In this document: positions 1 to 64,000 of the stretch, one piece after another
Layout of the letters: the number at the start of each line of letters is the position of its first letter
How positions within the stretch are numbered: position 1 is the stretch's first letter
NCBI GenBank assembly: GCA_964348665.1
Contig: CAYGDP010000001.1
Location: forward strand, 66,767 to 130,766
DNA: 64,000 nucleotides
Source: an uncultured Verrucomicrobiota bacterium
GTDB taxonomy: Bacteria; Verrucomicrobiota; Verrucomicrobiia; Palsa-1439; CAYGDP01
Reading direction: 5' to 3'
Notes under the pieces: model-generated
The model's database searches: none
What the model saw: only the letters and a program-made list of their open reading frames with translations
What the model was told of the DNA's origin: nothing
Made by a program: the position numbers and the translations under genes

Positions 1-26
1 TCGGTTGTTTTTTTATAATCGCGATA

Positions 27-1460
27 TTGTCGGCGGTATGCGCAAAAAACCGGTCTGCCAGCATGGCGGCGCTCTGGCCGTTGGCGGTGAATTTATTGCT
101 GGCGTATGCAGTTGCCACAAGTTTTGATCCCCGGGGAAACGAACGGCTGGTGAAACTTTGGATCGCCACGGCGACAATATTAAGCATATGGGCGATGATC
201 GTGCACTGGCGCGTGCCAAACTCGGCGGCGGAACCGGTGGCGACCTTTGGCAATCGCAATTTTCTGGCTGCATTTTTGGCGGCCTCCGTGTGGGTGGGCA
301 CGTCGCTGGCCCGCAATGAGGGTGCGGCAAAACGATCTCGAAAAAATTGGATTTATGGATTGTGGGGATTGTGGACGGTGTTGGTGATTGCGCTGGCGTG
401 CCGGTCTCGTGGCGCAATGCTGGCGCTGGCGACGGTCGGCGGAGCGATTCTTGTGATGTGGATATGGCGCGTGGTAAAAACTCTTCTCGCGCGGTTTGTG
501 TTGGTGGCAATCGCCGTGTTGATTGTTTTCATCGCGTTGGATTTGGCGCCAATAAAGTCGCGATTGGAAAAAATTTTCTCCGAAGATGTTCGTCCGGCAA
601 TCTGGCTGGGATCGTTGGGATTGATCTCGGAACGGCCGCTCGTGGGACACGGTTGGGGATCGTTCGAGTCGAACCTGGCGAGTCATCGTCCGATCCACTA
701 TTGGACAATCGGACGCGCGGCGCCCATCACCAAACACGCCCACAACGAATTCCTGGAAATCGGAGCGGAAGGAGGACTCTTGGCGGTGGCTGCGTTCGTT
801 GCGCTGCTGGTATTTGTTGCCTTGGAAGAGATGAAAGCGAATGTTCGCGGCAATCCATTTGCATTAGGGTTTGGCGCGGCACTGGCAACATGGCTGGTGC
901 ACAATCAATTGGATGTCAATCTACGGCATCTGCCTAACCAAACGCTATTCTGGGTGATGTTGGGATTGATTGTCGCACAGAATCGCGCGGACAACGTTAC
1001 GCGACCCTTGTCGGCGCGATCAGGTATGCCAATCCTCACCCTGTTGGGTGCCGGCGCCATTTTGCTGCAAGCGTTCGTGAGGCCGATTTGGGCAGATCTA
1101 CAGGTGATTCGAGGCGCTCGCGCGGTGGCGCAGCATAACTGGCAGGCTGCCGCATTGGCCTACCACGATGTATTGGAAATGGATGAACACCGCCTTGAGA
1201 TCCGCTATCGCCTAGGCATCGCACAAGCGCAAGCAAGACAACTTGACTCCGCTGCGGCGACATTCGAGGAATTGGACCGGCGAGCGCCCGACTATGGAGA
1301 GGTGAACGCGAATTTGGCACGAATCTATCTCGATCAAAATCAACCTCATCGCGCCATCGAACGTCTGCGCCGGGCGATCAAGGTCAATCCTCATCGGCTC
1401 GAATACCGTCAGCTTCTACAGGCAGCCGAGGCCATGGCGCGACCGGCAAAGCCGCGTTGA
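27..1460 (+). CDS. O-antigen ligase (Wzy_C)-like polytopic membrane protein with C-terminal TPR repeats
   Basis: Multiple hydrophobic segments. Motif HAHNEFLEIGAEGG resembles the Wzy_C/O-antigen ligase signature. C-terminal 150 aa has TPR-like repeat character (AALAYHDVLEM..., ARIYLDQNQPHRAIERLRRAI). Confidence 0.55.
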   Translation: MSAVCAKNRSASMAALWPLAVNLLLAYAVATSFDPRGNERLVKLWIATATILSIWAMIVHWRVPNSAAEPVATFGNRNFLAAFLAASVWVGTSLARNEGAAKRSRKNWIYGLWGLWTVLVIALACRSRGAMLALATVGGAILVMWIWRVVKTLLARFVLVAIAVLIVFIALDLAPIKSRLEKIFSEDVRPAIWLGSLGLISERPLVGHGWGSFESNLASHRPIHYWTIGRAAPITKHAHNEFLEIGAEGGLLAVAAFVALLVFVALEEMKANVRGNPFALGFGAALATWLVHNQLDVNLRHLPNQTLFWVMLGLIVAQNRADNVTRPLSARSGMPILTLLGAGAILLQAFVRPIWADLQVIRGARAVAQHNWQAAALAYHDVLEMDEHRLEIRYRLGIAQAQARQLDSAAATFEELDRRAPDYGEVNANLARIYLDQNQPHRAIERLRRAIKVNPHRLEYRQLLQAAEAMARPAKPR

Positions 1461-1490
1461 TTTTCACACGGCTCGTGATAGGCTGGACAC

Positions 1491-2255
1491 ATGACCATGA
1501 TCGTGGCCGCCAGTTCGAAAGATCCAACCATTCTCGCAGTATTTCTGTTCGGCGGCGGTTTGTTTGGATTTTTCTGGGGATTGCGCGCCTACTCGCGAAA
1601 ACGTCTGATGCAAAACACTCCCACGTCCACCGTGGCTTCCGTCGCTCTCGGCCCCGCTGAATTGCAAGGCCGCGCCATCCCCCACGGAACGCCGATGACC
1701 AGTCCCATCATGCAAGCGCCATGTGTCTATTGGCGCTATACCGTTGAGGAGTACCGCAAAGGCAAGAAAAGTGGGCGATGGGTCACGATCGCTCGCGATG
1801 AACGGCGCGTGCCGTTTTTTGTCGAGGACGATACCGGGAAAATTCTCGTGGACTCCATGGGCGCGGAGATTGACATTCCACAAGACCTGCGCGAGCAAAC
1901 AGGCATGTTCGGAGGATTATCGGCGAACGCGCAGGTGTTTTGCAACCGGCAGGGCTACGGCACGGGGTTTTTCAGCCGCGACAAGCGTTTTACCGAATGG
2001 CATATCGCGCCGGACGACACCCTGTATGTGTTCGGCGCGGTCGTCGCCCCGGAAGGTCAGATGGCGGGCGTGACCAAGGTGGAAGACCGGCTCGTGCGAA
2101 GCGATCGCTCGTGCAGTTTCTTCTACATCGCCGACAAATCGGCTAAGGAAGTCGAGAGCGCCTACGCGTGGAAAGCCGCGGGCGGCATTTTCGGAGGCGG
2201 GCTTGTGGTGTTGGTTGGCCTGGGTATTTTATTGAATAAGTTTGGGATATTGTAG
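1491..2255 (+). CDS. LemA-associated membrane protein, paralog 1 of 4 (possible GIDE-domain family)
   Basis: N-terminal TM. Shares NTPTSTVASVALGPAELQGRAIP, PCVYW, FFVEDDTGKILV, GAVVAPEGQMAGVTKVEDRLVRSD and a C-terminal TM with the three downstream paralogs. Confidence 0.5.
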   Translation: MTMIVAASSKDPTILAVFLFGGGLFGFFWGLRAYSRKRLMQNTPTSTVASVALGPAELQGRAIPHGTPMTSPIMQAPCVYWRYTVEEYRKGKKSGRWVTIARDERRVPFFVEDDTGKILVDSMGAEIDIPQDLREQTGMFGGLSANAQVFCNRQGYGTGFFSRDKRFTEWHIAPDDTLYVFGAVVAPEGQMAGVTKVEDRLVRSDRSCSFFYIADKSAKEVESAYAWKAAGGIFGGGLVVLVGLGILLNKFGIL

Positions 2256-2257
2256 CA

Positions 2258-3274
2258 ATGGAATTTTATTACACTCTCTATATCAGTTTCTATTTGCTCA
2301 TGGGGTTGTTGTTTTTCATCTGCGGCCTGCGCAACTACGCGCGCAGCAAGCTGATCGCGAACACGCCCACGGCAAAGATTGGTTCGGTTGCGCTCGGCCT
2401 CGCCGAGCTGCGCGGACGCATTGTGCCGCGAAGCGGGATGGGTTGCCCCATTACCCGGCAACCCTGTCTGGGATGGAAAATAAGCATCGGAGGATCAAAA
2501 CGAATTCCCGGAAGGATTATGTGGGAAGAATTCTATTTCTCCTTCTTTCTGGAGGACGAATCGGGACGCATCCTGGTGGAGGCGAAAGGATTACAAGGAC
2601 CCGAATCCATGACTCAAATGTTTATGGAATCGTTTTCGACTCCCTCGGCATTCAGTCGCAAGGGTGAAACTCGGCTCTTCAATCTCCGCTTTCCCGACGA
2701 CAAGATCTTTTGGGTGGAGGAATGGCAGATGATTGCCCGCGACCGACCGAATGACATATTTGCGCAAGTGGTCGAGTGGACAAAAGAGCGTGGCGTTGAC
2801 ATCGTTACATTAGAGAGCCATCGCTGGGTGTCATTGGTAATTTACAAGGCGCTAGATAAACCCGAGGCCGAGCTTTACGTTCTTGGCACAGTGACAGCCG
2901 TGCCGGAACAATTGGCAGGCAAAACCAAGACCGAAGATCGTGTCGCGCGTAGCGACCCGCGAGATCGCCTTTTGCTGGTTTCGACCGAATCGCCAAAGCG
3001 AACGGGGCAAGCGCATTTCCAAAGAGCGGTTGCCCAACTTATTGCGACCGCGCTTTGCCTGTTGATGGCGGTTGGCGTCTTTTTGCCGCTCTTATCTCTC
3101 CAGGCGGTAGGGGTTTCTACGATCGCGTTGGTTGTCGGTACAATCATTTTAGGGCTTTTGAAGCGCCAAATAGACCCGGTTGCGAACCTCGTCATCGCCG
3201 CTATGTTTATTTTGGCCATAATTGCTCTTTGGGCAATCACCATGCTCGAAGGAATCGGTCGGGTATTGCGCTAA
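2258..3274 (+). CDS. LemA-associated membrane protein, paralog 2 of 4
   Basis: Same motif set (NTPTAKIGSVALGLAELRGRIVP, PCLGW, FFLEDESGRILV, GTVTAVPEQLAGKTKTEDRVARSDP). Two C-terminal TMs. Starts 3 nt after paralog 1. Confidence 0.55.
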   Translation: MEFYYTLYISFYLLMGLLFFICGLRNYARSKLIANTPTAKIGSVALGLAELRGRIVPRSGMGCPITRQPCLGWKISIGGSKRIPGRIMWEEFYFSFFLEDESGRILVEAKGLQGPESMTQMFMESFSTPSAFSRKGETRLFNLRFPDDKIFWVEEWQMIARDRPNDIFAQVVEWTKERGVDIVTLESHRWVSLVIYKALDKPEAELYVLGTVTAVPEQLAGKTKTEDRVARSDPRDRLLLVSTESPKRTGQAHFQRAVAQLIATALCLLMAVGVFLPLLSLQAVGVSTIALVVGTIILGLLKRQIDPVANLVIAAMFILAIIALWAITMLEGIGRVLR

Positions 3275-3318
3275 CCGGCAAGCGGTGGATTATCATCAAT
3301 TAGTTTGGCATACTACGG

Positions 3319-4377
3319 GTGATGGAATACGCCATGGTCATCTTCATCGGCCTCTGGTTTTTGCTCGGCCTGCCGTTTTTTCTGTTCGGCCTGCGGTCGT
3401 TGCGCTGGGCTTCTCTGATCAAAAACACGCCCACCGCCAAGATCGGCTCTGTCGCGATTGGCTTGGCCGAGTTGCATGGACGCGTCATCCCCAAGGAAGG
3501 AATGGTCAGCCCGATCACGCAAAAGCCTTGCCTTGGCTGGGAAGTGAGCATTTGCGAGGAAGGTCGCAGCGACGGGCAAGCCACTAGTTTCAATACCCTT
3601 TGGAAAGAATTGCGGTTCGAGTTCTATCTCGAAGACGAGTCCGGGAAAATTCTGGTTCAACTCGACCAAACTCGCGATTTCAACGACCTCCAGCAAGTCC
3701 TCTGGCAAACGTCCCAATATAGCGAGTTTCTCGATAAGAATCGGAACTCGGTGCGTCGGGAAGACATGAGTCTATGGGGCAAGCCAGAGTACGCGAGTTC
3801 TGGTCGCCAATATGATGATTTTACTCCGCAAGTGCTAGAGTTCGCCCAGCGTCAGGGCTTCGACTTGCGTGGTGGGAAGAAACGCAGGTGCATTTCGGTG
3901 AAGATGTACGAGAAAATCGTTGGCACCGACAGCGTGCTGGGCAGAAATACTTCGGGCTATACGTCGCTGGATGGCAATTATTATATCATGGGCACAGTGT
4001 TGGCCGCGCCGGAACAACTGGCGGGAAAAAACAAAATTGAAGACCGTGTTGTCCGCCGCGACCCGCAGAATCGCGTATTCGTCTTTGCGCCAATTCCTCC
4101 TAAACGGATGGAACGCACGCAACGGAATAAAGCCATCGCCCAATTTTGCGGCGCGGCGTTTTGCGGTCTCATGGGGCTGGGGATCTTTGCGCCGCATGTA
4201 GCAGCCGTTGTGGCGCTCTCGTATATCATTATCTTCTTTGGATCTGCCCTTGTCGGCGCACTCATTTTGAAACGCCAGCCTGAACCGGGCGTGTTACTGA
4301 TTGCCTTCCTGGTGTGTTTTCTGGCATTCTTTGCGCTCTTCACGTTTCAGGGCGCGCTCAATCAACTACTTCGATGA
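3319..4377 (+). CDS. LemA-associated membrane protein, paralog 3 of 4
   Basis: NTPTAKIGSVAIGLAELHGRVIP, PCLGWEV, FYLEDESGKILV, GTVLAAPEQLAGKNKIEDRVVRRDP. N- and C-terminal TMs. Confidence 0.55.
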   Translation: MMEYAMVIFIGLWFLLGLPFFLFGLRSLRWASLIKNTPTAKIGSVAIGLAELHGRVIPKEGMVSPITQKPCLGWEVSICEEGRSDGQATSFNTLWKELRFEFYLEDESGKILVQLDQTRDFNDLQQVLWQTSQYSEFLDKNRNSVRREDMSLWGKPEYASSGRQYDDFTPQVLEFAQRQGFDLRGGKKRRCISVKMYEKIVGTDSVLGRNTSGYTSLDGNYYIMGTVLAAPEQLAGKNKIEDRVVRRDPQNRVFVFAPIPPKRMERTQRNKAIAQFCGAAFCGLMGLGIFAPHVAAVVALSYIIIFFGSALVGALILKRQPEPGVLLIAFLVCFLAFFALFTFQGALNQLLR

Positions 4378-5249
4378 ACTTTGGCATCAACCTCCTCCTC
4401 GGCGTTGCAACCGCTCCTACCACGAGCGATGTGGTTCAGGCATGGATGACCATCGTTTTCGCTGCTGTCGGCGTGCTTGCGCTCGGTGTGGGACTGATCT
4501 TGTTTAATGGGACGATCAAAGACATTCACAAAGTCCGGCTCATTGCGGGAACCCCAACATCCACCATCCGCGCCGCCGCGCTCGGCTTGGTGGAACTCCA
4601 TGGCCGCGTCACACCACTGGAAAGTTTGGTCGCGCCGATCTCGAAGCAGCCTTGTGCCGCGTGGCGCTATTCTCTCTGGATTGGCCCCAAAGGTAAGCAG
4701 TCCGTCTGGACAGTCTCCAGCGAGAAAACCAATGTGCACCCGTTCTATCTCGAAGACGACACAGGTCGAGTGCTCGTGGATCCGCGTGACGGAAATTCAT
4801 TCCTAAGCTACGATGGCCAGCATCAGGAAGAACATACCGAACCGGTCGAGCTTCCCTACGAATTTGTCGCTTGGGCAAAACACAACCACATCAATTACGG
4901 CGCCGAAATCAAGCAGCCGTGGAGTGTCAATGTGCAATGGATCACCATCGGCACGCCCGCCTATGTATTGGGAACACTGTGCGCGGTGGAGGATAAGTTT
5001 TCTGGATTAGCCAAATCCGAAGACCGAGTCGTGCGGCGCGATCCGAAGGACAAAATTTTCCTCCTTTCCCGCTGTTCTCCGCGCGAGATGGAACTGGGTT
5101 CGCATCAGTTTTCCCGCAACGGCATCGTCATCAGTGCCTTGATTGCCATCGGCGGACTGGGGATGATCCTGATCGTAAGCAAGATTGCGGCGCTTTTCTT
5201 TCTTGCGCTATTCGCTCTGTTTGTGATTCCTACCATGCGGAGGTTATGA
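4374..5249 (+). CDS. LemA-associated membrane protein, paralog 4 of 4
   Basis: GTPTSTIRAAALGLVELHGRVTP, PCAAWRY, FYLEDDTGRVLV, GTLCAVEDKFSGLAKSEDRVVRRDP. Start chosen at MNFGIN, which overlaps the paralog-3 stop as ATGA. The track start at 4314 is also possible. Confidence 0.5.
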   Translation: MNFGINLLLGVATAPTTSDVVQAWMTIVFAAVGVLALGVGLILFNGTIKDIHKVRLIAGTPTSTIRAAALGLVELHGRVTPLESLVAPISKQPCAAWRYSLWIGPKGKQSVWTVSSEKTNVHPFYLEDDTGRVLVDPRDGNSFLSYDGQHQEEHTEPVELPYEFVAWAKHNHINYGAEIKQPWSVNVQWITIGTPAYVLGTLCAVEDKFSGLAKSEDRVVRRDPKDKIFLLSRCSPREMELGSHQFSRNGIVISALIAIGGLGMILIVSKIAALFFLALFALFVIPTMRRL

Positions 5250-5845
5250 ACAACGGCATCATGATTATTGTGTTGTTTGGCGCTGCTCTGGCGGCGATTG
5301 CGCTGCTGGTGTACGCGGTCACGCTCTACAACGGCCTCATCTATCTGCGTAACCAGATGGACAAGGCGTGGGCCAACATTGACGTGCTGCTCAAGCAACG
5401 CCACGATCTTATCCCCAATCTTGTCGAGACCGTCAAAGGCTACGCCACACACGAGCGCACCGTGTTCGAGAACGTCACTCGCGCCCGCACCGAGGCCATT
5501 ACACTCCAAGCACACGGCCGAACTGACGCGCCCCAGCTCGCGCAAGCCGAGGATTACATCTCGCGCACGATCAAATCCATTTTCGCCGTTGCGGAGGCCT
5601 ATCCCGTCCTGAAAGCCAACCAAAACTTTCTCGCCTTGCAGGAATCGCTCGTGCGCGTCGAAAACGAAGTTGCCGAGCGCCGCGAATTTTTCAACAACGC
5701 CGTCAACCTCTACAACGTCGCCATCCAGCGTCTCCCCGATGTTTTCGTCGCCCGTTTCCTCAATTTCCAGCCCGCTCTTTATTTCCGAGCCGAAGATGCC
5801 GAGCGGACGACCATCAGTGTTTCCTTCACGCCGCCCGCGAATTGA
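5246..5845 (+). CDS. lemA: LemA family protein
   Basis: N-terminal TM followed by NGLIYLRNQMDKAWANIDVLLKQRHDLIPNLVETVKGYATHER, the canonical LemA signature. ATGA overlap with the upstream paralog. Confidence 0.85.
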   Translation: MNNGIMIIVLFGAALAAIALLVYAVTLYNGLIYLRNQMDKAWANIDVLLKQRHDLIPNLVETVKGYATHERTVFENVTRARTEAITLQAHGRTDAPQLAQAEDYISRTIKSIFAVAEAYPVLKANQNFLALQESLVRVENEVAERREFFNNAVNLYNVAIQRLPDVFVARFLNFQPALYFRAEDAERTTISVSFTPPAN

Positions 5846-5859
5846 CGGCATGATTTGTT

Positions 5860-7167
5860 TCACCGCTCGACCGTGAAGGCGATATCCGTTCCCGGCAAAC
5901 ACACGCCACCTTTTTCCGCTCCACCGTCGTCTTTGCCAACCATGCTCGGATCATCCTCATCGCTGATGCTATAGGTCACAAAACCTCGTGCCAATTTTCT
6001 GTAGCGAATCGGCTGGCCATCGAACGGATCCGTCGGAACTGCCGTTAGAAAACGCGGGACAAGTTCATCTAGTTTTTCGGGCAGCTTGCCATTCGCAAGT
6101 CGATACCGCTCGACGGCGATCCCAGCCTGCGCGGCGCGGGCTGTCGCGGATGCTCGCGCATCGCGCAGAGCCCAAGCGATTGTCATCTCGGCCGCCTTGC
6201 GCCACACATTAACCGCTGGAAGTGATTTCTTTAGCTTCGCTTCCGCCTTCAAAATCTCCTGCAAACTTTTGGGCAACGGCAGTTTACTGGCGGCGATGCA
6301 CTCTTCTATGAAAGTCAGAAAGATGATGTAATGCTCGTTCGAGTATTCGGGCATTGGACTGGAGGTTTTATCATGCGCCGAAATCGCTACCCACATCCCC
6401 TTCGCATACTCTCTTGGCTTGGAGATGATTTCGCAGCGATCGCTCACCAGTATTCGAATGACAGCCTCACGGTCGTCTGCAACCGCGACGACGTTAGCAA
6501 GTCTTTTTAGCTCCTCTTCGGAAACCTGCGTGCGATTCAAAAGCCGCTCAACACTGGAAATCATAATCCAGACACAAGCATTGTGGACGAGGCTCGGGAT
6601 CACTCCCGGCTCGTTGGCTAACGAGCGACTGACTGCCGCCGATGTCTGCACCGATTCCACCGCTGTGGAAGTTAGGCCTTGCTCGGCGAGCACGATGGTT
6701 TCAAGGCTAAGCAGTCTTGCGCAAGCGCGCACAGGCGGAAAGGGAGTGGGAATACCATTTACCATCACCCACGGGTAACGGCACTCGCTCTTTGTCGCCG
6801 CCTGACGCAGCAACGTGAGCGTCTGCCGGTGCGCGGTCAAGTAAGTGAAACACGCCTGCATCATTTCCGGAGGCAACCGCTCCGTGCGCGGCGGTAGTTT
6901 AACCCATCCGTCCACCGGAATGCGTTCCCGCAGTTTTTCGTCTCTCGGCGGAAAACTCGAAAACGCCGCCTTATACAGATCCGCGGCGTTATTTTCGGGT
7001 TTCACCTGCGGATACCACTGCTCCAATTCCGCCATCGTCACGGGATAACCCTCTTTCCGAATCGCATCCAGCTTGGATTGGATTTGCTCGTCAAGCGACT
7101 GGCTGCGGACGGCGCAAGCCGTAACCATCCACAAACACGCTGCGCCTATGAGCCGAACCTGCTGCAT
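5860..7167 (-). CDS. secreted hypothetical protein (signal peptide; C-terminal pseudopilin-like motif)
   Basis: N-terminal signal peptide MQQVRLIGAACLWMVTACAV. The C-terminus VPTDPFDGQPIRYRK...GGVCLPGTDIAF resembles the GspG-type pseudopilin C-terminal motif. Confidence 0.45.
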   Translation of the reverse strand: MQQVRLIGAACLWMVTACAVRSQSLDEQIQSKLDAIRKEGYPVTMAELEQWYPQVKPENNAADLYKAAFSSFPPRDEKLRERIPVDGWVKLPPRTERLPPEMMQACFTYLTAHRQTLTLLRQAATKSECRYPWVMVNGIPTPFPPVRACARLLSLETIVLAEQGLTSTAVESVQTSAAVSRSLANEPGVIPSLVHNACVWIMISSVERLLNRTQVSEEELKRLANVVAVADDREAVIRILVSDRCEIISKPREYAKGMWVAISAHDKTSSPMPEYSNEHYIIFLTFIEECIAASKLPLPKSLQEILKAEAKLKKSLPAVNVWRKAAEMTIAWALRDARASATARAAQAGIAVERYRLANGKLPEKLDELVPRFLTAVPTDPFDGQPIRYRKLARGFVTYSISDEDDPSMVGKDDGGAEKGGVCLPGTDIAFTVER

Positions 7168-7296
7168 GGCTACAGATTACTCCGTTTTTCTGCACGTGCC
7201 AGCGTAAATTCTGGACAAGTATGACCGCTACCACAGACGACGCTTACATCCGGATTTGGTGAGACTCTAACGTTCGCTTGCGATTTCGGGGCGTGC

Positions 7297-7512
7297 GTGT
7301 TAGCTTCGCGTAGAATGAGCAAGAACACAGCGCAATTGATTGTGGCATTTGAGAAGCTGCCGATGGTGGAGAAGCAAATCTTTGTAAAAGAGGTTTTTCG
7401 CCGGCTGCCTCCGATTGATTCGGGTGCGTTGAGCGAGGAGGAGATCGCGGCAGCGGGCGATCAACTCGCTGCGCTGATCGAACAGGAAGAGCATGATTCC
7501 CAAGCGCGGTGA
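7297..7512 (+). CDS. putative antitoxin of a degraded PemK/MazF-type TA pair
   Basis: 71-aa ORF whose 3' end overlaps by 20 nt the start of a PemK-like toxin fragment. Acidic C-terminus. Confidence 0.35.
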   Translation: MLASRRMSKNTAQLIVAFEKLPMVEKQIFVKEVFRRLPPIDSGALSEEEIAAAGDQLAALIEQEEHDSQAR

Positions 7513-7612
7513 GATCTGGCTTTTCGACTGCGGAATGGTCGAGAAAATTCGGCCTGTGCTGATTCTCACCAGAATCATTACCGATGAGTCCTTTCTCCGC
7601 ACATTTGGGTGA
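7493..7612 (+). pseudogene. truncated PemK/MazF-family toxin (39 codons)
   Basis: MIPKRGEIWLFDCGMVEKIRPVLILT matches the PemK/MazF N-terminus (RGEIWL...RPVLIVT) but terminates after 39 codons, against about 110 aa for an intact toxin. Confidence 0.45.
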
Positions 7613-7640
7613 AATTCAGGACAGACATTTTGCCGTTTAA

Positions 7641-7702
7641 TGTAGGCCGACTCTGCGAGTCGGCGCATCATTATTATCGCCGCTTCGCAGAAGCGGCCTA
7701 CA
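7641..7702. repeat. 62-bp nested palindromic element (two 8-bp-stem hairpins inside an 8-bp terminal inverted repeat)
   Basis: TGTAGGCC-GACTCtgcGAGTC-GGC...GCC-GCTTCgcaGAAGC-GGCCTACA. The outer TGTAGGCC/GGCCTACA arms are perfectly complementary. The two inner hairpins have 8-bp stems and 3-nt loops. Confidence 0.6.
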
Positions 7703-8080
7703 ATGTTGCAGTACCGACGGCATGACTATCATCGCTAATGGTTCAGAATTCTCAGCGGTAATCATAGACTACACCACGGCACGCTCGGCGCGGTTTTGCC
7801 CGGAGCGGCGGCGTTTGTTTTGTTGAGGATTTTTTTGCGGGAGCGCAAGTTTTTGGGTGTGGCTTCGACATGTTCACCCGCACCGACGCATACGATTGCG
7901 CGCTCGATGAACTTTCGAATGGGCGCCTTGAGAGAGATATCTTCGTTCCTCTGATTTTCCCAGACGATCATTCCTTCCTAAACTCCCTCGTCCGACAGGA
8001 ATCGCTCGTCGTCGGCGAGATTATTCATTTTCCAGCCCGTTGTTTATTTCCAATCTCCCCCGTGCTAATGTCATCCCCCG

Positions 8081-9097
8081 ATGAAAGACCGCTTATTGGA
8101 TTCGTCGTCCGTTCTCCCGCTGGTTGTAGAACCGGAGCGCGACACAGCAGAAGGGCGTGGACTGCCGGCATTATTGGAGTGGATTGCTTCGGAGAGGGAC
8201 TGGATCGAAACCAAGCTCCTATACCACGGTGGAATACTGCTCCGCGGATTTGCGGTGCGCGACATCGAAGATTTCGAGCGATTCTCGCTCGCCATTTCCC
8301 CGCAGCTTGGCGAATACATCCGGGGCAATTCTCCTCGCAGCAAGATTTCCGGAAAAGTGTACACCTCCACCGAATTTCCCTGTTTTTTTCCGCTACCACT
8401 TCACAACGAATTGTCCTACGTGCCCCGTCCGCCGTCCAAAGTGATGTTTTTTTGCGTTACGCCTCCCGCCATCGGAGGTCGCACCCCGATCGCAGACATG
8501 CGAAAAGTCTACCAACGAATTCGGCCAGAGGTTCGCCAGCGGTTTATCGAGAAACAAGTTCGCTATATCCAGAATGTTCCTGCGCGGGGCAGCGTTCCCT
8601 GGTTGAAAACCTGGCCGTCGATGTTCGAAACCGGAGACAAATTGCGCGTGGAAGAAGCCTGCCGACAACGATCGTTGGATTTTCGCTGGGATGCCAACAA
8701 CACTCTGCATCTAACAAACGTGCGCCCCAGCGTAATGGCGCATCCGAAAACAGGGGAGCAGGTCTGGTTCAATCAAGCGCATATTTTTCACAATTCTTGG
8801 TCGTCAGAATTCTGGCGGCATTACCAGGTTCCCATCGCGATCGGGGCAAAAATCCGTGAGTTGTATCATGCGACGCGGTTTCAACCGGAGGAATACCCGA
8901 CTCACTGTGTCCATGGCGATGGATCTATGATCTTGCCCGAAGATCTCCGGCACATCCGCGATGTGCTCTGGGATACCTCGACCAGTTTTCCATGGCAACA
9001 GGGAGACGTTCTATTGCTCGATAATATTTCAGTCTCGCACGCCCGCAGCCCGTTCCTTGGAAAGCGACGCATCGTCGTCACACTCTCGTATGATTGA
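8081..9097 (+). CDS. TauD/TfdA-family Fe(II)/2-oxoglutarate-dependent dioxygenase
   Basis: Clavaminate-synthase-like layout with an HxE facial-triad motif (PLHNELSY), a distal His and a C-terminal Arg (SHARSPFLGKRRIV). Confidence 0.65.
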   Translation: MKDRLLDSSSVLPLVVEPERDTAEGRGLPALLEWIASERDWIETKLLYHGGILLRGFAVRDIEDFERFSLAISPQLGEYIRGNSPRSKISGKVYTSTEFPCFFPLPLHNELSYVPRPPSKVMFFCVTPPAIGGRTPIADMRKVYQRIRPEVRQRFIEKQVRYIQNVPARGSVPWLKTWPSMFETGDKLRVEEACRQRSLDFRWDANNTLHLTNVRPSVMAHPKTGEQVWFNQAHIFHNSWSSEFWRHYQVPIAIGAKIRELYHATRFQPEEYPTHCVHGDGSMILPEDLRHIRDVLWDTSTSFPWQQGDVLLLDNISVSHARSPFLGKRRIVVTLSYD

Positions 9098-9135
9098 ATC
9101 GCCGCCGAGATGCACGGGGCTGCCCGTGCCGTTTC

Positions 9136-9804
9136 TTAAATCGGCACGATGCAGTCGGGAGCGTCGTGTTTGGGCGAGTTGACAGCGCGGCTCACAGGGA
9201 AATATTCCATCGCGTCGGCGGGATACGGCTTCAAGAGCGGCAGCAACGGCTCTGGCTCGGTGATCTTCGGGTCGAGCCACGTCGCTTCCGCTTCGCGCGG
9301 CAGGATGACGGGCATTCGATTGTGGACCGCCTTGAGCAGCTTATTGGCTTCCGTGGTGATGATGGCGCAACTTAAGATTGGGTCGGACTCGGCCGGTTTC
9401 CAGGTTTCCCACAATCCAGCGAACGCAAATGGTTCGCGGGTTTTAAGGACGATGCGAACAGGCTGTTTAACCGCGCCAACTTTCTGCCACTCGTAAAATC
9501 CGTCTGCCAAGATCAGGCACCGGCGTTTTCGCAACGCGGACCGGAACGACGGCTTTTCCGCCACGGTTTCGGCTCGCGCATTGATCAACCGACTGCCGAT
9601 GGTCGGGTCCTTCGCCCAGGACGGGATTAATCCCCACCGCATCCGCTCGACATACCGATGGCCGTCGTCGCTTACCACAATGACATTTTGCGTGGGCACC
9701 ACATTATAGCGGCTAGTCATCGAATCAAATCCCGCCGGCAACTTGATGCCAAACCTTGTTGCCAATGCCTTTTGTTCCACCGTAAGTGTAAATCGGCCGC
9801 ACAT
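9136..9804 (-). CDS. yedK: SOS response-associated peptidase (SRAP/YedK, abasic-site processing protein)
   Basis: Begins MCGRF (catalytic Cys2), contains WGLIPSWAKD and ADGFYEW. 222 aa. Confidence 0.85.
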   Translation of the reverse strand: MCGRFTLTVEQKALATRFGIKLPAGFDSMTSRYNVVPTQNVIVVSDDGHRYVERMRWGLIPSWAKDPTIGSRLINARAETVAEKPSFRSALRKRRCLILADGFYEWQKVGAVKQPVRIVLKTREPFAFAGLWETWKPAESDPILSCAIITTEANKLLKAVHNRMPVILPREAEATWLDPKITEPEPLLPLLKPYPADAMEYFPVSRAVNSPKHDAPDCIVPI

Positions 9805-9850
9805 GGAGACAGTCTCGACGACAGTCGCTCAAATTACTAGCCAGACTGCC

Positions 9851-11374
9851 TCACTTCATCAACGCTATCACATCGTCGTAAAGCGCCCGCGCGCCGAACA
9901 ACGTAAAAGCAATGCCGCAGAGGAGATTTAAGACCACCAGGAGCCAGCCCATCTGGAATGGTTTGGGCAGGAATTTGCGGTCGGCCCAGACCATCGCGAA
10001 ACACCACGGCCCGGCCAAAAATACCCCCGCAATGTGCAAGGGGATCGTCATGATGCTCAATGGTCCCCATTTCGTCGCATACGCAATCCACACCAACGCG
10101 ATGCCCGCCACACCCGTGTAGAGAAGTGTCCACCGACGAAAGACCGATAAATCCAATCCGCGCCATTTCGGCACGGAGGCGCGGATGCACTCGTACGCGG
10201 TGCGGACATAAATCTCATACGCTCCGTACACCGTGCCAGCAATCGCGCACCAGACGCCGAGTTGATAGAGCCACCGCAAGCAAGATTGCACCGTTGGATT
10301 TTGGTGCAATTGCGTCAGGAAAACGACTTGCTGCGTGTACAAATCCATCGCTTTATCCGTTGGAACAATCTTCTTTTCATGAAGCAGCACTGCTCCCAGG
10401 ATGAGAAACGTCATGCAAAAAAAAATCACGCTCCCAAACGAAACGACCACGTCCAGCGTTGGCGCCCGCAACCAGAGGCGACCGCGCCGCACATTCTCTT
10501 CATCGGCCGCGATTGGCGCGTGAGCGTTCACTTCCGTGCGCGCCCCGATCAATCCCCATTTTTTCTCACGCATCATCCCCACGTATCCCACGTAATCTTG
10601 CACCCCGCCGCCAATCACTCCCATATAAGCGACCAGCTCAATCCAAAGCGTTCTCCTTGCGATTTCCGGATATTGCACCTGCACCCATTCCTCGTAACGC
10701 GGCGCCGTTGGCACCACCGCGCCAAGAAAAGCCGCCAGCCAATTCGGTTTTGCTGCCAAGGTCGCGATCACCATCACCAACAGCATCAACAGGACAATCA
10801 CCGTTTGTGCTTTCTCAAAAAATCCATAGCTCTGCGCCAGCGTCAACCCAATAAACAACAAAATGAAGACCGTCGCCCAAACGTGCGGATGCCTGCCGGG
10901 ATCGCCTGTCACGATCCACGCCGTAATCGTGCCGAGCATGATTGGCAACGCCGAGAGAAACATCGGGAAAGTAATGATGACGAACAACCCCGTGAACCCC
11001 GGAAACCAGCCGCGCGGTCCGGGTAATTGTGCCCATCGTTCTGCGGGATGCTCGCCGGTCAGGGTGAAGTACCGCGCTGCCGTATAGACTTGTACGGCCT
11101 TCATCACGATCAAAACGGTGAAGGCCCAAAACAGTGTGTACCCAAAAATTGCGCCGCTCCGGCTCGCCCACACGGTTTCGCCGCTGCCAATGGTCACGCT
11201 GGCGATGATCGCGCCCGGCCCAAAATATTTCAGCGACAACCACCAGCGTGGCCGCTGCAAGTCCGTCGGCGGTTCGGGAAATTGTAGCGGCGCTCTGTGA
11301 GCGCCGATGGATTGGGCGTCGGCGGATTCAGCCATGCGGAAAGGATTTCTAACCGCGAATAGACTTTTCAGCAA
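9851..11374 (-). CDS. Nramp-family divalent metal cation transporter
   Basis: About 11 TMs. FGPGAIIASVTIGSGETVWASRSGAIFGYTLFWAFTVLIV resembles the Nramp consensus (GPGFL...DPGN...G..LLW). Confidence 0.55.
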   Translation of the reverse strand: MLKSLFAVRNPFRMAESADAQSIGAHRAPLQFPEPPTDLQRPRWWLSLKYFGPGAIIASVTIGSGETVWASRSGAIFGYTLFWAFTVLIVMKAVQVYTAARYFTLTGEHPAERWAQLPGPRGWFPGFTGLFVIITFPMFLSALPIMLGTITAWIVTGDPGRHPHVWATVFILLFIGLTLAQSYGFFEKAQTVIVLLMLLVMVIATLAAKPNWLAAFLGAVVPTAPRYEEWVQVQYPEIARRTLWIELVAYMGVIGGGVQDYVGYVGMMREKKWGLIGARTEVNAHAPIAADEENVRRGRLWLRAPTLDVVVSFGSVIFFCMTFLILGAVLLHEKKIVPTDKAMDLYTQQVVFLTQLHQNPTVQSCLRWLYQLGVWCAIAGTVYGAYEIYVRTAYECIRASVPKWRGLDLSVFRRWTLLYTGVAGIALVWIAYATKWGPLSIMTIPLHIAGVFLAGPWCFAMVWADRKFLPKPFQMGWLLVVLNLLCGIAFTLFGARALYDDVIALMK

Positions 11375-11399
11375 GCCTCAAAACAGCCGCGAATGCTTG

Positions 11400-11442
11400 C
11401 CCGCCGTGTCGTGTGGCAGGTTTACCCGCCGTGTCGTGTGGC
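11400..11442. repeat. 18-bp direct repeat x2 (CCCGCCGTGTCGTGTGGC) upstream of the Nramp gene
   Basis: Two identical 18-mers separated by 7 nt, 26-68 nt upstream of the Nramp start on the minus strand. Confidence 0.6.
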
Positions 11443-11804
11443 GGGCTTGCCCATCGTCAGTCAATTGAAGGATATGGCGGACACGCGATAAAGCGATCAC
11501 CTGATTCCTGGACGAAGCAGATTTGCCAGACTTTCCCAAACAAAGCTGGCCGAAACGACTTCAATTGAACAGGTGGATGCCGATCCCCAAATTTCACTTC
11601 CGCCCTCATCATACAACCCGGTCTCACAGGACTCATGTCGGCAGGGGAAAACTTCTTGTATCTTCTATGCCGGCCGCAGCACCGCCCTTTTTAGCAACAC
11701 CACACCTTGCAAGGTGTGGGGTTGAGTTGCCGAATAGTTTTGAAAAAAATGGATCGGTCCGCCGGGTTATTCGCGAACTCGTATCAAATCTCCGATTGGT
11801 CGGA

Positions 11805-12722
11805 TCACTCCTTCAAATACTCCGGCCAATCGTTGCAACCTTGCGGCAGGACTTTTGTGGCCTCCGCCTTCGGGTTGGCCAGGGTGAAAACGATGGCCAG
11901 CGTGAATTTTCCTCGCGGCGCATTCTCACCGGTGTATTGACCGTGCCCCCAGTACTGGCCGCGCGCAACGAGATCGAACCTCGTGAGTTTACCAGCCTTT
12001 GTCTCGACATAGCCGAATAAATCCGCGTCGTATCCGCGGTCGCCTTTGTTCGTCACGAGCGTCATTTGACTTTCCACTCGCAACGCTCCCCGATCCGGCG
12101 CGACTTTTGATTTCGACGCGCGCACTTCGTTCGACTTCCAAAATGGCGGTTCTCCGCGCGTGTTGTCGACTAAATGATACCGGCCGATTCTTCGGGCGAG
12201 ACTTTCCGGGAACTCGCCGCGCGCCAGTCGCGTGATTTCCGGCTGGGTAATCCAGAGATGGTCGCGTCCAGTGGATTCACGAAACATTTTGCCAAAACGC
12301 TCATCCCATTGGTCTCGATACGGCGGCCAGTCAGCCTGCGTGATTTTCGAGAAAACATCCACCACGACCGCGCCCGGCGGTAGGGTGCCGACAAATCGTC
12401 GGTCTTTCTCGCGTTTGAGGGTTTCCACTTGTGATGGTGACCGATAGGAAGCGAGCGATTGCTTGAGCAATCGTTTGACCTTGTCGGGATCGCGATTGTT
12501 CCAGCCTTCCACCATCTTGCCGTCGGGCGAAAAAATATAGAACCCCTGATGCGCGTTGCCCTTCTTCACGTCCGCCCGTTGAAACACCACTTTCCGATAA
12601 AATTCGCTCTCGTCATCTTTCAGCCATCCGTGATGCGATGCATTGGCGACAACGGGAACGTATTTGGTTTGAAGAAGCGCGATGATTTCGTCGTCGGCAA
12701 ACGTGGACGCACGGTCCAGCAC
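11805..12722 (-). CDS. hypothetical protein, in frame with the upstream 86-aa signal-peptide ORF across a single TGA
   Basis: GTG start only 9 nt downstream of an in-frame TGA that terminates the 12732..12992 ORF. No recognisable family. Confidence 0.4.
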   Translation of the reverse strand: MLDRASTFADDEIIALLQTKYVPVVANASHHGWLKDDESEFYRKVVFQRADVKKGNAHQGFYIFSPDGKMVEGWNNRDPDKVKRLLKQSLASYRSPSQVETLKREKDRRFVGTLPPGAVVVDVFSKITQADWPPYRDQWDERFGKMFRESTGRDHLWITQPEITRLARGEFPESLARRIGRYHLVDNTRGEPPFWKSNEVRASKSKVAPDRGALRVESQMTLVTNKGDRGYDADLFGYVETKAGKLTRFDLVARGQYWGHGQYTGENAPRGKFTLAIVFTLANPKAEATKVLPQGCNDWPEYLKE

Positions 12723-12731
12723 GCCGTTGTT

Positions 12732-12992
12732 TCAGGTGCATCCGAGAGGGTTTCCGTTCATGCTCCACATGAACAACGGTTTGCCTTCTTTCGCCGACCG
12801 GTCGCGCGCCGCCAACAAATCCGTCATCCAGGGAATCGTCTGCCATTTCTCGACTACTGGCGGGCGCACCGAATCAAAAAGTCTTTGAAATTCCGCCGGT
12901 GAAATTTCCCCGGCGCTCGCGCAGACCGAAAACATGGCGCACGTAAGGACGGCTTTGATCTCCCGTTTCATCGTCATGAACCTACCATACAC
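12732..12992 (-). CDS. signal-peptide-bearing N-terminal ORF ending ...GNPLGCT-TGA (possible selenoprotein N-terminus or pseudogene fragment)
   Basis: Signal peptide MKREIKAVLTCAMFSVCASA. Ends with Cys-Thr then TGA, in the same frame as the downstream 305-aa ORF. Confidence 0.35.
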   Translation of the reverse strand: MYGRFMTMKREIKAVLTCAMFSVCASAGEISPAEFQRLFDSVRPPVVEKWQTIPWMTDLLAARDRSAKEGKPLFMWSMNGNPLGCT

Positions 12993-13013
12993 GGCAAAAA
13001 ATCCAATGGGATA

Positions 13014-14168
13014 TTAGCTCGGCGGCGGCCAGTTTTTTAGAAAACCCGTTAGATCGGCAATGCTCGGGCTTTTGGCGTTGCGAACATAGAAGCCGCTGGT
13101 GGCAACGCCGAGCAGCAACGAAATGTCTTTTTCCAAACCCAACAACGCGCCAAGACAGTAACCCGCGTTGAAATTGTCACCCGCGCCCGTGGAGAGTTTC
13201 GGCGTAGCGGTAAAGGGACCGTCCACATGGGCGGTGGTAGCTTGAGCTGATCCCGTCGAAGCTTCGGCGGCGACAGCAAATCGAGTTGGATGAATGACGA
13301 CTTGCGCGGTGCCGACCTTGGCGCGCAGCGTGGCGGCGCGCTGCTGGAGACCGTCGGGACTTGATGCGCCCGCCTCGACCCCGAGGGACTCGCAAATCTC
13401 TCCCGATTCTTTTTCGTTCAGACCGAGAATGACGCGGAAATGGCGCGAGAATTGTCCGATGAGCTGCATGGCTTCGCGGATGTCATCGGCCGTCCGCTTT
13501 TCAGGATCGGCAAGGTCGAAAAACATCAGGCGTCCGGGATTCGGAACGAGTTTCGGGCAAACATCCGCGAGCAGATGTTTCCAGACATCGGACAAATGCG
13601 GGAGCATCGTCCAGTTGAGAAAACCGACGAGGGCAGCGTCGTCGATCAGTTTCACCAAATCCTCGCGCGAGACGGCGCGGATGAGATTGTCCCAGGTCAC
13701 ATCACGCAGGCTTTGGTGTTTGCCGAGCATCACTTTGCCGTCGCCAAATTCCAGCGCATCGGTGTGACCCGGATTGGCGATGGAGATGACGTGGGCGATC
13801 TTGGCAAAATCGGCGAAAACGGGATGAATCTGCGGATGACCGAGATTACCGAGGTAGGTCAGAGGCAAACCGAAACTACATAGCGCGTTGGCCATGTTCG
13901 GGCCGTTCCCGCCGAGCTTTACCTGGGTGGTCACCAATTCAAAATTCGAGCTTTTTCCGGCGGCCTGGGCGAGTTTCTCCGCCAACCGCGCGATGGTCGG
14001 CACGCGGCTGAATTGCGTCGGCGACTCGCGCTTGTCCACCACAGCGAGGATTTCATCCACGAACCCGTCTAGACCGAGCACGACCCGGAGTGCGTTGACT
14101 TTCGACGATGCACTGGCAAGCGCCTCCGCGGCGCGCGGGGCGAGTCGTTTGGTATCGGCCGTTGGCAA
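13014..14168 (-). CDS. PfkB-family carbohydrate/nucleoside kinase
   Basis: N-terminal VVLGLDGFVDEIL, C-terminal GAGDNFNAG (PfkB signature 2). The track ORF extends to 14351 with an implausible N-terminus. The start is likely a TTG near 14168, preceded by a GGAAAGAG ribosome-binding site. Confidence 0.6.
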   Translation of the reverse strand: MPTADTKRLAPRAAEALASASSKVNALRVVLGLDGFVDEILAVVDKRESPTQFSRVPTIARLAEKLAQAAGKSSNFELVTTQVKLGGNGPNMANALCSFGLPLTYLGNLGHPQIHPVFADFAKIAHVISIANPGHTDALEFGDGKVMLGKHQSLRDVTWDNLIRAVSREDLVKLIDDAALVGFLNWTMLPHLSDVWKHLLADVCPKLVPNPGRLMFFDLADPEKRTADDIREAMQLIGQFSRHFRVILGLNEKESGEICESLGVEAGASSPDGLQQRAATLRAKVGTAQVVIHPTRFAVAAEASTGSAQATTAHVDGPFTATPKLSTGAGDNFNAGYCLGALLGLEKDISLLLGVATSGFYVRNAKSPSIADLTGFLKNWPPPS

Positions 14169-14262
14169 CGAATTCTCCTTTCGGGCGCGGAGAGTAACAG
14201 AAACCGCTTTCCTCTTGCAATGGCTTTGCCGTCCGGCGAAAAACTGTATCGCAAAAGCAATT

Positions 14263-15363
14263 TCAGTATTTTTTCCAGATGAACCAGCAAACCAATCCCG
14301 TCGCCGCTCCGCCGAGGTGCGCCAAGGCGGAGACGTTCGTAAATCCGGCAATCTGATACAAGACGCCGATGGATTGCGTTACAATCCAAAACCCGACCCA
14401 CCACGTCACAGGGATGCTGATCCATCGCCACTTTATAAAAATTCGCCGGAAAAATCCCAATTCAGCATCGGGAAATTGCAAGGCGTAGAAGATGATGATG
14501 CCAGAAATCCCGCCACTGGCGCCGACACAGGGAATATCGGATCGCGGCTCAAAAACGATATGAGCGATATCTCCCACCAGCGCTGCGCCGAACAACAGCA
14601 GGAGAAATCGAAATTTGCCGAGATAATCTTCCACGTTATCAGCGAAGATGAGATAGAAATAGAGATTTCCGAGGAGATGGGCGATGCCGCCGTGCAAAAA
14701 GAACGACGTTAGAAATGTCAGGCCGTTGTGACGCCAGAGTTGGGAAGGGATCAAGCCATATTCCTTGCTCGCAGCTCCCCAAGTCGCATACATCCAAACT
14801 GTGCCCGCGACCATTCCCGCCCCGAGAAGCCATGTCATCCACGGAACTCGTTGTAAAGGGTTATCGTGTTCGATGGGCAAGCCAAGAAACGCAAGCCCCT
14901 GTTTCCAGGCGGAATCGGGCGGATCATCGTCCCACCGGGTCGCAGGATTGTTTGCAATCTCTTTCGCGTGCTCTTCCAGTTGCCGGGAAAATTCACGTGC
15001 CTGCACAGCTCGATCCCGTAAAAATGTTTCATCCGCCACTGGCGCGGGCTGTTCGCGCAGTTGCTCAAATTCACTTGGATCAAACCAAACAAATTTGCAA
15101 CTGCAACAGACATCCAGTTTCGGTTGCCCGGCTCGGGCTGGAGTTTCCTTCATCGGTTTTTGGCAGGCCGGACACGCGAACCGCGAAACCGTTGTCGACT
15201 TTTGGGCGGACTGGCGCAGTTCATTATCCCACTCCTTCGAAATGACCTTCTCCAAAAGCCCCATCCCCACCGCGCGCCCTTTGCATTGCGCGCACACCCA
15301 CATGATACCGTTCTTATTGAACGATCGGGTCAGGGAACAATGGCAATTCGGACAAAAGAACAT
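14263..15363 (-). CDS. rhomboid-family intramembrane serine protease with N-terminal zinc-ribbon domains
   Basis: CPNCHC...CAQC and CPACQ...CCSC zinc ribbons. The C-terminal polytopic core has GASGGISG (GxSG) and AHLGG (catalytic His). Confidence 0.7.
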   Translation of the reverse strand: MFFCPNCHCSLTRSFNKNGIMWVCAQCKGRAVGMGLLEKVISKEWDNELRQSAQKSTTVSRFACPACQKPMKETPARAGQPKLDVCCSCKFVWFDPSEFEQLREQPAPVADETFLRDRAVQAREFSRQLEEHAKEIANNPATRWDDDPPDSAWKQGLAFLGLPIEHDNPLQRVPWMTWLLGAGMVAGTVWMYATWGAASKEYGLIPSQLWRHNGLTFLTSFFLHGGIAHLLGNLYFYLIFADNVEDYLGKFRFLLLLFGAALVGDIAHIVFEPRSDIPCVGASGGISGIIIFYALQFPDAELGFFRRIFIKWRWISIPVTWWVGFWIVTQSIGVLYQIAGFTNVSALAHLGGAATGLVCWFIWKKY

Positions 15364-15369
15364 GCCTCC

Positions 15370-16980
15370 TTATTTCCCTTCGCCGATCGAGTCGCGCGTC
15401 CAATGACCATTGACCTGTCGCAATAGCTTTATAGGATTGGCGTTTTGCAACGCTACCGGGAGCATTTGGTCGGGCGTGTTTTGGTAACAGACCGGACGCG
15501 CAAAACGTCGAACGGCGGACGCGCCTACCGACGTGAACCCCGCGAACGTCGTCGCGGGATACGGTCCGCCATGCACCATCGCGGCGCAAACTTCCACGCC
15601 CGTGGGAAATCCATCGAAAATCACCCGACCCGCGTAGTCAACAAGTGCATTCACCAATCGGCGGACATCATCCGGATTGTCGGAAGCCCCCGTGTGGATC
15701 GCGCCGGTCAGATTACCTAGGGTTGCCGAAATTGTCGCGTGGACATCAGCTAAATCTTTGCAGCGCACGACGATGACCGATGGACCGAATGCCTCTTCTT
15801 GCAACCACGGCTCGGCGCGCCAAGTGGTAGCAGCGACTTCCAACAACATCGGTGTGATCGACGCGTAAGCCGAAGGTTGCGCGGCCAGATGAACTTTTAC
15901 ACCGCGCACATTTGCCATCCGCCCAGTCGTCTCACAAAACGTGCGTTGCATTTCTTGCGCCAACATCGGCGCGGGTGCCACTGCCGAAAGTTGCTGTTTC
16001 AATTGTCCGATCAATGTGTCCACCGGTGAATCTTCCAAAACCAACGCCATCGCCGGTTTGGTGCAGAACTGACCCACCCCCATCGTGACCGATTGCGCCA
16101 GGCCCGTGGCGATTTTTTCACTTCGCTCCACCATCGCCCCCGGCAAAATCACAAGCGGATTTAAACTGCCCATCTCGGCATACACAGGAATCGGCCATTC
16201 GCGCGCTGCAGCTAGGTCGAAGAGAGAGCGCCCCGCGCGTTCCGAACCTGTAAAACCAACGGCAGCGGTAGCAGGGTGTTTTACCAAAGCGGCGCCAAGC
16301 TCGTGACCGCTGCCATAGAGTACATTGACCAAGCCGAGCGGCATCCGCGTGTCTTGCAATGCAGCCAGCGCAGCGGCCGCAAACAGCTCGCTCGTCGCAG
16401 GATGATTCGAGTGCGCCTTGACGACAACGGGGTTGCCCGCGGCCAGCGCGCTCGCTGTGTCTCCCCCGCAAACACCGAACGCGAACGGGAAATTGCTCGG
16501 CCCAAAAACGACGACTGGACCGATCGGACGCAACATTCGTCGGACGTCGGGTTTGGGAATCGGCTGCCGTTGCGCGTCCGCCGTGTCGATTGTTGCATCC
16601 ACCCACGAACCTTCGCGGACCAGATCGGCAAACATCTTGAGCTGGCTGCAAGTGCGCGTCCGCTCACCGGTCATTCGCGCCAGGGGCAGACCCGTCTCGG
16701 CGTTGCCCGTTTGCAACAGCACATCACCCAAATCCTGAATCCGCTGCGCAATCGCTTCGAGCAGTTCCGCCCACCGTGTCGGCGGCATATTGCGACTCGC
16801 TTGAAACGATTCGCTCGCCGCCCGCAAGGCGGCATCCATTTCTGCGTCGCCGGCCATTGGATACGGCGGCTCCAGAGCGGTTCCCGTGGCGGGATTCACA
16901 CCGCGGAAAGTTTTGGTATTCGCCGCGACCCATTCGCCGCCAATCAGATGTTTTCCCGCGAGTGTATGGGTAATCGCCAC
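15370..16980 (-). CDS. NAD(P)-dependent aldehyde dehydrogenase (2,5-dioxovalerate/semialdehyde dehydrogenase-like)
   Basis: 536 aa with an ALDH-family layout: VGFTGSERAGR, EMGSLNP (catalytic Glu region), GQFCTKPAMALV (catalytic Cys). Confidence 0.75.
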   Translation of the reverse strand: MAITHTLAGKHLIGGEWVAANTKTFRGVNPATGTALEPPYPMAGDAEMDAALRAASESFQASRNMPPTRWAELLEAIAQRIQDLGDVLLQTGNAETGLPLARMTGERTRTCSQLKMFADLVREGSWVDATIDTADAQRQPIPKPDVRRMLRPIGPVVVFGPSNFPFAFGVCGGDTASALAAGNPVVVKAHSNHPATSELFAAAALAALQDTRMPLGLVNVLYGSGHELGAALVKHPATAAVGFTGSERAGRSLFDLAAAREWPIPVYAEMGSLNPLVILPGAMVERSEKIATGLAQSVTMGVGQFCTKPAMALVLEDSPVDTLIGQLKQQLSAVAPAPMLAQEMQRTFCETTGRMANVRGVKVHLAAQPSAYASITPMLLEVAATTWRAEPWLQEEAFGPSVIVVRCKDLADVHATISATLGNLTGAIHTGASDNPDDVRRLVNALVDYAGRVIFDGFPTGVEVCAAMVHGGPYPATTFAGFTSVGASAVRRFARPVCYQNTPDQMLPVALQNANPIKLLRQVNGHWTRDSIGEGK

Positions 16981-17066
16981 ACCGACAGAATAGTGAAAAA
17001 CCTCGAAAAATTGAAGCTGGAATCACGAAGGCAATACAATCCCTCCGCAACGCAGGATCAATACTG

Positions 17067-17798
17067 TCACCATCCACAAGCGGTACGCCGCCATTCGTAG
17101 CGCTGGCCTCGGTTCCATTGGTACGCGATCGGCTCGACTTCATAGCCGATTTCCGGCTGGACGTTCTTGTCATGAAAAAATTCCCAATAACAAGCCGGCG
17201 GTATTTCTATGAGTCGCGTGCGCCACGCCGATTCGTCACGCTCGATCTGGACGATATTAACCGATCCATCGGGACTGACAGAGATGCCGCGAGGTTTGTA
17301 TTGGAGGAATCTCGCCGCTTCGTCGAGCGTCGCAAACGCGGAATCCGGCGGCAGGCGAGTTGCTGTTTGCGGATGGAGCGATACCCAGGCTTGTCCACCG
17401 AGGCTGTCCACCAACAACTCGCTCGACCCATTCACACCCAAACACGCCATCGTTGCATTGTGAAACTGATAGTCGGTCAGCCAGTTTCCCGCCACGGTCA
17501 TCAGGGCACTGTCGCAATCGCTCCGCGCAAACCAGATTCCTTCGATGTCCCGAAACCGCGCATAGAGCCGGTACCCGATATGCCAGTAACTTACGCCGAC
17601 CAATGCCGGCAGTGGTTTGGGGCGCATCACACCCACGCGCGACATCACCACGCCCCAAAATGCGATGCCCTTGTGTGTGATCGGTTCCAACGGTGGCGGC
17701 AATATCCGCCGCGCCTCGTCCACCGGCGTGTGATAAATAAACTGCCAGCACCGGTCCAACCGCCCCACCATCGTCAATGGATTTTTCGCGATCATGGG
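17067..17798 (-). CDS. DUF2071 (COG2071)-like protein
   Basis: WQFIYHTPVDEARRIL, comparable to the DUF2071 N-terminal W..V.F.HW.VDP..L motif. Start taken at MIAKNPL. Confidence 0.4.
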   Translation of the reverse strand, partial: PMIAKNPLTMVGRLDRCWQFIYHTPVDEARRILPPPLEPITHKGIAFWGVVMSRVGVMRPKPLPALVGVSYWHIGYRLYARFRDIEGIWFARSDCDSALMTVAGNWLTDYQFHNATMACLGVNGSSELLVDSLGGQAWVSLHPQTATRLPPDSAFATLDEAARFLQYKPRGISVSPDGSVNIVQIERDESAWRTRLIEIPPACYWEFFHDKNVQPEIGYEVEPIAYQWNRGQRYEWRRTACGW

Positions 17799-18856
17799 AT
17801 ACCTCCTTTGAGTTGATTCGGTTTTCCAATCCAAACGTCGTGTACCCCTGGCGAATAATTCACACCGGCAACCCTTGCGTTTTTCATCCAAGGCCACTCC
17901 TGGAGCAGACTGGCGTCGTTGATCTCGATTTCAATCGGCGTCTGCTGCCACGGCGCGTGCCAGATGCGAAAAAACCGGCGTGCGCCATTGCGCTCCGTAA
18001 ACGCCGTGTATCGTTCCAACAGAAATTCGTCGAGGCTTGCAGTATGGCTAGATTGTAGCGGCGCTCTAGGAGCGCCAATTTCTTGTGCGCGAAATTTTAA
18101 CATGGGATTTATTTTTGGCCGACTGCTCGCAGTCGGCGTTGGGATTCCGCCGTTCTTTGGAGTGCGCCAGCTTGCTGGCGCTTTGGGTGGTGGCAGCTCG
18201 CTGCCACGGGGGAAGTTTTTCAGCGAAGCAAGCTTCACCGTCGAAAGCGGGAGCAAGCTCCCGCACTCCAAAGCGATTGCATCGCCGGAGATTTTTCTTT
18301 TCTGGTAATCAATCTGCCCCGCCCGATACGGAAACCCGTACATCCTCGGACCGAAAAATGGCGCGAGCCGGTTGTTCACCCACTCGGCAAGAAAATAAAT
18401 GCCGACTTCGTTTCCATGGCGAACATAGGTCCGAAAATTCAGAAACTCATGATTCGCCGCCAGCGCCCCCATCCAAGTCGTCAGGGATGGCACAGCTGCA
18501 AATCGCAATCGTTGTTGAGAAAACGCCACGAGACTTACAAAGGCGTGTCCACTGTGTAAATCCAATTCAAACGGCACGTCGCTTTGCAATGCCGCCGGGT
18601 CCACTTCGAAATGGATGAACACGACATTGCGCCAATCGGCCAAAAACAACGGACGCCGTTCGGTCACCAGAAACCGCTCGCGGGCAGAATTTGATGCAGC
18701 TGCAAATGACCGCGGATGAACGCTAAATTCTTGTGTTTGGAGTTCAAGCTTTTGCTTGAAAACGTTATCATCGATCACGCTAAAGCGTGAACTCCGAACA
18801 TTTTCATTCGCGTCTATTTGCGTCCATTCGCGGTTTATCAGGTTTTTTGTCTTCAT
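17792..18856 (-). CDS. DUF2071 (COG2071)-like protein, tandem paralog
   Basis: WRNVVFIHFEVDPAALQ motif. Start taken at MKTKNL. Overlaps the adjacent DCC gene by about 50 nt. Confidence 0.4.
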   Translation of the reverse strand: MKTKNLINREWTQIDANENVRSSRFSVIDDNVFKQKLELQTQEFSVHPRSFAAASNSARERFLVTERRPLFLADWRNVVFIHFEVDPAALQSDVPFELDLHSGHAFVSLVAFSQQRLRFAAVPSLTTWMGALAANHEFLNFRTYVRHGNEVGIYFLAEWVNNRLAPFFGPRMYGFPYRAGQIDYQKRKISGDAIALECGSLLPLSTVKLASLKNFPRGSELPPPKAPASWRTPKNGGIPTPTASSRPKINPMLKFRAQEIGAPRAPLQSSHTASLDEFLLERYTAFTERNGARRFFRIWHAPWQQTPIEIEINDASLLQEWPWMKNARVAGVNYSPGVHDVWIGKPNQLKGGIP

Positions 18857-19226
18857 GGAGTCTGACCTCGCATGATTCGCCGAGACTGTGACGGTGGGCG
18901 GCGACAACCCGGTAGCATCGCTGCGCCACCCACATCACGGGTGGGACGCAAAGTATCAGTCCCAACGGGCACGTCAGCGGCATCCGCAGGAAAACTTCCC
19001 GAAACGCCTCCGCTCCCGCAAAAGTTGATTGATTGGGCAAGACCGCATGCATCGCTTTCTCGCACTCCTCGCGCTTGAGTTGCGGGAACCGGGTATAAAC
19101 CGCGTCATCCTGAAAGGGCAGCGTCTCGAATTTTTTCAACCAATCCAACCGCCGGATCCATTTCAGGTTCTTCGCGCAAAACCCGCACGCGCCGTCGTAG
19201 ATGATGGCCGTTTTCATTTCGTTCAT
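18804..19226 (-). CDS. DCC-family thiol-disulfide oxidoreductase (DUF393), paralog 1
   Basis: IIYDGACGFCAKNLKWIRRLD matches the DCC N-terminal YDGxCxxC signature. ATGA-coupled to the upstream gene. Confidence 0.7.
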   Translation of the reverse strand: MNEMKTAIIYDGACGFCAKNLKWIRRLDWLKKFETLPFQDDAVYTRFPQLKREECEKAMHAVLPNQSTFAGAEAFREVFLRMPLTCPLGLILCVPPVMWVAQRCYRVVAAHRHSLGESCEVRLHEDKKPDKPRMDANRRE

Positions 19227-19975
19227 CGCCCACCTCCTTTCGTCTCGGGGTCAGGAGAGTAGAAGAGCCGTCCCGGCTCTTTATTGATTGCCTCTTGCGT
19301 TATTCTTATTTCACCGTCCCGCGTTGCGGGACCACCTGCAATTCCGCTCGTTGTAGGCCACGTGACCCCACGTGGCGATTTCGTTGCACCCTCGATCCCC
19401 GCCGCGTCAGTGACGCGGCCTACAATTACGTCTGTTGTAGGCCGAGCGCCCCCGCTCGGCGGATAATTCACCTGGTTATCAACCGGCGAGGACGTGAGTC
19501 CCGCGTTGCAGGACAACGTCCCGCTCACGCGGACGCCGCTTCTGTTCAGCTCCTTCAATACGCAGCCAATTGGTTCGCGCGCCTTTTGCAACTCACAGCT
19601 CAATTCCTCGTCGCTAGCTAGGCGAAACCAGCGCGAGAAGGTTTGACGATTCGATGAGACGGCGTGGAACGCTTGTCGCGCCAGCGGCAGCAACGCAGGC
19701 CGGGCAAGCCGAGTCGATAATTCGCGATACTCGGCCAACGCGTACAGACAAATGAGATACGCGCTCGTGTCGCGATAGACCGCGCCGTCGTCGCTGACCA
19801 CGACCAATTCTTCGGGCGTTGTCCCAAGCTTTACATCGTCGAACTGATGATTCAACCGCGCCCATTGTTGCGGGACGAATTCCAGCTCGATGAACTTCGG
19901 TTGGCGTTCGAACCAGCGACGACACTCGCCGCAGAACCCGCACGCGGCATCGTACAGGACGTAGAGTTTTTTCAT
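19223..19975 (-). CDS. DCC-family thiol-disulfide oxidoreductase (DUF393), paralog 2 with low-complexity C-terminal extension
   Basis: VLYDAACGFCGECRRWFERQ. About 130-aa DCC domain followed by about 120 aa of Gly/Thr/Pro-rich sequence. ATGA coupling on both sides. Confidence 0.6.
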   Translation of the reverse strand: MKKLYVLYDAACGFCGECRRWFERQPKFIELEFVPQQWARLNHQFDDVKLGTTPEELVVVSDDGAVYRDTSAYLICLYALAEYRELSTRLARPALLPLARQAFHAVSSNRQTFSRWFRLASDEELSCELQKAREPIGCVLKELNRSGVRVSGTLSCNAGLTSSPVDNQVNYPPSGGARPTTDVIVGRVTDAAGIEGATKSPRGVTWPTTSGIAGGPATRDGEIRITQEAINKEPGRLFYSPDPETKGGGR

Positions 19976-20394
19976 TGCGACCTCCTTCCGAAAAACTCCC
20001 GCGGCAGAGGCCGCAACAGGGTGCGCTCTTCATCTTCGGTCAATCCGATCCAATGCGACAATCGCCAACGATTCCGCGAGAGCCAGTCGAAGGCGCGCCG
20101 CGAGTACGGCATCCAGTTCGGTTTCGCGAGCCGGAACGAAAGCTCGCGGTAGTGTTCGAGCGCGTAAAGGCAGAGGAGATAGGCGCGTTCGTGGCGATAC
20201 ACCCCACCGTCGTCGCCAACCACGACAAACTCGTTGTCGTGGTCGAGTTTCAGCCCCGGAAAACAACGGTCGAGTTCCGCCCATGTTTTCGGGACGAAGA
20301 CCAGCTCGAGATACGCGGGCTGGTCTTCCATCCATGCGCGGCAGCGCTCGCAGAAGCCGCAGATCGGGTCGTAGAATACGTAGAGCGTTTTCAT
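19972..20394 (-). CDS. DCC-family thiol-disulfide oxidoreductase (DUF393), paralog 3
   Basis: VFYDPICGFCERCRAWMEDQ. Conserved ...AYLLCLYALEHYRELS shared with paralog 2. Confidence 0.7.
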   Translation of the reverse strand: MKTLYVFYDPICGFCERCRAWMEDQPAYLELVFVPKTWAELDRCFPGLKLDHDNEFVVVGDDGGVYRHERAYLLCLYALEHYRELSFRLAKPNWMPYSRRAFDWLSRNRWRLSHWIGLTEDEERTLLRPLPREFFGRRSQ

Positions 20395-20798
20395 CGGACG
20401 ACCGGTGGTTGGACGAATTCAGTCGGCGCGACCGGCGGCGGTGCGTGCTTCAGCAACGCCCGGCGACGCATTTTGTTGAACACATAGATGTTGAACAGGT
20501 GCATCCCGCCCAACACCAGCAACACCCGACCGATCCGAGTGCTCAACGTCTCAAAAACTCCCGGCACATCGTTAGGTTTCGTCCCGTATTGGAGCGCGAA
20601 GAAGACGAACCCGAAGTTGATCAGGTAGAACCCGACTACGAGCAGGTGATTGACCGAATCGGCCAGCGCTTCGTTCCCGAGGAAACTATCGACCAGAAAG
20701 ATGCGCCCGTTCTTGTGCAACGTCCGCGCCACCCAGATGGTAAACGCGATGCTGATAACCAAATACAACGCATACGTCCAGACCGTTAGCTCGTTCAT
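20391..20798 (-). CDS. small polytopic membrane protein, first gene of the DCC operon
   Basis: Three predicted TMs. ATGA overlap with DCC paralog 3. Confidence 0.45.
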   Translation of the reverse strand: MNELTVWTYALYLVISIAFTIWVARTLHKNGRIFLVDSFLGNEALADSVNHLLVVGFYLINFGFVFFALQYGTKPNDVPGVFETLSTRIGRVLLVLGGMHLFNIYVFNKMRRRALLKHAPPPVAPTEFVQPPVVR

Positions 20799-20839
20799 GG
20801 CAGTGTTCCTTTCTTGGTTTCGGTTGCTGTATTCATCGC

Positions 20840-20998
20840 TTCACTCCAGCCAGCGCACCCGCGCCAGTTTTTTGCCCATGCGTTTGAACCAGGCCGGCCA
20901 GCTCGCAATGTCGTCGCCGTACAATGCGGCGATCGGCGGGTGACGATGTCCGTTGGCGTGATGACGGCGATGTTTGGGTTTGCTGTGATTTGTTTTCA
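20840..20998 (-). CDS. small His/Arg-rich ORF (52 aa), below the ORF-track length cutoff
   Basis: ATG...MKTNHSKPKHRRHHANGHRHPPIAALYGDDIASWPAWFKRMGKKLARVRWLE, found by manual translation about 40 nt upstream of the membrane protein gene. Confidence 0.2.
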
Positions 20999-21033
20999 TG
21001 GTGTCTCCTCTCTTTGTTTTGGTTTCATCATTT

Positions 21034-21540
21034 TCATCCTAATAACTTGATGAGCAACGGAAGGACCTGGCTCTTTTCCTGCCGGGCAGCTTTGCCCAGA
21101 AGCAGGTCGGCGGTCTTGACAAAATCCAACAGCGAAGCGACTTGGTTGCGGAAGGTTACAGAGCCTTTTTCTTTTTCGGCGAGGTTGAGACATTCCTGCA
21201 ACGAGACGATGACCGGCTCGATCTCACGTTTCTTTCGTTCGCGGGCAATGATACAGGCCATTTTCCAGACATCCTTTTCGCAGACGAAATATTCCTTGCG
21301 ATCCCCCTTCTGGAAAACGCGCCGGACGAGTCCCCAGTCCACGAGCGCGCGCAGGTTGGTATTGGCGTGTCCGCGGCTGATGTCGAGCGCCTCCATGACG
21401 TCGTCGGTGGAAATCGGGCTTTCGCTGGCCATCAAGAGGGCGTGGATCTGCGCCATAACCTTGTTGATACCCCACTGATACCCCATTTCGCCCCAAGCTT
21501 CGATGAACCGTTCTTTGGCTTGACTAGGTTGTGTTTTCAT
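21034..21540 (-). CDS. GbsR/MarR-type winged-helix transcriptional regulator
   Basis: KERFIEAWGEMGYQWGINKVMAQIHALLMAS...DISRGHANTNLRALVDWGLVRR matches the GbsR-family N-terminal HTH. Start taken at MKTQPSQ. Confidence 0.65.
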   Translation of the reverse strand: MKTQPSQAKERFIEAWGEMGYQWGINKVMAQIHALLMASESPISTDDVMEALDISRGHANTNLRALVDWGLVRRVFQKGDRKEYFVCEKDVWKMACIIARERKKREIEPVIVSLQECLNLAEKEKGSVTFRNQVASLLDFVKTADLLLGKAARQEKSQVLPLLIKLLG

Positions 21541-21714
21541 AGTTTTCAGTCTTTCCTGAAACAATAATAACTTCGATTTGTGATTTGTCAAGGGGTGATT
21601 GTGATTTTATTCACAAGCGGCTGGACTAGGCGAAATGTTTGAAACACAGCGAGCACGGTTTAACAAGGTGGAAGAGGCCACAAGGCGACAGGAGGATTAA
21701 ATGTTTGAAAAGGG

Positions 21715-23241
21715 TTAGGAGGCGGCGCCGTTGGCGGAAAACGCGGTTAAGGCATCAGAAATTAGAGCGGCGACCCTTTCAGGATGCCAGTCAGGATAGA
21801 AGGCGCGAATCTTTCCTTCGAGGTCAGCGGGGGAGGTGCTGGCCAAAATCATTTGACGCACAGGCGCAAGGCTTCCGCGGAAGGCTCGCGCCAGCTCTGC
21901 CTTACCAGCGCGAGCTATTTCATCGTTCGCCTTCAAAGCTGGCGGTAAAGCTGCGCTCAAAGGCATCATTCCGGCGAACGGAATTTGTGGGACCGGAGCC
22001 TTCCTCTGAAGCGGGAACCCGACACGCTCACTCAAGGTTGGCAGAGCTTCATCGGTAGGCTCGATTCCCGCCGCTGAAATTTTTGCCAATAAATCCCCGG
22101 TCGCCGCTGCCTGTTTGGCAGACTCCGCACCCCAAACAGCCCGGGGCGCACGCCCGATACCCCCATTGATTTTTACCAGTTGATCGAAGAGCTGGTCTTT
22201 CAAAGTCTCGCCAAGCATCTTCCCATCAAACTGGCGAATATCCTCTCGCACGTTCTCCTGTCCAGTCGCGACGCCACTACCAAGTCCGGTACTTTGCGCC
22301 TCACTGGAAAGTGTTTGGCCAACGATCAACTTGGATTTCTCCCTATTACAGATCGAGTGGAATTTCTCGAACGCCTCACCGCTTGATGCGGCCAATGCCT
22401 GCATGATCTCGATTTCGGTTTCGTTCGTTACAACCAAGCCACCGATCCTAGTGGACAAAGCAAACGCACGCTCCAACGTCGTGCGGCTCGCATCATCGGC
22501 CGCGTCATATTTCCCCACCATGAACGGTGCGCCGTACCTTTCCAGAAACCGACCCCACCAATCGCGATCCATCGCCGACAACAGCCACCAAAACAAAATG
22601 GATCGCATCGGTCCACCCCAATTATCCGCCGTAGTGAGCAAATGCCCGCGATGGATGATGTACCGATTGGGATCCGGCTCGTGTTTCGTCGCCAGAATAC
22701 GCCCCTCGGCATCCGTATCACGAATCATCATCACGCCGGATGTGTAATCGAGAAGATCGTAAGGCACTGGCACAAGCTCGCCGATCTCATACTTCACGCC
22801 CTTCATCGTGCTGGGACGAAACACCTTCTCCAAAAGCGCCGATGGCCACAACGTCGAATCCAATAAATGAGAACATGCCTTTATCCAGCCCGACGAATTG
22901 CCCACCAAATTCGTCACCAAACTGCCCGCCTTCACGTCATCATCGTTCTCCTTGTCATGCGGCACGATTGCCATTGGATCACCCAACACCGCAAGCTTAC
23001 GCTTGGCAAATTCCCCCTGGGTGTGGGCATCACTCAAAATTACGTCTCGATACAAAGCGAACAACTGCTGCGTATCGCCCGACTCCGCAGCCCGCAAAAT
23101 TCCGTGCAACCGATCCGCCGTAATCGTCGGCGCCACCGCGCTCAGTTGGTAGCGCTGATTAAAAGTTGTCACCCGCGTCGTCGGCACCTGTGCCGCCGCG
23201 ATCCGCTTCACCGATTCATTCACTTCATTATCTTCAGACAT
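21715..23241 (-). CDS. phage portal protein (Mu gp29-like, DUF935)
   Basis: 508 aa. Sits immediately downstream of the terminase genes. Size and overall character match Mu gp29. Confidence 0.7.
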   Translation of the reverse strand: MSEDNEVNESVKRIAAAQVPTTRVTTFNQRYQLSAVAPTITADRLHGILRAAESGDTQQLFALYRDVILSDAHTQGEFAKRKLAVLGDPMAIVPHDKENDDDVKAGSLVTNLVGNSSGWIKACSHLLDSTLWPSALLEKVFRPSTMKGVKYEIGELVPVPYDLLDYTSGVMMIRDTDAEGRILATKHEPDPNRYIIHRGHLLTTADNWGGPMRSILFWWLLSAMDRDWWGRFLERYGAPFMVGKYDAADDASRTTLERAFALSTRIGGLVVTNETEIEIMQALAASSGEAFEKFHSICNREKSKLIVGQTLSSEAQSTGLGSGVATGQENVREDIRQFDGKMLGETLKDQLFDQLVKINGGIGRAPRAVWGAESAKQAAATGDLLAKISAAGIEPTDEALPTLSERVGFPLQRKAPVPQIPFAGMMPLSAALPPALKANDEIARAGKAELARAFRGSLAPVRQMILASTSPADLEGKIRAFYPDWHPERVAALISDALTAFSANGAAS

Positions 23242-23944
23242 TCAACACCTCCGATGATTCTCGATTTGCCAAAGGATTTTTTACCGACCGGCCCGCCATC
23301 TCTCCGCCGTAGCCCCCCACACGGGCAGCCCGAGCTGACACAGGGCCGCCACCACGCCGTAACGCATGGATACTCAACTTTATTGCCTCAAAACAATCCG
23401 CGTGATTCCCCATCTCATCCACGTCCGCCTCAAACCCACCCTCCACACGCTTCACGCTCCGCAGATCATCCCGCAGCCAAGCCGCTTGCGGCAACAACAC
23501 ACGTCCATCATCCATCAACCCAACGAACTGATTCCCCAAAAACGTCTTCGTCTTCATCTCCTCACCCATGTACTTGACATTCTCGCTGGCGATCACCAGC
23601 TCCACCACAACCTTACCCGCCAATTTACTCCGTAGCGCAGCCGCAAAAAACCGCTCGCTCGTCGCCTCAAGACAAACTCTCCGCACGCGCTTGTTGTCGG
23701 GCAAATCCAGCGCGTACCGCAGAACCTCCTCATAGACCTCGGGCTTGTTTGTCTTGAACCGTACCACGCACCGCACTATGTAATCCCCCCCCACCAACTC
23801 CGTCACCGCGATCGCCGACGGGTTCGACTTTTCCTTCGCCGTCGTCCCGATGTCCCCGCCGATACCGATCAAGCCATTCGTCAATAGACTTTTCCAGCCA
23901 ATCGGCCAAACCTCAGCAGGCGTTATGCGACGATCCGGTTTCAT
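23234..23944 (-). CDS. terminase large subunit, C-terminal nuclease domain (separate ORF)
   Basis: LIGIGGDIGTTAKEKSNPSAIAV matches the TerL nuclease motif (hhGhDxGxxxDxSAhhV). ATGA-coupled to the upstream methyltransferase gene. Confidence 0.6.
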   Translation of the reverse strand: MKPDRRITPAEVWPIGWKSLLTNGLIGIGGDIGTTAKEKSNPSAIAVTELVGGDYIVRCVVRFKTNKPEVYEEVLRYALDLPDNKRVRRVCLEATSERFFAAALRSKLAGKVVVELVIASENVKYMGEEMKTKTFLGNQFVGLMDDGRVLLPQAAWLRDDLRSVKRVEGGFEADVDEMGNHADCFEAIKLSIHALRRGGGPVSARAARVGGYGGEMAGRSVKNPLANRESSEVLNV

Positions 23945-25110
23945 GGATTCAACTCGCGGTACAAAGTGACAAAGGCTTTTGCGGCGACGGCCGGCACGAC
24001 TCCGTTGCCAGCCAATCGCAGTTCATCCACTCGAAAGACACGCCCATGAGCCACGCCACAAAGCGCGGGTTCAAGCGTCGGGTCGTGCGTAAGGACTTTG
24101 CCCCAAGCGTCGAGATCGTTTGGCCGTGGGGGAAATTCAGGCAAGCAACATTCAAAGGTTGTTTGTGGCGACGATGTTGTGATGGGCCTGCATTGTTGCT
24201 CGCATCTTGAACTGTCTCGGTCGGCCAAGTCACTGCATCTCTCGCCAGATACGCATTCCCCGCCTTGCTGCATGGCTTTTGACCGCTGCCCCTCATCGTT
24301 ACATCGTGGGCTTGTGGCGTTGTCCACATCTTTGCCATCCGATCCAGCCCAGCTTCCATCACTCTTTTCCCACCCCGACTCCGAAAGTTTTCCGCTGCCG
24401 GTGACGGCCACATTTTCGCCGCCGTTTGTAGTCCGTCGCCCGCCTTCTCGCTGATCCCTGATCGGTTGTTGTTGCCGTTCACCGATGGCGTCGGCCACTG
24501 AATTGCTTTCCCCAGCAAAGTTGGATTCGATGGGCCATGATGATTGTGCAATCGGCCCCCCGACCCATCCGCCTTGATTGGTGTCGGCCAATTGTCCGAG
24601 GATGAAGACTCGTTTTCGCACATGGCTTGCGCCGACTTCAGCCGCGCTGAATATGCCCCACGCGCGCCGATAACCATCCGCTTCCAAGTCCGCCAGCACT
24701 TTACGGAGGCCGTTGTTGATGTGACCCTCGACATTCTCGAAGAAAACCCAGCGCGGTCGCATCGTTTGATAGCCACGACGGACGGCTGGCCACAAGTTTC
24801 TCTCATCACGGAAGCCGCGCCGCTTTCCCGCGCTGCTGAACGGCTGACACGGATAGCTCGCAATGAAGATGTCCACGATGCCGCGAAAATCTTCTCCTGG
24901 GAAGGTCTTACAATCCGACCAAATAGGCGCTGCGTCCAGGAATCCCTGCTCCATTTTCGCAACCATGTTCGCAACTGCATACGCTTCGATCTCACAGCCA
25001 GCGATAAGCCGCATAGTTGGCAAGACTCGTTTGAGTCCGAGATACATACCGCCGTAGCCGAAGCACCATTCAACGCAATTAAGTTGTTGGGCAGAATCCA
25101 CATGGCTCAC
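23941..25110 (-). CDS. DNA (cytosine-5)-methyltransferase
   Basis: Motif I CFGYGGMYLG (FxGxGG), motif IV SYPCQPFSSAGKRRG, motif VI FENV, motif VIII HVRKRVF. Long Gly/Ser/Asp-rich variable region. C-terminal LAGNGVVPAV (motif X). Confidence 0.8.
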   Translation of the reverse strand: MSHVDSAQQLNCVEWCFGYGGMYLGLKRVLPTMRLIAGCEIEAYAVANMVAKMEQGFLDAAPIWSDCKTFPGEDFRGIVDIFIASYPCQPFSSAGKRRGFRDERNLWPAVRRGYQTMRPRWVFFENVEGHINNGLRKVLADLEADGYRRAWGIFSAAEVGASHVRKRVFILGQLADTNQGGWVGGPIAQSSWPIESNFAGESNSVADAIGERQQQPIRDQREGGRRTTNGGENVAVTGSGKLSESGWEKSDGSWAGSDGKDVDNATSPRCNDEGQRSKAMQQGGECVSGERCSDLADRDSSRCEQQCRPITTSSPQTTFECCLPEFPPRPNDLDAWGKVLTHDPTLEPALCGVAHGRVFRVDELRLAGNGVVPAVAAKAFVTLYRELNP

Positions 25111-25271
25111 GCCGCCTCCTGTTTTTTCAACCCATAGAACCGCTCGACCAAACGCCGGGCATAATCGGACAGCGGCACAAACCCGCGCTCGCTCTCGATC
25201 ACTTGGCCTTGCTTGGCCAACTCGTGAAGCCGATCCCGAATTTGATCGCGGTTCATGCTGTTAATTTTCAT
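25107..25271 (-). CDS. small hypothetical protein (54 aa) in the methyltransferase insertion cassette
   Basis: MKINSMNRDQIRDRLHELAKQGQVIESERGFVPLSDYARRLVERFYGLKKQEAA. ATGA-coupled on both sides. Confidence 0.3.
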   Translation of the reverse strand: MKINSMNRDQIRDRLHELAKQGQVIESERGFVPLSDYARRLVERFYGLKKQEAA

Positions 25272-25471
25272 AGTCTCATGCCATTGATCTCTTCTATGCA
25301 CTTCTGGACTTCCTTCAGGCAACCCATCATCACAGGCGATTTCCCATGAGGTTTGATGACATATCCAACCACAAACCCATTGTCATCACGCACGAATAGC
25401 TCCCAATCAGGCAAGACGGCGAACTCAACCCGATTTGGCTGTTGAATGTTGAGTGTTGGATTCGTTTTCAC
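25268..25471 (-). CDS. small hypothetical protein (67 aa) in the methyltransferase insertion cassette
   Basis: Start overlaps the TerL ATPase-domain stop as ATGA. Confidence 0.3.
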   Translation of the reverse strand: MKTNPTLNIQQPNRVEFAVLPDWELFVRDDNGFVVGYVIKPHGKSPVMMGCLKEVQKCIEEINGMRL

Positions 25472-26418
25472 GCGACGGCGATCTCCTCGGTTACGGCATT
25501 ACACATGCCTTTGTCTTTGCCGCGCTCCATCGCGAGGAAAATGCTTTGCAGCGACAGTGCCGCGACGCCGCCGCGAATAAATCGCAGCCCATAGTTTCTG
25601 TCCCATGCCGCTTTGTCGAACTCACGGGCGCGATGTTCATCGGGGTTGAGTGCATCCCCGCTCTCGCGGTCGTAACAGAGAAGCCCCGCAGCATAGCAGT
25701 CATACACATCGGCGCGATGCACCAATATCCCCGCCTGGCTTCGGTACCAGTTGCCCTCTCGGTTCACGGGAAATTCTTCTTGAGGCGGCACTAACATTTC
25801 CCACGAATAATGCGCATCATCGGGCGGCGGCGTAGTTGCCATCCGCAGGATAAAATTGGGGTTGTTATCAATGAACGGATACACCGCCTCCAAAACATCT
25901 TGTAGTTCCGGGATGCGTCCAAATTCATCCAGAAAAATATCACCTGTCCAACCAACTGCCGTATCGGGATTCGCCGCCACAACTACGCTGCGGCTGTAGC
26001 TGGTGTGCCCGTGAAAAATTTTCGTCTCAAGTTTTTGGTGCTCGAACAGATCGCACACCGCATCAAAATCTAAACCATCCGCGTTGCTCTCAAGCTTCAA
26101 CCCGCTGGCTGAAGCCGCCCCGCGATACCAGTCCAAAAGCTTCATCCACAGACGCGATTCTTTCCGCACGAACTCCACGCCAAGCCGCACGCTCGCGCTC
26201 GCGAAGATGCACTCGTGATCCGGCCGCGACATCATCCGCCGCAAAGCGATCCCCGCCAGCGTCGTTGATTTTCCCGCCTGCCGTCGCCACAACAGACCCG
26301 CACGCCGAAGATCATCGCGCCAAAAAAAAGGCTGTTGATACGCCCGCAACGCGATCAGCGGCGCCGCCTCGATCTGCTCGGCATTTTTTTTCGTTTTCAC
26401 CATCGCGACATTCCTCAA
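25468..26418 (-). CDS. terminase large subunit, N-terminal ATPase domain (separate ORF)
   Basis: Walker A RRQAGKSTT, Walker B IFLDEFGRIP. 316 aa. Confidence 0.7.
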   Translation of the reverse strand: MRNVAMVKTKKNAEQIEAAPLIALRAYQQPFFWRDDLRRAGLLWRRQAGKSTTLAGIALRRMMSRPDHECIFASASVRLGVEFVRKESRLWMKLLDWYRGAASASGLKLESNADGLDFDAVCDLFEHQKLETKIFHGHTSYSRSVVVAANPDTAVGWTGDIFLDEFGRIPELQDVLEAVYPFIDNNPNFILRMATTPPPDDAHYSWEMLVPPQEEFPVNREGNWYRSQAGILVHRADVYDCYAAGLLCYDRESGDALNPDEHRAREFDKAAWDRNYGLRFIRGGVAALSLQSIFLAMERGKDKGMCNAVTEEIAVA

Positions 26419-26420
26419 AT

Positions 26421-26497
26421 TGGTAGCGGGAGTCGGATTTGAACCGACGATCTTTAGGTTATGGGCCTAACGAGATTCCAGGCTTCTCCATCCCGCA
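26421..26497 (-). tRNA. tRNA with CAU anticodon (Met/Ile2-like), phage-encoded
   Basis: Cloverleaf: acceptor 6 bp plus a U1xU72 mismatch, D-stem GAGA/UCUC with GG in the loop, anticodon stem UUAGG/CCUAA, loop CCCAUAA (C33 instead of U33), T-stem GUCGG/CCGAC with loop UUCAAAU, discriminator A and encoded CCA. Confidence 0.6.
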
Positions 26498-26510
26498 AAA
26501 AAATTCGTGT

Positions 26511-27161
26511 TCATCGGCGGCCCTCCGTGGCTGGCTTTTCCCCGAACATCAGCTTGATCAAACGCTCCAGCTTGATCTCGCGGTCCGCGCCGCTCGCCAC
26601 AATCTCCCGCGCCTTCTTGTCGTTAAAGAATTTTTCGAGCAACTCCGCCGTCTCGCGCTGGAACCGTGCTTCCTCGATCGCCAGCTTGCGGCTGGCCTGT
26701 TTGATTTTTTCCAAATCGCCCAAGGCACGCAGAATCGAGGCGTACGCAGCCGGATCTTTGCGCTGAAGCTTCTTGAAGTCCGTCACCGAGAACGAACTCA
26801 GAATATCAACCAGATGCGCCGCCGCCATCGCGCTCCCCGCATCCGACGCCAGATTCGGCAACCCGCTCGACAACGCCTCACGTGAAAGCTCGATGATCCG
26901 CTCCGTCACCTCACGCTTACTCAACCAATCCTGATAGCCGTCTTTCCGCCACTTCGATAGATTCTGGTAGCTGATCTTCTGACCGTCGAACTCCTCGCGC
27001 ATCACGCGCTTTACATCCGGCTGATCGTTGAGCCATTCGAGTATCCGGCGATCCGATTGGCCGTCGCGAATCCGGCGATTGATTTCAGACCGGGTGCTAT
27101 GCGGCAGCCGCCCAATCTTACCGCGGCGCACGCGGCTCTGTAGTGCGAGTCGAGTCGTCAT
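26511..27161 (-). CDS. terminase small subunit-like (Mu gp27-like, DUF3486)
   Basis: RRGKIGRLPHSTRSEINRRIRDGQSDRRILEWLN resembles the Mu gp27 N-terminus (RRSKIDLLPPELR...DG.LTQDEIL..IN). Sits immediately upstream of TerL. Confidence 0.5.
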   Translation of the reverse strand: MTTRLALQSRVRRGKIGRLPHSTRSEINRRIRDGQSDRRILEWLNDQPDVKRVMREEFDGQKISYQNLSKWRKDGYQDWLSKREVTERIIELSREALSSGLPNLASDAGSAMAAAHLVDILSSFSVTDFKKLQRKDPAAYASILRALGDLEKIKQASRKLAIEEARFQRETAELLEKFFNDKKAREIVASGADREIKLERLIKLMFGEKPATEGRR

Positions 27162-27568
27162 CGGAATCGTTCGTTGCGAAGCTGGCGTAGTTCAGTTTCG
27201 AGTTGATCAATCTTACGGTGTAGATCCAACTCGATTGTCTCAACCTCCTCGATCCAGGCGGGCGATACGATCTGAAGCGGCTTACCCAAAACCACCGTCT
27301 TCGCGTCCCCGCCTGAATACCGGGAAATTTCATTGAGCGCCACCGCGCGAAACCGTTCCGCCGCGGCTGCGTCGCGGAACACCAGCCGCGTACCGGCGGG
27401 CAACCCCAATCGAAACGCATTACCCGTTGCCGTTGGGAGGGCGCTTACCGTGGGGCGCGTGAAGTTCGCGCAACCGCCGCCGCAAAGCATCAGCGGCAGC
27501 ATAATCGCCAGCGCGCTCAAAATCCCGAATCTGTTTTTGAAGAGCCGCATATTTTGCATCGTTATCAT
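27158..27568 (-). CDS. lipoprotein with C-terminal coiled coil (lysis cassette; possible spanin component)
   Basis: Signal peptide with a lipobox-like LMLCGGGCA, and a C-terminal LDLHRKIDQLETELRQLRNERFR coiled coil. Confidence 0.35.
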   Translation of the reverse strand: MITMQNMRLFKNRFGILSALAIMLPLMLCGGGCANFTRPTVSALPTATGNAFRLGLPAGTRLVFRDAAAAERFRAVALNEISRYSGGDAKTVVLGKPLQIVSPAWIEEVETIELDLHRKIDQLETELRQLRNERFR

Positions 27569-27674
27569 CCTCCCGCTGCATCGGGGTTGGATTGTATTTG
27601 CGCTTGAACCACTCGGCCCAACCGCTTACCAGCCCCGACAACAGCTTTAAGATTGAACCAATCCAGCCCATCAC
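27420..27674 (-). CDS. small single-TM protein (lysis cassette)
   Basis: N-terminal TM MMGWIGSILKLLSGLVSGWAEWF followed by a charged C-terminus. Overlaps the neighbouring ORFs. Confidence 0.3.
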   Translation of the reverse strand: MMGWIGSILKLLSGLVSGWAEWFKRKYNPTPMQREDDNDAKYAALQKQIRDFERAGDYAAADALRRRLRELHAPHGKRPPNGNG

Positions 27675-28069
27675 GTTTTACCCATCAGATTTTTTTGAGC
27701 TTGATCCGCCAACTCTCGAAGGCCGACACCCGCGCTGCCGAGAATCGCCCCCAGTAAAGTCCCCTGACCGAAACTCTGCGACATCGCGAAATCAGCGGCC
27801 GCGCCGAGCAGCGGCGCCAGGATTGGCAACAGCCAGCCCGGAAACTTCGGCAGAAAAATTTTCAGCAAACCGAGCACGACTGGCACGATAATCGGCACCA
27901 ACAAAAGAAAAGTGCTATTCACCGGCGCCGCCGCACTCGGCGTAGCGACGATCGGCGCGGCCCCCGCCGTAGCCGCAGCACCCGCCGCCGCATCATCACC
28001 AAAACCAAACATCACCAACGCGCCCAGCGCGCAGGTCAGGCACATCACGAACAATGTAAAACGCTTCAT
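27671..28069 (-). CDS. holin-like polytopic membrane protein
   Basis: 132 aa with 3-4 TMs. Position upstream of the terminase genes is the same as the Mu lysis module. Confidence 0.4.
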   Translation of the reverse strand: MKRFTLFVMCLTCALGALVMFGFGDDAAAGAAATAGAAPIVATPSAAAPVNSTFLLLVPIIVPVVLGLLKIFLPKFPGWLLPILAPLLGAAADFAMSQSFGQGTLLGAILGSAGVGLRELADQAQKNLMGKT

Positions 28070-28422
28070 TTTGAATCTCCTTTTTGGGTTGATCCCTGCA
28101 ATTGGCCAATCGCAAGGAAGAGTTGATTGAAACTCGCCTGATTGGATCGCGTCATCTCGTCCAGTTTCTTATCCATCGCCCGATCGTGGGCGTCTCGGGC
28201 ATTTTGAAACTCGGCGATCCTGGCATTCAGGTCCGACTCGGTTTTCGCCAGCGCCGCCTTCGTGGCAAAATCGTCGGACTTACCGCGGAGCCGATGCACC
28301 ACGTTCAGGATTCCGGCGAAGAGGTTTACCAGCAGCAGCAACGACACCAGCACACCGCCCACCAGTGCCCACGATGGCGGATCCGATGGTAAGTTTGTTT
28401 CCGCAAACAGGGGCGCGTACAT
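28066..28422 (-). CDS. type-II membrane protein with periplasmic coiled coil (i-spanin/Rz-like)
   Basis: N-terminal TM WALVGGVLVSLLLLVNLFAGIL followed by a helical charged domain. Confidence 0.4.
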   Translation of the reverse strand: MYAPLFAETNLPSDPPSWALVGGVLVSLLLLVNLFAGILNVVHRLRGKSDDFATKAALAKTESDLNARIAEFQNARDAHDRAMDKKLDEMTRSNQASFNQLFLAIGQLQGSTQKGDSK

Positions 28423-28460
28423 GCTCCGCAGTGTGCTACGGAAACTGCGGGGGGTCTAAC

Positions 28461-28487
28461 TGCCCTGCGCGCCCTGCGCGCCCTGCG
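28461..28487. repeat. 9-bp tandem repeat (CCCTGCGCG x3)
   Basis: Three perfect tandem copies in the intergenic region. Near-palindromic GC-rich flanks. Confidence 0.5.
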
Positions 28488-28554
28488 CGCGGCAGGCCAG
28501 CGTTACGATTGAAGTTGGAACAAGCTCCGTTGGTCTGGTTGGCAAGGAGAAGAA

Positions 28555-28830
28555 TCAGCCTAATGGTAGACCAAAATCTTCCGTTGGAAGTTGAAGGGCG
28601 GCGCAGATTGAGCGGATAGTATCAGGCAATAGCCTCTCTTCATCTTCAATGCAGACAAGGCAGACAAGCGACTCACCATGGAACTCACGCTGGAGGTATT
28701 GAACCAAATCTTGACCATCTGGACCCTCGATGGAAATTTCCGAGTGTTTCAACTGAACATCGTGATTTTCTTCAACGAAGGCGACAAATTCTCGCCACGT
28801 CGGGAATTGCGCCATCGGGTATGCGCTCAT
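28555..28830 (-). CDS. hypothetical protein
   Basis: 91-aa ORF, ATGA-coupled to 28827..29231. Confidence 0.3.
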   Translation of the reverse strand: MSAYPMAQFPTWREFVAFVEENHDVQLKHSEISIEGPDGQDLVQYLQREFHGESLVCLVCIEDEERLLPDTIRSICAALQLPTEDFGLPLG

Positions 28831-29231
28831 TCACACTGTTGTGCTTCCGCCACATGGACGGGCGCAGCCCCACGCGGCAACTCATTAGTCGGAAACCGTT
28901 TTGGCACAAGCTCACTGGGAGGCGCTAAAGAAAAAGGCTGCTCCAAGGCGCGGCCGCTTTGATAAGTTTCCCAAAATCTCTTTGGGGCTGGCTTGATTCC
29001 GTTGAGCACCGGCGTTTTCGTCTCGAAGGCATATACGAAATACCCCAGCACCGTTCGCATGAACCGATTTTCCAAGCGCTCCAACGTTGGGGCTTGAGCT
29101 ACAATGTCGTATTCCAGCCCTTGCGCCACCCAGACTTCTTTCCCTTTGATTGCCCGTGGGAACACCAAGACTTGAATTTTGAACTCACTGCCTTTCGGCG
29201 AGAGACGATTCATGGGGATCTCCATTTTCAT
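28827..29231 (-). CDS. hypothetical protein
   Basis: 134-aa ORF in the prophage left arm. Confidence 0.3.
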   Translation of the reverse strand: MKMEIPMNRLSPKGSEFKIQVLVFPRAIKGKEVWVAQGLEYDIVAQAPTLERLENRFMRTVLGYFVYAFETKTPVLNGIKPAPKRFWETYQSGRALEQPFSLAPPSELVPKRFPTNELPRGAAPVHVAEAQQCE

Positions 29232-29382
29232 TTCGGGGGCAACGACACTCAGAAATATCAGAAGTCGTGCATCTCCCGATGCTTCAAAACTACCACACCT
29301 ACCCCAAGCCTGTCAACAACCCCGCTCAGAACTCGCCCAGGAAAAACCCGACTGAAATGTTCCGCGCCATCTTCCCTTGCGC

Positions 29383-30231
29383 TCATGGTTTGGCCGACGC
29401 GGTTTTGTGCCGAAGCCAAAGAAAAATAAGAAAACCACCGACAGCGATTATGTTTAGAGCAATGGTTGTCCACCAGAAAACACTTTCCCTCCGCTGCTTG
29501 GCGCGCTTCTCTTCCAGTATGGGATAAAATGCGCTGAGACCGCTGTCATAGAACTCCGCCCGTCCAACTTCCTGAATTTTTTTCGCCCGCTTTATCGCCA
29601 CCCGCACTGCCTCACGGATACGTTCCGACTGTGTATTGTCAGCATAGATTTTTTGTAATGCCTCGACAGCCCGTGGCTGGGCGGAATCGCCTACGGCACG
29701 AATTGCACCTACAAGAACATCCTCCCGCTCTATTTTATGACCGGATGCATTCCGATGTGGGAATGTTGTGCCTTTGACTCTATAGGTTTCTGGCTCAATG
29801 GTCGCCAGCAAATAGGTTAATGCTTTTTCGCTGCCCTTGCCAGCGATATTCACTATTGCGTTTGAGCAGCCTGGGCAAGCCCAGCGGCCCGGTTCGGTCC
29901 CTTGGCGCTCAAGTCGCTCAATGATGGGTTTAACCGCCCGCTCATCGCCGATAATACCCAGAACTTCAATCACATTGTCCCACCATTGTTCCTCTTTTGG
30001 ATCATTTAGCATTTCCAGCAGCGTCGGTACGACACTCGAGTCAAGTTTTGTCGTTTCCCCGTAGTTAACCCCATGGTGCATCGAGGCAATGGGGGGATTG
30101 CGTACGAAGTCTTTTATGTCCCGCCCTTGCCCCAAGCTCGTAGAAAACGAGACAGCCGTTAATCCCAAAATGGACACCAACCGGCAAAGGTTTGAGACTC
30201 GCTTTTCAGTTTTCATGTTGCCATACCTCAC
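29383..30231 (-). CDS. secreted/membrane-anchored HEAT-repeat protein
   Basis: Signal peptide, PBS-lyase/HEAT-like repeats (PTLLEMLNDP...AVKPIIERL...AVEALQKIY) and a C-terminal TM. Lower-GC segment. Confidence 0.45.
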   Translation of the reverse strand: MRYGNMKTEKRVSNLCRLVSILGLTAVSFSTSLGQGRDIKDFVRNPPIASMHHGVNYGETTKLDSSVVPTLLEMLNDPKEEQWWDNVIEVLGIIGDERAVKPIIERLERQGTEPGRWACPGCSNAIVNIAGKGSEKALTYLLATIEPETYRVKGTTFPHRNASGHKIEREDVLVGAIRAVGDSAQPRAVEALQKIYADNTQSERIREAVRVAIKRAKKIQEVGRAEFYDSGLSAFYPILEEKRAKQRRESVFWWTTIALNIIAVGGFLIFLWLRHKTASAKP

Positions 30232-32147
30232 TTCATTCTGAACTTATCACACTCGCTTTGATCCAGTGTGTTCCGTCCCGGCCCGCCTTCGAACATAATT
30301 CTGTGAGTCGGTTTTCCAGAGGCAGAACCGTAATGGGGAAGCCCCTTTTGGTGTCCAAACTCATGCGCCCAATCCGAGGGTGGAGCATTTTGGTCCAGAA
30401 TACTCTGTTTCGCCAAAGTGCAACCATCAATTGCGGGATCGTATTGAAGACCGCACGCCTGTATATCTGTAACAATCATGATATTTGCTTTGCTGGCTAG
30501 GAAGACATCTGCTTGTTCATTTACCCTCTTGTCTGCATTTATGTCTTTGCCATCAACGATTTGCGGGGGAAAATCGCCGACGATGTCATGCCCGTCATTC
30601 AACTCCCCGAATGTTCCGACACTTCCCTTGAGCTTGAGCACGACGCAGCAACGCACATCGTCCTCAATGTCCTTGCGTTTCAGTAGGAGTGTTGCCCTCG
30701 CAAACTTGTCAATGACGTAGTTATTTAATATCTTTTGGTCATTGTTGAACCCGATCTGGAAAGACTTTTTATGAATGGCGACGGTGACTTCATGGGTAAC
30801 CACCTCCACCGCCTCAAACTCGCTGGTCGAAACACCTTGCTCAGTTCCATCGAGCCGCAGGTTGCCATCATCCGCCCAGAAAGTTACCTTATACGTTCCC
30901 TTAACCGGCAACTGTGTTTTGAAGGTCACTCCCTTGCCGCTCTTCACGGGCACGATCGTCACAATGGTCTGGCCGCCCATGGTCTTGGTCTCTTTCCGCT
31001 CCAGTTTCCAAGCCACCCCCGGTGGATTGTCCACTTCCGGGTCGGTGGATACGCGAGCACGGATGGAATCCCCGACGCAGAAATTCTCCGGATCGGAAGA
31101 ATAGATCTCGTCGTCTTCGCCCACAGCTTTCACCTCTGGCTCGACGAGCTTGAAAACCGCGAGATTCACGCCATCTTCACGGTGGGTCGTTGCTTCCTGT
31201 GCGAAGGGAACCGAAATGGCCGGTCTCAAAATCTGCATCGTCAAATTTCCCGTACCCCCGCTGATCCCTTCCACATAGACGGGGTTGGGCAAGTGACCTC
31301 GGCCAACCTCGAACGTTTGGTTTGTAATGTCATTCCCACCAACGGCTGCGTCCCAGACACGGATATTACCCAGCGCACGCAGACGGATCTGCCATGGTCC
31401 CTCGAAATCCACCGTCCTGAGCACCGGCAGAGCGGCCCCATAATCAATATACTGATAACTCGATGGAAATTGAGTCGGCAAAGTCATCTTCGCGGCAGCT
31501 CGCAGACCCACGCCCAAGAGCTTGCCGGGGCCATCCTCCACCAGATCATCAGTGGCCGGATCCAAAACCCCGTCATTGTTGGAGTCGGTATCCAGACTGA
31601 CCACGAATACCTCCAATGATGCGCTGCTCACCGAGTTGCTGGCCGTCACCGTGATGGTTTGGCCCGGCTCGGCGTTTGGAAAGGCAATGACAGCGTTGCC
31701 TATAATCTGGAGGGAACAGTCAGGCTCGACGGGAATAGGCGGTGGAAGATGTGACCAAACAACGGGTTCATGGTAGCTAACAGAAAGAAACTGATTGATC
31801 GCGTTGAAAGCGCCAGATCCGCCGTGCGGCGTAATAAAAACGGGGTTTATCGTGGAGGGAGTTGGGATGAAATATTCCCAGATGCCGATGATTGGCGGCC
31901 CCGGACAGGTCGCCTCAGCCGCGGCTGCCGTTTCGGATGGCGGCGGGTCTACGCCGGGGACGGTGGTCGCACCACCGCAGCAAATCCCGCTGCTGGGACT
32001 GGTACCAATACTGATCAACGTCGCCGCCATCACAACGGCACAAAGTAACACCACCAACACTTTTGCGCTAGTCCTGCCGCCTTGGTTATTGGTTTGCATG
32101 TATTCCCTCCTTGTGGGGCAACTATCTAGCCACATTGCGACCACCAT
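30228..32147 (-). CDS. secreted zinc-metalloprotease-like protein (HEFGH motif)
   Basis: Signal peptide. Long beta-rich N-terminal region. C-terminal HExxH (AHEFGHQKGLPH). ATGA-coupled to the downstream HEAT-repeat gene. Confidence 0.5.
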   Translation of the reverse strand: MVVAMWLDSCPTRREYMQTNNQGGRTSAKVLVVLLCAVVMAATLISIGTSPSSGICCGGATTVPGVDPPPSETAAAAEATCPGPPIIGIWEYFIPTPSTINPVFITPHGGSGAFNAINQFLSVSYHEPVVWSHLPPPIPVEPDCSLQIIGNAVIAFPNAEPGQTITVTASNSVSSASLEVFVVSLDTDSNNDGVLDPATDDLVEDGPGKLLGVGLRAAAKMTLPTQFPSSYQYIDYGAALPVLRTVDFEGPWQIRLRALGNIRVWDAAVGGNDITNQTFEVGRGHLPNPVYVEGISGGTGNLTMQILRPAISVPFAQEATTHREDGVNLAVFKLVEPEVKAVGEDDEIYSSDPENFCVGDSIRARVSTDPEVDNPPGVAWKLERKETKTMGGQTIVTIVPVKSGKGVTFKTQLPVKGTYKVTFWADDGNLRLDGTEQGVSTSEFEAVEVVTHEVTVAIHKKSFQIGFNNDQKILNNYVIDKFARATLLLKRKDIEDDVRCCVVLKLKGSVGTFGELNDGHDIVGDFPPQIVDGKDINADKRVNEQADVFLASKANIMIVTDIQACGLQYDPAIDGCTLAKQSILDQNAPPSDWAHEFGHQKGLPHYGSASGKPTHRIMFEGGPGRNTLDQSECDKFRMK

Positions 32148-32195
32148 GTCACGCCCAAAGAATCAAGCACGCTGCCCGCATAACCCTCCACGCAA

Positions 32196-32810
32196 TCATT
32201 CAGCAGAGAGACATTCCCACTTTTCAATTGTGGCCTTCGAACCAAGCACGGTGACATAGCTAAAAATCCCAACCTTCTTTGCCCTGAAGATTAACACTTT
32301 CCCATCGGTCATCCCTTCTTGATTTGGATGACCGACAAGCAATACTTTTGTCTGCCCACGATCAGATGGTCCCGGTTGAACCAACAAGCCGTCCGAAATT
32401 ACCTGAATGACTTCGCCGTACCCGTTAAAAATCCCGACCTTCTCATCTTCTTTGCGCTGAGCTTCACGCCTGGCGTTTACCAAATTTCGCGCCTCAACCT
32501 CTTTGCGCTTTTGTTCGGCCTCGACTTTCGCTTTTGCCGAAGCTTCACGGACTTGCTTGGGATCGAGCCGTAAATCATTCTTCAAAACCGTGTCAGTCAG
32601 AGAATCCAATGGGATATACGCCAGCCCCTTTTTATGGCTCATGGAAACTGTCAAGCCATCAACCCGAATCCACTTGGCGTTTTCGTAGACCTTGCCATCA
32701 ATAATCATCCGCTTTCCTGCTGGTTCGGCAGACAGACCGGATGCGCAAAACACCGCTGAACCTATCATCGCCAATATTAGCTTGTGCATTTTCCCTCCCC
32801 TATGGTTCAA
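32196..32810 (-). CDS. secreted hypothetical protein with a charged helical segment
   Basis: Signal peptide MHKLILAMIGSAVFCASGLSA. KAKVEAEQKRKEVEARNLVNARREAQRKEDEK coiled coil. Confidence 0.4.
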   Translation of the reverse strand: MNHRGGKMHKLILAMIGSAVFCASGLSAEPAGKRMIIDGKVYENAKWIRVDGLTVSMSHKKGLAYIPLDSLTDTVLKNDLRLDPKQVREASAKAKVEAEQKRKEVEARNLVNARREAQRKEDEKVGIFNGYGEVIQVISDGLLVQPGPSDRGQTKVLLVGHPNQEGMTDGKVLIFRAKKVGIFSYVTVLGSKATIEKWECLSAE

Positions 32811-33489
32811 ACTTCGTGATCACCGGGCAAGCCTTTAGGATGTCCGCCTTGTCCAGCGTGATCGGTTTATATTTTTCGTTCCGGCTGGTCAAAACGATCT
32901 TGCCAGCGCGCTCGTGGTAGATCTTCAACATCGTCTCTCGCGCTTTCGTCTTCACCACCGCCGCCTGCCCAGAGTGCGGGCGCAAATCCGTCGCGATGAT
33001 CACCCGATCCCCCTCGTTGTAACTCGGCTCCATGCTGTCGCCCTTCACGATGATCCCCACCAAATCATCGCGGCTGCTCTCCACTTTGCGATACTCATCA
33101 ATATGCCAACCCGGATCCGAAAAAATCTCGCCCTGCCCGGCTTGCGCCCACGTTACAACCGGAACCAATTGAACCTTCTTCGATATTAAATAATGCCCGC
33201 GCGATTCGCGGATCACGGATGACGGAAGCGAATCGGTATCGTGTGGGGCTGCTACCTCGCGGGGATTTTTCCCACTCAATAACCATTCTTCCCGGACGCC
33301 GAGCGCCAGCGAAATTCCACCCAAGATGCTGGGATGATAGCTTTTCCCCTTTTCGACGCGCGCGATCGTCTGTTGTTTTTGACTAACCAGCTCTGCGAGC
33401 TTTGCCTGCGAAAGACCCGCGGCCATACGAGCCTCGGCGGCGCGCCCGCCGATTTGCTCTCGAAGCGCCTGTGAAATGCCCCTACTCAT
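32800..33489 (-). CDS. prophage repressor: XRE-type HTH fused to an S24 LexA-like autopeptidase domain
   Basis: N-terminal HTH (LSQAKLAELVSQKQQTIARVEKG). C-terminal GDSMEP (S24 Ser motif) with the downstream Lys (ETMLKIY). Divergent from the Cro/Ner-like gene. Confidence 0.8.
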   Translation of the reverse strand: MSRGISQALREQIGGRAAEARMAAGLSQAKLAELVSQKQQTIARVEKGKSYHPSILGGISLALGVREEWLLSGKNPREVAAPHDTDSLPSSVIRESRGHYLISKKVQLVPVVTWAQAGQGEIFSDPGWHIDEYRKVESSRDDLVGIIVKGDSMEPSYNEGDRVIIATDLRPHSGQAAVVKTKARETMLKIYHERAGKIVLTSRNEKYKPITLDKADILKACPVITKFEP

Positions 33490-33503
33490 TTTTTACAAAA
33501 AAA

Positions 33504-33535
33504 TGTGTTGACTCAACACAAAAACGTGTTAGATT
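33504..33535. promoter_or_regulatory. operator/promoter region between the repressor and Cro/Ner-like genes
   Basis: Perfect palindrome TGTGTTGAcTCAACACA (33504-33520), overlapping palindrome AACACaaaaacGTGTT (33515-33530). Sigma-70-like -35 TTGACT and -10 TAGATT with a 16-nt spacer. Confidence 0.5.
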
Positions 33536-33541
33536 CCTTGC

Positions 33542-33802
33542 GTGCAAACAATGAACCGGAACCATGAGAGTTGCAAGCCCCAAATTTCCCAGCGCGCCGC
33601 CGCGGAGCTACTCGGTACAACCGAGAGTCATTTTTGCCGCGTGTTGCGCGGGGAACGTCGCAGCCAGCGGCTTAGCCGCGCACTCAATCAATTACGTCGC
33701 AGCTACCGGATCGTTTATTACACCCGTCAACTCAAGGAGAAAACACCATCAAGGAGAATCCATGAAAAAACCAGGAGCAAGGAGTCAGTCCGAAACCAGT
33801 AA
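33542..33802 (+). CDS. Cro/Ner-like small HTH DNA-binding protein
   Basis: ISQRAAAELLGTTESHFCRVLRGER HTH. Position divergent from the repressor. The 3' end is uncertain because of an overlapping 59-codon ORF at 33762..33941 that has its own ribosome-binding site. Confidence 0.4.
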   Translation: MQTMNRNHESCKPQISQRAAAELLGTTESHFCRVLRGERRSQRLSRALNQLRRSYRIVYYTRQLKEKTPSRRIHEKTRSKESVRNQ

Positions 33803-34340
33803 ACCCGCCGCCAACATCATTCGCTTTCCCTCGCGCTATCGCGGCAGTTTCAGCACGAGTCAGGCACGCGAGCGCCGCCGTGCACAGGCCGATTTCTTAC
33901 GCGCCAGCGCCAACCTTCACGAGGAAGCTGCGCGCGCATGATCAACGCCCCGATCAATGGGGATTCCGGGGTTAAATCCACGCGAGCACCGCGCGCACGG
34001 CGAGCAACGCTCCTCGATTCGCGCCGCCAATCCCGGCACGCTCCCCACTCGCCATGCGGGTCAACCCAAAACTTTTTCTGCGCCCCATGACACCCACACC
34101 AACGCCCCCATCTCATTTCCGTCGCGGCCCAGCCCTGTTGGTGCAGGATGTATCCATCAACGATTGCACCTGTGGCAACTGTGTTTTGCATCGGTGTGTT
34201 TTGCTTGTGGATTACGCGCCGATGGTAATCGAGGTGTTAGGCAACCGCCAACGGCCACCCACGCTCGGGCGCATCCTGCATCTTTTCATTCACCGGCCAA
34301 ACCTATTTCGACAACTCGTAGTTACCAAGGAGACAAAACC

Positions 34341-34586
34341 ATGAGTTACTTAACCGAGATTTTAGATCGCCGCCTGCTACCGATCAGCACGGCAAATCGC
34401 AATCTGAAAACCGCCCTGTATCGGCTGCGAAAGCTTCGTGGTATTCGCGCGACGATGCGGCGCGGCGCATCATTTGGCGTCGCCTGTAGCCTGAATCAGA
34501 CGAATCGCCGCAACGCGCTGATCTGGATCAGGGCTTACAACAAATTCGGCATGGCTGGCCTCGTCGGAAAACATGGAGGAAAATGA
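34341..34586 (+). CDS. small HTH protein (IS3-OrfA/HTH_28-like)
   Basis: ACSLNQTNRRNALIWIRAYNKFGMAGLV resembles the transposase-type HTH. Ribosome-binding site AAGGAGA. ATGA-coupled downstream. Confidence 0.4.
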   Translation: MSYLTEILDRRLLPISTANRNLKTALYRLRKLRGIRATMRRGASFGVACSLNQTNRRNALIWIRAYNKFGMAGLVGKHGGK

Positions 34587-35395
34587 ACGCCAACGGAAAA
34601 ATTCAACACATCAACCCAGAACTTCTTGTTCCGCATCCTTTGACTGAACTCGTACCGATGACGGCGGAGGATGAATCCCAAAATGTCGCGTTAATCGAGA
34701 GCATTCGGGAGCGCGGAATTGACCAGGCAATCTTGGCGGACGCCAGCTATAAAATCCTCGATGGCCGCCATCGGCATCGCGCGGCGAAGACTCTAAAACT
34801 CGCCACTGTGCCGGTTGTAATCCGAGAGGAAACCGAGGCCGCGAGCATCATCTTGGATTCCCTTCTTGCCCGCCGTCACTTTACCAAAAGCGCGCTGGCC
34901 TACATCGCGTTACCGCTCTACGACAAAGCCGCCGCTGAGGGGCGACAGCGTAGGACGGGAGCTAAGCCGAGTGGCTCGGCTTTCGCTATGAAAGCGAGTG
35001 ATTTTTCAACCCGTTTAGGCATCTCAAAAGACACCTTTGAACAAGCTCGCGATGTTCGAGAATTGTTCGCCAAACGCCCTGATTTGAAGGCTGAATTTGA
35101 GCCCAAAATTTTTAGCGGGGATATGAGCCTCTGGAATGTTCGTAGCGCAGCGGGCGGTCGCGACAAAACCAAAGGCGTCGCCCGCAAAGACAGCCAGCGC
35201 ACCTTTGAAGATCTGGTCGGCGATTGGATCGAGCTAGGCGTTCATCGCCTCAAACATTGGGAGAAAATCGGCAGTAAAGCCGATCGGCTCAAACTAACCC
35301 ACAAAGCTGCCGATGCGCTTGTTGGCGCTTTCCCCGACGAATGGTTGCCGGCATTGGAACGCGCGATCCGTGCGCGAAAAGGAGAGACGCGATGA
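34583..35395 (+). CDS. ParB-like nuclease domain protein
   Basis: ILDGRHRHRAA (ParB/sulfiredoxin DGxHR motif). Confidence 0.6.
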   Translation: MNANGKIQHINPELLVPHPLTELVPMTAEDESQNVALIESIRERGIDQAILADASYKILDGRHRHRAAKTLKLATVPVVIREETEAASIILDSLLARRHFTKSALAYIALPLYDKAAAEGRQRRTGAKPSGSAFAMKASDFSTRLGISKDTFEQARDVRELFAKRPDLKAEFEPKIFSGDMSLWNVRSAAGGRDKTKGVARKDSQRTFEDLVGDWIELGVHRLKHWEKIGSKADRLKLTHKAADALVGAFPDEWLPALERAIRARKGETR

Positions 35396-37194
35396 CTGAT
35401 ACACAAACCCGCGAACTGACGCGACGCAATCAAATCGTGTGCGCCGCCATCCCTCTGTTGAATCAGGGCGGCAGCTATGCAGCCGTCGCGCGCAGGCTCG
35501 GCGAGAATAAAGTCTCGCTATATCGGTGGGTATCGGTATTTCGAAAAGGCGGCGATGCGGCGCTTATCCCTCAATCCACCAACAGCGGGCGCAAAGCGGA
35601 CTTCAATCTGACCGACGACGAAGCCGCCGCTCTGCGATATTGGCGGCTGGTGCGCGGCAGCCTGGCCTCGGCGATTCCCGATTTCACGCAGTCGCGCGAG
35701 TGCCGCCCCGAGACGCGCGCGAAAATCCTCGCCATCCAGGACCGTGCCGCGCGCGATCGCCGTATTCCCAACTGGCCGATGTCGCTCCGGCGCGCGGGTC
35801 ATGTAACCGCCGATGATGAAGCCTTGTTCCGCGGCTGCAAACATTTTCAGGAGGTCGAGTTTTGCCAGCGGCGCGGCAACTTCATCGTGGATGAAGCGGG
35901 CAACCAGATCGAACTCGCCCCAAACACGATTTGGGAATCGGACGATATGTCCGTCAACGAACCGTTTTCCTACGTGGATGCCGACACCGGCGAGACCAAA
36001 CTCGGTCGCCAAACTCTTTGGACGCAGGATGTCTATAGCGCCAAATGGATCGGCACGACTCCATTGGGCCGCGCCAAGGACGCCTATCGCGTCGAGGATA
36101 TCGCTGACCACATTTTCAACTGCGTGCTTCAATTCGGGCTGCCGACCATCTGGCGTATCGAGCGCGGCGTGTGGGACAACAACTGGGTGGACGGCTTTGA
36201 GCTGCCCGATGGCTCCCGTTGGGGCGGCCTCGATGCGCTGATGCGCATCCAAAAGGTTTTCAAATCACGCGGCAAAGGCGGCATCGAATCTAACTTCAAT
36301 CTCCTCCAAACCATCAACGCCCACAAATCCACCAGCATTGGTCGCAGCCGGAGCGAGTTCGAGGCCGCCACAAAACTTTTCCTGTCCGCCCAAAAAGGAA
36401 ACACGGAGGCCGCCGCGAAATTCTGGAACATTGCCGAGTGTGCCGATGGCCTGCTCGAAACCGCTCGCGCGGCGGATGCCCGCGCCAAACAACGCCGTGC
36501 CTTCGGACGCGATGTCGTAGTTCCCAACGATCTTTACGCCGCGGCAACCAAACGGGAAATTCCAGCCGATCAATTGTGGCGATTCTGCCCCATCAAGCGC
36601 TCGGCCACTGTGCGCGGAGGTCACGTCGAGGTCAGCGTCAATCATTATCCCCTGCCGTTCCGATTTCGCGTCAACGGCGTTGAGGATCTGCACCTAGAAC
36701 AAGGCTATGCGGTGTTGATTGCGTTCCATCCCGGGCGCGCCCACGAGGGCTGCCACGTTTTCAGCGCCGAGACCGGCAGCCGGAACCGATTCGGTCTCAA
36801 ATTTAGCGAGAAGATTTTGCTCGCCCCGATGGCCGAGGATGCCCCGCAGATTTCCATGAGCCGTGATGAGCAGCAATTTCTGGCCCGGCGCAAAGCCAAC
36901 GCGGCGGCGCGCACCGAGTTCCGCGCCATCGTAGCGGCAGGTACGCGCGGCCGACGCGAATCCATCGCGCGCGATTCCTACGGCAACACGCAGCGGATCG
37001 AGACCCAACAGATTTCGGGGGCGAGCGGGCCGCAAACTGACCGTTTGCAAAATGCGCCCACAAGTGCCGCCCCCGTTATTTCCGCGCCACGCCGCCGCGC
37101 GACGCCAGAATACGACGAGGCGGAGACGCGCAATCGCATCAAGGAAAACGAAGACGCCCTGCGCGAGCAAGGTGTCGTGATCGAAGAATCGTAA
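35392..37194 (+). CDS. Mu-type DDE transposase (MuA-like)
   Basis: 600 aa. N-terminal HTH region, central DDE core (WESDDMS...), Mu-transposase-like C-terminal domain. Follows the repressor and Cro/Ner-like gene, as in Mu. Confidence 0.7.
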   Translation: MTDTQTRELTRRNQIVCAAIPLLNQGGSYAAVARRLGENKVSLYRWVSVFRKGGDAALIPQSTNSGRKADFNLTDDEAAALRYWRLVRGSLASAIPDFTQSRECRPETRAKILAIQDRAARDRRIPNWPMSLRRAGHVTADDEALFRGCKHFQEVEFCQRRGNFIVDEAGNQIELAPNTIWESDDMSVNEPFSYVDADTGETKLGRQTLWTQDVYSAKWIGTTPLGRAKDAYRVEDIADHIFNCVLQFGLPTIWRIERGVWDNNWVDGFELPDGSRWGGLDALMRIQKVFKSRGKGGIESNFNLLQTINAHKSTSIGRSRSEFEAATKLFLSAQKGNTEAAAKFWNIAECADGLLETARAADARAKQRRAFGRDVVVPNDLYAAATKREIPADQLWRFCPIKRSATVRGGHVEVSVNHYPLPFRFRVNGVEDLHLEQGYAVLIAFHPGRAHEGCHVFSAETGSRNRFGLKFSEKILLAPMAEDAPQISMSRDEQQFLARRKANAAARTEFRAIVAAGTRGRRESIARDSYGNTQRIETQQISGASGPQTDRLQNAPTSAAPVISAPRRRATPEYDEAETRNRIKENEDALREQGVVIEES

Positions 37195-37213
37195 ACACAA
37201 AATCAAGGAGACC

Positions 37214-38419
37214 ATGAGCAAGACAACTGAAGCAGTGAAGATGGGCTGGTGGATGCCGACCAAAATGGCTGGCGTTCGCGCTGTACATCATTACGCGACG
37301 GCAGATCGCGGAGCGGCCTGCGGGAAATGGATTTACCACGGCGATGGCGGTGATCTAGTGGCAGACCAACCCGATAAAGCCTGCCCTAATTGCCTAACAG
37401 CATTGAGTCGCGATAAAAAACCGAACCTCCCAATGCCGCCCACCGAAGGCGAGTATGGCGATCTCGATACCGAGATCCGGGAGTTGACACAATTCATCTA
37501 CGCTTATCAAACGACCGAAGACCTCAGCGACAACGCGTTGGTGAAAAAGTTCCCCGGACTCGGCAGCACGAAGACGTGGACAAAGTTCCTGTCTGGAAAC
37601 ATCGTCGAACTCAACGTCCCTAAATGGATCGTCGAGTATCGCCAAGTTCGCGAGCAGATTGTCGCGCTCCAAACGCGCAGCAAAGACAACGAACCGATTT
37701 ACGACGATCTCAGCGGCTTCATGCGGTTACGCGGCGCCTTCACCGAGGCGCTCCGCGAAGACGGTAACAATCGCCTGATCATCGTTCAAGGACCATCGGG
37801 CAGCGGCAAGACGACGGCGGTGAAGTTGTTGGCGCAGAAATTTGGGCGGCGGATTATTTTCTGCGAGGCCGACGAGACTTGGAAAGAATCGCTGCGCGCC
37901 ATGATGGGCGGCATCCTCAACGCCGTCGGCATCGAGCAGACGCCGCTACAACTCCGCGACTGTGAACGCAAAGTCATCGAGCGATTGTCGGCGCCGCGCG
38001 TTTGTCTGGTGATTGACGAAGCCCATCACCTCGGCCCGCGCACGCTGAACCTCGTCAAGACGATCATCAACCAAACGCCAGGCGAAATCATTTTGCTGGC
38101 GATGGACACGCTTCAGGCGCGTCTCGAATCGAGCGCGTATTTCGAGGCAATGCAGTTGGTCCACAACCGTCTGCTCGAACGCATCCGCCTCGACCGCCTC
38201 GAAGCCGACGACGTGGAGAAAATTCTCAAGCGCCGCCTCACGTGGGAAAATGGAGATTTACACAAAGCCGCCACCGCGTTGCGCGATCAAGCCGTGCGGC
38301 GCGGCCATCTGGCCTTCGTCAAACTCGTCGTGCGCCGCGCCGCACGCCTGGCCGATGGCGACCCGATGACACTCGAAGTTTTTGTGAAGGCCATGAGCCA
38401 GACTATTGATAAACGCTAA
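37214..38419 (+). CDS. MuB-like AAA+ transposition ATPase with N-terminal zinc ribbon
   Basis: Walker A GPSGSGKTT, Walker B LVIDEAHHL. N-terminal C-x5-C...CPNC zinc ribbon. Directly downstream of the transposase. Confidence 0.7.
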   Translation: MSKTTEAVKMGWWMPTKMAGVRAVHHYATADRGAACGKWIYHGDGGDLVADQPDKACPNCLTALSRDKKPNLPMPPTEGEYGDLDTEIRELTQFIYAYQTTEDLSDNALVKKFPGLGSTKTWTKFLSGNIVELNVPKWIVEYRQVREQIVALQTRSKDNEPIYDDLSGFMRLRGAFTEALREDGNNRLIIVQGPSGSGKTTAVKLLAQKFGRRIIFCEADETWKESLRAMMGGILNAVGIEQTPLQLRDCERKVIERLSAPRVCLVIDEAHHLGPRTLNLVKTIINQTPGEIILLAMDTLQARLESSAYFEAMQLVHNRLLERIRLDRLEADDVEKILKRRLTWENGDLHKAATALRDQAVRRGHLAFVKLVVRRAARLADGDPMTLEVFVKAMSQTIDKR

Positions 38420-38434
38420 CCCAAGGAGACCGCG

Positions 38435-38645
38435 AATGACTTTTGACGCCCGAAAAAAAATGCAAATGATGGACCCGCGCCACCAGGATCGTCTGGTTGC
38501 CAACCTCAAACATGCCGACCTCGGCAGTGAATATTTTCTCCGCATCATCGCGGAGCGTGGAATCGAGGAGGGAATTGAGGTTTTGCGAAACGTGATCACT
38601 GCCGAATGGCACAAAACCGCCAGGGATATTGACAAGGAACGATGA
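38435..38645 (+). CDS. hypothetical early protein
   Basis: Ribosome-binding site AAGGAGA 7 nt upstream. 70 aa. Confidence 0.3.
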
Positions 38646-39103
38646 ACCCGATCACCGAAACAAATCTCCCGTCCCCCACGCGTGGGCGGGATGAACACGA
38701 CGCAGCGGCGGCGGGGATCGTGCGCCCCGCGCCGCTCGCGTCGCGTCGCCACGCCCGGTGGCGGCGACGTATGATCACGGCGGGCCGCTGCGCCGATTGC
38801 GGCGACGTGCGGAATCTCTATACGATTCATTGCGACGATTGTCAGGATAAGCGGAACCGCTGGCGCCAACGCAACCGCGGTGGCGATGCATGGCAGCCCG
38901 GTGGCCCCGGGCGCCCACCCAAATGGGCTTGCCTCGCCAAAGTCACGCGACAGCGGGACGAAGGCCGGGCGACACTCAAACGACTTTTGCGAGCTGGGCC
39001 GGAGCCAGCCTTTACCTCCTTGAAGGCCACGGTGGACGCCAGTTCATCGGCAACGACTCAGCTCGCTTCTAATCAACCAAAACAAGAAAGGAAAGCAGCA
39101 TGA
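38642..39103 (+). CDS. hypothetical early protein with CxxC...CxxC zinc finger
   Basis: CADCG...CDDCQ. Arg-rich. Confidence 0.3.
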   Translation: MNPITETNLPSPTRGRDEHDAAAAGIVRPAPLASRRHARWRRRMITAGRCADCGDVRNLYTIHCDDCQDKRNRWRQRNRGGDAWQPGGPGRPPKWACLAKVTRQRDEGRATLKRLLRAGPEPAFTSLKATVDASSSATTQLASNQPKQERKAA

Positions 39104-39651
39104 ACAAGACACGCATCACAATCAAACCCGTCGAGCAACGCGAGGACATGGAGGCATGTCTAGGCGAGCTGGCGAGACATACCATCCAGCGCGACGGACT
39201 CAACGCGGAGATGGAGTTGCGAATCAACGAGATCCGCAAAAAGTACGAAGGCAAAATCGAATCTTTCAGCGAGAAGATCGAAGTCTGCACCGAAGTCCTC
39301 AAAGATTGGGCGGAACGCCATCCCGATCAATTCGGGAAAAAGAAATCCATCGAGACAGTCCACGGCTCTGTGGGATTCCGATTCGGCCAACCGCAAGTCA
39401 AGACCAAGCTCAAGCTGACCTGGGCGATCGTGCTCGAAAAAATCAAGGCGCTATCCCTCAACGCAAAGTACGTCCGCGTCAAAGAAGAAGCCAACAAGGA
39501 AGCCATCCTCGCCGACCGCGACAAGAAACTCAATGGACCGCACGGCGAATACACGATCGAAGATCTCGGCGTCCGCATTGTTCAGGACGAAGCTTTCTTC
39601 ATCGAAATCAAACGGGAGCCAGTCGGCGAACCCGTCGCCAAAGCCGCATAA
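39100..39651 (+). CDS. gam: host-nuclease inhibitor Gam (Mu Gam family)
   Basis: C-terminal KEEANKEAILADRDKKLNGPHGEYTIEDLGVRIVQDEAFFIEIKRE aligns with Mu Gam KQEINKEAILLEPKAVAGV...IEDFSIIPFEQE. Confidence 0.6.
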   Translation: MNKTRITIKPVEQREDMEACLGELARHTIQRDGLNAEMELRINEIRKKYEGKIESFSEKIEVCTEVLKDWAERHPDQFGKKKSIETVHGSVGFRFGQPQVKTKLKLTWAIVLEKIKALSLNAKYVRVKEEANKEAILADRDKKLNGPHGEYTIEDLGVRIVQDEAFFIEIKREPVGEPVAKAA

Positions 39652-39668
39652 CCAGAAAGGAACGCACC

Positions 39669-39881
39669 ATGCCAGAAGAAAAAACAGAAGTCACCGATTC
39701 AGCGCCAACCGTAAAAACGGAGGGCTGGATCACCACGAAGATGCCAGCAGGTCGGCACTACTATCGTTGGTCATTGAGCCTCTGCCGCCAATGGCAGAGA
39801 CCCACGGCGCCGCACGACGAAGACCAGACGCCGAAGGAAAACGACTGCCCGGCCTGCGCTGAGCAACTCAAGGTGAAATAA
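39669..39881 (+). CDS. small Cys-containing protein
   Basis: 70 aa, C...C...CPACAEQ. Lies inside the track ORF 39156..39881. Confidence 0.3.
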   Translation: MPEEKTEVTDSAPTVKTEGWITTKMPAGRHYYRWSLSLCRQWQRPTAPHDEDQTPKENDCPACAEQLKVK

Positions 39882-40123
39882 TGGAAACCACCGCGCCGCT
39901 TGACCGCATTACCGCTAATGCGAACATTCGGTATCAAGCTGAGTGTCCGTACTGCGGCAAGCTGCGCGGTGGGGACGACCGCGGCGAGTTGGTGCGCTGG
40001 ATCCAGCATCACAGCGATGTAATCCACAACGAACGAATCCATAGGATTCAGGCGCGCCGGTGTATTTCCCGCGCGCCATTCAATTTAACGCCTCAACCAT
40101 TTAACGGTTCAACGATTCCCTAA
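39881..40123 (+). CDS. small zinc-finger protein
   Basis: CPYCGK...HH...H. Confidence 0.3.
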   Translation: METTAPLDRITANANIRYQAECPYCGKLRGGDDRGELVRWIQHHSDVIHNERIHRIQARRCISRAPFNLTPQPFNGSTIP

Positions 40124-40602
40124 TGAGCGCCCCGCTATCCAACTCGCAAAAGGCGACAATCGCCATGCTCGCGCGTCGCGCGTGGGATAGCATCGGCCAG
40201 AAAGAAGCCAGCGCGTTGGGGTTGTCTGGCTTCGACGAGTGGCGGCGATTTCAAACGGAAGTTGCCGTGGGAAAAGACAGCCTTCGGATCGCCACGCAGG
40301 AAGATTTCTTACCGATCCAGGCGCATTTCTTCTCGCTCCTGGGCGAATCAAAACGCGCGCAGGCGGCAATGGACCGGCACCAAACCAATCCACGCCGCAT
40401 CGCTTTTGCCAATTTGGAAAAAAACTGCCGGGAGCGCGGCCTAACACTTAATTACCCCGGCGCGATCTGTCGCCGTCAATATAACTGTGCGCTCCACGAA
40501 GCCACCGAAAAACAAATCTGGGCGCTGGTCTATACCGTTCGCAACCGAAGGAAAGCTTTACCCGCCGCGCCGTTTGGCGGGCAACACAGGGAGGCTGCGT
40601 GA
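40123..40602 (+). CDS. GemA-like protein (Mu gp16/DUF1018-like)
   Basis: SQKATIAMLARRAWDSIG...LGLSGFDEWRRFQTEVAVGKDSL resembles the DUF1018 N-terminal pattern. Positioned after gam, as in Mu. Confidence 0.35.
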   Translation: MSAPLSNSQKATIAMLARRAWDSIGQKEASALGLSGFDEWRRFQTEVAVGKDSLRIATQEDFLPIQAHFFSLLGESKRAQAAMDRHQTNPRRIAFANLEKNCRERGLTLNYPGAICRRQYNCALHEATEKQIWALVYTVRNRRKALPAAPFGGQHREAA

Positions 40603-40919
40603 GCGAGCAATCCAAATGCCCCGCGTGTAACGGCAGCGGCACGATTCGCATGTCTGCTACCGAGACGATCACCTGTGATGATTGTTGTGGGAGCGGCAAA
40701 GCCGACCTCCAACCCGCCACCATGCCTAAGCTTGAAATCACACCCGGCGCGAATTGTATCCGCTGTCGTGGCAGCGGCTTTGAGCCGAAAGGTTTCAGGC
40801 GGAAGCCTTGTCGCTGCGTAATGAAAGCGATCCAGAAATATCGAGCGGCCAACAGTTACACAGGGCCGTTGAAATACAGTATTGAATTTCCAAGTGCATG
40901 TCCCGTGGGGCAACCATGA
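40599..40919 (+). CDS. DnaJ-type CxxCxGxG zinc-finger protein
   Basis: CPACNGSG, CDDCCGSG, CIRCRGSG repeats. Confidence 0.4.
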   Translation: MSEQSKCPACNGSGTIRMSATETITCDDCCGSGKADLQPATMPKLEITPGANCIRCRGSGFEPKGFRRKPCRCVMKAIQKYRAANSYTGPLKYSIEFPSACPVGQP

Positions 40920-41236
40920 AACCCATTGATCTACGCAATGAAACGTGGGCGTCGCTACAGGCGCGAGTGAGTGGTCAGCGCTTGGCGGTGCTCAATGCCT
41001 GGAGACAATTCGGCGATGGCACAACCGAACAGCTCGCCGCTCTGTCGGGCATTTCAATTCTCACAGTGCGGCCACGAACGACCGAATTGGTTGATCTCGG
41101 CTTGGTGGAGTTGGTCGGGCGAGTAGCCACAGGCGGAGTTTATAGCGCAATTTCGGAAGAGAAGGCCATCGAACAATTTGAGCGGCATAAGCGCGAGGCG
41201 CTCACGCCGCAACTACCATTAAAAATCTGTGCTTAA
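40916..41236 (+). CDS. winged-helix DNA-binding protein (possible middle/late transcription activator)
   Basis: MarR-like wHTH (TTEQLAALSGISILTVRPRTTELVDLGLVE). ATGA-coupled. Confidence 0.35.
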   Translation: MKPIDLRNETWASLQARVSGQRLAVLNAWRQFGDGTTEQLAALSGISILTVRPRTTELVDLGLVELVGRVATGGVYSAISEEKAIEQFERHKREALTPQLPLKICA

Positions 41237-41253
41237 AAGGAGACCATTAGACC

Positions 41254-41667
41254 ATGCCAAAAGAGAAAACGCCCGACCCTAAAAACAATGTAACCATCTG
41301 GCCGATCAGGAAAAAGGTGGAGATCGCCCCCGGAAAAAACTTCGTGACGATCCCGCCTGAAAACGTGCCCACGATCGCCATCGCCAAACTCGTTCCGCAG
41401 GGCGATGGAACGTACAAAGCCATCGCCAGCATTCAGCGCCGATACGTGCGCCTCACGCGCGATCTGCCCAGCAATCTCGGCATTGGGGTGGATTACAACA
41501 CGCTCAAGCGTCTGATCATTTCGGGTTTCGTGCGCGGCGGCAAGGTAAGCCCCAGCGCGTACTATGTGGACATCATAAGCGTATTCGAGCACGTCGAGAA
41601 ATGCTTCAACGACCCAGAATATTGGACCAAACAAAGGTTGCTCTCGTACAAGCGCGCCATTGGCTAA
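41254..41667 (+). CDS. hypothetical protein
   Basis: 137 aa, ribosome-binding site AAAGGAGACC upstream. Confidence 0.35.
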   Translation: MPKEKTPDPKNNVTIWPIRKKVEIAPGKNFVTIPPENVPTIAIAKLVPQGDGTYKAIASIQRRYVRLTRDLPSNLGIGVDYNTLKRLIISGFVRGGKVSPSAYYVDIISVFEHVEKCFNDPEYWTKQRLLSYKRAIG

Positions 41668-41791
41668 ACACGCGACCATGAAAAAACCTCGTAAAACGCC
41701 GAAATTCGCGTCGCCGCTCGCAAACGCACAAAGCCGCGATGGGGTGATAAAAGTCAATTCGCCGCACACCGCGATACCATGTGGTTGAAAT

Positions 41792-42007
41792 TTGAGACCA
41801 TATATGAATGACGTGGATACATTTTTGATGCCGTTTGGCAAACACAAGGGAAAGACGCTCGGATGGATCGCCGAGAATGACGTGCTCTACCTCGATTGGC
41901 TCGTCGGTTCGCCGGATCTGCGCGGCCCGCTGCGCGATGCCGTCGAGCAGATGTGCGAGACGTGGGCGCGGGAAATTGACCTCGAACTAGAAAGGCACGG
42001 ACGATGA
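41792..42007 (+). CDS. DUF3820-like small protein
   Basis: LMPFGKHKGKTLGWIAENDVLYLDWL matches the DUF3820 signature (MPFGKYKG...YL.WL). Confidence 0.4.
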   Translation: MRPYMNDVDTFLMPFGKHKGKTLGWIAENDVLYLDWLVGSPDLRGPLRDAVEQMCETWAREIDLELERHGR

Positions 42008-42165
42008 ACATAAAAGACTGTGTGATCTTGAGCTTGGTGGCCGGAATGATCGCCGCGGCGCTCTTGGCGATCTGGGTGGATTGGCGCATCGGCGCGACAA
42101 TCGTAGTTGCCATCGTAAGCGCGCTAACGGTGATGGCCTATTTGGATTGGCCGCGCGAAGGATAA
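42004..42165 (+). CDS. small membrane protein (53 aa)
   Basis: Two TMs, ATGA-coupled. Confidence 0.25.
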   Translation: MNIKDCVILSLVAGMIAAALLAIWVDWRIGATIVVAIVSALTVMAYLDWPREG

Positions 42166-42168
42166 CAA

Positions 42169-42807
42169 ATGGCAGAGACCAAACAACGCATTCCGTTGGC
42201 CGAAGCGCGCAGGCTCGCCGCGAAAATCCTCAATGTGCTCTCGCCATTCTGCGAACGCATCGAGATCGCGGGTAGCATCCGGCGCGCGCGGCCAACGGTT
42301 GGCGATGTTGATCTCGTGGCTCTGCCCAAGGATGTCGCCGGACTAAAAGCCCGGTGCGCGCAGAATTGTACGGTCATCACAGACGGCGATCAAAATTTCG
42401 GCGTGCAACTTGGCGGGAGCGGCACACAGATAGATATATGGCTGGCGCAATACATTGAGGCCGGGCTATTCACGCCGCGCACCCACAATTTCGGCAGCTT
42501 GTTGGTCTGTCGCACCGGCAGCAAGGACCACAACATACATTTGTGTGAGTACGCCAAAAAACTCGGCCTTAAATGGTCGCCATACACCGGCGTCTTTCGC
42601 GGCAGCGATCTTATCGCCAGCGAGACCGAAATCGACATCTTTAAGGCGCTCGGTCTGCCATACATCAAACCCGAATCGCGCGAACTCGAATGGGGCTTGC
42701 CGGTATGGTCGCGTCAGGCGCAGGAATCAAAGGCGACAATGGAAAACATCGAGCGAATCGGGCGGCAAGCCAAAGCCAACATCACAAAGGAACAGAGTGA
42801 AAATTAA
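42169..42807 (+). CDS. PolX (DNA polymerase beta)-like nucleotidyltransferase
   Basis: IAGSIRRARPTVGDVDLVAL matches the Pol-beta palm motif GSxRRGxxxxGDhDhLh. Confidence 0.5.
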   Translation: MAETKQRIPLAEARRLAAKILNVLSPFCERIEIAGSIRRARPTVGDVDLVALPKDVAGLKARCAQNCTVITDGDQNFGVQLGGSGTQIDIWLAQYIEAGLFTPRTHNFGSLLVCRTGSKDHNIHLCEYAKKLGLKWSPYTGVFRGSDLIASETEIDIFKALGLPYIKPESRELEWGLPVWSRQAQESKATMENIERIGRQAKANITKEQSEN

Positions 42808-43017
42808 CCTAATCGAACGCGAATACGGTTACGAGATTGATATTGAAGCCGAGACGGTCGCCGAAGCCGCGCTTCTGTTAAGGCTCCCAAAACAATCAAA
42901 AGCCAAAGCGCCAACGATTGTCACCAGATTTTATGACAAGAACATCTCGATGAATATCGTTTTACAGCGGGTCGGTCCGATGCGTCGTGAAGGCTTCATC
43001 CTAAAGGAGGGCGGGAA

Positions 43018-43251
43018 ATGAGCGATATTCAACGCGAAAAAATGCTGAACCAATCCAAACGCCTTGCGGTTGCCTATGGCATCCCGAACGAATTTCTAAT
43101 GAGTGTTTTCGACGCATCGGGATTTACGGTCTCGATGATCAAGTACGACGGTAAACAGGTGGTCATCATGGGTGACGAAAAATCCGCCCGCGAAGTCATC
43201 AAGGGAATTGGGATGATGGCAGACGCACTCGAATCCAAGAAAGCGGAATGA
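43018..43251 (+). CDS. hypothetical protein
   Basis: 77 aa. Confidence 0.3.
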   Translation: MSDIQREKMLNQSKRLAVAYGIPNEFLMSVFDASGFTVSMIKYDGKQVVIMGDEKSAREVIKGIGMMADALESKKAE

Positions 43252-43955
43252 ACATCGAGGAGAAAATCAAAAAATTGTTACGGATCGAGCGCGGCGGATC
43301 TCCCGCCGAAATCGCAACCGCTTTGAGGATGGCCCAGAAGCTTGCCGATCAACACGATATAGACCTCGCGCAACTCAATCCCAACGAGGAACAAACCCAC
43401 AAAACAATCGCCCACATCAAAATAGCGATCGGCTTACGCAAAGGCTATAGCCATAGTTGGGGCGCGACAATTCTCAAGAATTATTTCGACGTGGACGTTT
43501 TCTTCAGCCAACGACGAAGTTCATTCGCTTTCGATGGAATGATTTTGCCGGGCGGAATCGAATATGTCCTCGTCGTGGTTGGTTTGCCGCACCGCATCGA
43601 GCTTGCCAGGCACGTATTCATCTTCGTGATCCGCGAGTTCGGAGTTGCCTGGCGTACTCGTCGCGGGCGCTGTCGCAACAACAGGAATTTCATTTTCGGA
43701 ATGGCTTCGGGCATTATGGCGCAACTCGACGAGGACCGCGCCGCCAAACAAACTATGTCGCAACACAACGCGTTGGTCTGCTCGCGGCAAAATTACATCG
43801 CCAAAAACTTCGGCGAGCTGAAACAGAAAAAACATCGCGCCGTAAAAGTCACCGCCGCCACCATGCGCGGCTACGCCATCGGTCGCGAAACGCGGATCCA
43901 TCTGCCAATGGAATCCAACGACGAACCCAAACTCCAACTCACGGAGGGACGATGA
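43248..43955 (+). CDS. DUF2786-like protein
   Basis: N-terminal IEEKIKKLLRIERGGSPAEIATALRMAQKLADQHDIDLAQL is typical of DUF2786. Confidence 0.4.
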   Translation: MNIEEKIKKLLRIERGGSPAEIATALRMAQKLADQHDIDLAQLNPNEEQTHKTIAHIKIAIGLRKGYSHSWGATILKNYFDVDVFFSQRRSSFAFDGMILPGGIEYVLVVVGLPHRIELARHVFIFVIREFGVAWRTRRGRCRNNRNFIFGMASGIMAQLDEDRAAKQTMSQHNALVCSRQNYIAKNFGELKQKKHRAVKVTAATMRGYAIGRETRIHLPMESNDEPKLQLTEGR

Positions 43956-44203
43956 GCGAATCAAAAACAGGCTGGTGGAACCCGACGCCTTTTCGGGACA
44001 ACCCACGATTCCATTATGTAACTGATGATGGCCGAACGCTTTGCGGCAAATGGGCATACATTGGCATGGGCGATGTCGAGGAGGGACGCGACGGTCACTC
44101 CGAAAATTGTGTCGCCTGCAAAAAGAAAAAGCTGGCGCTGAATGCCCGCGCCAAAAACCCCCGCCACGTGGAACTACCGGTCAAGGAATTAACCAATGGC
44201 TGA
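43952..44203 (+). CDS. zinc-ribbon protein paralogous to the MuB N-terminal domain
   Basis: TGWWNPTPF...DGRTLCGKWAYIG...ENCVACKKK versus MuB MGWWMPTKM...RGAACGKWIYHGD...KACPNC. Confidence 0.4.
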   Translation: MSESKTGWWNPTPFRDNPRFHYVTDDGRTLCGKWAYIGMGDVEEGRDGHSENCVACKKKKLALNARAKNPRHVELPVKELTNG

Positions 44204-45767
44204 ATTTCTTTTCGGACCTGTGCCGCACGAAGAGGCGATCAAGTTCATCGCCGATAAACCCGTTGTCTCGCGCGAGGTTTTCAACAAGCTTCTACCCGAG
44301 CTGAAGGCGCGGGCGTTTACCATCAGCGGCATCGAGGGCGCGAACGCGATGCAGAGTATCCGCGACAAGATCGCCGAGCTGCCCGCAGGCGGCGATTGGG
44401 ACACGATCAAGCAACAAATCGCCGATGACCTCGCCAATGAAGGTCTATTCGATAATCCTGATGCCGACGAGGAATCGCGTGCGGCCAGCGCCGAGGCCGC
44501 CGAGCGCCGTGCCGAAATTCTTTTGCGCACCCACGGATTCCAAGCCTACAGCGCCGCGCGATTCAACGTGATGAATCGGCAGAAAGATGCCCTGCCGTTT
44601 TGGAAATATCAAACCGTTGGTGATGAACATGTGCGCGATGAACACGCCGCGCTCGATGGCGTCATTCTTCCCGCCGATTCGCCCTTTTGGAACGATCATT
44701 ATCCGCCATGGGATTGGGGCTGCCGATGTTTGGTCGTGCCGCTCGATGCCGAGGAAGTCGCCGAGATTCGCGAGGCGGAAAAGGATTTGGATGGCGACAA
44801 GCGATCGCTACTCGAAGGCGAGTTACAGCGCCAGCTAGAAGTCAACGGGCGAATCGCGCGCGGTCCTACGCAAGTCGTTGACGTGCGCAGTCCGCGCGAC
44901 AAAGGCGTGGAAGCGCCATTTGTTTGGCAGCCAGGCAATTTGCGCGTGCCGATCCAAAAGCTTCGCGGCCAATGGGATGCCCCTGTTTTTGATAGCTTCG
45001 AGCAGTGGGCTAAACGTCAGATCGTAAATGAACGCGATCAAACCGTTTGGAATTGGCTGAATCAAAAGCAACGCCCGCCGCTGGCAACGCGCGATTCATT
45101 GCGCAGCGAGGATGTGAAGCGTAAACATCGCGGGGCAATCTCCCAGGGAGTATCGCGCTCGGACAAGATCACATTGGAAGATGGTACTGTCGCTGTCCGA
45201 AAACCAATCGAAGGTTTGGGGTACGAAGATTTTTTGGAGGGGCCTCTATTTCATAAAGATTCCAGCAGAAACGGGGCTGCCTTTCAAATCGCCGCCGATG
45301 ATATTTCGCGCGCGCTGGGCTGGGAGGTTGTGGCGCCAGCATCCATCAATAAGGATGGATCTGAATTACGAACGGCTTTTACCGAAGGTGTGGCACTCCA
45401 TTCGTCACCGCGATCTGAAATCGATCGTCAACAATGGGAGCGGGTGGCGTTCATTGATTATGTAATCGGACAGCAGGATGGCCATAGCGGAAATTACTTG
45501 GTCACTGCGGATGGCAAGTTGGTTGGGTTCGATCTGAATATCGCCGGTGGTGAGCGATTCCGCAGTACGGCGTTGGAAGAGATCAGTCGTGAGACAGACG
45601 AGGGTGGCGTCGCTAAATTTAGCAGGAAAACCGTGAATGAGGTCGAGCGCAAGCTTGACAAGATCGCATTTCGAGAGGAAGTTTCTACGGAGCTTCAGGA
45701 CAAACTTTTGGGGCGGATCAAGGAGTTTTTAGATTCCGATGGTGAGATAAACTGGGAGTTCAAATGA
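44196..45767 (+). CDS. Mu F-like minor head protein (gp30) fused to a C-terminal PI3K/PI4K-like kinase motif
   Basis: Phage_Mu_F motif KYQTVGDEHVRDEHAALDGVI. The C-terminal VIGQQDGHSGNYLVTADGKLVGFDLN matches the lipid-kinase catalytic loop GDRHxxN and the DFG-like activation segment. Confidence 0.65.
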   Translation: MAEFLFGPVPHEEAIKFIADKPVVSREVFNKLLPELKARAFTISGIEGANAMQSIRDKIAELPAGGDWDTIKQQIADDLANEGLFDNPDADEESRAASAEAAERRAEILLRTHGFQAYSAARFNVMNRQKDALPFWKYQTVGDEHVRDEHAALDGVILPADSPFWNDHYPPWDWGCRCLVVPLDAEEVAEIREAEKDLDGDKRSLLEGELQRQLEVNGRIARGPTQVVDVRSPRDKGVEAPFVWQPGNLRVPIQKLRGQWDAPVFDSFEQWAKRQIVNERDQTVWNWLNQKQRPPLATRDSLRSEDVKRKHRGAISQGVSRSDKITLEDGTVAVRKPIEGLGYEDFLEGPLFHKDSSRNGAAFQIAADDISRALGWEVVAPASINKDGSELRTAFTEGVALHSSPRSEIDRQQWERVAFIDYVIGQQDGHSGNYLVTADGKLVGFDLNIAGGERFRSTALEEISRETDEGGVAKFSRKTVNEVERKLDKIAFREEVSTELQDKLLGRIKEFLDSDGEINWEFK

Positions 45768-46015
45768 AGAGCACAGTACAATTTTTCAACCCAGGTGAGG
45801 ATAAGCCGGAAATCACCGGCTTCCTGACCTTCGATGATACCGATGGTTGGTCGCAGGAAGGCGTCGGCGGAGCCATTTTGAAAATGATCCGCGATCGCCA
45901 GTTATCCATTCGCCGCCAAAATCTTGCCGAGATGAATCCGCACGAAGCTTTGCGCGCGCTCGAAGCGATTCTCGACAACCCCTACAACCAAGCGACGCCA
46001 GTACGAAGCTCTTAG
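45764..46015 (+). CDS. hypothetical head-module protein
   Basis: 83 aa, ATGA-coupled. Confidence 0.3.
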   Translation: MKSTVQFFNPGEDKPEITGFLTFDDTDGWSQEGVGGAILKMIRDRQLSIRRQNLAEMNPHEALRALEAILDNPYNQATPVRSS

Positions 46016-46041
46016 TCCCGAAATAGAAAACGTAAAAACCA

Positions 46042-46527
46042 ATGAGCATCCAAATTAAAGACACGTTGAGTCCGCACTTGGCGGCGATGGCGCGCCGGTT
46101 TCGAGACCGCAAACCAATTCTCGAAGCGATGGGCGCGTCATTGGTGGCCACTACCGCGCGCTCGTTTCGGGAGGCGAATCTTCGCGCGGCGCCGTGGCCG
46201 CCCAAGCGAGACGGTAGCCCAGCCACTCTCTATAAGAATGGTCCGCTGAAACAATCCATCCGCATCACGTCCGTGTCGAATGATTCTGTGACGGTCGGCA
46301 GCGATCGCAAATACGCCGCGATCCATCAACTCGGTGGCGTGATACGACCGAAGAGTGCGAAGGTGTTGCGGTTCATCAGCGGCGGTCAAGTTTTCTTTCG
46401 CAAAAAAGTCACGATCCCGGCCCGGCCGTTTTTTCCCTTCATCGGAAATCGCATGACGGATTTCGCACAGCGGCGCATCGAGGCGGCCGTAAAGGCGAAA
46501 GTCGCCGCGCTGATGCGCCGTCCCTGA
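46042..46527 (+). CDS. virion morphogenesis protein (Mu G-like, Phage_tail_S family)
   Basis: KYAAIHQLGG motif. Position after F. Confidence 0.55.
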   Translation: MSIQIKDTLSPHLAAMARRFRDRKPILEAMGASLVATTARSFREANLRAAPWPPKRDGSPATLYKNGPLKQSIRITSVSNDSVTVGSDRKYAAIHQLGGVIRPKSAKVLRFISGGQVFFRKKVTIPARPFFPFIGNRMTDFAQRRIEAAVKAKVAALMRRP

Positions 46528-46599
46528 CGGTTTCCCCGCACAAACACTCGCGCGCGCATCGGGAGCATCGCGCGCACGGCGATTAGACCATCGCCGCCA

Positions 46600-47484
46600 T
46601 TGCGCGTAGTCTCGCGCGCGATGAACGACAAACAGAGCGACAAAGTTTTGATGGCGAGTGCGATTCATGCAAACCCTTTTTCCGTCAAGCTCACCGTCGT
46701 TCATCCCGCCGACGACAAGAAATCCTTTGAGATGGTCTCCGCCATAGTTGATACCGGCGCGACCCTCTCGGTTCTTCCAAAAAGGCTTCTTGAAGATATT
46801 GGTATCACCGCGCGCCGGACGGTCGAGATGTTGACGGCCGCTGGCGAAACCATAAAACGGAAAGTCGGCAGCGCGATTCTTCGCACTGGGGATCACGAAG
46901 CGACTGTGGATGTCGTCTTTGGTGAAGAGAACGATTTGACCCTTTTGGGCAACAACGCCCTGGTCGGTATGGCGGTAAAGGTGGATCCGGCCAAACAGCA
47001 ACTTGTTGCGGCGCTTCACACGCTCGCAGCAAAAAACACGGAGAATCCCATGGATCACAAGACCCTTTTGATCGGCCTGCTCAAACTCAATGCCAACGCG
47101 ACGGACGCGGAGATCGAAGCGGCCGTCAAAGCCGCGAATCTCGGCGACGTAAAGGTTTTTGCCGGCGCGGTTGAAGTCGCCCTCAAGCCGCTCACCGACA
47201 AGATCGCCGCACTGGAAGCGCGCGACGATCAACGTGAGCGCGAAGTCATTCTCGCCGCGGCGCTGGCCGAGGGCAAAGTCGTGCCCGACGAGGCTTCGAA
47301 GTTGCCAATGGCTGACTTCAAGGCGCTGGTCGGTAAACTCCCCGTCACTGTGCCGGTCGGTCGCCGCACGCCGGAGCACGTAAAGGCGCTGGCATCAACG
47401 CTCGGCGCAACCGGCCTGAGTGCAGAGGTGCAAAAGAATTTGGGAATCTCAGATGAGGCATGGAAAAAGCACGCACAGAATTAA
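46600..47484 (+). CDS. head protease-scaffold protein: retropepsin-like aspartic protease (DTG) N-terminal domain plus Mu I-like scaffold C-terminus
   Basis: AIVDTGATLSVLP (aspartyl protease D-T/S-G-A signature), ...GNNALVG. C-terminal helical region (TDAEIEAAVKAANL...IAALEAR). Position between G and the capsid gene. Confidence 0.5.
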   Translation: MRVVSRAMNDKQSDKVLMASAIHANPFSVKLTVVHPADDKKSFEMVSAIVDTGATLSVLPKRLLEDIGITARRTVEMLTAAGETIKRKVGSAILRTGDHEATVDVVFGEENDLTLLGNNALVGMAVKVDPAKQQLVAALHTLAAKNTENPMDHKTLLIGLLKLNANATDAEIEAAVKAANLGDVKVFAGAVEVALKPLTDKIAALEARDDQREREVILAAALAEGKVVPDEASKLPMADFKALVGKLPVTVPVGRRTPEHVKALASTLGATGLSAEVQKNLGISDEAWKKHAQN

Positions 47485-47513
47485 CACAGAAACCAGAAAG
47501 GAATTGAACAAAC

Positions 47514-48095
47514 ATGGCTGCTGCAACCGCTGACATCAACACACCCGAGCGCGCAGGCGAAGTCGTAAATCTACCTGTCGCCGCTTCAACAAAAATTTAC
47601 GCGGGCACGATGGTCGCCATTGACGCCAGCGGAAACGCAAAGCCAGCAGCCGATACGGCTGGCTTGACCGTCATTGGCCGCGCTGAGGAGTTCATTGATA
47701 ACTCCAGTGGAGCGGCTGGCGATTTGACGATCAACGTCAAGCGCGGGGTGTTCAAATATAACAATAGCGGCACGAATGCCGTGGATGCCGATGATAAGGC
47801 CAAGGTGTGTTATATCGAGGATGACAATACCGTCCAGGAAGCGATCGGCACGAATGCGATTGTCGCGGGTTTGGTTCTTGAAGTCGCTGACGGCGGAGTT
47901 TGGGTTGACCAAAGCTTGAACGGTGTTCGCGGGACAGTCGTGACGCTCGGTAATGCCGACAACGAAATTGGAGCGTTGGCGATCGGCGGAACATATACTC
48001 AAGCAGAAGTCGTCGCGCTTCGGGACAAGGCCGAAGAACTCGCGGATGATGTCCGCAATATGCACGCCGCCTTGCGGCTGCGCGGTTTAGTGTAA
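47514..48095 (+). CDS. hypothetical head protein (decoration/Z-position)
   Basis: Gly/Ala-rich, beta-type. Sits between the scaffold and the major capsid gene. Confidence 0.3.
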   Translation: MAAATADINTPERAGEVVNLPVAASTKIYAGTMVAIDASGNAKPAADTAGLTVIGRAEEFIDNSSGAAGDLTINVKRGVFKYNNSGTNAVDADDKAKVCYIEDDNTVQEAIGTNAIVAGLVLEVADGGVWVDQSLNGVRGTVVTLGNADNEIGALAIGGTYTQAEVVALRDKAEELADDVRNMHAALRLRGLV

Positions 48096-48123
48096 CTCAC
48101 GAATCTGAAAGGAAATCACCACC

Positions 48124-49035
48124 ATGCTTGTCACCAAAGAAAACGTCAAAGAGATCTTCAAAGGGTATCGGGTCATCTTCGAGGAAGCCTTCCAGGGAAT
48201 CCGCGAGTTGACATGGCGGCGCATCGCCATGGAGACCCAATCTTCTGGCGATAGTGAAGACTACGCCTTTCTCTCCGCCATACCCGGTGTGCGGGAATTG
48301 ATTGGTGAGATTCAAGTCAAGAACTTGAGCACGCAGAAATTTACCATCACCAATAAGGAGTGGGAAGTCACGATCGGCCTGCCAGTCAAGCTCGTCGAGC
48401 GCGATACCTACGGCTTGTTGAAGCCGCAGATTCAAATGATGGCGCAGGTCACAGCGCAACATCCCGATGACTTGGTTTCAGATCTACTGATCAATGGCTT
48501 CACGACCAAGTGCTATACGGGCAAAAATTTCTTCGATACCGACCACGAGCCAGTCAAAGGCGGCACGAAGTTCACCAATAAGGACACGAAGAAATTGTCC
48601 GCCGGCAACTGGGAGGCCGCGCGCGCCGCGCTGCGTGGTATCAAGAACAGCGAAGGTCGCCCGATGAATCTTGGTCGGGACTTGGCTTTGTGTGTGAGTC
48701 CTGAGAACGAAGGCTTGGCGAAGCGCATTCTTGAGGCCGAGTTTCAAAATGGCGGCGACTCGAATGTCAACAAAGGTACAGGAAAGGTGCTTGTACTGCC
48801 GAAACTTGGCGGGGCAACCCACAAGGAAAAATGGTTTGTGATCGAGGCTGGCTACCCTGTCCGCGCGTTGATCGTCCAGATCGAGCGGCAGCCGACAGCG
48901 CTCGCTGTTACCGACCCGGAAGACAGCTACGTCGTGCTGAAAAAACAATTCATCAACCAAGGCTACTACCGCGGTAATGCAGGCTACGGATTGCCTGAGT
49001 TCGCCTGGGGTTCAGACGGCACGACCGGGCCGTAA
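48124..49035 (+). CDS. major capsid protein (Mu gpT-like)
   Basis: MLVTKENVKEIF...RRIAMETQSSGDSEDYAFLSAIP aligns with Mu T MIVTPA...NKIAMVVNSSTRSNTYGWLGKFP. Confidence 0.7.
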   Translation: MLVTKENVKEIFKGYRVIFEEAFQGIRELTWRRIAMETQSSGDSEDYAFLSAIPGVRELIGEIQVKNLSTQKFTITNKEWEVTIGLPVKLVERDTYGLLKPQIQMMAQVTAQHPDDLVSDLLINGFTTKCYTGKNFFDTDHEPVKGGTKFTNKDTKKLSAGNWEAARAALRGIKNSEGRPMNLGRDLALCVSPENEGLAKRILEAEFQNGGDSNVNKGTGKVLVLPKLGGATHKEKWFVIEAGYPVRALIVQIERQPTALAVTDPEDSYVVLKKQFINQGYYRGNAGYGLPEFAWGSDGTTGP

Positions 49036-49124
49036 TCGGTTTTTGGGAATGCCCAAATGAGTCGGGGCGGTTGCCGTGGTCAGAGCGACCGCAGTAACCG
49101 CCCCAAAACTTTAGAGCAAAAAAC

Positions 49125-49550
49125 ATGGCCTACGTCGAACAAAGCGACATCTACAGCGAGATTCCGCAGACGCTCGCCACCCAAGCCCTCGACGATAATG
49201 AGGACGGCGCCGTGGACGCATCCGTCTGGACGACGATCCAGACACAGGTGCAAAATGAAATTGACGGTTTGATGGCGGGACGGTATGCCGTGCCGTTTGT
49301 CTCCCCAATCCCGCCGCTGATCCTGCACGCCGCGTTGATTTTCGCCTGCGAAAAAGTGATCAGCCGACGCCTGGGTAAAGGCGAAAAAAATCCATTTACC
49401 AAACAGGCCGACGAGCTGCGCGGTTTGCTCAAAAAAATTGCGATCGGCGAGGCCGCGCTGGCTGTGGATATTCCGCGCGCCAAACCGCCGATCTCGATCA
49501 TTTCCGAAGACTCCCGACTGCATAGCGCGTCGGGCTACGCGATGGTGTAA
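49125..49550 (+). CDS. Mu gp36-like protein (DUF1320)
   Basis: LDDNEDGAVD...EIDGLMAGRYAVPF pattern typical of DUF1320. Confidence 0.5.
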   Translation: MAYVEQSDIYSEIPQTLATQALDDNEDGAVDASVWTTIQTQVQNEIDGLMAGRYAVPFVSPIPPLILHAALIFACEKVISRRLGKGEKNPFTKQADELRGLLKKIAIGEAALAVDIPRAKPPISIISEDSRLHSASGYAMV

Positions 49551-49552
49551 TC

Positions 49553-50029
49553 ATGCCACTACGACCCGACGAAATTCTAACGACGCTGGAAACGCATCTA
49601 CGCGCCTACGTGGAGGCGAAAAAAGGCGCTCTCTCGATTGCCGAGGATCCGTTCCACGTCTATGAAATTCTAGCCGATGGGCCGGGTGGGTTCCACGTGA
49701 TCATCGCTTGGGGCGGCGATAAGGAGGTCAGCGGCCACGCCACCGTTGGCATCGTCGAGAATCGCATCAAAGTCATCATCAGCTACAATCGCGGGCTGGC
49801 GATCAAACAAGGCGCGCATCTGACGATCGCCCGCGGTACCCAGGGGCCGCTCTACAAGCTTCTTAGCGAGGTGCGCGCCAAATGCCGCGAGCTGACTTAC
49901 GCAGCGGACGATACGGACGTGAATTTGGAATACCAGGGCGCCGATGAATTTGCGGTACCGGGCGATCTGCCGCTCGACGCCTACGAAATGAATTTCACGC
50001 TGCACAGTAATCTGCCGCAAACAACCTAG
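49553..50029 (+). CDS. head-tail completion/gp37-like hypothetical protein
   Basis: Positional only. ATGA-coupled. Confidence 0.3.
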   Translation: MPLRPDEILTTLETHLRAYVEAKKGALSIAEDPFHVYEILADGPGGFHVIIAWGGDKEVSGHATVGIVENRIKVIISYNRGLAIKQGAHLTIARGTQGPLYKLLSEVRAKCRELTYAADDTDVNLEYQGADEFAVPGDLPLDAYEMNFTLHSNLPQTT

Positions 50030-50042
50030 AAAGGATAACACT

Positions 50043-50420
50043 ATGGGCACACCCACAATCAAAGGTTTACCGAGCGACGTTGAATGGTCCAGCGCTGGGG
50101 CGCGAAAAGATTCCGCAGGCGTCGCTGGTACCTACGGCACCGCGATGGTTCTCTCCGCTTCCCGGCAACATACCGGCAAGAAAAAGGAATATAACGGTAC
50201 TGACGGCTACACCAAGATCGCGGTGTATTACGACGAGCAGGATAAGTGCGAGATCGAACTCTTGATGCAGGCCGCGATTTCCCCGCCCGCGCGCGGCACC
50301 CTCATCAAGATTTGCGGCGTGGACGTCGTGATCGTGGACGACATCAATCACGTTTGGGCGAATGAAGAGCTGCGCATTCTGCGCGTCAGCGGCACCAAGT
50401 ATCCTGACATAACGAGCTGA
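50043..50420 (+). CDS. hypothetical tail protein
   Basis: 125 aa. Confidence 0.3.
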   Translation: MGTPTIKGLPSDVEWSSAGARKDSAGVAGTYGTAMVLSASRQHTGKKKEYNGTDGYTKIAVYYDEQDKCEIELLMQAAISPPARGTLIKICGVDVVIVDDINHVWANEELRILRVSGTKYPDITS

Positions 50421-50428
50421 GTACGTTT

Positions 50429-50902
50429 ATGCCCGAAGAACCAAACCAAGAGGCCATACCCACCACCGGGGCAGTCGTGGCTTCGGCGGCGGTCAACACG
50501 CCCAAGGTTGTACTCAATGGATTCTTCCCGAAGGCTATCAAGGTTGGGGACTTGAATCTTTTTCCGCTTTCGGCGGCGAGAGTTATGATTCTGCAAAAGC
50601 TCAACTCGCCCTACCTAAAGATGCAGCCAGATGGAAAATACGCTGATGTCACGGACATCGATGTCGCCCGCGCAGCATTCGTTTTCGCGATGCCCCTCAA
50701 GGAAATCCGAACAGCCATGGGGCGAGGCGATTTACAATTCGATGACGCCGTATGGGGATTTATGGATCGGGTGCCGGTTTCTGATCTACCAACACTCGGC
50801 AAAAAAATCCAGGAGGCGATTTCCCAAGGACTTTCAACAATCCTGAGTGGCGAGGGGGGCCGAGGCCCTTTAGCGGGGCCCCAGGGCGAAGCCCTGGGGT
50901 AG
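50429..50902 (+). CDS. putative tail assembly chaperone
   Basis: Positioned immediately before the tape-measure gene. Confidence 0.3.
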   Translation: MPEEPNQEAIPTTGAVVASAAVNTPKVVLNGFFPKAIKVGDLNLFPLSAARVMILQKLNSPYLKMQPDGKYADVTDIDVARAAFVFAMPLKEIRTAMGRGDLQFDDAVWGFMDRVPVSDLPTLGKKIQEAISQGLSTILSGEGGRGPLAGPQGEALG

Positions 50903-50910
50903 GTTGGGCA

Positions 50911-51093
50911 TTGGTGCTTATTGATACGGTGTGCAGTGAATATGGTTGGTCGCTGGAGGTCGTCATGGAGATGCCGCTGGCAATAGTATTTGCGCTATAT
51001 GCAGCAATCAACGAGCGGTACGGCAATAAGCCCAGGGGGCTTTCGTACACACAAGCGGAATTAGTGGAAATATTTACAGGTGATCCACCATGA
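50911..51093 (+). CDS. small ORF preceding the tape measure (possible chaperone frameshift partner)
   Basis: 60 aa, ATGA-coupled to the tape-measure gene. Confidence 0.25.
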   Translation: MVLIDTVCSEYGWSLEVVMEMPLAIVFALYAAINERYGNKPRGLSYTQAELVEIFTGDPP

Positions 51094-52439
51094 GCGTGAC
51101 GCTTCAAGCCATCATGCATTTGAGTACGGCGAATTTCACCGCGCCTCTACAGCGCGCGCAGAGCCAGCTACAAAGTTTTGTCGGGCAACTCGCCCCACTC
51201 AGCACGTCAATTGCCACGGCGTTCTCCGTTGGGGCTGTCATCGATTTTGCCAGGAGAATTATCAACACAGGGGACGAAATCGCAAATCTATCTGCGCGGT
51301 TGGGAATTTCGTCGGATTCGTTACAACGCCTCGGTTTTGCGGCGAGCCAATCGGGATCAAGCATGCAAAGCCTGACGGGTGGCATCCAACACTTGATCCG
51401 TAGTATTGCTGATGCGCGCGGGGGATCGGAAGAGACAACTTCCGCCTTCAATCGTTTAGGGATCTCCGCTGAGATGATCCAACAGGCGTCTCCCGAGGAA
51501 ATGTTTCTGGCGATCGCGGATGGACTGGCCCGGTCTGAAAATAAAACCCAAGCCATGGCGGATGTATTCCAGGTTCTTGGTCGTGGCGCGGGAGATTTGA
51601 TTCCGCTTCTACGCGAAGGCCGCGCGGAAATCGAAAGGCTTGGGTCGAGTGCCCCAATTATCAGCGCGGAGAGCATCCAGTCCATAAAGGATGCCAATGA
51701 CGAATTTGAGCGACTTTCTCTCGATCTGAAATCATCATTCGCCCCGGCCGTAGCTGGCGTGGCATCAGTTCTCTCTGATACCGTAAAGGGCTTCAAGGCG
51801 ATAGGAGCTGCAATTGGCGCCTGGTCAATAGCGCCAGAGGTCGGATGGGAGAATGCGATGGTTGGCTTTAACGAGCAGATAAACGAAATTGCAGGGAAAC
51901 CAGCTAAACCCTTCAAAAGCACAACGGAAAGCGCGATGGCCGCTGTCGTCGCGCTTGAAAAACTGAATCGAGAACTTCAGCCAATTCGCGATCGAATCTC
52001 CTCGCTCGATCAACAGATTTCCCTATTCGATGCGACACCAGGGCAGAGGATTGATGCGCTCGATGAAAAACTCGCGTCCCTGCGCGGGCAGCAAAATGTC
52101 GTTGGAAATAAGGAGAGTAAAGAGTTTCTCGAACTGGAAGAAAAAATCAAGCGTGCGCTTCTCGAACGGCTTGAGTTGCAAAAGCAAATCAATTCACAAG
52201 ACACGAGGTTAGAACAGCACGCGGAGGACGTGGTGGACGAACTGACGACCCCATTAAACCAACGCGAACAACGTCAACGAGGTTCGCCCGATGAATTTCA
52301 GAGAGTTGGTCTCTTCATTGGCGGCGGGGCGCGGCCCGAGTTAGATTTGCAACGGCGTACGGCAGCCGCGACTGAGAAAGCTTTACCAATTCTGGAAAAG
52401 ATCGCGGATACGGAAGATCCAAATTTTGGAAATATATAA
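51090..52439 (+). CDS. tail tape-measure-like protein
   Basis: Ala/Gly/Ser-rich helical protein with coiled-coil segments. Position. Confidence 0.45.
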   Translation: MSVTLQAIMHLSTANFTAPLQRAQSQLQSFVGQLAPLSTSIATAFSVGAVIDFARRIINTGDEIANLSARLGISSDSLQRLGFAASQSGSSMQSLTGGIQHLIRSIADARGGSEETTSAFNRLGISAEMIQQASPEEMFLAIADGLARSENKTQAMADVFQVLGRGAGDLIPLLREGRAEIERLGSSAPIISAESIQSIKDANDEFERLSLDLKSSFAPAVAGVASVLSDTVKGFKAIGAAIGAWSIAPEVGWENAMVGFNEQINEIAGKPAKPFKSTTESAMAAVVALEKLNRELQPIRDRISSLDQQISLFDATPGQRIDALDEKLASLRGQQNVVGNKESKEFLELEEKIKRALLERLELQKQINSQDTRLEQHAEDVVDELTTPLNQREQRQRGSPDEFQRVGLFIGGGARPELDLQRRTAAATEKALPILEKIADTEDPNFGNI

Positions 52440-52441
52440 CC

Positions 52442-53185
52442 ATGGGAACACCAGTTTGGAAAGGGGCTACGGGGATTACATTGTTGGCTGGATACCCGAA
52501 GATCCAAGGCCAATTGAGCAAGCGCACGGCCGTGGCGAAATACGCTGCCCCATGGCAGACAATTCTATCAAGCGTGCCCATTATCGGCGCGCAGAGTCCC
52601 GATCTGCCGCCCGATCTCGAAATCGAGACTTACGATCAGGAGCGTGGCGACACGACTGATGGGATACTGACCGTTCATTTCAAGACCGCCGATGGCGTCG
52701 CGCCATCAACGCCGCCCGTCTTGCCGCGCACGGAAATTTTAGTGCGTTGGGAACGAGTCCAAAAACGCTTGAAGGAACATCCACGCTACAATTCCGCACC
52801 CTTGGCACTGACAGCAGAACAATTCGCTAAAATCGAGAATGCGCTCAACGAGCGCGATGACGGCAAGCGCGCCGCGATCGTCGCCGCCTTCACTGGCGCA
52901 CAACCCGAACTCTACGCATCCTTGGAGAGCGGTAACGACAGCTATTGGATCTCCATTCCGATCGTTACTCGAATCACGCATAGCTACACCAAGCCTACCT
53001 CTGGTGTCGCGTTGAACTTACGGCAGCTTCCACCGGACTACCCTGGATACGCGACGCGTTGGCTTAAGACGCAGGACGAAGCTCGCCCGAATGGGCAAAT
53101 CTGGCAGCGGGTCGAGGAATGGACTGGTGTGGATCGAATCAATGAAAATGTTTACGCCGAGGCGGTCCCGCCAACTGCGCCATGA
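52442..53185 (+). CDS. hypothetical tail protein
   Basis: Positional. Confidence 0.3.
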   Translation: MGTPVWKGATGITLLAGYPKIQGQLSKRTAVAKYAAPWQTILSSVPIIGAQSPDLPPDLEIETYDQERGDTTDGILTVHFKTADGVAPSTPPVLPRTEILVRWERVQKRLKEHPRYNSAPLALTAEQFAKIENALNERDDGKRAAIVAAFTGAQPELYASLESGNDSYWISIPIVTRITHSYTKPTSGVALNLRQLPPDYPGYATRWLKTQDEARPNGQIWQRVEEWTGVDRINENVYAEAVPPTAP

Positions 53186-53730
53186 GACCGCCGCGATACG
53201 CCCGCAAAGGTGAAGACGCGAGGACCCTGTGGATCCTATTCAATGAACTCAAAGACTTTTGTATCTCGTTCACGCCGCTGCCATCGGGCGATATTCTAGG
53301 GGAAAGAACTTCGACGGGAACATCGTATCGGCTGGCCAAAGATCGGCGCGGCGGTGCGAAATCTGGCACTGATTACTTTCCGCGATTCCACATCGTAGCC
53401 AAGAGCGGACTGACCGTAACGATGAAGTTTGGAGATCGAGTTTTTCCACTGCGCGGCGTAGGCGGTCAACCATTAAAACTCACTCTAGCGGAAGGCGATA
53501 TGACACTGCCGGATAACTCGACACAGCAAATTTACATCGCTGTGAATCCCGATCCATTTGTGCCAACGTCGCTGACCAGGCATTCTGCCACAGTTACCCC
53601 TGATCAACCGGCGCCGTTGGCTTTGAGGTATTTGCACAAGGCAACAGTGGTTACTTCGAGCGGCATTGTAACGAGCATATTGAACTACGACATGGACCAA
53701 GTGGATTGGTCGTTCAGTTTCTACGAGTAG
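53182..53730 (+). CDS. hypothetical tail protein
   Basis: Positional, ATGA-coupled. Confidence 0.3.
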   Translation: MRPPRYARKGEDARTLWILFNELKDFCISFTPLPSGDILGERTSTGTSYRLAKDRRGGAKSGTDYFPRFHIVAKSGLTVTMKFGDRVFPLRGVGGQPLKLTLAEGDMTLPDNSTQQIYIAVNPDPFVPTSLTRHSATVTPDQPAPLALRYLHKATVVTSSGIVTSILNYDMDQVDWSFSFYE

Positions 53731-53734
53731 AGCC

Positions 53735-54814
53735 ATGCCATTCACCCAATTTCCCGTTTATTCCGCGCGACTGTCAACCTTGGCGAAAAACAAGGATGTT
53801 ACGGAACTCAATGAATTGTTTGCTGGCCTTGATGAGAGGCAAGCTGCGAAGACGTGCGCCGCGTTAAATCCCACGGTGCTTCCCGACTATCACCCTTCAC
53901 ATCACCGGCACGTGGCAGATATTCAACGATCAATCCAGTTACTTCTGTCGAGTCCAGCACCGTACCTCGTTCCGACCCTATGTCGTCCCTACGATCACGC
54001 CAGTCCAGTCTACCAGGACTTGCTCGATGGCTTCTGCATAGAAGCCGGAATTGGCGGGAGCATCAGCGGGGCAAAGAAATGGACTACGCATCCTCAACGC
54101 GGAACCGCGTTGGGCGCGCCAGAGCAATACGACTCGCGCGCGCCGAATCCGCCACCCTTTACTCAGCGGGCTTTTGCAGAACATCTTAACGAAACGTGGA
54201 ATGCGTTGAAGGAATTGCGGTGGTTGGATCGGAGCGACATGTTCACCTTCACCGAGGTGAAGTATAAGGGTGCGACGGTTCAGGGGGCGGAGCATTTTGG
54301 GGATACGCCAGCATCGATCTACGCGATGGCCGTAGCGGCGGCGGAGTCATTCGGCTGGGTTGACGCCAGTAGCGTCCAAGCCTGTCCACACGAACATAGG
54401 ACGTTGTTTTCCAGAACTAGCATTCCAGCGTTGGGTCAATCCTTCATTCGAGTGGACGTCGTGCGAGCGAGGATCACCTACCAGATAGACTATGGAGACT
54501 GTAACATTCAAGAAGCCAAGTTTTTCGGCTATGCCAGTTCACAGGTACCAGCGGCGTTCATTCCGAACTGCAACGCCTCTTTACTGGCGGACGCTCATTC
54601 TTTCTCGAATCCATCCGAGCCGTTCGGACTTCCGCACAACGAGTCCCCATCCACGTCAGACTCTTTCTGTGGGGCAAGTGCCGCCGAGGGAACATTCATC
54701 TTCGAGTTTACTTTCGCACCCCTACCTGGGTTGGTTGGCGACGGTTCGTCGTCCGCCGGATGGCAGAAGCACTTGCTCGGCCTGGCTGTAAAACCGAATT
54801 TCTCGTACATCTAA
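53735..54814 (+). CDS. hypothetical tail protein
   Basis: Positional. Confidence 0.3.
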   Translation: MPFTQFPVYSARLSTLAKNKDVTELNELFAGLDERQAAKTCAALNPTVLPDYHPSHHRHVADIQRSIQLLLSSPAPYLVPTLCRPYDHASPVYQDLLDGFCIEAGIGGSISGAKKWTTHPQRGTALGAPEQYDSRAPNPPPFTQRAFAEHLNETWNALKELRWLDRSDMFTFTEVKYKGATVQGAEHFGDTPASIYAMAVAAAESFGWVDASSVQACPHEHRTLFSRTSIPALGQSFIRVDVVRARITYQIDYGDCNIQEAKFFGYASSQVPAAFIPNCNASLLADAHSFSNPSEPFGLPHNESPSTSDSFCGASAAEGTFIFEFTFAPLPGLVGDGSSSAGWQKHLLGLAVKPNFSYI

Positions 54815-54888
54815 TCCCGCGCGCACCGCGCGCAGGGCGAGCAGGGTTTTTTGCTATGGGCGGGTGTCTACGGTAGCTTACGGCTGCT

Positions 54889-55830
54889 GTGGCGAGCTTC
54901 CTTAATATTTTCTTCGACGTTCAGAATGGACGGATGTATAGCTCGCTGGCGACGGCGCTTCCCCTCGATCGTTTGAAGTTCAAGCAAAACACCCAGGTCA
55001 AAATGCGACTGTATCCTGTCGAGCGCGGGAGCAATCTCGCTTTGCAATACGTGGACTTGACCGGCAACACAATCAGGGTCGGGGTTTGCGGTGGCACCGG
55101 GAAACCCACCGGCACGGCCAGTGATCCAACACCACAGACCATCGCGCTGGCGACGAATTTCAACGCGATCGCCAATGGTTTCGAGACGGCCACAAACCTT
55201 GATTTCAACAATACTGATGTTGCTACTTTTTTGGGATCGCTGGCGGCCAAGGAGAGCACATTCGAGATCGAGGCGACGGATCCAAGCGGCTATCGGACCA
55301 AGTACGTCCAAGAGGGTTGCGATGTTTTGGCCGCGGTGATCGAGAGCACGCCGAGCGGACCTTCGCCTGGCCAGACCTATTATACAAAGGAGGAAGCGGA
55401 CGGACTTTTTAAGCGTGGGTTCGTCAAAATTCTTGCCGCCGATGAGACGTACACGACGACGACTTTAGCGGATTCGGCTGGTCTAACCGGGGCGTTGGTG
55501 AACGATGAACTGTACGAGTTTGAGGGGGAGTTTATCTTTACTTGTGCTGGCGACCCAGGGGGGATCAAGTATTCGGTCAGCGGTCCAACCACCCCTGTCT
55601 TTGTGAGGTTTACGGATGAGTTCAATGATCCAACCGAGAAAACCGCCTACGACCAAACTTTTGAAACTCAATCTGATGGTGTTAATACGTGGCGGATTCG
55701 ATTGAGTGGATCCATCAAGACTGCGGCATCGGGCAATCTCAAACCTCGATTCGCGCAATTGCTCTCCAACGCTACGCCGGTCACGATCAAAAAGGGTAGC
55801 TGGTTTCGCGCAGGCAGGAAGCTTGGATAA
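54889..55830 (+). CDS. hypothetical tail/baseplate protein
   Basis: Positional. Gly/Thr-rich beta character. Confidence 0.3.
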   Translation: MASFLNIFFDVQNGRMYSSLATALPLDRLKFKQNTQVKMRLYPVERGSNLALQYVDLTGNTIRVGVCGGTGKPTGTASDPTPQTIALATNFNAIANGFETATNLDFNNTDVATFLGSLAAKESTFEIEATDPSGYRTKYVQEGCDVLAAVIESTPSGPSPGQTYYTKEEADGLFKRGFVKILAADETYTTTTLADSAGLTGALVNDELYEFEGEFIFTCAGDPGGIKYSVSGPTTPVFVRFTDEFNDPTEKTAYDQTFETQSDGVNTWRIRLSGSIKTAASGNLKPRFAQLLSNATPVTIKKGSWFRAGRKLG

Positions 55831-55833
55831 AAA

Positions 55834-58449
55834 ATGAACCGTTTTACTTCATACATTCAAGGCCGACATGTAAGCGCGACGGCGCCGAAGGATGGGCACA
55901 GCTTTGTTTTCAACAAAGCAACGGGTGAGTACGATGTAAAATTCGATGGTCAACGCGTCTTGTTGCCGGTCAGGCTGGTCAGAGAATCGGCGCTGCCAGC
56001 GTTCACGCACTCAAACGGTGTGTTGACCGCATCGGCAAACGGGGCATTCCCGTCAACGGATAGCGTTACTCCAGCGCTCAACGACGAAATCGTGGTGGTG
56101 GGTGAGACTGGAGCCAACAAAAAATACAACGGCCCATATAAGTTGACCGACGCCGGAAGCGCGGGAACACCATGGGTGCTAACGCGGCGGTCGGACGCTA
56201 ACGAGAATCACGAGTTTCAGCCAGGCATGTTGATCGGCGTGATGGAGGGCACTCTAAACGCCGGAACGGTTTGGCAATTCTCGAATACGACCGAGCCTGT
56301 ATTGGGCACGACTGATCTTGGTTTCCGAAAGGCGAGCGGTTCCGGCGGCGTTCCTGGTGGAGCCAACCGAGAGATTCAGTATAACAATAATGGCGTCTTC
56401 GGCGGCAGTGCTCGCTACAAATTTCTCGACGACGGCGTTACGTTCGTATTATTTGATCACGCTGATCAAGTCACACTGGATCGGTGGACCGTGGATGGTT
56501 TGGCGCATGGTTTTACCGATCAAGCTCCCACCGACACATTCTTTTTGATCGGTGTCTACAACTTAGCTACTGCTGGCGGTGTCTGGCTGGCAGGCTTGGC
56601 AGCGGATACCAATCCCGCATGGGGTCAATATGGTGCAAACATCGGCGCGAGCGCTACGCTCCCTGTGCAGCGTTTTAGCGCGTCCAAAAAGAGTGGAGCG
56701 GATTTTGCCGCGTGCGCAGCCACAGACTTGATGTATGAGTTTGCAAATAACGAGAGCACGCCACGGCTACGGATCTTCGGCGATGGGATGGTTGATTTCA
56801 TAAAGCCTGATGCCAGCGCCGCGATGTTTCGATTTCGGATGACGGGGTTAGACCATGGGATTACGGGCATTGCCCCCACGGATGTTTGGGGTGTAATACA
56901 GCAATCAGCGGCCGCTGGCGGGGTTTATGTGCTTGGCTTGGGGTCTAATACCGGCCAGGTGCTATATTTCGATGCGATAAACACTGGCGCAAGCACAACT
57001 GTCGCTCCAGTTCATTTCAACATCGCGAAAAAATCCGGCACCGGATCAGCGGCATGTGCGGCAGGCGATCTCATTTTCAAGATACAAAACTACGCGACGA
57101 GCGCGCTTCAATTGTATGGCGATGGCAGCATGACGTTGGCGGGTGCATTGACCGTTCAGGGTAATCTGACGATCAATGGAACGACGACAACCATTGATTC
57201 GACGACCCTCGATGTCGAGGACCGGGTGATACACGTCAACCATACCACCGGGGCCGACACCCCCGTCCCTACCGCAATTTGCGGGGTGGGCGTCCACCGC
57301 GGTGCTTCCGCGGGAGTTGCTCGCGATCACGCTGCGTTTCTGTGGGACGAGGCAAACACCAGGTTTATCCTCGCATGGAATACTGGTGGTGATGATTCCA
57401 CGATCGGTGCGCAACTTGCGCTGCACGCACTTTCGTTCACAGGTTCCGGCGCTGGTCTTACATCACTCAACGCTGGTTCATTGTCGTCGGGCACGGTCCC
57501 AACCGCTCGTCTTGGAAGCGGCACGGCAGATAGCACTACAGTTTTGCGCGGCGACTCAACATGGGCAACTTTCACCAGTCCGCCGTTCTCGGATGGTTCA
57601 GCAATTCTGAAAGGCAGCGCCGATGCCACGAAGCTTTTGCGGTTCGAGATTGATGGATTTACGACGGGAACGACGCGAGAGATCATCGTGCCAAATGCGG
57701 ACGATACGATGGCGGTGTTGGCAGCCGCGCAGACATTCACCAATAAAACCCTCACAAGCCCAAAGATCGGCACGGGAATTTATGACACAAACGGAAATGA
57801 ATTGTTTTTGCTTACCGCTACGGCCAGCGCGGTGAATGAATTGACTTATAACAACGCTGCAACGGGCGCAAATCCTACGTGGGCGTCCACTGGTGGTGAT
57901 GCCAATATTGGCCAAGACTTCAAGATGAAGGGGACCGGAGCGGTCAGGATACTAAACGCTACCGGTGATGATGTGCTTCATTTTCAGGCGTCCAATGCTA
58001 CGTTGCGCGTTGGGAAATCAGGGGTAACGGGTGGAATCATCACAATTGATTCTGGCGGCTCAATGCGTAATTGGGCAGCGCAGGGTGGCATTGAGTTTAT
58101 CAACTCGGGCGCCGGGGCGTACAAGCCGATCGCGGCGGATTTCTTCGAGTCTGTAAGCGCAGGGACTTTGACGGCCCCAGCCTATCGCTTCAGGGATGAA
58201 ACGGCTTTAGGCTTCTATCGGGTTGGATCCAGCGAAATCGGGGCGACAGGGGAAATTTTCACTGTCGGGAAAACGAATGCGCTCGCTAGAATCCGCGGGC
58301 GGGGGTTTTACACGGCCAATCCATCTGATCCGCCAGATGATCAATGGGATTTGCAGGTTATTGACACTGGTGCAACGGTCGTTTTGCGTTGTCGTTACAG
58401 AGACGTCAGCGCAGCCTCAACAAAAACCGGAGATATTCCATTGGCGTAA
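55834..58449 (+). CDS. tail fibre/host-specificity protein
   Basis: 871 aa, Gly/Thr/Ala-rich with repetitive beta-helix-like segments. Last large structural gene. Confidence 0.5.
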   Translation: MNRFTSYIQGRHVSATAPKDGHSFVFNKATGEYDVKFDGQRVLLPVRLVRESALPAFTHSNGVLTASANGAFPSTDSVTPALNDEIVVVGETGANKKYNGPYKLTDAGSAGTPWVLTRRSDANENHEFQPGMLIGVMEGTLNAGTVWQFSNTTEPVLGTTDLGFRKASGSGGVPGGANREIQYNNNGVFGGSARYKFLDDGVTFVLFDHADQVTLDRWTVDGLAHGFTDQAPTDTFFLIGVYNLATAGGVWLAGLAADTNPAWGQYGANIGASATLPVQRFSASKKSGADFAACAATDLMYEFANNESTPRLRIFGDGMVDFIKPDASAAMFRFRMTGLDHGITGIAPTDVWGVIQQSAAAGGVYVLGLGSNTGQVLYFDAINTGASTTVAPVHFNIAKKSGTGSAACAAGDLIFKIQNYATSALQLYGDGSMTLAGALTVQGNLTINGTTTTIDSTTLDVEDRVIHVNHTTGADTPVPTAICGVGVHRGASAGVARDHAAFLWDEANTRFILAWNTGGDDSTIGAQLALHALSFTGSGAGLTSLNAGSLSSGTVPTARLGSGTADSTTVLRGDSTWATFTSPPFSDGSAILKGSADATKLLRFEIDGFTTGTTREIIVPNADDTMAVLAAAQTFTNKTLTSPKIGTGIYDTNGNELFLLTATASAVNELTYNNAATGANPTWASTGGDANIGQDFKMKGTGAVRILNATGDDVLHFQASNATLRVGKSGVTGGIITIDSGGSMRNWAAQGGIEFINSGAGAYKPIAADFFESVSAGTLTAPAYRFRDETALGFYRVGSSEIGATGEIFTVGKTNALARIRGRGFYTANPSDPPDDQWDLQVIDTGATVVLRCRYRDVSAASTKTGDIPLA

Positions 58450-58478
58450 TATGTCCACCCATTTCGAGAAAGGAAACC

Positions 58479-58673
58479 ATGAAGATTGAACTCCAGAAGA
58501 TTCCCAAAGACGACCCGGCAGCGATGCAGAATGAAAAACTGTCGGATTATCACGCGGACTTAAAGAAACGATTGGCCAAGGCTGTGGCCGACAATGACGC
58601 CACCTACGCCGTGGTAGTGGCGCTACAACAAAAGAAAAAGGACTGCGAGGCAGTGATGCTCGCCAGATTTTAA
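58479..58673 (+). CDS. small hypothetical protein
   Basis: Ribosome-binding site AAGGAAACC. 64 aa. Confidence 0.3.
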   Translation: MKIELQKIPKDDPAAMQNEKLSDYHADLKKRLAKAVADNDATYAVVVALQQKKKDCEAVMLARF

Positions 58674-58675
58674 CC

Positions 58676-59152
58676 ATGAAAAAATCAGACCTATTGCGAT
58701 TCCATGATGGCCTGGTGGATGTCATGCATCTCGGGGGTGTAGAGTTCAGTTACGCCGTCAACCTGAACTACTTTGCCATTCGTGACCAAGTGGCCGCGTT
58801 ACGCAAATCAATCGAGCCGGGTGAGGATTACGAGGCTTTCGAGAGAGAGAGGCTTGAGCTTTGCAAGAAGCACGCGAAAAAAGACGACAAGGGTAAGCCC
58901 ATGACAATCCCGATACCGGGTGGGATCCGGTACGTGTTTGGCGATTGCGTCGACCTCTTCGAGAAGCAACTTACCGTCCTCCGCAAGAAGCACAAATCCG
59001 CGATCGAGGCGCAAGAAAAGCGCGAGAAGGATTACGCGGAAATCCTGAAACAGGATTTCCAGTTTGCGGTCTCCATGGTCAAGCCGGAGAAATGCCCCAA
59101 GGAGATCACCGGGGCGAAAATGATGGCGATTTGGGAGATGGTTGAAAAGTAA
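58676..59152 (+). CDS. hypothetical protein (last prophage gene)
   Basis: 158 aa, Lys/Glu-rich. Confidence 0.35.
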   Translation: MKKSDLLRFHDGLVDVMHLGGVEFSYAVNLNYFAIRDQVAALRKSIEPGEDYEAFERERLELCKKHAKKDDKGKPMTIPIPGGIRYVFGDCVDLFEKQLTVLRKKHKSAIEAQEKREKDYAEILKQDFQFAVSMVKPEKCPKEITGAKMMAIWEMVEK

Positions 59153-59638
59153 TATGCGGAAGCTCCGCGCCAACCCCGCGACGATCCTGCGAACCTCCCG
59201 CCACCCTTCTCCAAGGCTAAATCCATCCAGCGTCCCGCACCCTTTTCGGGTCAAAAATTGACCCTTTTCAAACTTTTTGGCGGGTTACAGCGGGGAAGGT
59301 GGAATGGTAGCCGAGCTTGGATTCGAATTGTCGCCGCGCGCTCAAAACGCCAGCGTTGTTTCCGAGTTTCAGCGCGCTATTCTTGGCAGCCAGTTGAATG
59401 GCTTCTTTTTTTAAAGTGGCGCAGATCCAACGATTGCTGTACTGCCGCCAGCGTTAACGATAGACAAACTCGTTCCTATTTCATAGGACCCTTCCACGTT
59501 CATCCACTCTCATAGCGCCTGCGCCCAGACTATCATCCCAGCCCCTCACCTTTAACGTGCCGCTCGCTCGTCCGCAGCACGAAAAACGGGAATCGGACGA
59601 GTCGGGGGGCTCGTCTCTACCTCTTTTTAGAGGTTGCT

Positions 59639-61930
59639 TCACTTCATCGCAAGGGCGCGGGCGGGGCATTCGACTTTCACGCCGTCGCTGAAGGTGACCG
59701 TGCGCGGCTTGGCGCCGAGGTTCCACGCGACGTGAGTACGTTTGCCGTTTTTCGTGAAAACCGCGGCGAAGGGCGCGTCGGCTGTCACGGTGCGGTCCAC
59801 TTCGCCTAAGTCGTGCAGGGCGGTGATCCACGCGTACGTTTGCGCGAGCGAGTTGCCGGCTTCGGGTTTGAATGCGGCGGAGCGCGCGTCCCAAAACCGC
59901 TGGGCTTCGACAGGGTCGGTAAGGGCGCGATACATCCAGATGATATCCGCCCATTGGTCGAGCATGGTTCCGTCGTGGGTGGGCGGCGGTTGTTTCTTTT
60001 GTGTGGCTTCTTTAGTGTCGACCTCCAGATTTTCCTTCAAAAGCGCCGCGTAGTTTTTTCGCGCGTATTCTGGCCAGCGTCCGAGGTAGAGCGAGGCGCC
60101 GGTGATGGGCAGAAAATTGATGCCGTGGACGAGTTCGGGATTGCCGCTGAACCAGGTGCCGTTCGCGCCTTTGCCGCCCCAGATCATTGTGACGACCGAT
60201 ACGGGATAATTTTTGGGATGCAGTTCGTCCCGCACGTCGAACCAATAATCCTCGATGGCAGAAATTTCCGTGGCGAACAGCCACGCGCCGAGATCGCGCA
60301 GCGATTTGTCGCCGGTGGCCTCGCCGAGCAGCATCAGGCCGAACCATGCGTTCACGGCTTCGCTGGATGATTCGTTGTTGTTGCCATCGCCAAATTTCGC
60401 GTGACCGCTCGCCCACGAGTGACCCGCGTAGGGATCGAAGCAGCGCAGGAACGGAAACATCGCATCGTTGCGGTCGGTACTGGCAATATCACGCACAAGC
60501 AACCGCAGCATCTCGCCCCATTTCGTCGCCCATTCCGGATCGCGTCGCGCCAATTCGCCTGCCGCGCGAAGAAAATAGCCGTAGTGAAAGTGGTGATCGT
60601 TGAGTTGATCGTCGCTGCCGTAGCTCGGTGGATATCCGATGAGCGTGCCCCATTGGAGATCATAGGCAAAGACGCCAGCGCCTTTGCCTTTGGGCGCGCC
60701 CGAGGCGTTGGTGGCTGTCAAAAAATTCTCCAGCGCGGTTCGGATCCGTCTGTCGCACTCGGCGACCGCCTCGGCGTCACCGGCTTGCTCCGCCAGCGGA
60801 AGCATCGTCGCCCATTTGCCGAGCTGTTTGCCGAGCCAATAGGTATCACCATGAAGCTGTGGTTTAGCAGCAAGATCAGCGGCGAGCAATTCGCGCAGCT
60901 TCGCGCGGTCGGCGCTCGCCGTAAGGGGCAGGGAAGGCAATACCGACGGCAGGTTCGTAGTCGTGGTGAACTCGCGACCCCGCGCCAGTTTCATCGGCCC
61001 GCGCACGCTCCCATAAGCGTGTCCGGTCAAGTCCGTCGTCGTGGAGCGCCATTGATGCGGATACAGCGCGAACAGAGTTGCCGTTTCCGAACCCTCGTGG
61101 GCTTTGGCGCTGAACGTGAACGTCGTTTTTACCATCGCGGTTTTTTCGTCGTAACTCCACGCCACCCGCGAATCGGTGACATGCGTGTAGGCATGTTTGC
61201 GGAAAAGCGCGAGTGTCTCGGGTTTTTCATCCGGCAATAGTGCGATCGAGAAATAGGTCTTGCCGTTCGTCTTCGGCGTGAGCCGAGCGGTGCCCAGGCC
61301 GCTCCACGTCGAACCCGCCGGCGCAAAGAGCGCATAGCTGCATTTGCCGATGCGAACCCCTAGCACCGCGTCGGTCTCGCCACCGGCAAAAACTTCCGGC
61401 GCCCTCGTGAACGCTACCACCGGTTCACCGCCCGCGAACTGCGCAAACACAAACGGCGACCCGTGCCCGAACGTCAGCCGCATCCCACGCGCGGCATCGC
61501 CCATCTGCGCCGTCACAAACCAATCGCTCCAGCCCGCGACGCGCGCCTCGCTGAATTTTTCCACCGCGGAATGCCGGAGAAATAATTCGTCGCCGCCACT
61601 ACCCATGATCGCCGCCTGGTTCGCCGTGATGGTCGCGCCGGGATACGACACGCGCAGCCCGCCCTCGACGGCTCGGATGGCGAGCGGATGCGGATACATC
61701 ACGTCCGACAACGGCATCCAGGCGAGCGAACTCCACCAGTCATTCGTCGGCATCGCGCCGCGAACGTCCTCCGTCTTATAAATGGTTGCCGGCGGCCCGT
61801 TAGCGCCCTCCGGCAACCCGCGCAAATACGAACCCGCACCCGCTTTCACGATCTCGGCGGGATTCGCCGTATTCCAGGACCAAAGGCCAACGACGGCTGC
61901 AACTCCGAGAATAAGGCGGCGTGTCTTCAT
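59639..61930 (-). CDS. secreted glycoside hydrolase, GH81 (endo-1,3-beta-glucanase)-like
   Basis: Signal peptide MKTRRLILGVAAVVGLWSW. NDHHFHYGYFLRAAGE resembles the conserved GH81 DHHFH.GY motif. The track ORF extends upstream with an implausible Arg-rich N-terminus. Confidence 0.45.
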   Translation of the reverse strand: MKTRRLILGVAAVVGLWSWNTANPAEIVKAGAGSYLRGLPEGANGPPATIYKTEDVRGAMPTNDWWSSLAWMPLSDVMYPHPLAIRAVEGGLRVSYPGATITANQAAIMGSGGDELFLRHSAVEKFSEARVAGWSDWFVTAQMGDAARGMRLTFGHGSPFVFAQFAGGEPVVAFTRAPEVFAGGETDAVLGVRIGKCSYALFAPAGSTWSGLGTARLTPKTNGKTYFSIALLPDEKPETLALFRKHAYTHVTDSRVAWSYDEKTAMVKTTFTFSAKAHEGSETATLFALYPHQWRSTTTDLTGHAYGSVRGPMKLARGREFTTTTNLPSVLPSLPLTASADRAKLRELLAADLAAKPQLHGDTYWLGKQLGKWATMLPLAEQAGDAEAVAECDRRIRTALENFLTATNASGAPKGKGAGVFAYDLQWGTLIGYPPSYGSDDQLNDHHFHYGYFLRAAGELARRDPEWATKWGEMLRLLVRDIASTDRNDAMFPFLRCFDPYAGHSWASGHAKFGDGNNNESSSEAVNAWFGLMLLGEATGDKSLRDLGAWLFATEISAIEDYWFDVRDELHPKNYPVSVVTMIWGGKGANGTWFSGNPELVHGINFLPITGASLYLGRWPEYARKNYAALLKENLEVDTKEATQKKQPPPTHDGTMLDQWADIIWMYRALTDPVEAQRFWDARSAAFKPEAGNSLAQTYAWITALHDLGEVDRTVTADAPFAAVFTKNGKRTHVAWNLGAKPRTVTFSDGVKVECPARALAMK

Positions 61931-63306
61931 TTTTTCTTTTTTTGCTTCGCGGCGCCGCCTCGGCCCTGCCACATGGGTTTCGCCAGTTCGCCATTCCATT
62001 TTTCCCAAAGCGTCTGGAGAGACTTGGCGCGGTCCGATTCTTGCGCGACCAGATTGGTTTGTTCGCCGATGTCGCGGGCGAGATGGTAGAGTTGCCAGTC
62101 TTCGGTCGCACTCGGCTTGACCAGCTTCCAACCCCCCTGCCGAATCGCGCCCTGTGCGCCAAAACGCCAGTAGAGCGCCTCGTGCGGCGCGGCTTTGTTC
62201 CCGCCGGTGACGAACGGCAACAGGTTCACGCCGTCGAGTTTCCAATCCGGCTTGATCTCGCCACCTGCGGCGGCAACGGCGGTCGGATAAATGTCGAGCG
62301 CGATGACCGGGCGGTCGTCGGTGACGCCGGCGGGGACGTGGCCTTTCCATTGCATCATCCAAACGACGCGGACGCCGCCGTCATAGACGCTTCCTTTTTT
62401 GGCGCGAAGCGCGCCGTTGGTGCTGGTGTCGCGCGCGTTCGAGCCGCCGTTGTCGCTGATGAAGAAGACGAGCGTGTTTTCTTCCAACTTCGTTTCGCGC
62501 AATTTGCCGAGCACGGCGCCGACCCCGTCATCGAGCGCGGCGATCATGGCGCAATATGTTCGGCGGGAAGGCGCGAGACCCTCCCGGACGCGCCCATAAT
62601 ACTTTTCCGGCGCTTGCGCGGGCATATGAACGGCGTTGAACGGCAAATACAGCAGGAATGGTTTGGTCTTGTTCGATTCGATGAACGCGCATGCCTCACT
62701 CGCAAGGGTCTCGGTAAGATAGCCGTCGGATTTTTCGAGTGATTTGTCGCCGCGAACGAGCGCATTGTTGCCCGCGCCCACCGCGAAATAATCGTGCGCG
62801 CCGCCCAAAAAACCGAAGAATTGATCGAACCCGCGCTTCTGCGGTAGATAATCTTCCCGATTTCCCAGGTGCGATTTTCCGATCCAGCCGGTCGTGTAGC
62901 CGAGCGCTTTCATGCGGTCGCCAATGGTTTTCTCCGTCAACGGGAGGCCGAAGTTTTGCGGCGCGAGCGGGCCGGGATTGAACTCGTGGCCGAACCGCTG
63001 CTGATAACGTCCCGTCATCAACCCCGCCCGCGTCGGACTGCAAACGGGGCACGAGACGTAACCGCTGGTGAACCGCAAGCCGTTCCCGGCAATGGAATCG
63101 ATGTGCGGCGTCGGCACATCTTTATTGCCTTGCACACCGACATCGCTGTAGCCGAGGTCGTCGGCGACGATGACCACCACGTTAGGACGCTCCGCGCCGA
63201 ACACGGAAACTCCAAATCCCGAATTCCAAACTCCAAGGAAACCCCAGGCTCCAAATACGAAAGAGAAAAGGAAACGGAAGGAATGTTTTGACCGGCCATC
63301 CCTCAT
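61927..63306 (-). CDS. sulfatase (formylglycine-dependent arylsulfatase family)
   Basis: SCPVCSPTRAGLMTGRY (C-x-P-x-R sulfatase signature), VVIVADDLGYSD. Signal peptide. Start taken at MRDGRSKHSF. Confidence 0.75.
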   Translation of the reverse strand: MRDGRSKHSFRFLFSFVFGAWGFLGVWNSGFGVSVFGAERPNVVVIVADDLGYSDVGVQGNKDVPTPHIDSIAGNGLRFTSGYVSCPVCSPTRAGLMTGRYQQRFGHEFNPGPLAPQNFGLPLTEKTIGDRMKALGYTTGWIGKSHLGNREDYLPQKRGFDQFFGFLGGAHDYFAVGAGNNALVRGDKSLEKSDGYLTETLASEACAFIESNKTKPFLLYLPFNAVHMPAQAPEKYYGRVREGLAPSRRTYCAMIAALDDGVGAVLGKLRETKLEENTLVFFISDNGGSNARDTSTNGALRAKKGSVYDGGVRVVWMMQWKGHVPAGVTDDRPVIALDIYPTAVAAAGGEIKPDWKLDGVNLLPFVTGGNKAAPHEALYWRFGAQGAIRQGGWKLVKPSATEDWQLYHLARDIGEQTNLVAQESDRAKSLQTLWEKWNGELAKPMWQGRGGAAKQKKKK

Positions 63307-63350
63307 TCGAGTTTCCAATCTCCCGTCACCGCCATTTTTTGTTTTCATAA

Positions 63351-63425
63351 TGGATTGATTGTCACTTCCGACTGTGTCCTTCGTCGCGGAGTTGTTGGAG
63401 AAGGGTTTTCATTTCGGCGGCGAAT
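63351..63425. repeat. conserved roughly 70-bp repeat, copy 1, encoding the 16-aa ORF MKTLLQQLRDEGHSRK (minus strand)
   Basis: About 94% identical to 63925-64000. Contains the stop of the upstream gene, an ATGA-coupled 16-codon ORF and a spacer preceding the sulfatase gene. Confidence 0.6.
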
Positions 63426-63864
63426 TAAAATCGACCGGCGCTTTGCTTCGGGCGATGTCTCGAAGCATAAAATAGACGCATGCATGCAGAATCAGGATAA
63501 GAGGCAAAGTAATTGCCAAAAAAATTTCGACTGCATCGAAGCGCAGTTCGCGGTGGAAAACAAATCGTGAGAGCGCGTCCTGGATCATTCCTTGACCGTA
63601 AAGGGCCATGAGTGGGCCGCCGAGCAAACCGATGATCAATGCTGAGACTTTCGCGGGCTGCACGAGTGACATTTCGTTACGCAACAACGCTCGGGCGACG
63701 AAATAAAACCATACCGCTATCACCCATCCGCAGATCAGAAACGGTGGAAAAGGGAGTACGTATCCTCCCACAGCAAAATACATAGCTGCTAAAACACGCA
63801 AAAGATTAGCCGCGTGACGGCATTGCTTGGCTTGTTGGTCGCTTTTAGGTGCTGCATGACTCAT
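63409..63864 (-). CDS. polytopic membrane protein, hypothetical
   Basis: 151 aa, 4 TMs. Its stop overlaps the start of a conserved 16-codon ORF (ATGA). Confidence 0.4.
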   Translation of the reverse strand: MSHAAPKSDQQAKQCRHAANLLRVLAAMYFAVGGYVLPFPPFLICGWVIAVWFYFVARALLRNEMSLVQPAKVSALIIGLLGGPLMALYGQGMIQDALSRFVFHRELRFDAVEIFLAITLPLILILHACVYFMLRDIARSKAPVDFNSPPK

Positions 63865-63924
63865 CGCTGCGAGTTTACGCGAGAGTCAGCTCTCGTACAA
63901 GCATCGTAGTTACGAAAACTGAAC

Positions 63925-64000
63925 GGATTGGTTGTCACTTCCGACTGCGTCCTTCGTCGCGGAGTCGTTGGAGAATGGTTTTCATTTCGGCGACTTTGTC
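63925..64000. repeat. conserved roughly 70-bp repeat, copy 2, encoding MKTILQRLRDEGRSRK (minus strand)
   Basis: Same unit upstream of the 151-aa membrane protein gene. Runs to the window edge. Confidence 0.6.

Follow-up and report, generated by a model that had tools for sequence, protein, structure and literature searches.

Four diverged GIDE (BAM) paralogs precede a single lemA gene in a Verrucomicrobiia bacterium

What are the four related membrane proteins encoded directly upstream of one lemA gene, where did the extra copies come from, and what might a single LemA do with several of them? The GIDE/BAM and LemA families, to which the products are assigned below, are both widespread and have no established function in prokaryotes (PMC4457424; PMC3905215), and in the human mitochondrial ligase MUL1/MAPL the BAM domain is the half that still lacks an explanation. 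Our literature search found no paper linking GIDE with LemA, and the relevant GIDE paper (PMC4457424) does not mention LemA. In the window, the whole 64,000-nt stretch of DNA analysed here, an earlier note had placed four paralogous membrane proteins followed by LemA at 1491-5845, and the five ORFs were found there as follows.

1491..2255, plus strand: G1, 254 aa; ancestral-type GIDE/BAM protein with a TM helix, a predicted OB-like beta-barrel and a TM helix
2258..3274, plus strand: G2, 338 aa; diverged GIDE paralog with a barrel insert of ~40 aa (low-confidence prediction) and three C-terminal TM helices
3275..3333, plus strand: G2-G3 intergenic spacer, read from the sequence; 44 nt (G3 from GTG 3319) or 59 nt (G3 from ATG 3334)
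3334..4377, plus strand: G3, diverged GIDE paralog; 347 aa from ATG 3334, or 352 aa from GTG 3319
4374..5249, plus strand: G4, GIDE paralog, 291 aa from ATG; two C-terminal TM segments
5246..5845, plus strand: LemA, 199 aa; final gene of the unit, encoding an N-terminal TM helix and then a four-helix-bundle domain

The genes are closely packed, but the translational coupling that had been proposed for the whole unit applies to only part of it. The G1/G2 junction (a gap of 2 nt, not 3) and the G4/LemA junction (an ATGA overlap read at 5246-5249, with a GGAGG that precedes the LemA ATG by 3 nt) fit the proposal. G2 and G3 are not coupled, because 44-59 nt lie between them; this spacer is the sole clear interruption of the gene-to-gene packing and leaves room for separate regulation. 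At the G3/G4 junction, the ATGA overlap read at 4374-4377 is valid only with ATG 4374 as the true G4 start; an alternative start at ATG 4446, which aligns with the starts of the other three paralogs, would turn the overlap into a 68-nt gap, and the mechanical ORF of G4 runs from GTG 4314 (311 aa). For G3, the 347-aa start was picked by gene callers on identical metagenome contigs; over 1491-5845, the three metagenome contigs with this locus show 100% identity. A convergent ORF (5860-7167, minus strand, 435 aa) closes the unit after LemA. The promoter and terminator scan was not better than shuffled controls; it gave no operon boundaries and no such site in the G2-G3 spacer. The flanking genes are of the housekeeping type; a Wzy_C/O-antigen-ligase-like protein with TPR repeats (Pfam) is encoded next to the array on its upstream side but is not kept in related loci. 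The array is carried by a soil or peat bacterium, and the window also contains a Mu-like prophage, whose genes are more than 15 kb from the array.

All four paralogs belong to the GIDE/BAM family (PF12483). G1 passes the Pfam cutoff of 23.6 with 47.6 bits, G4 falls slightly under it (20.8 bits, E=2.8e-4), and G2 and G3 are not matched by Pfam directly; NCBIfam gave no match for any of the four. A profile built solely from PF12483-annotated proteins not of the window detected all of them at 116-292 bits (G2 116, G3 117, G4 167), in agreement with the earlier suggestion that the LemA partners are of the GIDE type. By BLASTP, the four are 27-37% identical to one another with E-values of 1e-23 to 1e-69 (G2-G4 against G1, 1e-23 to 1e-31; G2 against G1, 6e-31; G2 against G3, 8e-61, at 36-37% identity), a similarity that places their paralogy far above chance. 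The motifs that had been reported as common to them (NTPTxKIGSVALGLAELxGR, PCLGW, FxLEDESGxILV, and GTVxAxPEQLAGKxKxEDRVxRxDP) are among the 38 invariant columns of the G1-G4 alignment, and are exact in G2 and G3 but only approximate in G1 and G4. All four copies also keep the seven invariant columns of an alignment of 29 family members (G54, E57, G60, P72, D113, G116, and G182).

The fifth gene encodes a canonical LemA, as had been claimed. The protein scores 171.1 bits against PF04011 (E=1.8e-50; cutoff 26.2), matches PDB 2ETD (E=6.3e-30 over residues 29-187), and has one N-terminal hydrophobic segment (1-34) in a 19-residue hydropathy scan. Its score against the MamQ model NF040966, 92.9 bits, is below the equivalog cutoff of 250, and it is thus a generic LemA. 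We surveyed 160 loci, consisting of 80 species-representative loci from GTDB (the best 80 matches) and 80 metagenome loci; the scan was seeded with the four-paralog alignment, because the variability of the diverse 29-sequence alignment was too high for this purpose. A lemA gene adjoins the GIDE gene in 71 of the 80 GTDB loci, or 71/74 of the evaluable ones, as a contig end cuts six of the other nine, and in 44 of the 80 metagenome loci, the remainder being mostly short contigs. The linkage of GIDE and lemA genes is near-obligate. In the window, G4 and lemA are adjacent on the same strand and overlap by 4 nt, and the ATGA overlap between GIDE and lemA is also found in relatives. Of the ORFs on either side of lemA in the window, none matched TPM (PF04536); these neighbours are the GIDE paralogs and the 435-aa convergent ORF, which is unassigned.

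That LemA is usually paired with a single GIDE gene, as the earlier note held, is borne out among the relatives, since all of the distinct related Verrucomicrobiia loci examined (12/12) contain one GIDE gene and lemA. The single-GIDE module of Verrucomicrobiia MAGs (for example DATIZX010000136.1, loci L004-L014) resembles the window in its families, in gene order, and in the ATGA into lemA, whereas in the window G1 is separated from lemA by three additional paralogs that are strongly diverged; G2 and G3 each contain a barrel insert and have three TM helices at the C-terminus, and G4 has two there. G1 is 60-62% and LemA 63-69% identical to the proteins of these relatives (BLASTP); on this similarity, G1 and LemA are the orthologues of their GIDE and LemA. 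Searches for G2-G4 covered about 15 billion proteins, where no orthologue turned up, and 1.84 billion cluster representatives, where they had no close relative; a single-sequence word-indexed search with G2 returned only G2, G3, and two weak matches. The additional copies are particular to this lineage. In a neighbor-joining (NJ) tree, G2-G4 branch beside the verrucomicrobial G1 clade, with G2 and G3 as sisters. Because their branches are long, this placement may reflect long-branch attraction. The branching beside the verrucomicrobial clade together with the missing orthologues suggests that G2-G4 arose by local duplication as lineage-specific tandem copies. The copies are old and diverged, as had been proposed, and not a recent duplication, judging from their 27-37% identity and the NJ tree.

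How exceptional is the array? At least two GIDE copies are present in about 10% of the 160 surveyed loci. Among the 80 species-representative loci, 12 have at least two copies and four have 3-5; the only loci of the 160 with at least three copies are four archaeal ones (L015 with five; L068, L039, and L048 with three each), and no other bacterium in the sample has a four-copy array. These DPANN and other archaeal arrays resemble the window in having tandem GIDE paralogs on one strand with a single lemA and in retaining non-equivalent copies. The archaeal and bacterial arrays are independent expansions, as they fall in separate clades of the tree, and some of the archaeal arrays, unlike the window, have a GIDE copy downstream of lemA. 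The Micrarchaeota copies form position-specific paralog clades conserved across genomes (NJ tree); these paralog sets are ancient and common to several genomes, whereas the extra copies of the window are limited to one bacterial lineage. In addition, ten separate 50%-identity clusters of 742-825 aa (P0113, P0126, P0231, and seven others) fuse GIDE-GIDE-LemA in one chain. Like the window, the fusions have more than one GIDE module per LemA domain, with GIDE first and LemA last, but they are single polypeptides containing two modules and a soluble linker of ~120 aa instead of four separate genes. The presence of several GIDE modules per LemA recurs independently, namely in fused proteins, in DPANN archaea, and in the present bacterium. 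The earlier note had called a four-fold expansion of the partner unusual unless operons with several paralogs proved common; they are recurrent yet uncommon, so that this objection applies in part, and within the sample the four-fold expansion stays unusual for a bacterium. The GIDE-LemA pair was already known, GIDE at four diverged copies is rare in bacteria with precedents in archaea and fusions, and the array is a lineage-specific elaboration of a known module, not a new kind of system.

Hydropathy and AF2 models place TM helices on both sides of the GIDE domain. G1 has hydrophobic helices at 12-41 and 218-250, and G2 has a helix at 2-34 plus three C-terminal helices (AF2 model pLDDT 75.6). 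The number of C-terminal TM helices is one, three, three, and two in G1 to G4, respectively, and therefore the architecture, which had been described as shared, is similar but not identical; the N-terminal TM helix and the domain are common to all four, and a barrel insert is common to G2 and G3. Among PDB sequences, a profile search detected no GIDE protein of solved structure; the modelled barrel is of the OB-fold class.

We consider that the locus is best explained as a whole by a duplicated GIDE-LemA module forming a hetero-oligomer on the membrane's cytoplasmic face, a reading in which we have moderate confidence. The ancestral G1 of this inner-membrane module would have been joined by tandem duplicates, G4 and then G2/G3, inserted before lemA. 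Each GIDE protein would be an OB-fold-like barrel anchored to the membrane through flanking TM helices, one on either side, with extra C-terminal helices in G2-G4, and LemA would be a membrane-anchored four-helix bundle. The ten GIDE-GIDE-LemA fusion clusters suggest that GIDE and LemA associate physically, and the position-specific clades of Micrarchaeota and the seven kept residues suggest a non-redundant use of several subunits. Thus, four non-equivalent GIDE subunits and one LemA species may bind each other in a hetero-oligomeric scaffold at the membrane surface, which probably serves membrane or envelope organisation rather than ubiquitin ligation.

The NfeD-SPFH (stomatin/flotillin) operons, in which the gene for a membrane-anchored OB-fold protein lies beside, and often overlaps, the gene for a membrane-anchored helical scaffold, offer a functional analogy for such a scaffold. 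Only the OB-fold class is common to NfeD and GIDE; the GIDE barrel has a membrane tether at each end, LemA has a four-helix bundle and not an SPFH domain, and no Pfam match to NfeD or SPFH/Band-7 was found at E<=1.

It is possible, though we regard it as rather unlikely, that the paralogs are alternative, subfunctionalised partners, each forming its own complex with LemA under other conditions or with other ligands, and that no mixed hetero-oligomer exists. The copies indeed vary in their barrel inserts and in how many C-terminal TM helices they have, the gap before G3 could permit separate regulation, and family members elsewhere carry EF-hand or Zn ribbons as accessory sensor-like modules, which suggests that the barrel is an adaptable input module. 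However, three of the four junctions are tight (the 2-nt gap and two ATGA overlaps, one of them dependent on the G4 start), favouring co-translation, and the fusions impose two GIDE modules per LemA in one molecule.

The cytoplasmic location of the preferred hetero-oligomer is suggested by a conserved basic stretch after the first TM helix (R-x-x-x-RKR in G1, RKRLI in the family consensus). There, 3-5 Lys/Arg residues are found in G1, P0079, and both modules of P0113 and P0231, and two in G2-G4, which by the positive-inside rule argues against a reversed topology with periplasmic OB-like domains. The same holds for the Cys4 Zn-ribbon fusions, in which an even number of TM helices, two, lies between the GIDE domain and the Zn ribbons. 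Two TM helices also separate GIDE-2 from the LemA domain in the GIDE-GIDE-LemA fusions, and an AF3 model places a mycobacterial LemA-like domain on the cytoplasmic face (preprint 10.64898/2026.07.15.738315). If the topology were reversed, the domains would sense or bind an envelope component, in analogy to periplasmic OB proteins of the YgiW/BOF type, and LemA would signal or scaffold from the same or the other side. An older prediction placed the C-terminal domain of LemA outside the cell (PMC3905215), the BAM domain of MUL1 lies in the intermembrane space (PMC4457424), and the TM count of the fusions implies that their two GIDE modules are on opposite sides of the membrane, which conflicts with a simple all-cytoplasmic picture. 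The upstream Wzy_C protein would also fit such a topology, but it is not kept in the relatives' loci. On balance, we judge the reversed arrangement improbable.

That G2-G4 are redundant or decaying leftovers of duplication without a role of their own is more doubtful still. Their long branches, the missing orthologues, and the failure of G2 and G3 to reach Pfam detection would be expected of such leftovers, but all three are intact full-length ORFs that keep the family-invariant residues, the TM helices, and the gene packing, and 27-37% identity means survival far beyond that of usual neutral duplicates. A ubiquitin-ligase-like or anti-phage conflict system, which the Pfam family name 'E3 ubiquitin ligase', the fast divergence of the tandem paralogs, and the prophage might recall, is hardly credible and was rejected, because Pfam found no RING or other ligase domain in G1-G4, none of the five proteins matched a PADLOC-DB 2.0 family at E<=1, and the flanks are of the housekeeping type with the prophage genes >15 kb off.

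The eukaryotic E3 ligase MUL1/MAPL/GIDE has a homologous BAM/GIDE domain between two TM helices, as in the window (PF12483; PMC4457424). The proteins of the window lack its C-terminal RING, their chains ending inside or shortly after the last TM helix, and no ubiquitin/SUMO ligase activity of the MUL1/MAPL type is therefore expected of them; prokaryotic BAM/GIDE proteins generally have no RING domain (PMC4457424). The eukaryotic proteins, in turn, have no LemA partner, and in them the domain is exposed to the intermembrane space; for the prokaryotic domain, a cytoplasmic position is predicted. Within the preferred hetero-oligomer reading, we suggest only tentatively that the four GIDE proteins and LemA form a defined machine at the membrane surface, a scaffold or membrane-shaping device whose logic would resemble that of SPFH-NfeD and whose role would be related to that of MamQ in the formation of magnetosome membranes. 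Since more than one GIDE per LemA is implied by the locus as well as by the fusions, such a machine would, if real, offer a direct route to the ancestral BAM function of MUL1/MAPL. The recurrence of multi-GIDE arrangements gives the hypothesis of a hetero-oligomeric membrane-face complex a concrete form and provides natural constructs for testing it, and the near-obligate linkage and the OB-fold class of the barrel are usable for work on either family. The GIDE family itself comprised 5,390 clusters at 50% identity in our profile search.

Five genes on one strand, G1 to G4 and lemA, form the unit studied here (ORF listing), with flanking genes as follows.

27-1460, + strand, Wzy_C/O-antigen-ligase-like membrane protein with C-terminal TPR repeats (Pfam), 30 nt upstream of G1
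1491-2255, + strand, G1, 254 aa
2258-3274, + strand, G2, 338 aa
3319 or 3334 to 4377, + strand, G3, 352 or 347 aa
4374-5249, + strand, G4, 291 aa counted from ATG
5246-5845, + strand, LemA, 199 aa
5860-7167, - strand, convergent ORF of 435 aa, closing the unit

G1-G4 were alignable end to end with 38 invariant columns in the four-paralog alignment, and their pairwise identity was 27-37% (BLASTP, E = 1e-23 to 1e-69). These results and the ORFs uphold the observation, made in an earlier note from the sequence alone, of four paralogs followed by LemA at 1491-5845. The shared motifs described there are genuine and exact in G2 and G3, but merely approximate in G1 and G4. The gene junctions described there are right only in part: G4/LemA share an ATGA overlap preceded by GGAGG, and G1/G2 are 2 nt apart, but a gap of 44-59 nt separates G2/G3, and the ATGA overlap of G3/G4 requires ATG 4374 as the G4 start, whereas the alternative ATG 4446 coincides in the alignment with residue 1 of the other paralogs. 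Base composition across the region is even, and a promoter/terminator scan gave no information. The stops of lemA and the convergent ORF are 14 nt apart; the latter matched no Pfam family, and its product has an N-terminal hydrophobic, signal-like segment. The Wzy_C-TPR gene extends past the window start (582-592 aa on metagenome contigs) and was not kept in the related GIDE-LemA loci examined.

LemA is a canonical family member by sequence comparison (171 bits to PF04011; E = 6e-30 to PDB 2ETD, the known LemA structure). Its assignment as MamQ, a LemA relative required for magnetosome membrane formation, was rejected by the NCBIfam search. In the Pfam search suggested by the earlier note, G1 matched the GIDE (BAM) domain PF12483 with 47.6 bits, above threshold; G4 fell slightly under the threshold, and G2 and G3 were undetected by this profile. 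A profile built solely from PF12483-annotated homologues from outside the window gave 292 bits for G1, 167 for G4, 117 for G3, and 116 for G2; therefore, all four paralogs are GIDE family members. The Pfam label 'E3 ubiquitin ligase' is inapplicable to G1-G4, which have no RING domain, and prokaryotic BAM proteins generally lack it (PMC4457424). No defence-system signature was found at the G1-LemA locus.

The confident AF2 model of G1 (pLDDT 92.8) shows a long TM helix (12-41) and a second TM helix (218-250) on either side of a beta-barrel, which contains a single helix (145-154). In the model of G2 (pLDDT 75.6), the barrel is retained with three TM helices at the C-terminal end, and a low-confidence insert (119-160) lies between core strands 3 and 4, the position where OB-folds usually vary. 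By hydropathy, G1 has one C-terminal TM segment; the hydrophobic tails of the others are broader and read as three in G2 and G3 and two in G4. Foldseek and sequence searches found no solved GIDE structure.

The 4.4-kb array was 100% identical on three metagenome contigs, and G1 orthologues in Verrucomicrobiia MAGs showed 50-67% identity. In agreement with the single GIDE/TPM-type partner that the earlier note gave as classical for LemA, one GIDE gene overlapped lemA in all 12 distinct related loci examined, namely seven Verrucomicrobia-like metagenome contigs (L090-L096) and five species representatives (L010-L014). When all 1.84 billion cluster representatives were searched with a profile, 5,390 GIDE family clusters were obtained, among which the nearest relatives of G2, G3, and G4 were one another, followed by a G1 orthologue at 1e-65 and then others at 1e-41. 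In a neighbor-joining (NJ) tree of 100 GIDE domains, G2 and G3 were sisters joined by G4, and this trio adjoined the verrucomicrobial G1 clade with long branches. The simplest reading of these sequence relationships, with the long branches as a caveat, is that G2-G4 probably arose by local tandem duplication and then diverged rapidly.

With our own HMMs, we counted GIDE and LemA ORFs in 160 loci, 80 from GTDB species representatives and 80 from metagenomes, a set skewed towards sequences closest to G1. LemA adjoined GIDE in 71/80 GTDB loci; among the nine exceptions, six were truncated at the contig edge, and the other three (L058, L078, L085) had room yet no LemA. At least two GIDE genes were present in 12/80 GTDB loci and at least three in 4/80, archaeal in every case (five in L015; three each in L039, L048, and L068). 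The bacterial maximum there was two, in Omnitrophota (L026, L066) and Elusimicrobia (L086); about five metagenome loci had two copies and none had more. The largest arrays seen elsewhere were L015 (194-4348, Euryarchaeota MAG CAIYYO010000162.1), with four GIDE ORFs before lemA (the first of 108 aa) and one after, and L068 (7749-11087, archaeon DeMMO3_13), with three tandem GIDE genes upstream of lemA. Micrarchaeota GIDE copies formed position-specific paralog clades that recur across genomes (NJ tree). Ten distinct clusters (P0113, P0126, P0129, P0142, P0148, P0189, P0204, P0216, P0228, P0231) are GIDE-GIDE-LemA single-chain fusions, 742-825 aa long, whose modules are joined by a soluble linker of some 120 aa. 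The archaeal arrays, fusions, Micrarchaeota clades, and two-copy loci show that multiple GIDE modules for one LemA are a recurrent and independently evolved arrangement. The earlier interpretation of a four-fold expansion as unusual is supported in part: within this sample, skewed towards G1-like sequences, a bacterial array of four genes is the extreme case, but multiplicity itself recurs.

Several variants were also observed. Terriglobia MAGs L025 (8823-10065) and L056 (8813-9975) show the reverse expansion, one GIDE followed by two tandem lemA genes, and lemA lies 5' of the GIDE gene(s) in L024 (Omnitrophota), L079 (Marinimicrobia), and L086 (Elusimicrobia) MAGs. Accessory modules of the family include an EF-hand within the GIDE barrel of P0025 and P0046 and, in Terriglobales members such as P0139, a low-complexity insertion some 180 aa long.

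A basic stretch after TM1 is conserved (family consensus RKRLIxNTPT), with 3-5 Lys/Arg just past TM1 in G1, P0079, and both modules of P0113 and P0231, and two in G2-G4. In P0076 and P0079, a pair of TFIIB-type Zn ribbons at the N-terminus is followed by two TM helices and then the GIDE domain, which would therefore lie on the Zn-ribbon side, the cytoplasm. GIDE-2 and the LemA domain of the fusions would share a face, as two TM helices come between them. An AF3 model puts a mycobacterial LemA-like domain, a proposed scaffold, at the cytoplasmic face (preprint 10.64898/2026.07.15.738315). From these four observations, we propose that the OB-like barrels, tethered at both ends, and the LemA bundle would assemble at the cytoplasmic surface of the membrane into a complex in which the four GIDE paralogs would be non-equivalent subunits. 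Two points count against an all-cytoplasmic picture: the LemA domain is extracellular in an older prediction (PMC3905215), and the fusions have two helices from GIDE-1 to the linker and one from the linker to GIDE-2, which, if these counts hold, puts their two GIDE modules on opposite membrane sides.

Bacteria, archaea, and eukaryotes all carry the BAM/GIDE domain, which has no known function in prokaryotes (PMC4457424); our literature search found no paper connecting the GIDE and LemA families. The locus is an expanded new version of a known, uncharacterised two-gene GIDE-LemA module, not a new system type. The OB-fold assignment, the near-obligate linkage, and the fusions make the hypothesis of a physical complex directly testable.

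The window also contains a tRNA gene and, more than 15 kb away from the array, Mu-like prophage genes.

21715-23241 (- strand), 35341-38419 (+ strand), and 44196-45767 (+ strand), Mu-like prophage genes (Portal_Mu, E = 1.7e-61; Phage_Mu_F, E = 1.9e-17)
37214-38419, + strand, AAA_22 ATPase
26421-26497, - strand, tRNA-Met (CAT)

The ATPase directly follows a 617-aa ORF without an assigned family, and the two may be a MuA/MuB-like transposition pair. The tRNA-Met, the sole tRNA gene and sole Rfam match within the window, sits between Mu-like gene matches (21.7-23.2 kb and 35-46 kb) and could be either the mark of an integration site or part of the phage.

Follow-up and report, generated by a model that had tools for sequence, protein, structure and literature searches.

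The window, a 64-kb stretch of DNA from an uncultured Verrucomicrobiota bacterium, carries on its minus strand what is very probably a genuine selenoprotein gene, annotated in public assemblies as two genes of 79 aa and 305 aa. Taken as a whole, the evidence is best explained, with good confidence, by a single gene for a probably exported thioredoxin-fold protein that contains selenocysteine (Sec), inserted at an in-frame UGA under the direction of a SECIS element. The gene represents a widespread and apparently undescribed selenoprotein family of Planctomycetota and Verrucomicrobiota, and probably a new family of thioredoxin-fold bacterial selenoprotein.

On the minus strand, an ORF ending in ...KPLFMWSMNGNPLGCT halts at a TGA (12734-12732), and after AAC AAC GGC a GTG at 12722 opens a 305-aa ORF (11805-12722) in the same frame. 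This is the layout from which the original prediction had derived a read-through protein of roughly 395 aa with a C-T-U motif. That protein also holds, with 388 residues and Cys78-Thr79-Sec80 in the precursor when translation begins at ATG 12971, which is the likely real start. Alternatives are ATG 12977 and GTG 12992; public gene calls use ATG 12971 (79 aa) or ATG 12977 (81 aa), and the upstream ORF delimited mechanically has 86 aa from GTG 12992. The gene and its parts are as follows.

11805-12971, minus strand: complete selenoprotein gene, 388 codons plus stop, with Sec as codon 80 and a presumed start
12912-12971, minus strand: predicted Sec-type signal peptide MKREIKAVLTCAMFSVCASA, as read from the sequence
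12438-12848, minus strand: thioredoxin-fold domain, residues ~42-178, spanning the Sec codon
12738-12740, minus strand: codon TGC for Cys78, which is the probable partner of Sec in C-x-U; Cys at position -2 in 80 of 81 sequences
12732-12734, minus strand: Sec codon UGA for residue 80; the window and 80 of 80 related loci have TGA, the homologues P0146 and P0060 have TGC
12695-12726, minus strand: SECIS element, with a lower helix (12722-12726 paired with 12695-12699), an internal loop and the upper hairpin
12704-12718, minus strand: SECIS upper hairpin UGGAC-CGUGC-GUCCA, apical loop 12709-12713, 99.2% of cells paired
11808-12401, minus strand: C-terminal domain rich in beta structure, residues ~191-388, to which no solved structure is closely related
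12138-12179, minus strand: most conserved motif of the C-terminal domain, YHLVDNTRGEPPFW, with H, D, N, T, R, G, E, P and W invariant in alignment A1

The N-terminus MKREIKAVLTCAMFSVCASA combines a basic n-region with a 12-residue hydrophobic core and an A-S-A motif, and the homologues have equivalent N-termini. It resembles a Sec-type signal peptide, by which the protein would be exported across the cytoplasmic membrane. A promoter and terminator scan gave nothing that exceeded the shuffled background. The gene is present as identical copies on five independent contigs, which excludes a sequencing error. A single sequence of this kind is not beyond chance by itself; in-frame TGA joins are common. 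The window has only one other between long ORFs, an adjacent pair at 33555-34586 on the plus strand, which was discarded because it translates to low-complexity junk.

The window sequence is lifted above chance by a TGA that is kept in 81 of 81 sequences and by the covarying hairpin behind it. A scan of GTDB r232 with one genome per species, using the C-terminal motif YHLVDNTRGEPPFW as the pattern, recovered 385 loci that encode a relative, and 80 of these were retained. Their proteins show 40-59% identity, and they belong to Planctomycetota (Pirellulaceae, Planctomycetaceae, Isosphaeraceae, Gemmatales and Phycisphaerales) and Verrucomicrobiota (Limisphaerales and Verrucomicrobiales). All 80 have TGA at the site, as does the window, and TAA or TAG never occurs there. 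The codon is embedded in W-[AS]-M-[DN]-G-[HN]-P-[LM]-G-C-[TV]-*-N-N-G-[VI], where the asterisk is the TGA, and in every one of the 80 loci the frame is open through this one stop and back to a hydrophobic N-terminus, with coding conserved on both sides. Protein databases hold the same gene in pieces. With the fused protein as query they gave 627 homologues, and among the 120 listed almost all were ~295-305 aa long with 78% of the query covered, so that their cut falls at one common point; the N-terminal piece as query brought up nothing but ~80-aa ORFs that end in ...GCT. The GenBank and IMG entries that we sampled were truncated 'hypothetical protein' records.

A single sequence with this layout looks exactly like a dead gene in which a Cys or Trp codon has mutated to TGA, and gene callers treat it accordingly. 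The original prediction had offered such a nonsense pseudogene beside a selenoprotein. A decayed gene is however refuted by a stop that is TGA in 81 of 81 sequences from two phyla, never TAA or TAG, by protein conservation on both flanks, by the identical sequence on five independent contigs and by a covarying hairpin directly after the TGA. Copies of one contaminant do not rescue it, since the related loci are only 40-59% identical in protein, and we consider its probability practically nil. The selenoprotein option, in contrast, is strongly supported by the TGA in 80 of 80 related loci together with the covarying SECIS core and the Cys homologues described below.

The hairpin was analysed in an alignment (A3) of 81 sequences that covers the UGA with 6 nt ahead of it and 59 nt behind it. 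RNAalifold predicted on it exactly the hairpin UGGAC-CGUGC-GUCCA, which starts 13 nt past the UGA and places the loop at a spacing of 18 nt from it. The original prediction had given the position and sequence of this hairpin (12718-12704) exactly, and its reading as a SECIS is also supported, as the hairpin is the conserved and covarying SECIS core across the 81 sequences. Four of the five pairs of the upper stem are essentially invariant. Pair 24:36 connects two third codon positions, one of a Leu and one of a Ser codon; 61 sequences have C-G here, 11 (the window included) have G-C and 9 have U-A, and the pair is broken in none. Its covariation score is 0.143 against 0.049 in shuffles, none of 500 reaching 0.143, and slid partners score at most 0.072. 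Since the pair types follow clades, the independent double changes are perhaps few, two to four. Of the 81 sequences, 80 have GAC as the Asp codon and the remaining one has His CAC, and the loop CGUG is invariant or nearly so. Arg has six codons, and yet the Arg codon in the loop is CGU in 81 of 81 sequences, which suggests that the RNA itself is under selection.

In the lower helix, 80% of cells are paired and covariation is not clear. A longer upper stem that would include pairs 21:39 and 22:38 was dropped, as these positions are mostly unpaired. Starting at the UGA, a 48-nt segment has a minimum free energy of -16.2 kcal/mol in the window, and 71 of the 81 sequences reach -7.5 or lower; the folding energy of the 71-nt segment in the window is ordinary (z = -0.17). 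The conserved element reads UGA-N13-U[G/C/U]GAC-CGUG[C/A]-GUC[C/G/A]A. The conserved upper stem is short, at 5 bp. Published criteria for bacterial SECIS elements are a loop of 3-9 nt with G within its two initial positions, a stem of 4-16 bp, a distance of 16-37 nt from the UGA and an MFE of at most -7.5 (PMC13188914), and the element lies within them with a 5-nt loop that has G at position 2, a 5-bp stem and the 18-nt spacing. Like the E. coli fdhF-type SECIS and the bSECISearch consensus, it is a hairpin that lies within the ORF directly 3' of the UGA, has a small apical loop containing G-U and keeps a spacing within 16-37 nt. It differs from them in that only 5 bp of the upper stem are conserved and no conserved bulged U is evident. 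An Rfam scan of the 64-kb window matched no SECIS family.

Full-length homologues of the fused protein are rare, and they inform on the residue encoded by the UGA. Four of them, P0146 (GHPLGCTCNNGLVDR), P0152, P0262 and P0161, have Cys at the UGA position (GCTC), and so does the more distant homologue P0060. The DNA of P0146 and P0060 has the codon TGC at this site, and an intact hairpin is missing, being either broken or absent. One further homologue, P0021, has Trp here in its database entry. At the DNA level, however, it shows TGA with the hairpin intact, and translation of the locus under table 11 did not reproduce the database product; we therefore rejected it as a Trp homologue and regard it as a gene-calling artefact, the Sec form read with another genetic code. 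The alignment of homologues that the original prediction had suggested for this position thus gives Cys in rare homologues and Sec-UGA in 81 of 81 loci. Orthologues with a Trp or Cys codon and no SECIS, which it had named as evidence against itself, reduce to Cys forms in which the hairpin has decayed, and Trp does not occur.

The UGA could also be read, but not as Sec, either through a code in which UGA means Trp or Gly or by near-cognate read-through that the hairpin stimulates. UGA-to-Trp recoding has been reported for some Verrucomicrobiota (PMC13462651), and one database homologue (P0021) is printed with W. That W, however, is the artefact just described, with TGA and the hairpin in the DNA. 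TGA terminates the majority of long ORFs in the window and is the commonest ordinary stop there, and thus UGA is an ordinary stop and the genome is not recoded as a whole; genome-wide reassignment under codes 4 or 25 is also at odds with homologues that carry Cys. Cys is the chemical analogue of Sec, and it is Cys that replaces the UGA-encoded residue naturally in the orthologous clade. Moreover, a tRNA-Sec adjoins the gene in two of the loci. A non-Sec reading of the UGA therefore seems highly unlikely.

The two tRNA-Sec genes (anticodon UCA) were found by ARAGORN 270 nt (locus L032) and 330 nt (locus L041) downstream of the selenoprotein gene, and they score 66.8 and 68.5 bits with Rfam RF01852 against a cut-off of 47. 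Complete selA/B/C/D sets have been described in several planctomycetes (PMC4807772). In the 64-kb window itself, ARAGORN and Rfam found tRNA-Met only and no tRNA-Sec, and selA, selB and selD were absent from its annotated and scanned ORFs. Pfam scans of 20 further window ORFs gave prophage genes and no sel genes, and tblastn with an approximate E. coli SelD query, a weak test, had no match in the window or in the related loci. For the window's own genome, Sec decoding is therefore assumed by analogy with these relatives.

The protein fold was modelled on the natural Cys homologue P0146 with AlphaFold2 and a 56-row alignment. The model has a mean pLDDT of 88.4 and a pTM of 0.88. Residues ~40-166 form a beta-alpha thioredoxin fold with the C-T-C loop after strand 1, and residues ~194-346 make up a beta-rich domain; confidence is lowest in the active-site loop, with a pLDDT of ~55. 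As modelled, the N-terminal fold is of the DsbH/Thioredoxin_7/AGR type and carries Cys-Thr-Sec at the classic active site. In sequence, the family profile matches 3ira with an E-value of 0.0011, with G-C-T falling within one or two residues of the C-H-W-C of 3ira. Matches to Thioredoxin_7 and Thioredox_DsbH are weak; they occur in 6 of 25 full-length members with a best E-value of 9.7e-5, and the listed PF13899 and PF03190 scores of 13.6-17.9 bits lie below the gathering cut-off of 27. With Cys in place of Sec, the fused protein matched neither a Pfam-A nor an NCBIfam 20.0 family at E <= 1, and P0146 matched none either. The protein belongs to the thioredoxin fold, but instead of CxxC, UxxC or CxxU at the N-terminus of helix 1 it has C-T-U, with one intervening residue, in a longer loop ahead of that helix. 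Compared with the Thioredox_DsbH/DUF255 (PF03190) and Thioredoxin_7 (PF13899) domains, which include 3ira, 7tkv, DsbH 2ju5, AGR2/3 and ERp19 and to which the sequence matches are weak, it is a selenoprotein without CxxC, its active-site loop is longer and a different C-terminal domain is attached. In that domain, the loop H-x-x-D-N-T-R-G-E-P-x-x-W is invariant in alignment A1.

Public annotation everywhere takes the form of two genes, and these would encode a short secreted peptide and, from GTG 12722, a cytoplasmic protein of 305 aa. The thioredoxin fold, which crosses the TGA, contradicts this division, since strand 1 and the active-site loop lie upstream of it and helix 1 onward lies downstream. 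Each full-length Cys homologue is one protein, the two parts invariably share a frame with only 9 nt between them, and the start codon of the 'second gene' varies among homologues (M, V, or further downstream). The possibility raised in the original prediction that homologues might show two genuinely separate genes is accordingly not borne out, and we give two genes hardly any probability.

For the single selenoprotein gene, the following mechanism can be proposed. The SECIS hairpin just 3' of the UGA at 12734-12732 would recruit SelB carrying Sec-tRNA(Sec), Sec would enter as residue 80, and translation would run on to the 388-residue precursor, which the N-terminal signal peptide would direct across the cytoplasmic membrane. 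The mature protein would present a thioredoxin-fold domain with Cys78-Thr79-Sec80 where thioredoxins carry CxxC. A selenenylsulfide between Cys78 and Sec80 may form reversibly as a redox couple, and the protein may then act outside the cytoplasm as a thiol/selenol oxidoreductase on a substrate or partner that we infer to be held by the C-terminal domain. We put the chances of such an extracytoplasmic oxidoreductase role at about even.

The wider family bears on this role. In an exhaustive profile search, 2785 cluster representatives reached E <= 1e-3, of which 288 reached E <= 1e-30. Among the best 150 matches, about 70 begin no more than a few residues past the Sec position and about 23 span the site, where the spanning members have C-T-C, T-T-C, S-T-C, C-T-A, C-T-G, C-V-A or no redox residue. 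Many paralogues thus lack a redox residue at the site, which implies that the scaffold needs no redox chemistry. In 4 of 25 full-length members the module follows a Ser/Thr kinase and a membrane segment in one fused protein, and in 4 of the 25 it follows a zf-HC2/FecR anti-sigma module. Kinase and anti-sigma fusions of this kind are typical of extracytoplasmic sensor domains, and the two-domain module therefore appears to serve as an extracytoplasmic sensor-type domain as well. The protein could in consequence be a selenoprotein that is not an oxidoreductase, in which Cys-x-Sec acts as a metal or metalloid ligand or as a redox or ligand sensor and the module binds or senses. This would suit the non-redox paralogues fused to kinases and FecR-type anti-sigma factors and the multicopper oxidase that adjoins one Cys form, as well as the estimate that about 70% of the described predicted Sec-ligand interactions involve metals or metal-derived molecules (PMC13188914). 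On the other hand, C-x-U sits exactly at the catalytic position of the thioredoxin fold, and the Cys at position -2, as expected of a resolving residue, is kept in 80 of 81 sequences, the exception being locus L005 with Gly. Neither is there a conserved metal-handling neighbour in the 81 loci. Such a binding or sensing function for the Sec form, the main rival of the oxidoreductase role, seems clearly less likely than that role.

Clustering of all ORFs within about 7-8 kb of the gene in the 81 loci revealed no neighbour common to more than 17 loci. The recurrent neighbours belong to generic PVC families (sulfatases, DUF1501, PSCyt-type proteins and beta-propellers), and a prenyltransferase-like CxxCH protein is the immediate downstream neighbour in a single verrucomicrobial clade only (10 loci). 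Since the neighbourhood is not conserved, no pathway could be inferred from it. Tentatively, we propose a PVC-specific and almost obligately Sec-containing extracytoplasmic family, in which the non-redox module works as the sensor of kinases and FecR-type proteins and the Sec form points to a selenium-dependent periplasmic redox or sensing pathway not known so far; this broader scheme is possible rather than probable.

To our knowledge, few selenoproteins of Planctomycetota and Verrucomicrobiota have been characterised. An inventory from 2026 lists 119 prokaryotic selenoprotein families, each with a domain identifier (PMC13188914). Among those of its families that Pfam or NCBIfam models define, as opposed to CDD or PANTHER identifiers alone, none was matched. 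Its entries with C-x-U are rhodanese form 3, UshA-like, ferredoxin-thioredoxin reductase and the PF13192 (Thioredoxin_3) family 'Sec.1', and the window protein did not match the models that define these four. Of these, 'Sec.1' is likewise described as thioredoxin-like with a C-x-U motif; the window protein has no match at E <= 1 to PF13192, the model that defines it. With the Trx, DsbA-like, DsbG-like, TlpA-like and Prx-like Sec forms of Table 1 in PMC13188914 it shares a UGA directly followed by a hairpin, Sec at the redox-active position and Cys homologues, and with the Dsb-type members probably also an extracytoplasmic location. Unlike these thioredoxin-fold selenoproteins it has C-x-U instead of UxxC or CxxU and an extra beta-rich domain of ~200 residues, and it matches no Pfam or NCBIfam model of their families. 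Furthermore, Sec forms here far outnumber Cys forms (the Sec form occurs in 80 of the 80 genome loci examined, and the few Cys forms came from protein searches), whereas PMC13188914 gives the reverse as usual. The protein is therefore unusual within a familiar kind of selenoprotein, through its C-x-U motif, its extra domain and the dominance of its Sec form.

Most methods of searching for selenoproteins depend on Cys homologues, and since these are so rare here, the family may have been overlooked by every selenoproteome survey. BSepDB comprises 111 families and is homology-based, and deep-Sep may, by its own statement, miss selenoproteins without Cys homologues; such blindness to Cys-less families would explain the oversight of a family from Planctomycetota and Verrucomicrobiota, phyla that the descriptions of BSepDB and deep-Sep do not mention. 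For planctomycete P1, PMC4807772 (S9 Table) lists a 'hypothetical' selenoprotein candidate, IMG 2643311185/6, that might belong to this family.

If the selenoprotein reading is true, the many truncated 'hypothetical' entries and orphan ~80-aa ORFs of a family with 2785 cluster representatives at E <= 1e-3 and 385 genome loci need to be merged and labelled, and the presence of the gene can flag genomes as Sec users. The gain is a solid correction of annotation; the biology is of a familiar kind and adds no new principle. Because the dominance of the Sec form reverses the usual pattern, the family would be a useful test case for why Sec is retained and also a blind spot of search methods that rely on Cys/Sec pairs. 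Lastly, its SECIS is compact and very highly conserved, and would lend itself to reporter work and to finding further selenoprotein genes.

In one verrucomicrobial clade, a secreted prenyltransferase/squalene-hopene-cyclase-like protein with a CxxCH motif is encoded directly downstream of the selenoprotein gene, on the same strand, and its gene abuts the selenoprotein stop codon. This arrangement is present at the genomic loci L008, L014, L018, L019, L031, L034, L037 and L071 (approximately 6885-7820 in most of them), and at L058 and L074 a homologue of the CxxCH-protein gene lies ~3.5 kb further downstream. In two planctomycete MAGs the directly downstream position is taken by a tRNA-Sec gene (L032, 7137-7236; L041, 4057-4155). 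No selA, selB or selD gene is present beside either of these tRNA-Sec genes. The next genes in L032 are galactokinase-like, ScpB-like and gamma-glutamyltranspeptidase-like, as named by eye from their translations.

The Cys-form genes at L085 (1900-7322) and L086 (3549-4613) differ in their neighbours. The gene of P0146 (L085) has a multicopper oxidase of three domains on one side and a radical SAM/SPASM pair on the other, and a gene for an MsrB-MsrA fusion is located near that of P0060 (L086). The homologue P0021 (L084, 186-1406) carries W at the Sec site of a full-length product, but this residue is a Sec-UGA that was rendered as Trp in a JGI metagenome gene call. Entries of this kind can look like 'Trp homologues' and thereby distort comparisons of Sec and Cys forms.

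Some Ser/Thr protein kinases and zf-HC2/FecR anti-sigma factors end, at the C-terminus, in paralogues of the whole module of thioredoxin-fold and beta-rich domains (P0179, P0182, P0208, P0261 and P0257, P0270, P0273, P0294). The redox residues at the Sec position are mostly missing from these fused forms. On our reading of the sequences, the fused modules are placed after a membrane segment and would thus be extracytoplasmic.

The window contains several further elements. A perfect 20-nt palindrome, CCACACCTTGCAAGGTGTGG, is located at 11701-11720, ~85 nt 3' of the stop codon of the selenoprotein gene; the terminator scan, which requires a loop and a T-run, did not report it. At approximately 17000-20400 on the minus strand (window coordinates converted from locus L081) there is a tandem array of three genes whose products have DCC1-like thiol-disulfide oxidoreductase domains, and after it come two DUF2071 genes. 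This group lies upstream of genes for an aldehyde dehydrogenase, a rhomboid protease and a PfkB/ketohexokinase-like kinase. A glycoside hydrolase family 81 protein of 913 aa is encoded at 59639-62380 (minus strand). A Mu-like prophage was found at 21715-49035, and it probably reaches as far as ~59 kb.

Genes of the Mu-like prophage (window positions, strand)
21715-23241, minus: Portal_Mu
23234-24022, minus: terminase-like gene
23941-25260, minus: C5 DNA methylase
34490-35395, plus: ParB_N
35278-37194, plus: HTH transposase-like gene
37181-38419, plus: MuB-like AAA_22 ATPase
44193-45767, plus: Mu F
48109-49035, plus: gpT major head protein

Because the portal and terminase genes are far apart from the head genes and on the opposite strand, the region may comprise two elements or a single rearranged one. 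The sole tRNA gene of the window, a tRNA-Met (CAT) at 26421-26497 on the minus strand, lies within this prophage region.

Follow-up and report, generated by a model that had tools for sequence, protein, structure and literature searches.

The minus strand of a 64-kb window (the whole stretch of DNA analysed, from an uncultured Verrucomicrobiota bacterium) carries three consecutive DCC-family (DUF393) genes behind a gene for a small membrane protein, which raises the question of what functional unit this arrangement represents. A preliminary description had proposed an operon of three tandem thiol-disulfide oxidoreductase paralogues, led by the membrane protein and a His-rich mini-ORF and suggestive of redox or metal handling. 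The operon was found to be larger than the span given there (18804-20998), in that a regulator gene and a promoter candidate lie upstream and two DUF2071 genes lie downstream. In 5' to 3' order along the minus strand, the features are as follows:

21564..21591, minus strand: sigma-70-like promoter candidate (TTGACA-16 nt-TATTAT, 11/12 consensus matches)
21034..21540, minus strand: GbsR/MarR-like winged-helix regulator (MarR_2 match; 168 aa from the ATG at 21540)
20841..20999, minus strand: His/Arg-rich mini-ORF of 52 codons, between the regulator and M
20391..20798, minus strand: M, a 3-TM membrane protein of 135 aa with three hydrophobic segments
19972..20394, minus strand: DCC-A, 140 aa (PF04134, 37.6 bits)
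19223..19975, minus strand: DCC-B, 250 aa (PF04134, 38.8 bits)
19244..19552 (boundaries approximate), minus strand: 309-nt insertion within DCC-B, missing from the L087 orthologue
18804..19226, minus strand: DCC-C, 140 aa (PF04134, 77.5 bits)
17792..18856 (start codon uncertain), minus strand: DUF2071 protein type a (PF09844, 111.4 bits)
17067..17795, minus strand: DUF2071 protein type b (PF09844, 46.9 bits)

Both the 3-TM membrane protein (M) and the 52-codon His/Arg-rich ORF reported upstream of the DCC genes were recovered at these coordinates, as was the proposed ATGA coupling, the genes being co-oriented with ATGA overlaps at all three of the M/A, A/B and B/C junctions. The promoter candidate, situated directly upstream of the regulator gene, was called from its consensus match only, and such sites are no commoner across the region than in shuffled sequence. 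A TTG start would give a longer regulator ORF that overlaps this candidate; the 168-aa protein listed above starts at the ATG. Both DUF2071 genes exceeded the PF09844 gathering threshold of 27 bits, with about 266 residues of type a aligned to 210 profile positions, and homologues of type b follow M and DCC at loci L040 and L047.

Profile searches placed all three DCC genes above the PF04134 gathering threshold (27.8 bits), with alignments spanning nearly all of the 113-position profile and a DxxCxxC motif near each N-terminus (YDPICGFC, YDAACGFC and YDGACGFC), in agreement with their earlier assignment to the family. As members of PF04134 the three are indeed paralogues, but they are not equivalent. 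DCC-A and DCC-B are 52% identical and form sister paralogues inside a clade of M-partner proteins, which identifies them as tandem duplicates of that subfamily. DCC-C aligns with DCC-A at the CxxC motif only, falls outside the partner clade and clusters with second DCC copies from loci L065 and L077; it is assigned to a canonical DCC subtype, a subfamily separate from that of A and B. DCC-C has one hydrophobic segment (residues 82-100) and DCC-A has none. Amongst partner-clade DCCs (n=77), D9 is present in 77, C12 in 75 and C15 in 74, with C75 retained in 57 and a C-terminal Cys in 42-49. A metagenome scan for close relatives of DCC-A returned only hits of 44-45% identity, and sequence searches yielded no solved PDB relative of DCC-C.

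The membrane protein proved to be very strongly constrained (dN/dS of 0.06). At least 8000 homologues of M were retrieved, the best 120 of which were 67-93% identical; at least 574 genome stretches carrying it were confirmed, and identity between phyla was 60-76%. No relatives of M were found in Pfam, NCBIfam or PDB, and we assign it on sequence grounds to an unannotated, extremely conserved membrane family. Its hydrophobic segments span residues 6-24, 51-69 and 89-107, with a predicted topology of N-terminus out and C-terminus in, which places its most conserved part, the loop between TM1 and TM2, in the cytoplasm. Residues D37, D47, N50, H51, E83, H100 and N103 are invariant, whilst the homologue alignment contains no conserved Cys. 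A DsbB, VKOR or CcdA-type membrane thiol relay identity was rejected because the conserved redox-active cysteine pairs are absent, and lacking any conserved cysteine M cannot act in a thiol relay of the classical kind.

In 69 of 81 evaluable genome loci the gene immediately after M encodes a DCC protein; five further loci have a DCC gene at a greater distance, and seven have M with no DCC nearby. The pair was found in at least four phyla, namely the Verrucomicrobiota, Planctomycetota, Acidobacteriota and Myxococcota, and its bearers include Singulisphaera acidiphila DSM 18658 (NC_019892) and Nannocystis punicea. Natural DCC-TM-M fusions occur in four independent 90%-identity clusters, with the DCC domain N-terminal and a linker TM helix between it and M. 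For instance, fusion P0212, one continuous ORF on contig L091, is 45% identical to DCC-A over residues 1-124 and 65% identical to M over residues 221-350. The synteny and the fusion proteins together argue that M is a genuine dedicated partner of DCC, as had been suggested, and the extra helix of the fusions would put DCC on the same side as the conserved loop and positively charged tail of M. The AlphaFold model of P0212 was uninformative as to domain arrangement (pTM 0.44). In this relative the modelled DCC domain has a pLDDT of about 90-97 with alternating strands and helices, and its best Foldseek hits, to Mrx1, NrdH and GST N-terminal domains, were weak (all E of at least 0.087). Other recurrent neighbours of M include a YfcH-like SDR, DUF2071, MBOAT_2, unannotated TM proteins and TetR or MarR regulators, and indicate no single pathway. 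The conserved unit is on this comparison M plus one dedicated DCC, not the triple array. The pair is previously unannotated, and the searchable DUF393 and DUF2071 literature yielded no description of it, consistent with the initial view that the locus is not a described system.

We consider it on balance probable that the whole region is one operon around this two-protein unit, and that M and DCC together form a membrane-associated CxxC redox module (a thiol-disulfide oxidoreductase) that is under MarR-type control and has been elaborated in this lineage. M would sit with its N-terminus outside and its conserved loop and basic C-terminal tail in the cytoplasm, where a soluble DxxCxxC partner DCC would dock on it and provide the redox-active CxxC. 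M itself would keep the module at the membrane and might also bind a lipophilic or metal cofactor or substrate, the candidates for such a site being its invariant His, Asp and Asn close to the cytoplasmic leaflet. The upstream GbsR/MarR-type regulator probably controls expression of the module. A more specific proposal, which we regard as doubtful, is that the cysteine-free M is probably oligomeric, uses its invariant His/Asp/Asn cluster to bind a quinone, heme or metal and exchanges electrons with the CxxC of DCC, as a new and widespread cytoplasm-facing redox class mechanistically distinct from DsbB, VKOR and DsbD; if true, M and DCC would connect thiols of the cytoplasm with the redox pool of the membrane.

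The regulator exceeds the Pfam MarR_2 cutoff marginally (27.6 bits against 27). Its best NCBIfam match is CudC, at 55.4 bits and far under the equivalog cutoff of 218 bits, so that a choline-type GbsR/CudC identity was rejected. The likeness to GbsR, OpcR and CudC extends to these two matches, whereas no choline or glycine-betaine genes are found in this operon. In 31 of 73 evaluable loci, spread over the Verrucomicrobiota, Planctomycetota and Myxococcota, the gene immediately before M is a homologue of the regulator. Responses to oxidants and electrophiles are common in the MarR family, and the recurrence of the regulator in three phyla would fit a sensor module, in which M senses membrane or lipid perturbation, DCC relays the signal by thiol chemistry and both modulate the regulator with no substrate catalysis. 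The small size of M, its lack of Cys and the conservation of its cytoplasmic loop could be understood in the same way. However, more than half of the M loci are without this regulator, some having TetR or ECF sigma neighbours instead, and the enzyme-like accessory genes that recur (SDR, DUF2071 with an ADC-like fold, and MBOAT_2) suggest metabolism; a purely sensory role is considered improbable.

The array of three DCC genes did not hold up as a conserved unit, since among 86 loci three in a row were found only in this organism's own contigs. Conservation of the arrangement in relatives extends to part of it: the closest relative, L087, keeps the M-A-B tandem with its ATGA coupling, but DCC-C is not adjacent to the pair in the nearest relatives, and its closest orthologue sits behind a different gene. 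The next gene in L087 encodes an unrelated TM protein, no homologue of which was found in the window or at the other loci.

The middle gene had been described as bearing a low-complexity extension of roughly 120 aa. About 113 aa of DCC-B do extend past the alignment with DCC-A, but 103 aa of these (309 nt) are an insertion relative to the closest orthologue, the 147-aa P0122, and it is this in-frame insertion near the 3' end that brings DCC-B to 250 aa. Within the inserted DNA are repeats of 43 nt and 20 nt, along with palindromes; its fold z-score is -2.76, and its GC content is flat over the three codon positions (0.59/0.60/0.61), with no coding periodicity. Judged by these properties, the extension is inserted hairpin-rich DNA of non-coding character and not a domain. 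An Rfam search over 17-22 kb returned nothing relevant, so that no known RNA family accounts for the insertion, and no second copy was present in the window or in JGI metagenome contigs. When the insertion was tested as a MITE, its TIR alignment score of 16 was not significant (shuffle mean 13, maximum 21); a possible AAGGAG duplication at its borders was noted by eye. The type a DUF2071 gene also bears an in-frame palindromic insertion (inverted repeat at 18155-18273), and the locus thus shows two in-frame hairpin DNA insertions into coding genes. In this there is a likeness to Rickettsia palindromic elements and REP/BIME clusters, whereas no other copy of the DCC-B insertion was found in the window or the JGI scan, and its TIRs are not significant. 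Because the inserted DNA keeps the reading frame and introduces no stop codon, translation still reaches the ATGA junction with DCC-C.

It could be argued from the restriction of the triple array to one organism that the array is without special meaning, DCC-B being a decaying duplicate with junk DNA in its tail, DCC-C a chance neighbour with orthologues located elsewhere in relatives, and only M and DCC-A functional. DCC-B does evolve faster than DCC-A, the two being 74% and 85% (119/140 aa) identical to their respective L087 orthologues. Nonetheless, the DCC-B core is under purifying selection (dN/dS of 0.20, with 0.13 for DCC-A and 0.26 for DCC-C against L095) and retains the D, the CxxC, C75 and the C-terminal Cys. 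The coupled A-B tandem of L087, the intact frame of the insertion and the recurrence of second DCCs near M and its partner (canonical copies in L065 and L077 of the Acidobacteriota, divergent ones in L020 and L033) likewise speak against a meaningless array, to which we give little credence. This lineage has elaborated the probable membrane-associated redox module in several ways: tandem duplication of the partner DCC gave A and B, each of which shows purifying selection; a canonical DCC-C, which would anchor itself, and two DUF2071 genes have been appended, and such genes recur alongside the module as accessories in other phyla; a small, basic, His-rich protein specific to the lineage is probably encoded between the regulator and M; and the 309-nt element inserted without a frameshift near the end of the DCC-B gene, so that the coupling to DCC-C is preserved.

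The mini-ORF reads MKTNHSKPKHRRHHANGHRH..., with 7 His among its first 20 residues, and its C-terminal half (DDIA.WPAWFKRMGKKLARVRWLE) is conserved. Relative to L090, 43 of 52 aa are conserved and the last 19 codons show synonymous changes only; the dN/dS of 0.32 and the gene-like GC content by codon position (0.58/0.49/0.68) also suggest that it is translated. This L090 variant is its one relative among 1.84 billion representative proteins, and the mini-ORF is absent from the other loci with regulator, M and DCC, so that it is a lineage-specific orphan, and probably coding. An ORF at the same position in L056 shares a loose W..W...MG[KR][KR]L motif and was rejected as too weak a match. A his-type attenuation leader was also rejected, because the His codons are dispersed with no run of His, 52 codons is long for a leader and the 42-nt gap to M holds no terminator-like site. 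Metal-binding proteins of the HMA fold carry an MxCxxC motif. The metal-handling idea of the preliminary description, which drew mainly on this narrowly distributed ORF and would make the CxxC proteins metallochaperones or sensors, the His, Asp and Glu of M a membrane metal site or channel and the His-rich protein a buffer or carrier of metal, could call on the further Cys of many partner DCCs and on the invariant H51, H100, D37, D47 and E83 of M, but with DxxCxxC as the DCC motif and no metal transporter, MerR, ArsR or CsoR recurring in the neighbourhoods it is very unlikely.

DCC/DUF393 proteins are widespread, and this locus points to an obligate-looking small membrane partner for them that is strongly constrained and unannotated. 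The pairing and its natural fusions give rise to a testable hypothesis of two-subunit, membrane-associated thiol redox activity, and a fusion expressible as a single protein could be taken straight into biochemical and structural studies, in phyla where few gene functions are known.

Compared with known systems, all three genes resemble DCC1-like/DUF393 proteins (PF04134; Arabidopsis DCC1, Bacillus subtilis YuxK) in passing the family threshold with a DxxCxxC motif, whereas A and B, at 37-39 bits, are members of a divergent soluble subfamily linked to M, and only C is canonical-like with its own hydrophobic segment. Arabidopsis DCC1 is reported to function as a thioredoxin and to change the activity of respiratory complex I; in the searchable literature, no bacterial DCC/DUF393 protein was found for which a partner or substrate has been defined. 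Fusions of DCC domains with HTTM membrane domains are also known, and these vitamin-K-carboxylase-like HTTM-DCC proteins share with the present pair a DCC domain and an integral membrane partner, fused or adjacent. M differs from HTTM in having 3 TM helices, no sequence relation to it and no Pfam family, and the fusions with M differ in their N-terminal DCC and linker TM helix. DsbB-DsbA, VKOR-Trx and CcdA/DsbD likewise combine a small helical membrane protein with a thioredoxin-fold CxxC protein, a general logic that M and its putatively thioredoxin-like DCC would share, and bacterial VKOR-Trx proteins are fused through an extra TM helix. In these systems, the membrane partners have essential cysteine pairs and the Trx-like partners are periplasmic, whereas M has no conserved cysteine and the partner DCCs are without signal peptides or TM segments, so that their chemistry would take place on the cytoplasmic side.

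The genes of the span all lie on the minus strand, read in the same direction and are closely packed into a single gene string, as follows.

21591-21564, minus strand, promoter-like site (TTGACA-16-TATTAT, 11/12 matches)
21034-21540, minus strand, winged-helix regulator of 168 aa
20841-20999, minus strand, His/Arg-rich mini-ORF of 52 codons
20391-20798, minus strand, membrane protein M of 135 aa
19972-20394, minus strand, DCC-A of 140 aa
19223-19975, minus strand, DCC-B of 250 aa
18804-19226, minus strand, DCC-C of 140 aa
17792-18856 and 17067-17795, minus strand, two DUF2071 genes
15370-16980, minus strand, aldehyde dehydrogenase, separated by an 86-nt gap from the preceding gene string

The preliminary description was right in observing three coupled DCC genes, since DCC-A, DCC-B and DCC-C all exceeded the PF04134 gathering score (37.6, 38.8 and 77.5 bits, respectively), each contains DxxCxxC, and ATGA overlaps form the M/A, A/B and B/C junctions. 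The same gene arrangement is found in two assembled contigs of this organism, one from an ENA metagenome and one from Logan. The operon promoter is abutted by a portal gene of the Mu type (PF06074, 208.8 bits; region 21715-25110, minus strand), before which lie a 236-aa ORF restricted to the terminase nuclease domain (Terminase_6C) and a C-5 DNA methylase. Since the portal is not followed by any head or tail gene, the region appears to be a Mu-like prophage's truncated edge.

No relatives of M were found in Pfam, NCBIfam or PDB. A protein search nonetheless retrieved at least 8000 homologues, the best 120 of which were 67-93% identical to M, and a scan of species-representative genomes confirmed M in at least 574 stretches (60-76% identity) from the Verrucomicrobiota, Planctomycetota, Acidobacteriota and Myxococcota. 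Cultured strains encoding M include Singulisphaera acidiphila, Nannocystis punicea and Cerasicoccus species. Residues D37, D47, N50, H51, N61, E83, H100 and N103 of M are invariant, and none of its cysteines is conserved.

For a census of neighbours, ORFs were called in 86 M loci and searched with profiles made from the window's proteins. A same-strand DCC gene ending within 900 nt downstream of M was present in 69 of 81 evaluable loci, with a more distant DCC gene in five and none in seven, and a homologue of the GbsR/MarR-like regulator lay directly upstream of M in 31/73. Three consecutive DCC genes, which had been proposed to be part of a dedicated module, did not recur among the 86 loci outside the window's own contigs. 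By gene order, the conserved unit is M with one DCC, not the triple array; the latter is a local elaboration, yet it led to a broadly conserved and testable module.

The three DCC genes differ in history. DCC-A and DCC-B share 52% identity across 137 residues and were sisters within the M-partner clade when 81 DCC domains were placed in a neighbour-joining tree. DCC-C is alignable with DCC-A around the CxxC only, contains a hydrophobic segment (residues 82-100) that DCC-A and DCC-B lack, and fell outside this clade, adjoining the second DCC copies of two Acidobacteriota loci (L065 and L077), which are canonical and located 1.5-2.6 kb downstream of M-DCC. Second copies in two further loci (L020 and L033) were more divergent, forming their own branch at the tree base. 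In the close relative L087, where the M tail is ~90% identical, M is followed by A (141 aa) and B (147 aa) and then by an unrelated TM protein. The closest DCC-C orthologue, in L095, is ~70% identical (69% by BLASTP) and preceded by a different gene; hence one relative at least retains the A-B duplication, whereas the A-B-C triple is not conserved. The dN/dS ratios of 0.06 for M, 0.13 for DCC-A, 0.20 for the DCC-B core and 0.26 for DCC-C indicate purifying selection on M and every DCC copy. The last codons of DCC-C (…KPDKPRMDANRRE, window 18805-18832) are encoded by the motif CGCGAATGGACGC..GACGCGAATGA, which occurs once within the window and also at the 3' end of the L095 orthologue gene (545-585), and which may resemble a repeat common in Verrucomicrobia.

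The low-complexity extension of DCC-B noted in the preliminary description is present, but it is better read as inserted non-coding DNA that is still open and in frame, and that keeps translation going as far as the ATGA junction with DCC-C. The orthologue P0122 ends in ...PVACPLDTKGGAR, and DCC-B instead in ...PIGCVLKE[103 aa]ETKGGGR. Within the 309-nt in-frame insertion (~19244-19552, ~20 nt ahead of the stop codon) lie a pair of 43-nt direct repeats, the palindrome GTCCCGCGTTGCGGGAC, which occurs twice, and several more hairpins. The insertion folds more stably than shuffled sequence (z = -2.76) and has codon-position GC of 0.59/0.60/0.61 versus about 0.58/0.42/0.70 in surrounding genes. 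Searches returned no protein homologues of the extension, which was covered only by identical sequence, and no Rfam match. The first DUF2071 gene (17792-18856) carries the second such case in this operon, a palindromic in-frame insertion that makes the protein ~55 residues longer than the Pfam profile, with an inverted repeat of 38-nt arms (18155-18192 and 18236-18273). A hairpin motif in the same gene, ATTGTAGCGGCGCTC..GAGCGCC at 18052, recurs at 11281. Among DCC-B homologues, the partner-type P0186 (207 aa) has its own C-terminal hydrophobic extension and P0123 (235 aa) a long non-homologous tail, so the C-terminus of this subfamily evidently tolerates additions. Elsewhere in the window, four consecutive plus-strand ORFs (1491-5249; 254-352 aa) have a common 36-nt motif spaced 0.7-1.1 kb, which suggests tandemly arrayed paralogues, and a 71-nt direct repeat (93% identical, family D2) lies near the window end at 63349-63419 and 63922-63992, with a spacing of 573 nt.

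The mini-ORF is kept in the close relative L090 (M 93% identical) at equal length and with a GGAG ribosome-binding site; 43/52 residues are identical, and the final 19 codons differ by three changes, all synonymous. Its dN/dS was 0.32 and its codon-position GC gene-like. When 1.84 billion representatives were searched exhaustively with HMMER, the L090 variant was the only match recovered. In other loci with the regulator-M-DCC order, the regulator and M are either 78-91 nt apart or separated by unrelated small ORFs. The mini-ORF is thus probably a real, lineage-restricted small protein outside the conserved module. A role as an attenuation leader is unlikely, given that both a His run and a terminator are absent. 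A different small ORF is common to two Cerasicoccus loci (L039, 5715-5940; L041, 5102-5310), ending in …RRRLGHALG.F.G...L.FY.NLIFR, which suggests that lineage-specific small proteins recur between regulator and M.

Four separate 90%-identity clusters among the DCC-B homologues, namely P0200 (350 aa), P0212 (380 aa, 3 members), P0179 and P0204, are DCC-TM-M fusions. P0212 is a single uninterrupted ORF on its own contig; its residues 1-124 match DCC-A at 45% identity, and its residues 221-350 match M at 65%. Since the linker adds one hydrophobic helix and the DCC lacks both a signal peptide and a TM segment, we infer that the N-terminus of M is outside, and that residues 27-51 (LHKNGRIFLVDSFLGNEALADSVNH), its most conserved stretch, and the basic tail KMRRRALLKH are cytoplasmic, on the same side as the DCC. 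This topology fits the positive-inside rule and would place several invariant residues near the cytoplasmic leaflet. The predicted P0212 DCC domain (pLDDT about 90-97) has a strand-helix pattern, and the best solved-structure matches of the model, to mycoredoxin-1, NrdH and GST N-terminal domains, were weak (all E >= 0.087), consistent with a thioredoxin-like fold though short of proof; with a pTM of 0.44, inter-domain packing is unreadable.

Other neighbours of M-DCC were a YfcH-like SDR (Epimerase + DUF1731; 19 loci), an unannotated ~145-aa TM protein (17 loci), MBOAT_2 proteins (7 loci) and DUF2071 proteins of both window subtypes (7 loci). These recurrent neighbours suggest small-molecule or lipid chemistry, without defining a pathway. 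A Logan contig (SRR22573014) encodes a canonical DCC (51% identity to DCC-C) with no M gene nearby. Its neighbours there are a MarR_2 regulator transcribed divergently, an Epimerase+DUF1731 SDR, a DUF4166 protein and a gene resembling FAD amine oxidases; canonical DCCs may have a conserved context of their own in such loci.

We propose that M and the DCC would form a membrane-associated, cytoplasm-facing thiol-disulfide oxidoreductase controlled by the MarR-type regulator, with M as the anchor and possibly also a cofactor or substrate binding site, and with duplicated DCCs, canonical DCCs and DUF2071 enzymes as accessories varying by lineage. The M-DCC partnership is well supported; its chemistry and substrate are what we infer, and metal handling, a sensing module, and a meaningless array with one decaying copy are less likely rival readings. 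The DCC genes belong to a known family of poorly understood function, and the M family, with its pairing and fusion to a dedicated DCC subfamily, appears undescribed in the databases and literature searched. DCC domains are also fused to HTTM membrane domains, the Arabidopsis plastoglobule proteome lists a DUF393 protein, and Arabidopsis DCC1 is described as a functional thioredoxin that changes respiratory complex I activity. In its proposed form, the M-DCC module resembles thioredoxin-fold proteins working with a membrane partner.
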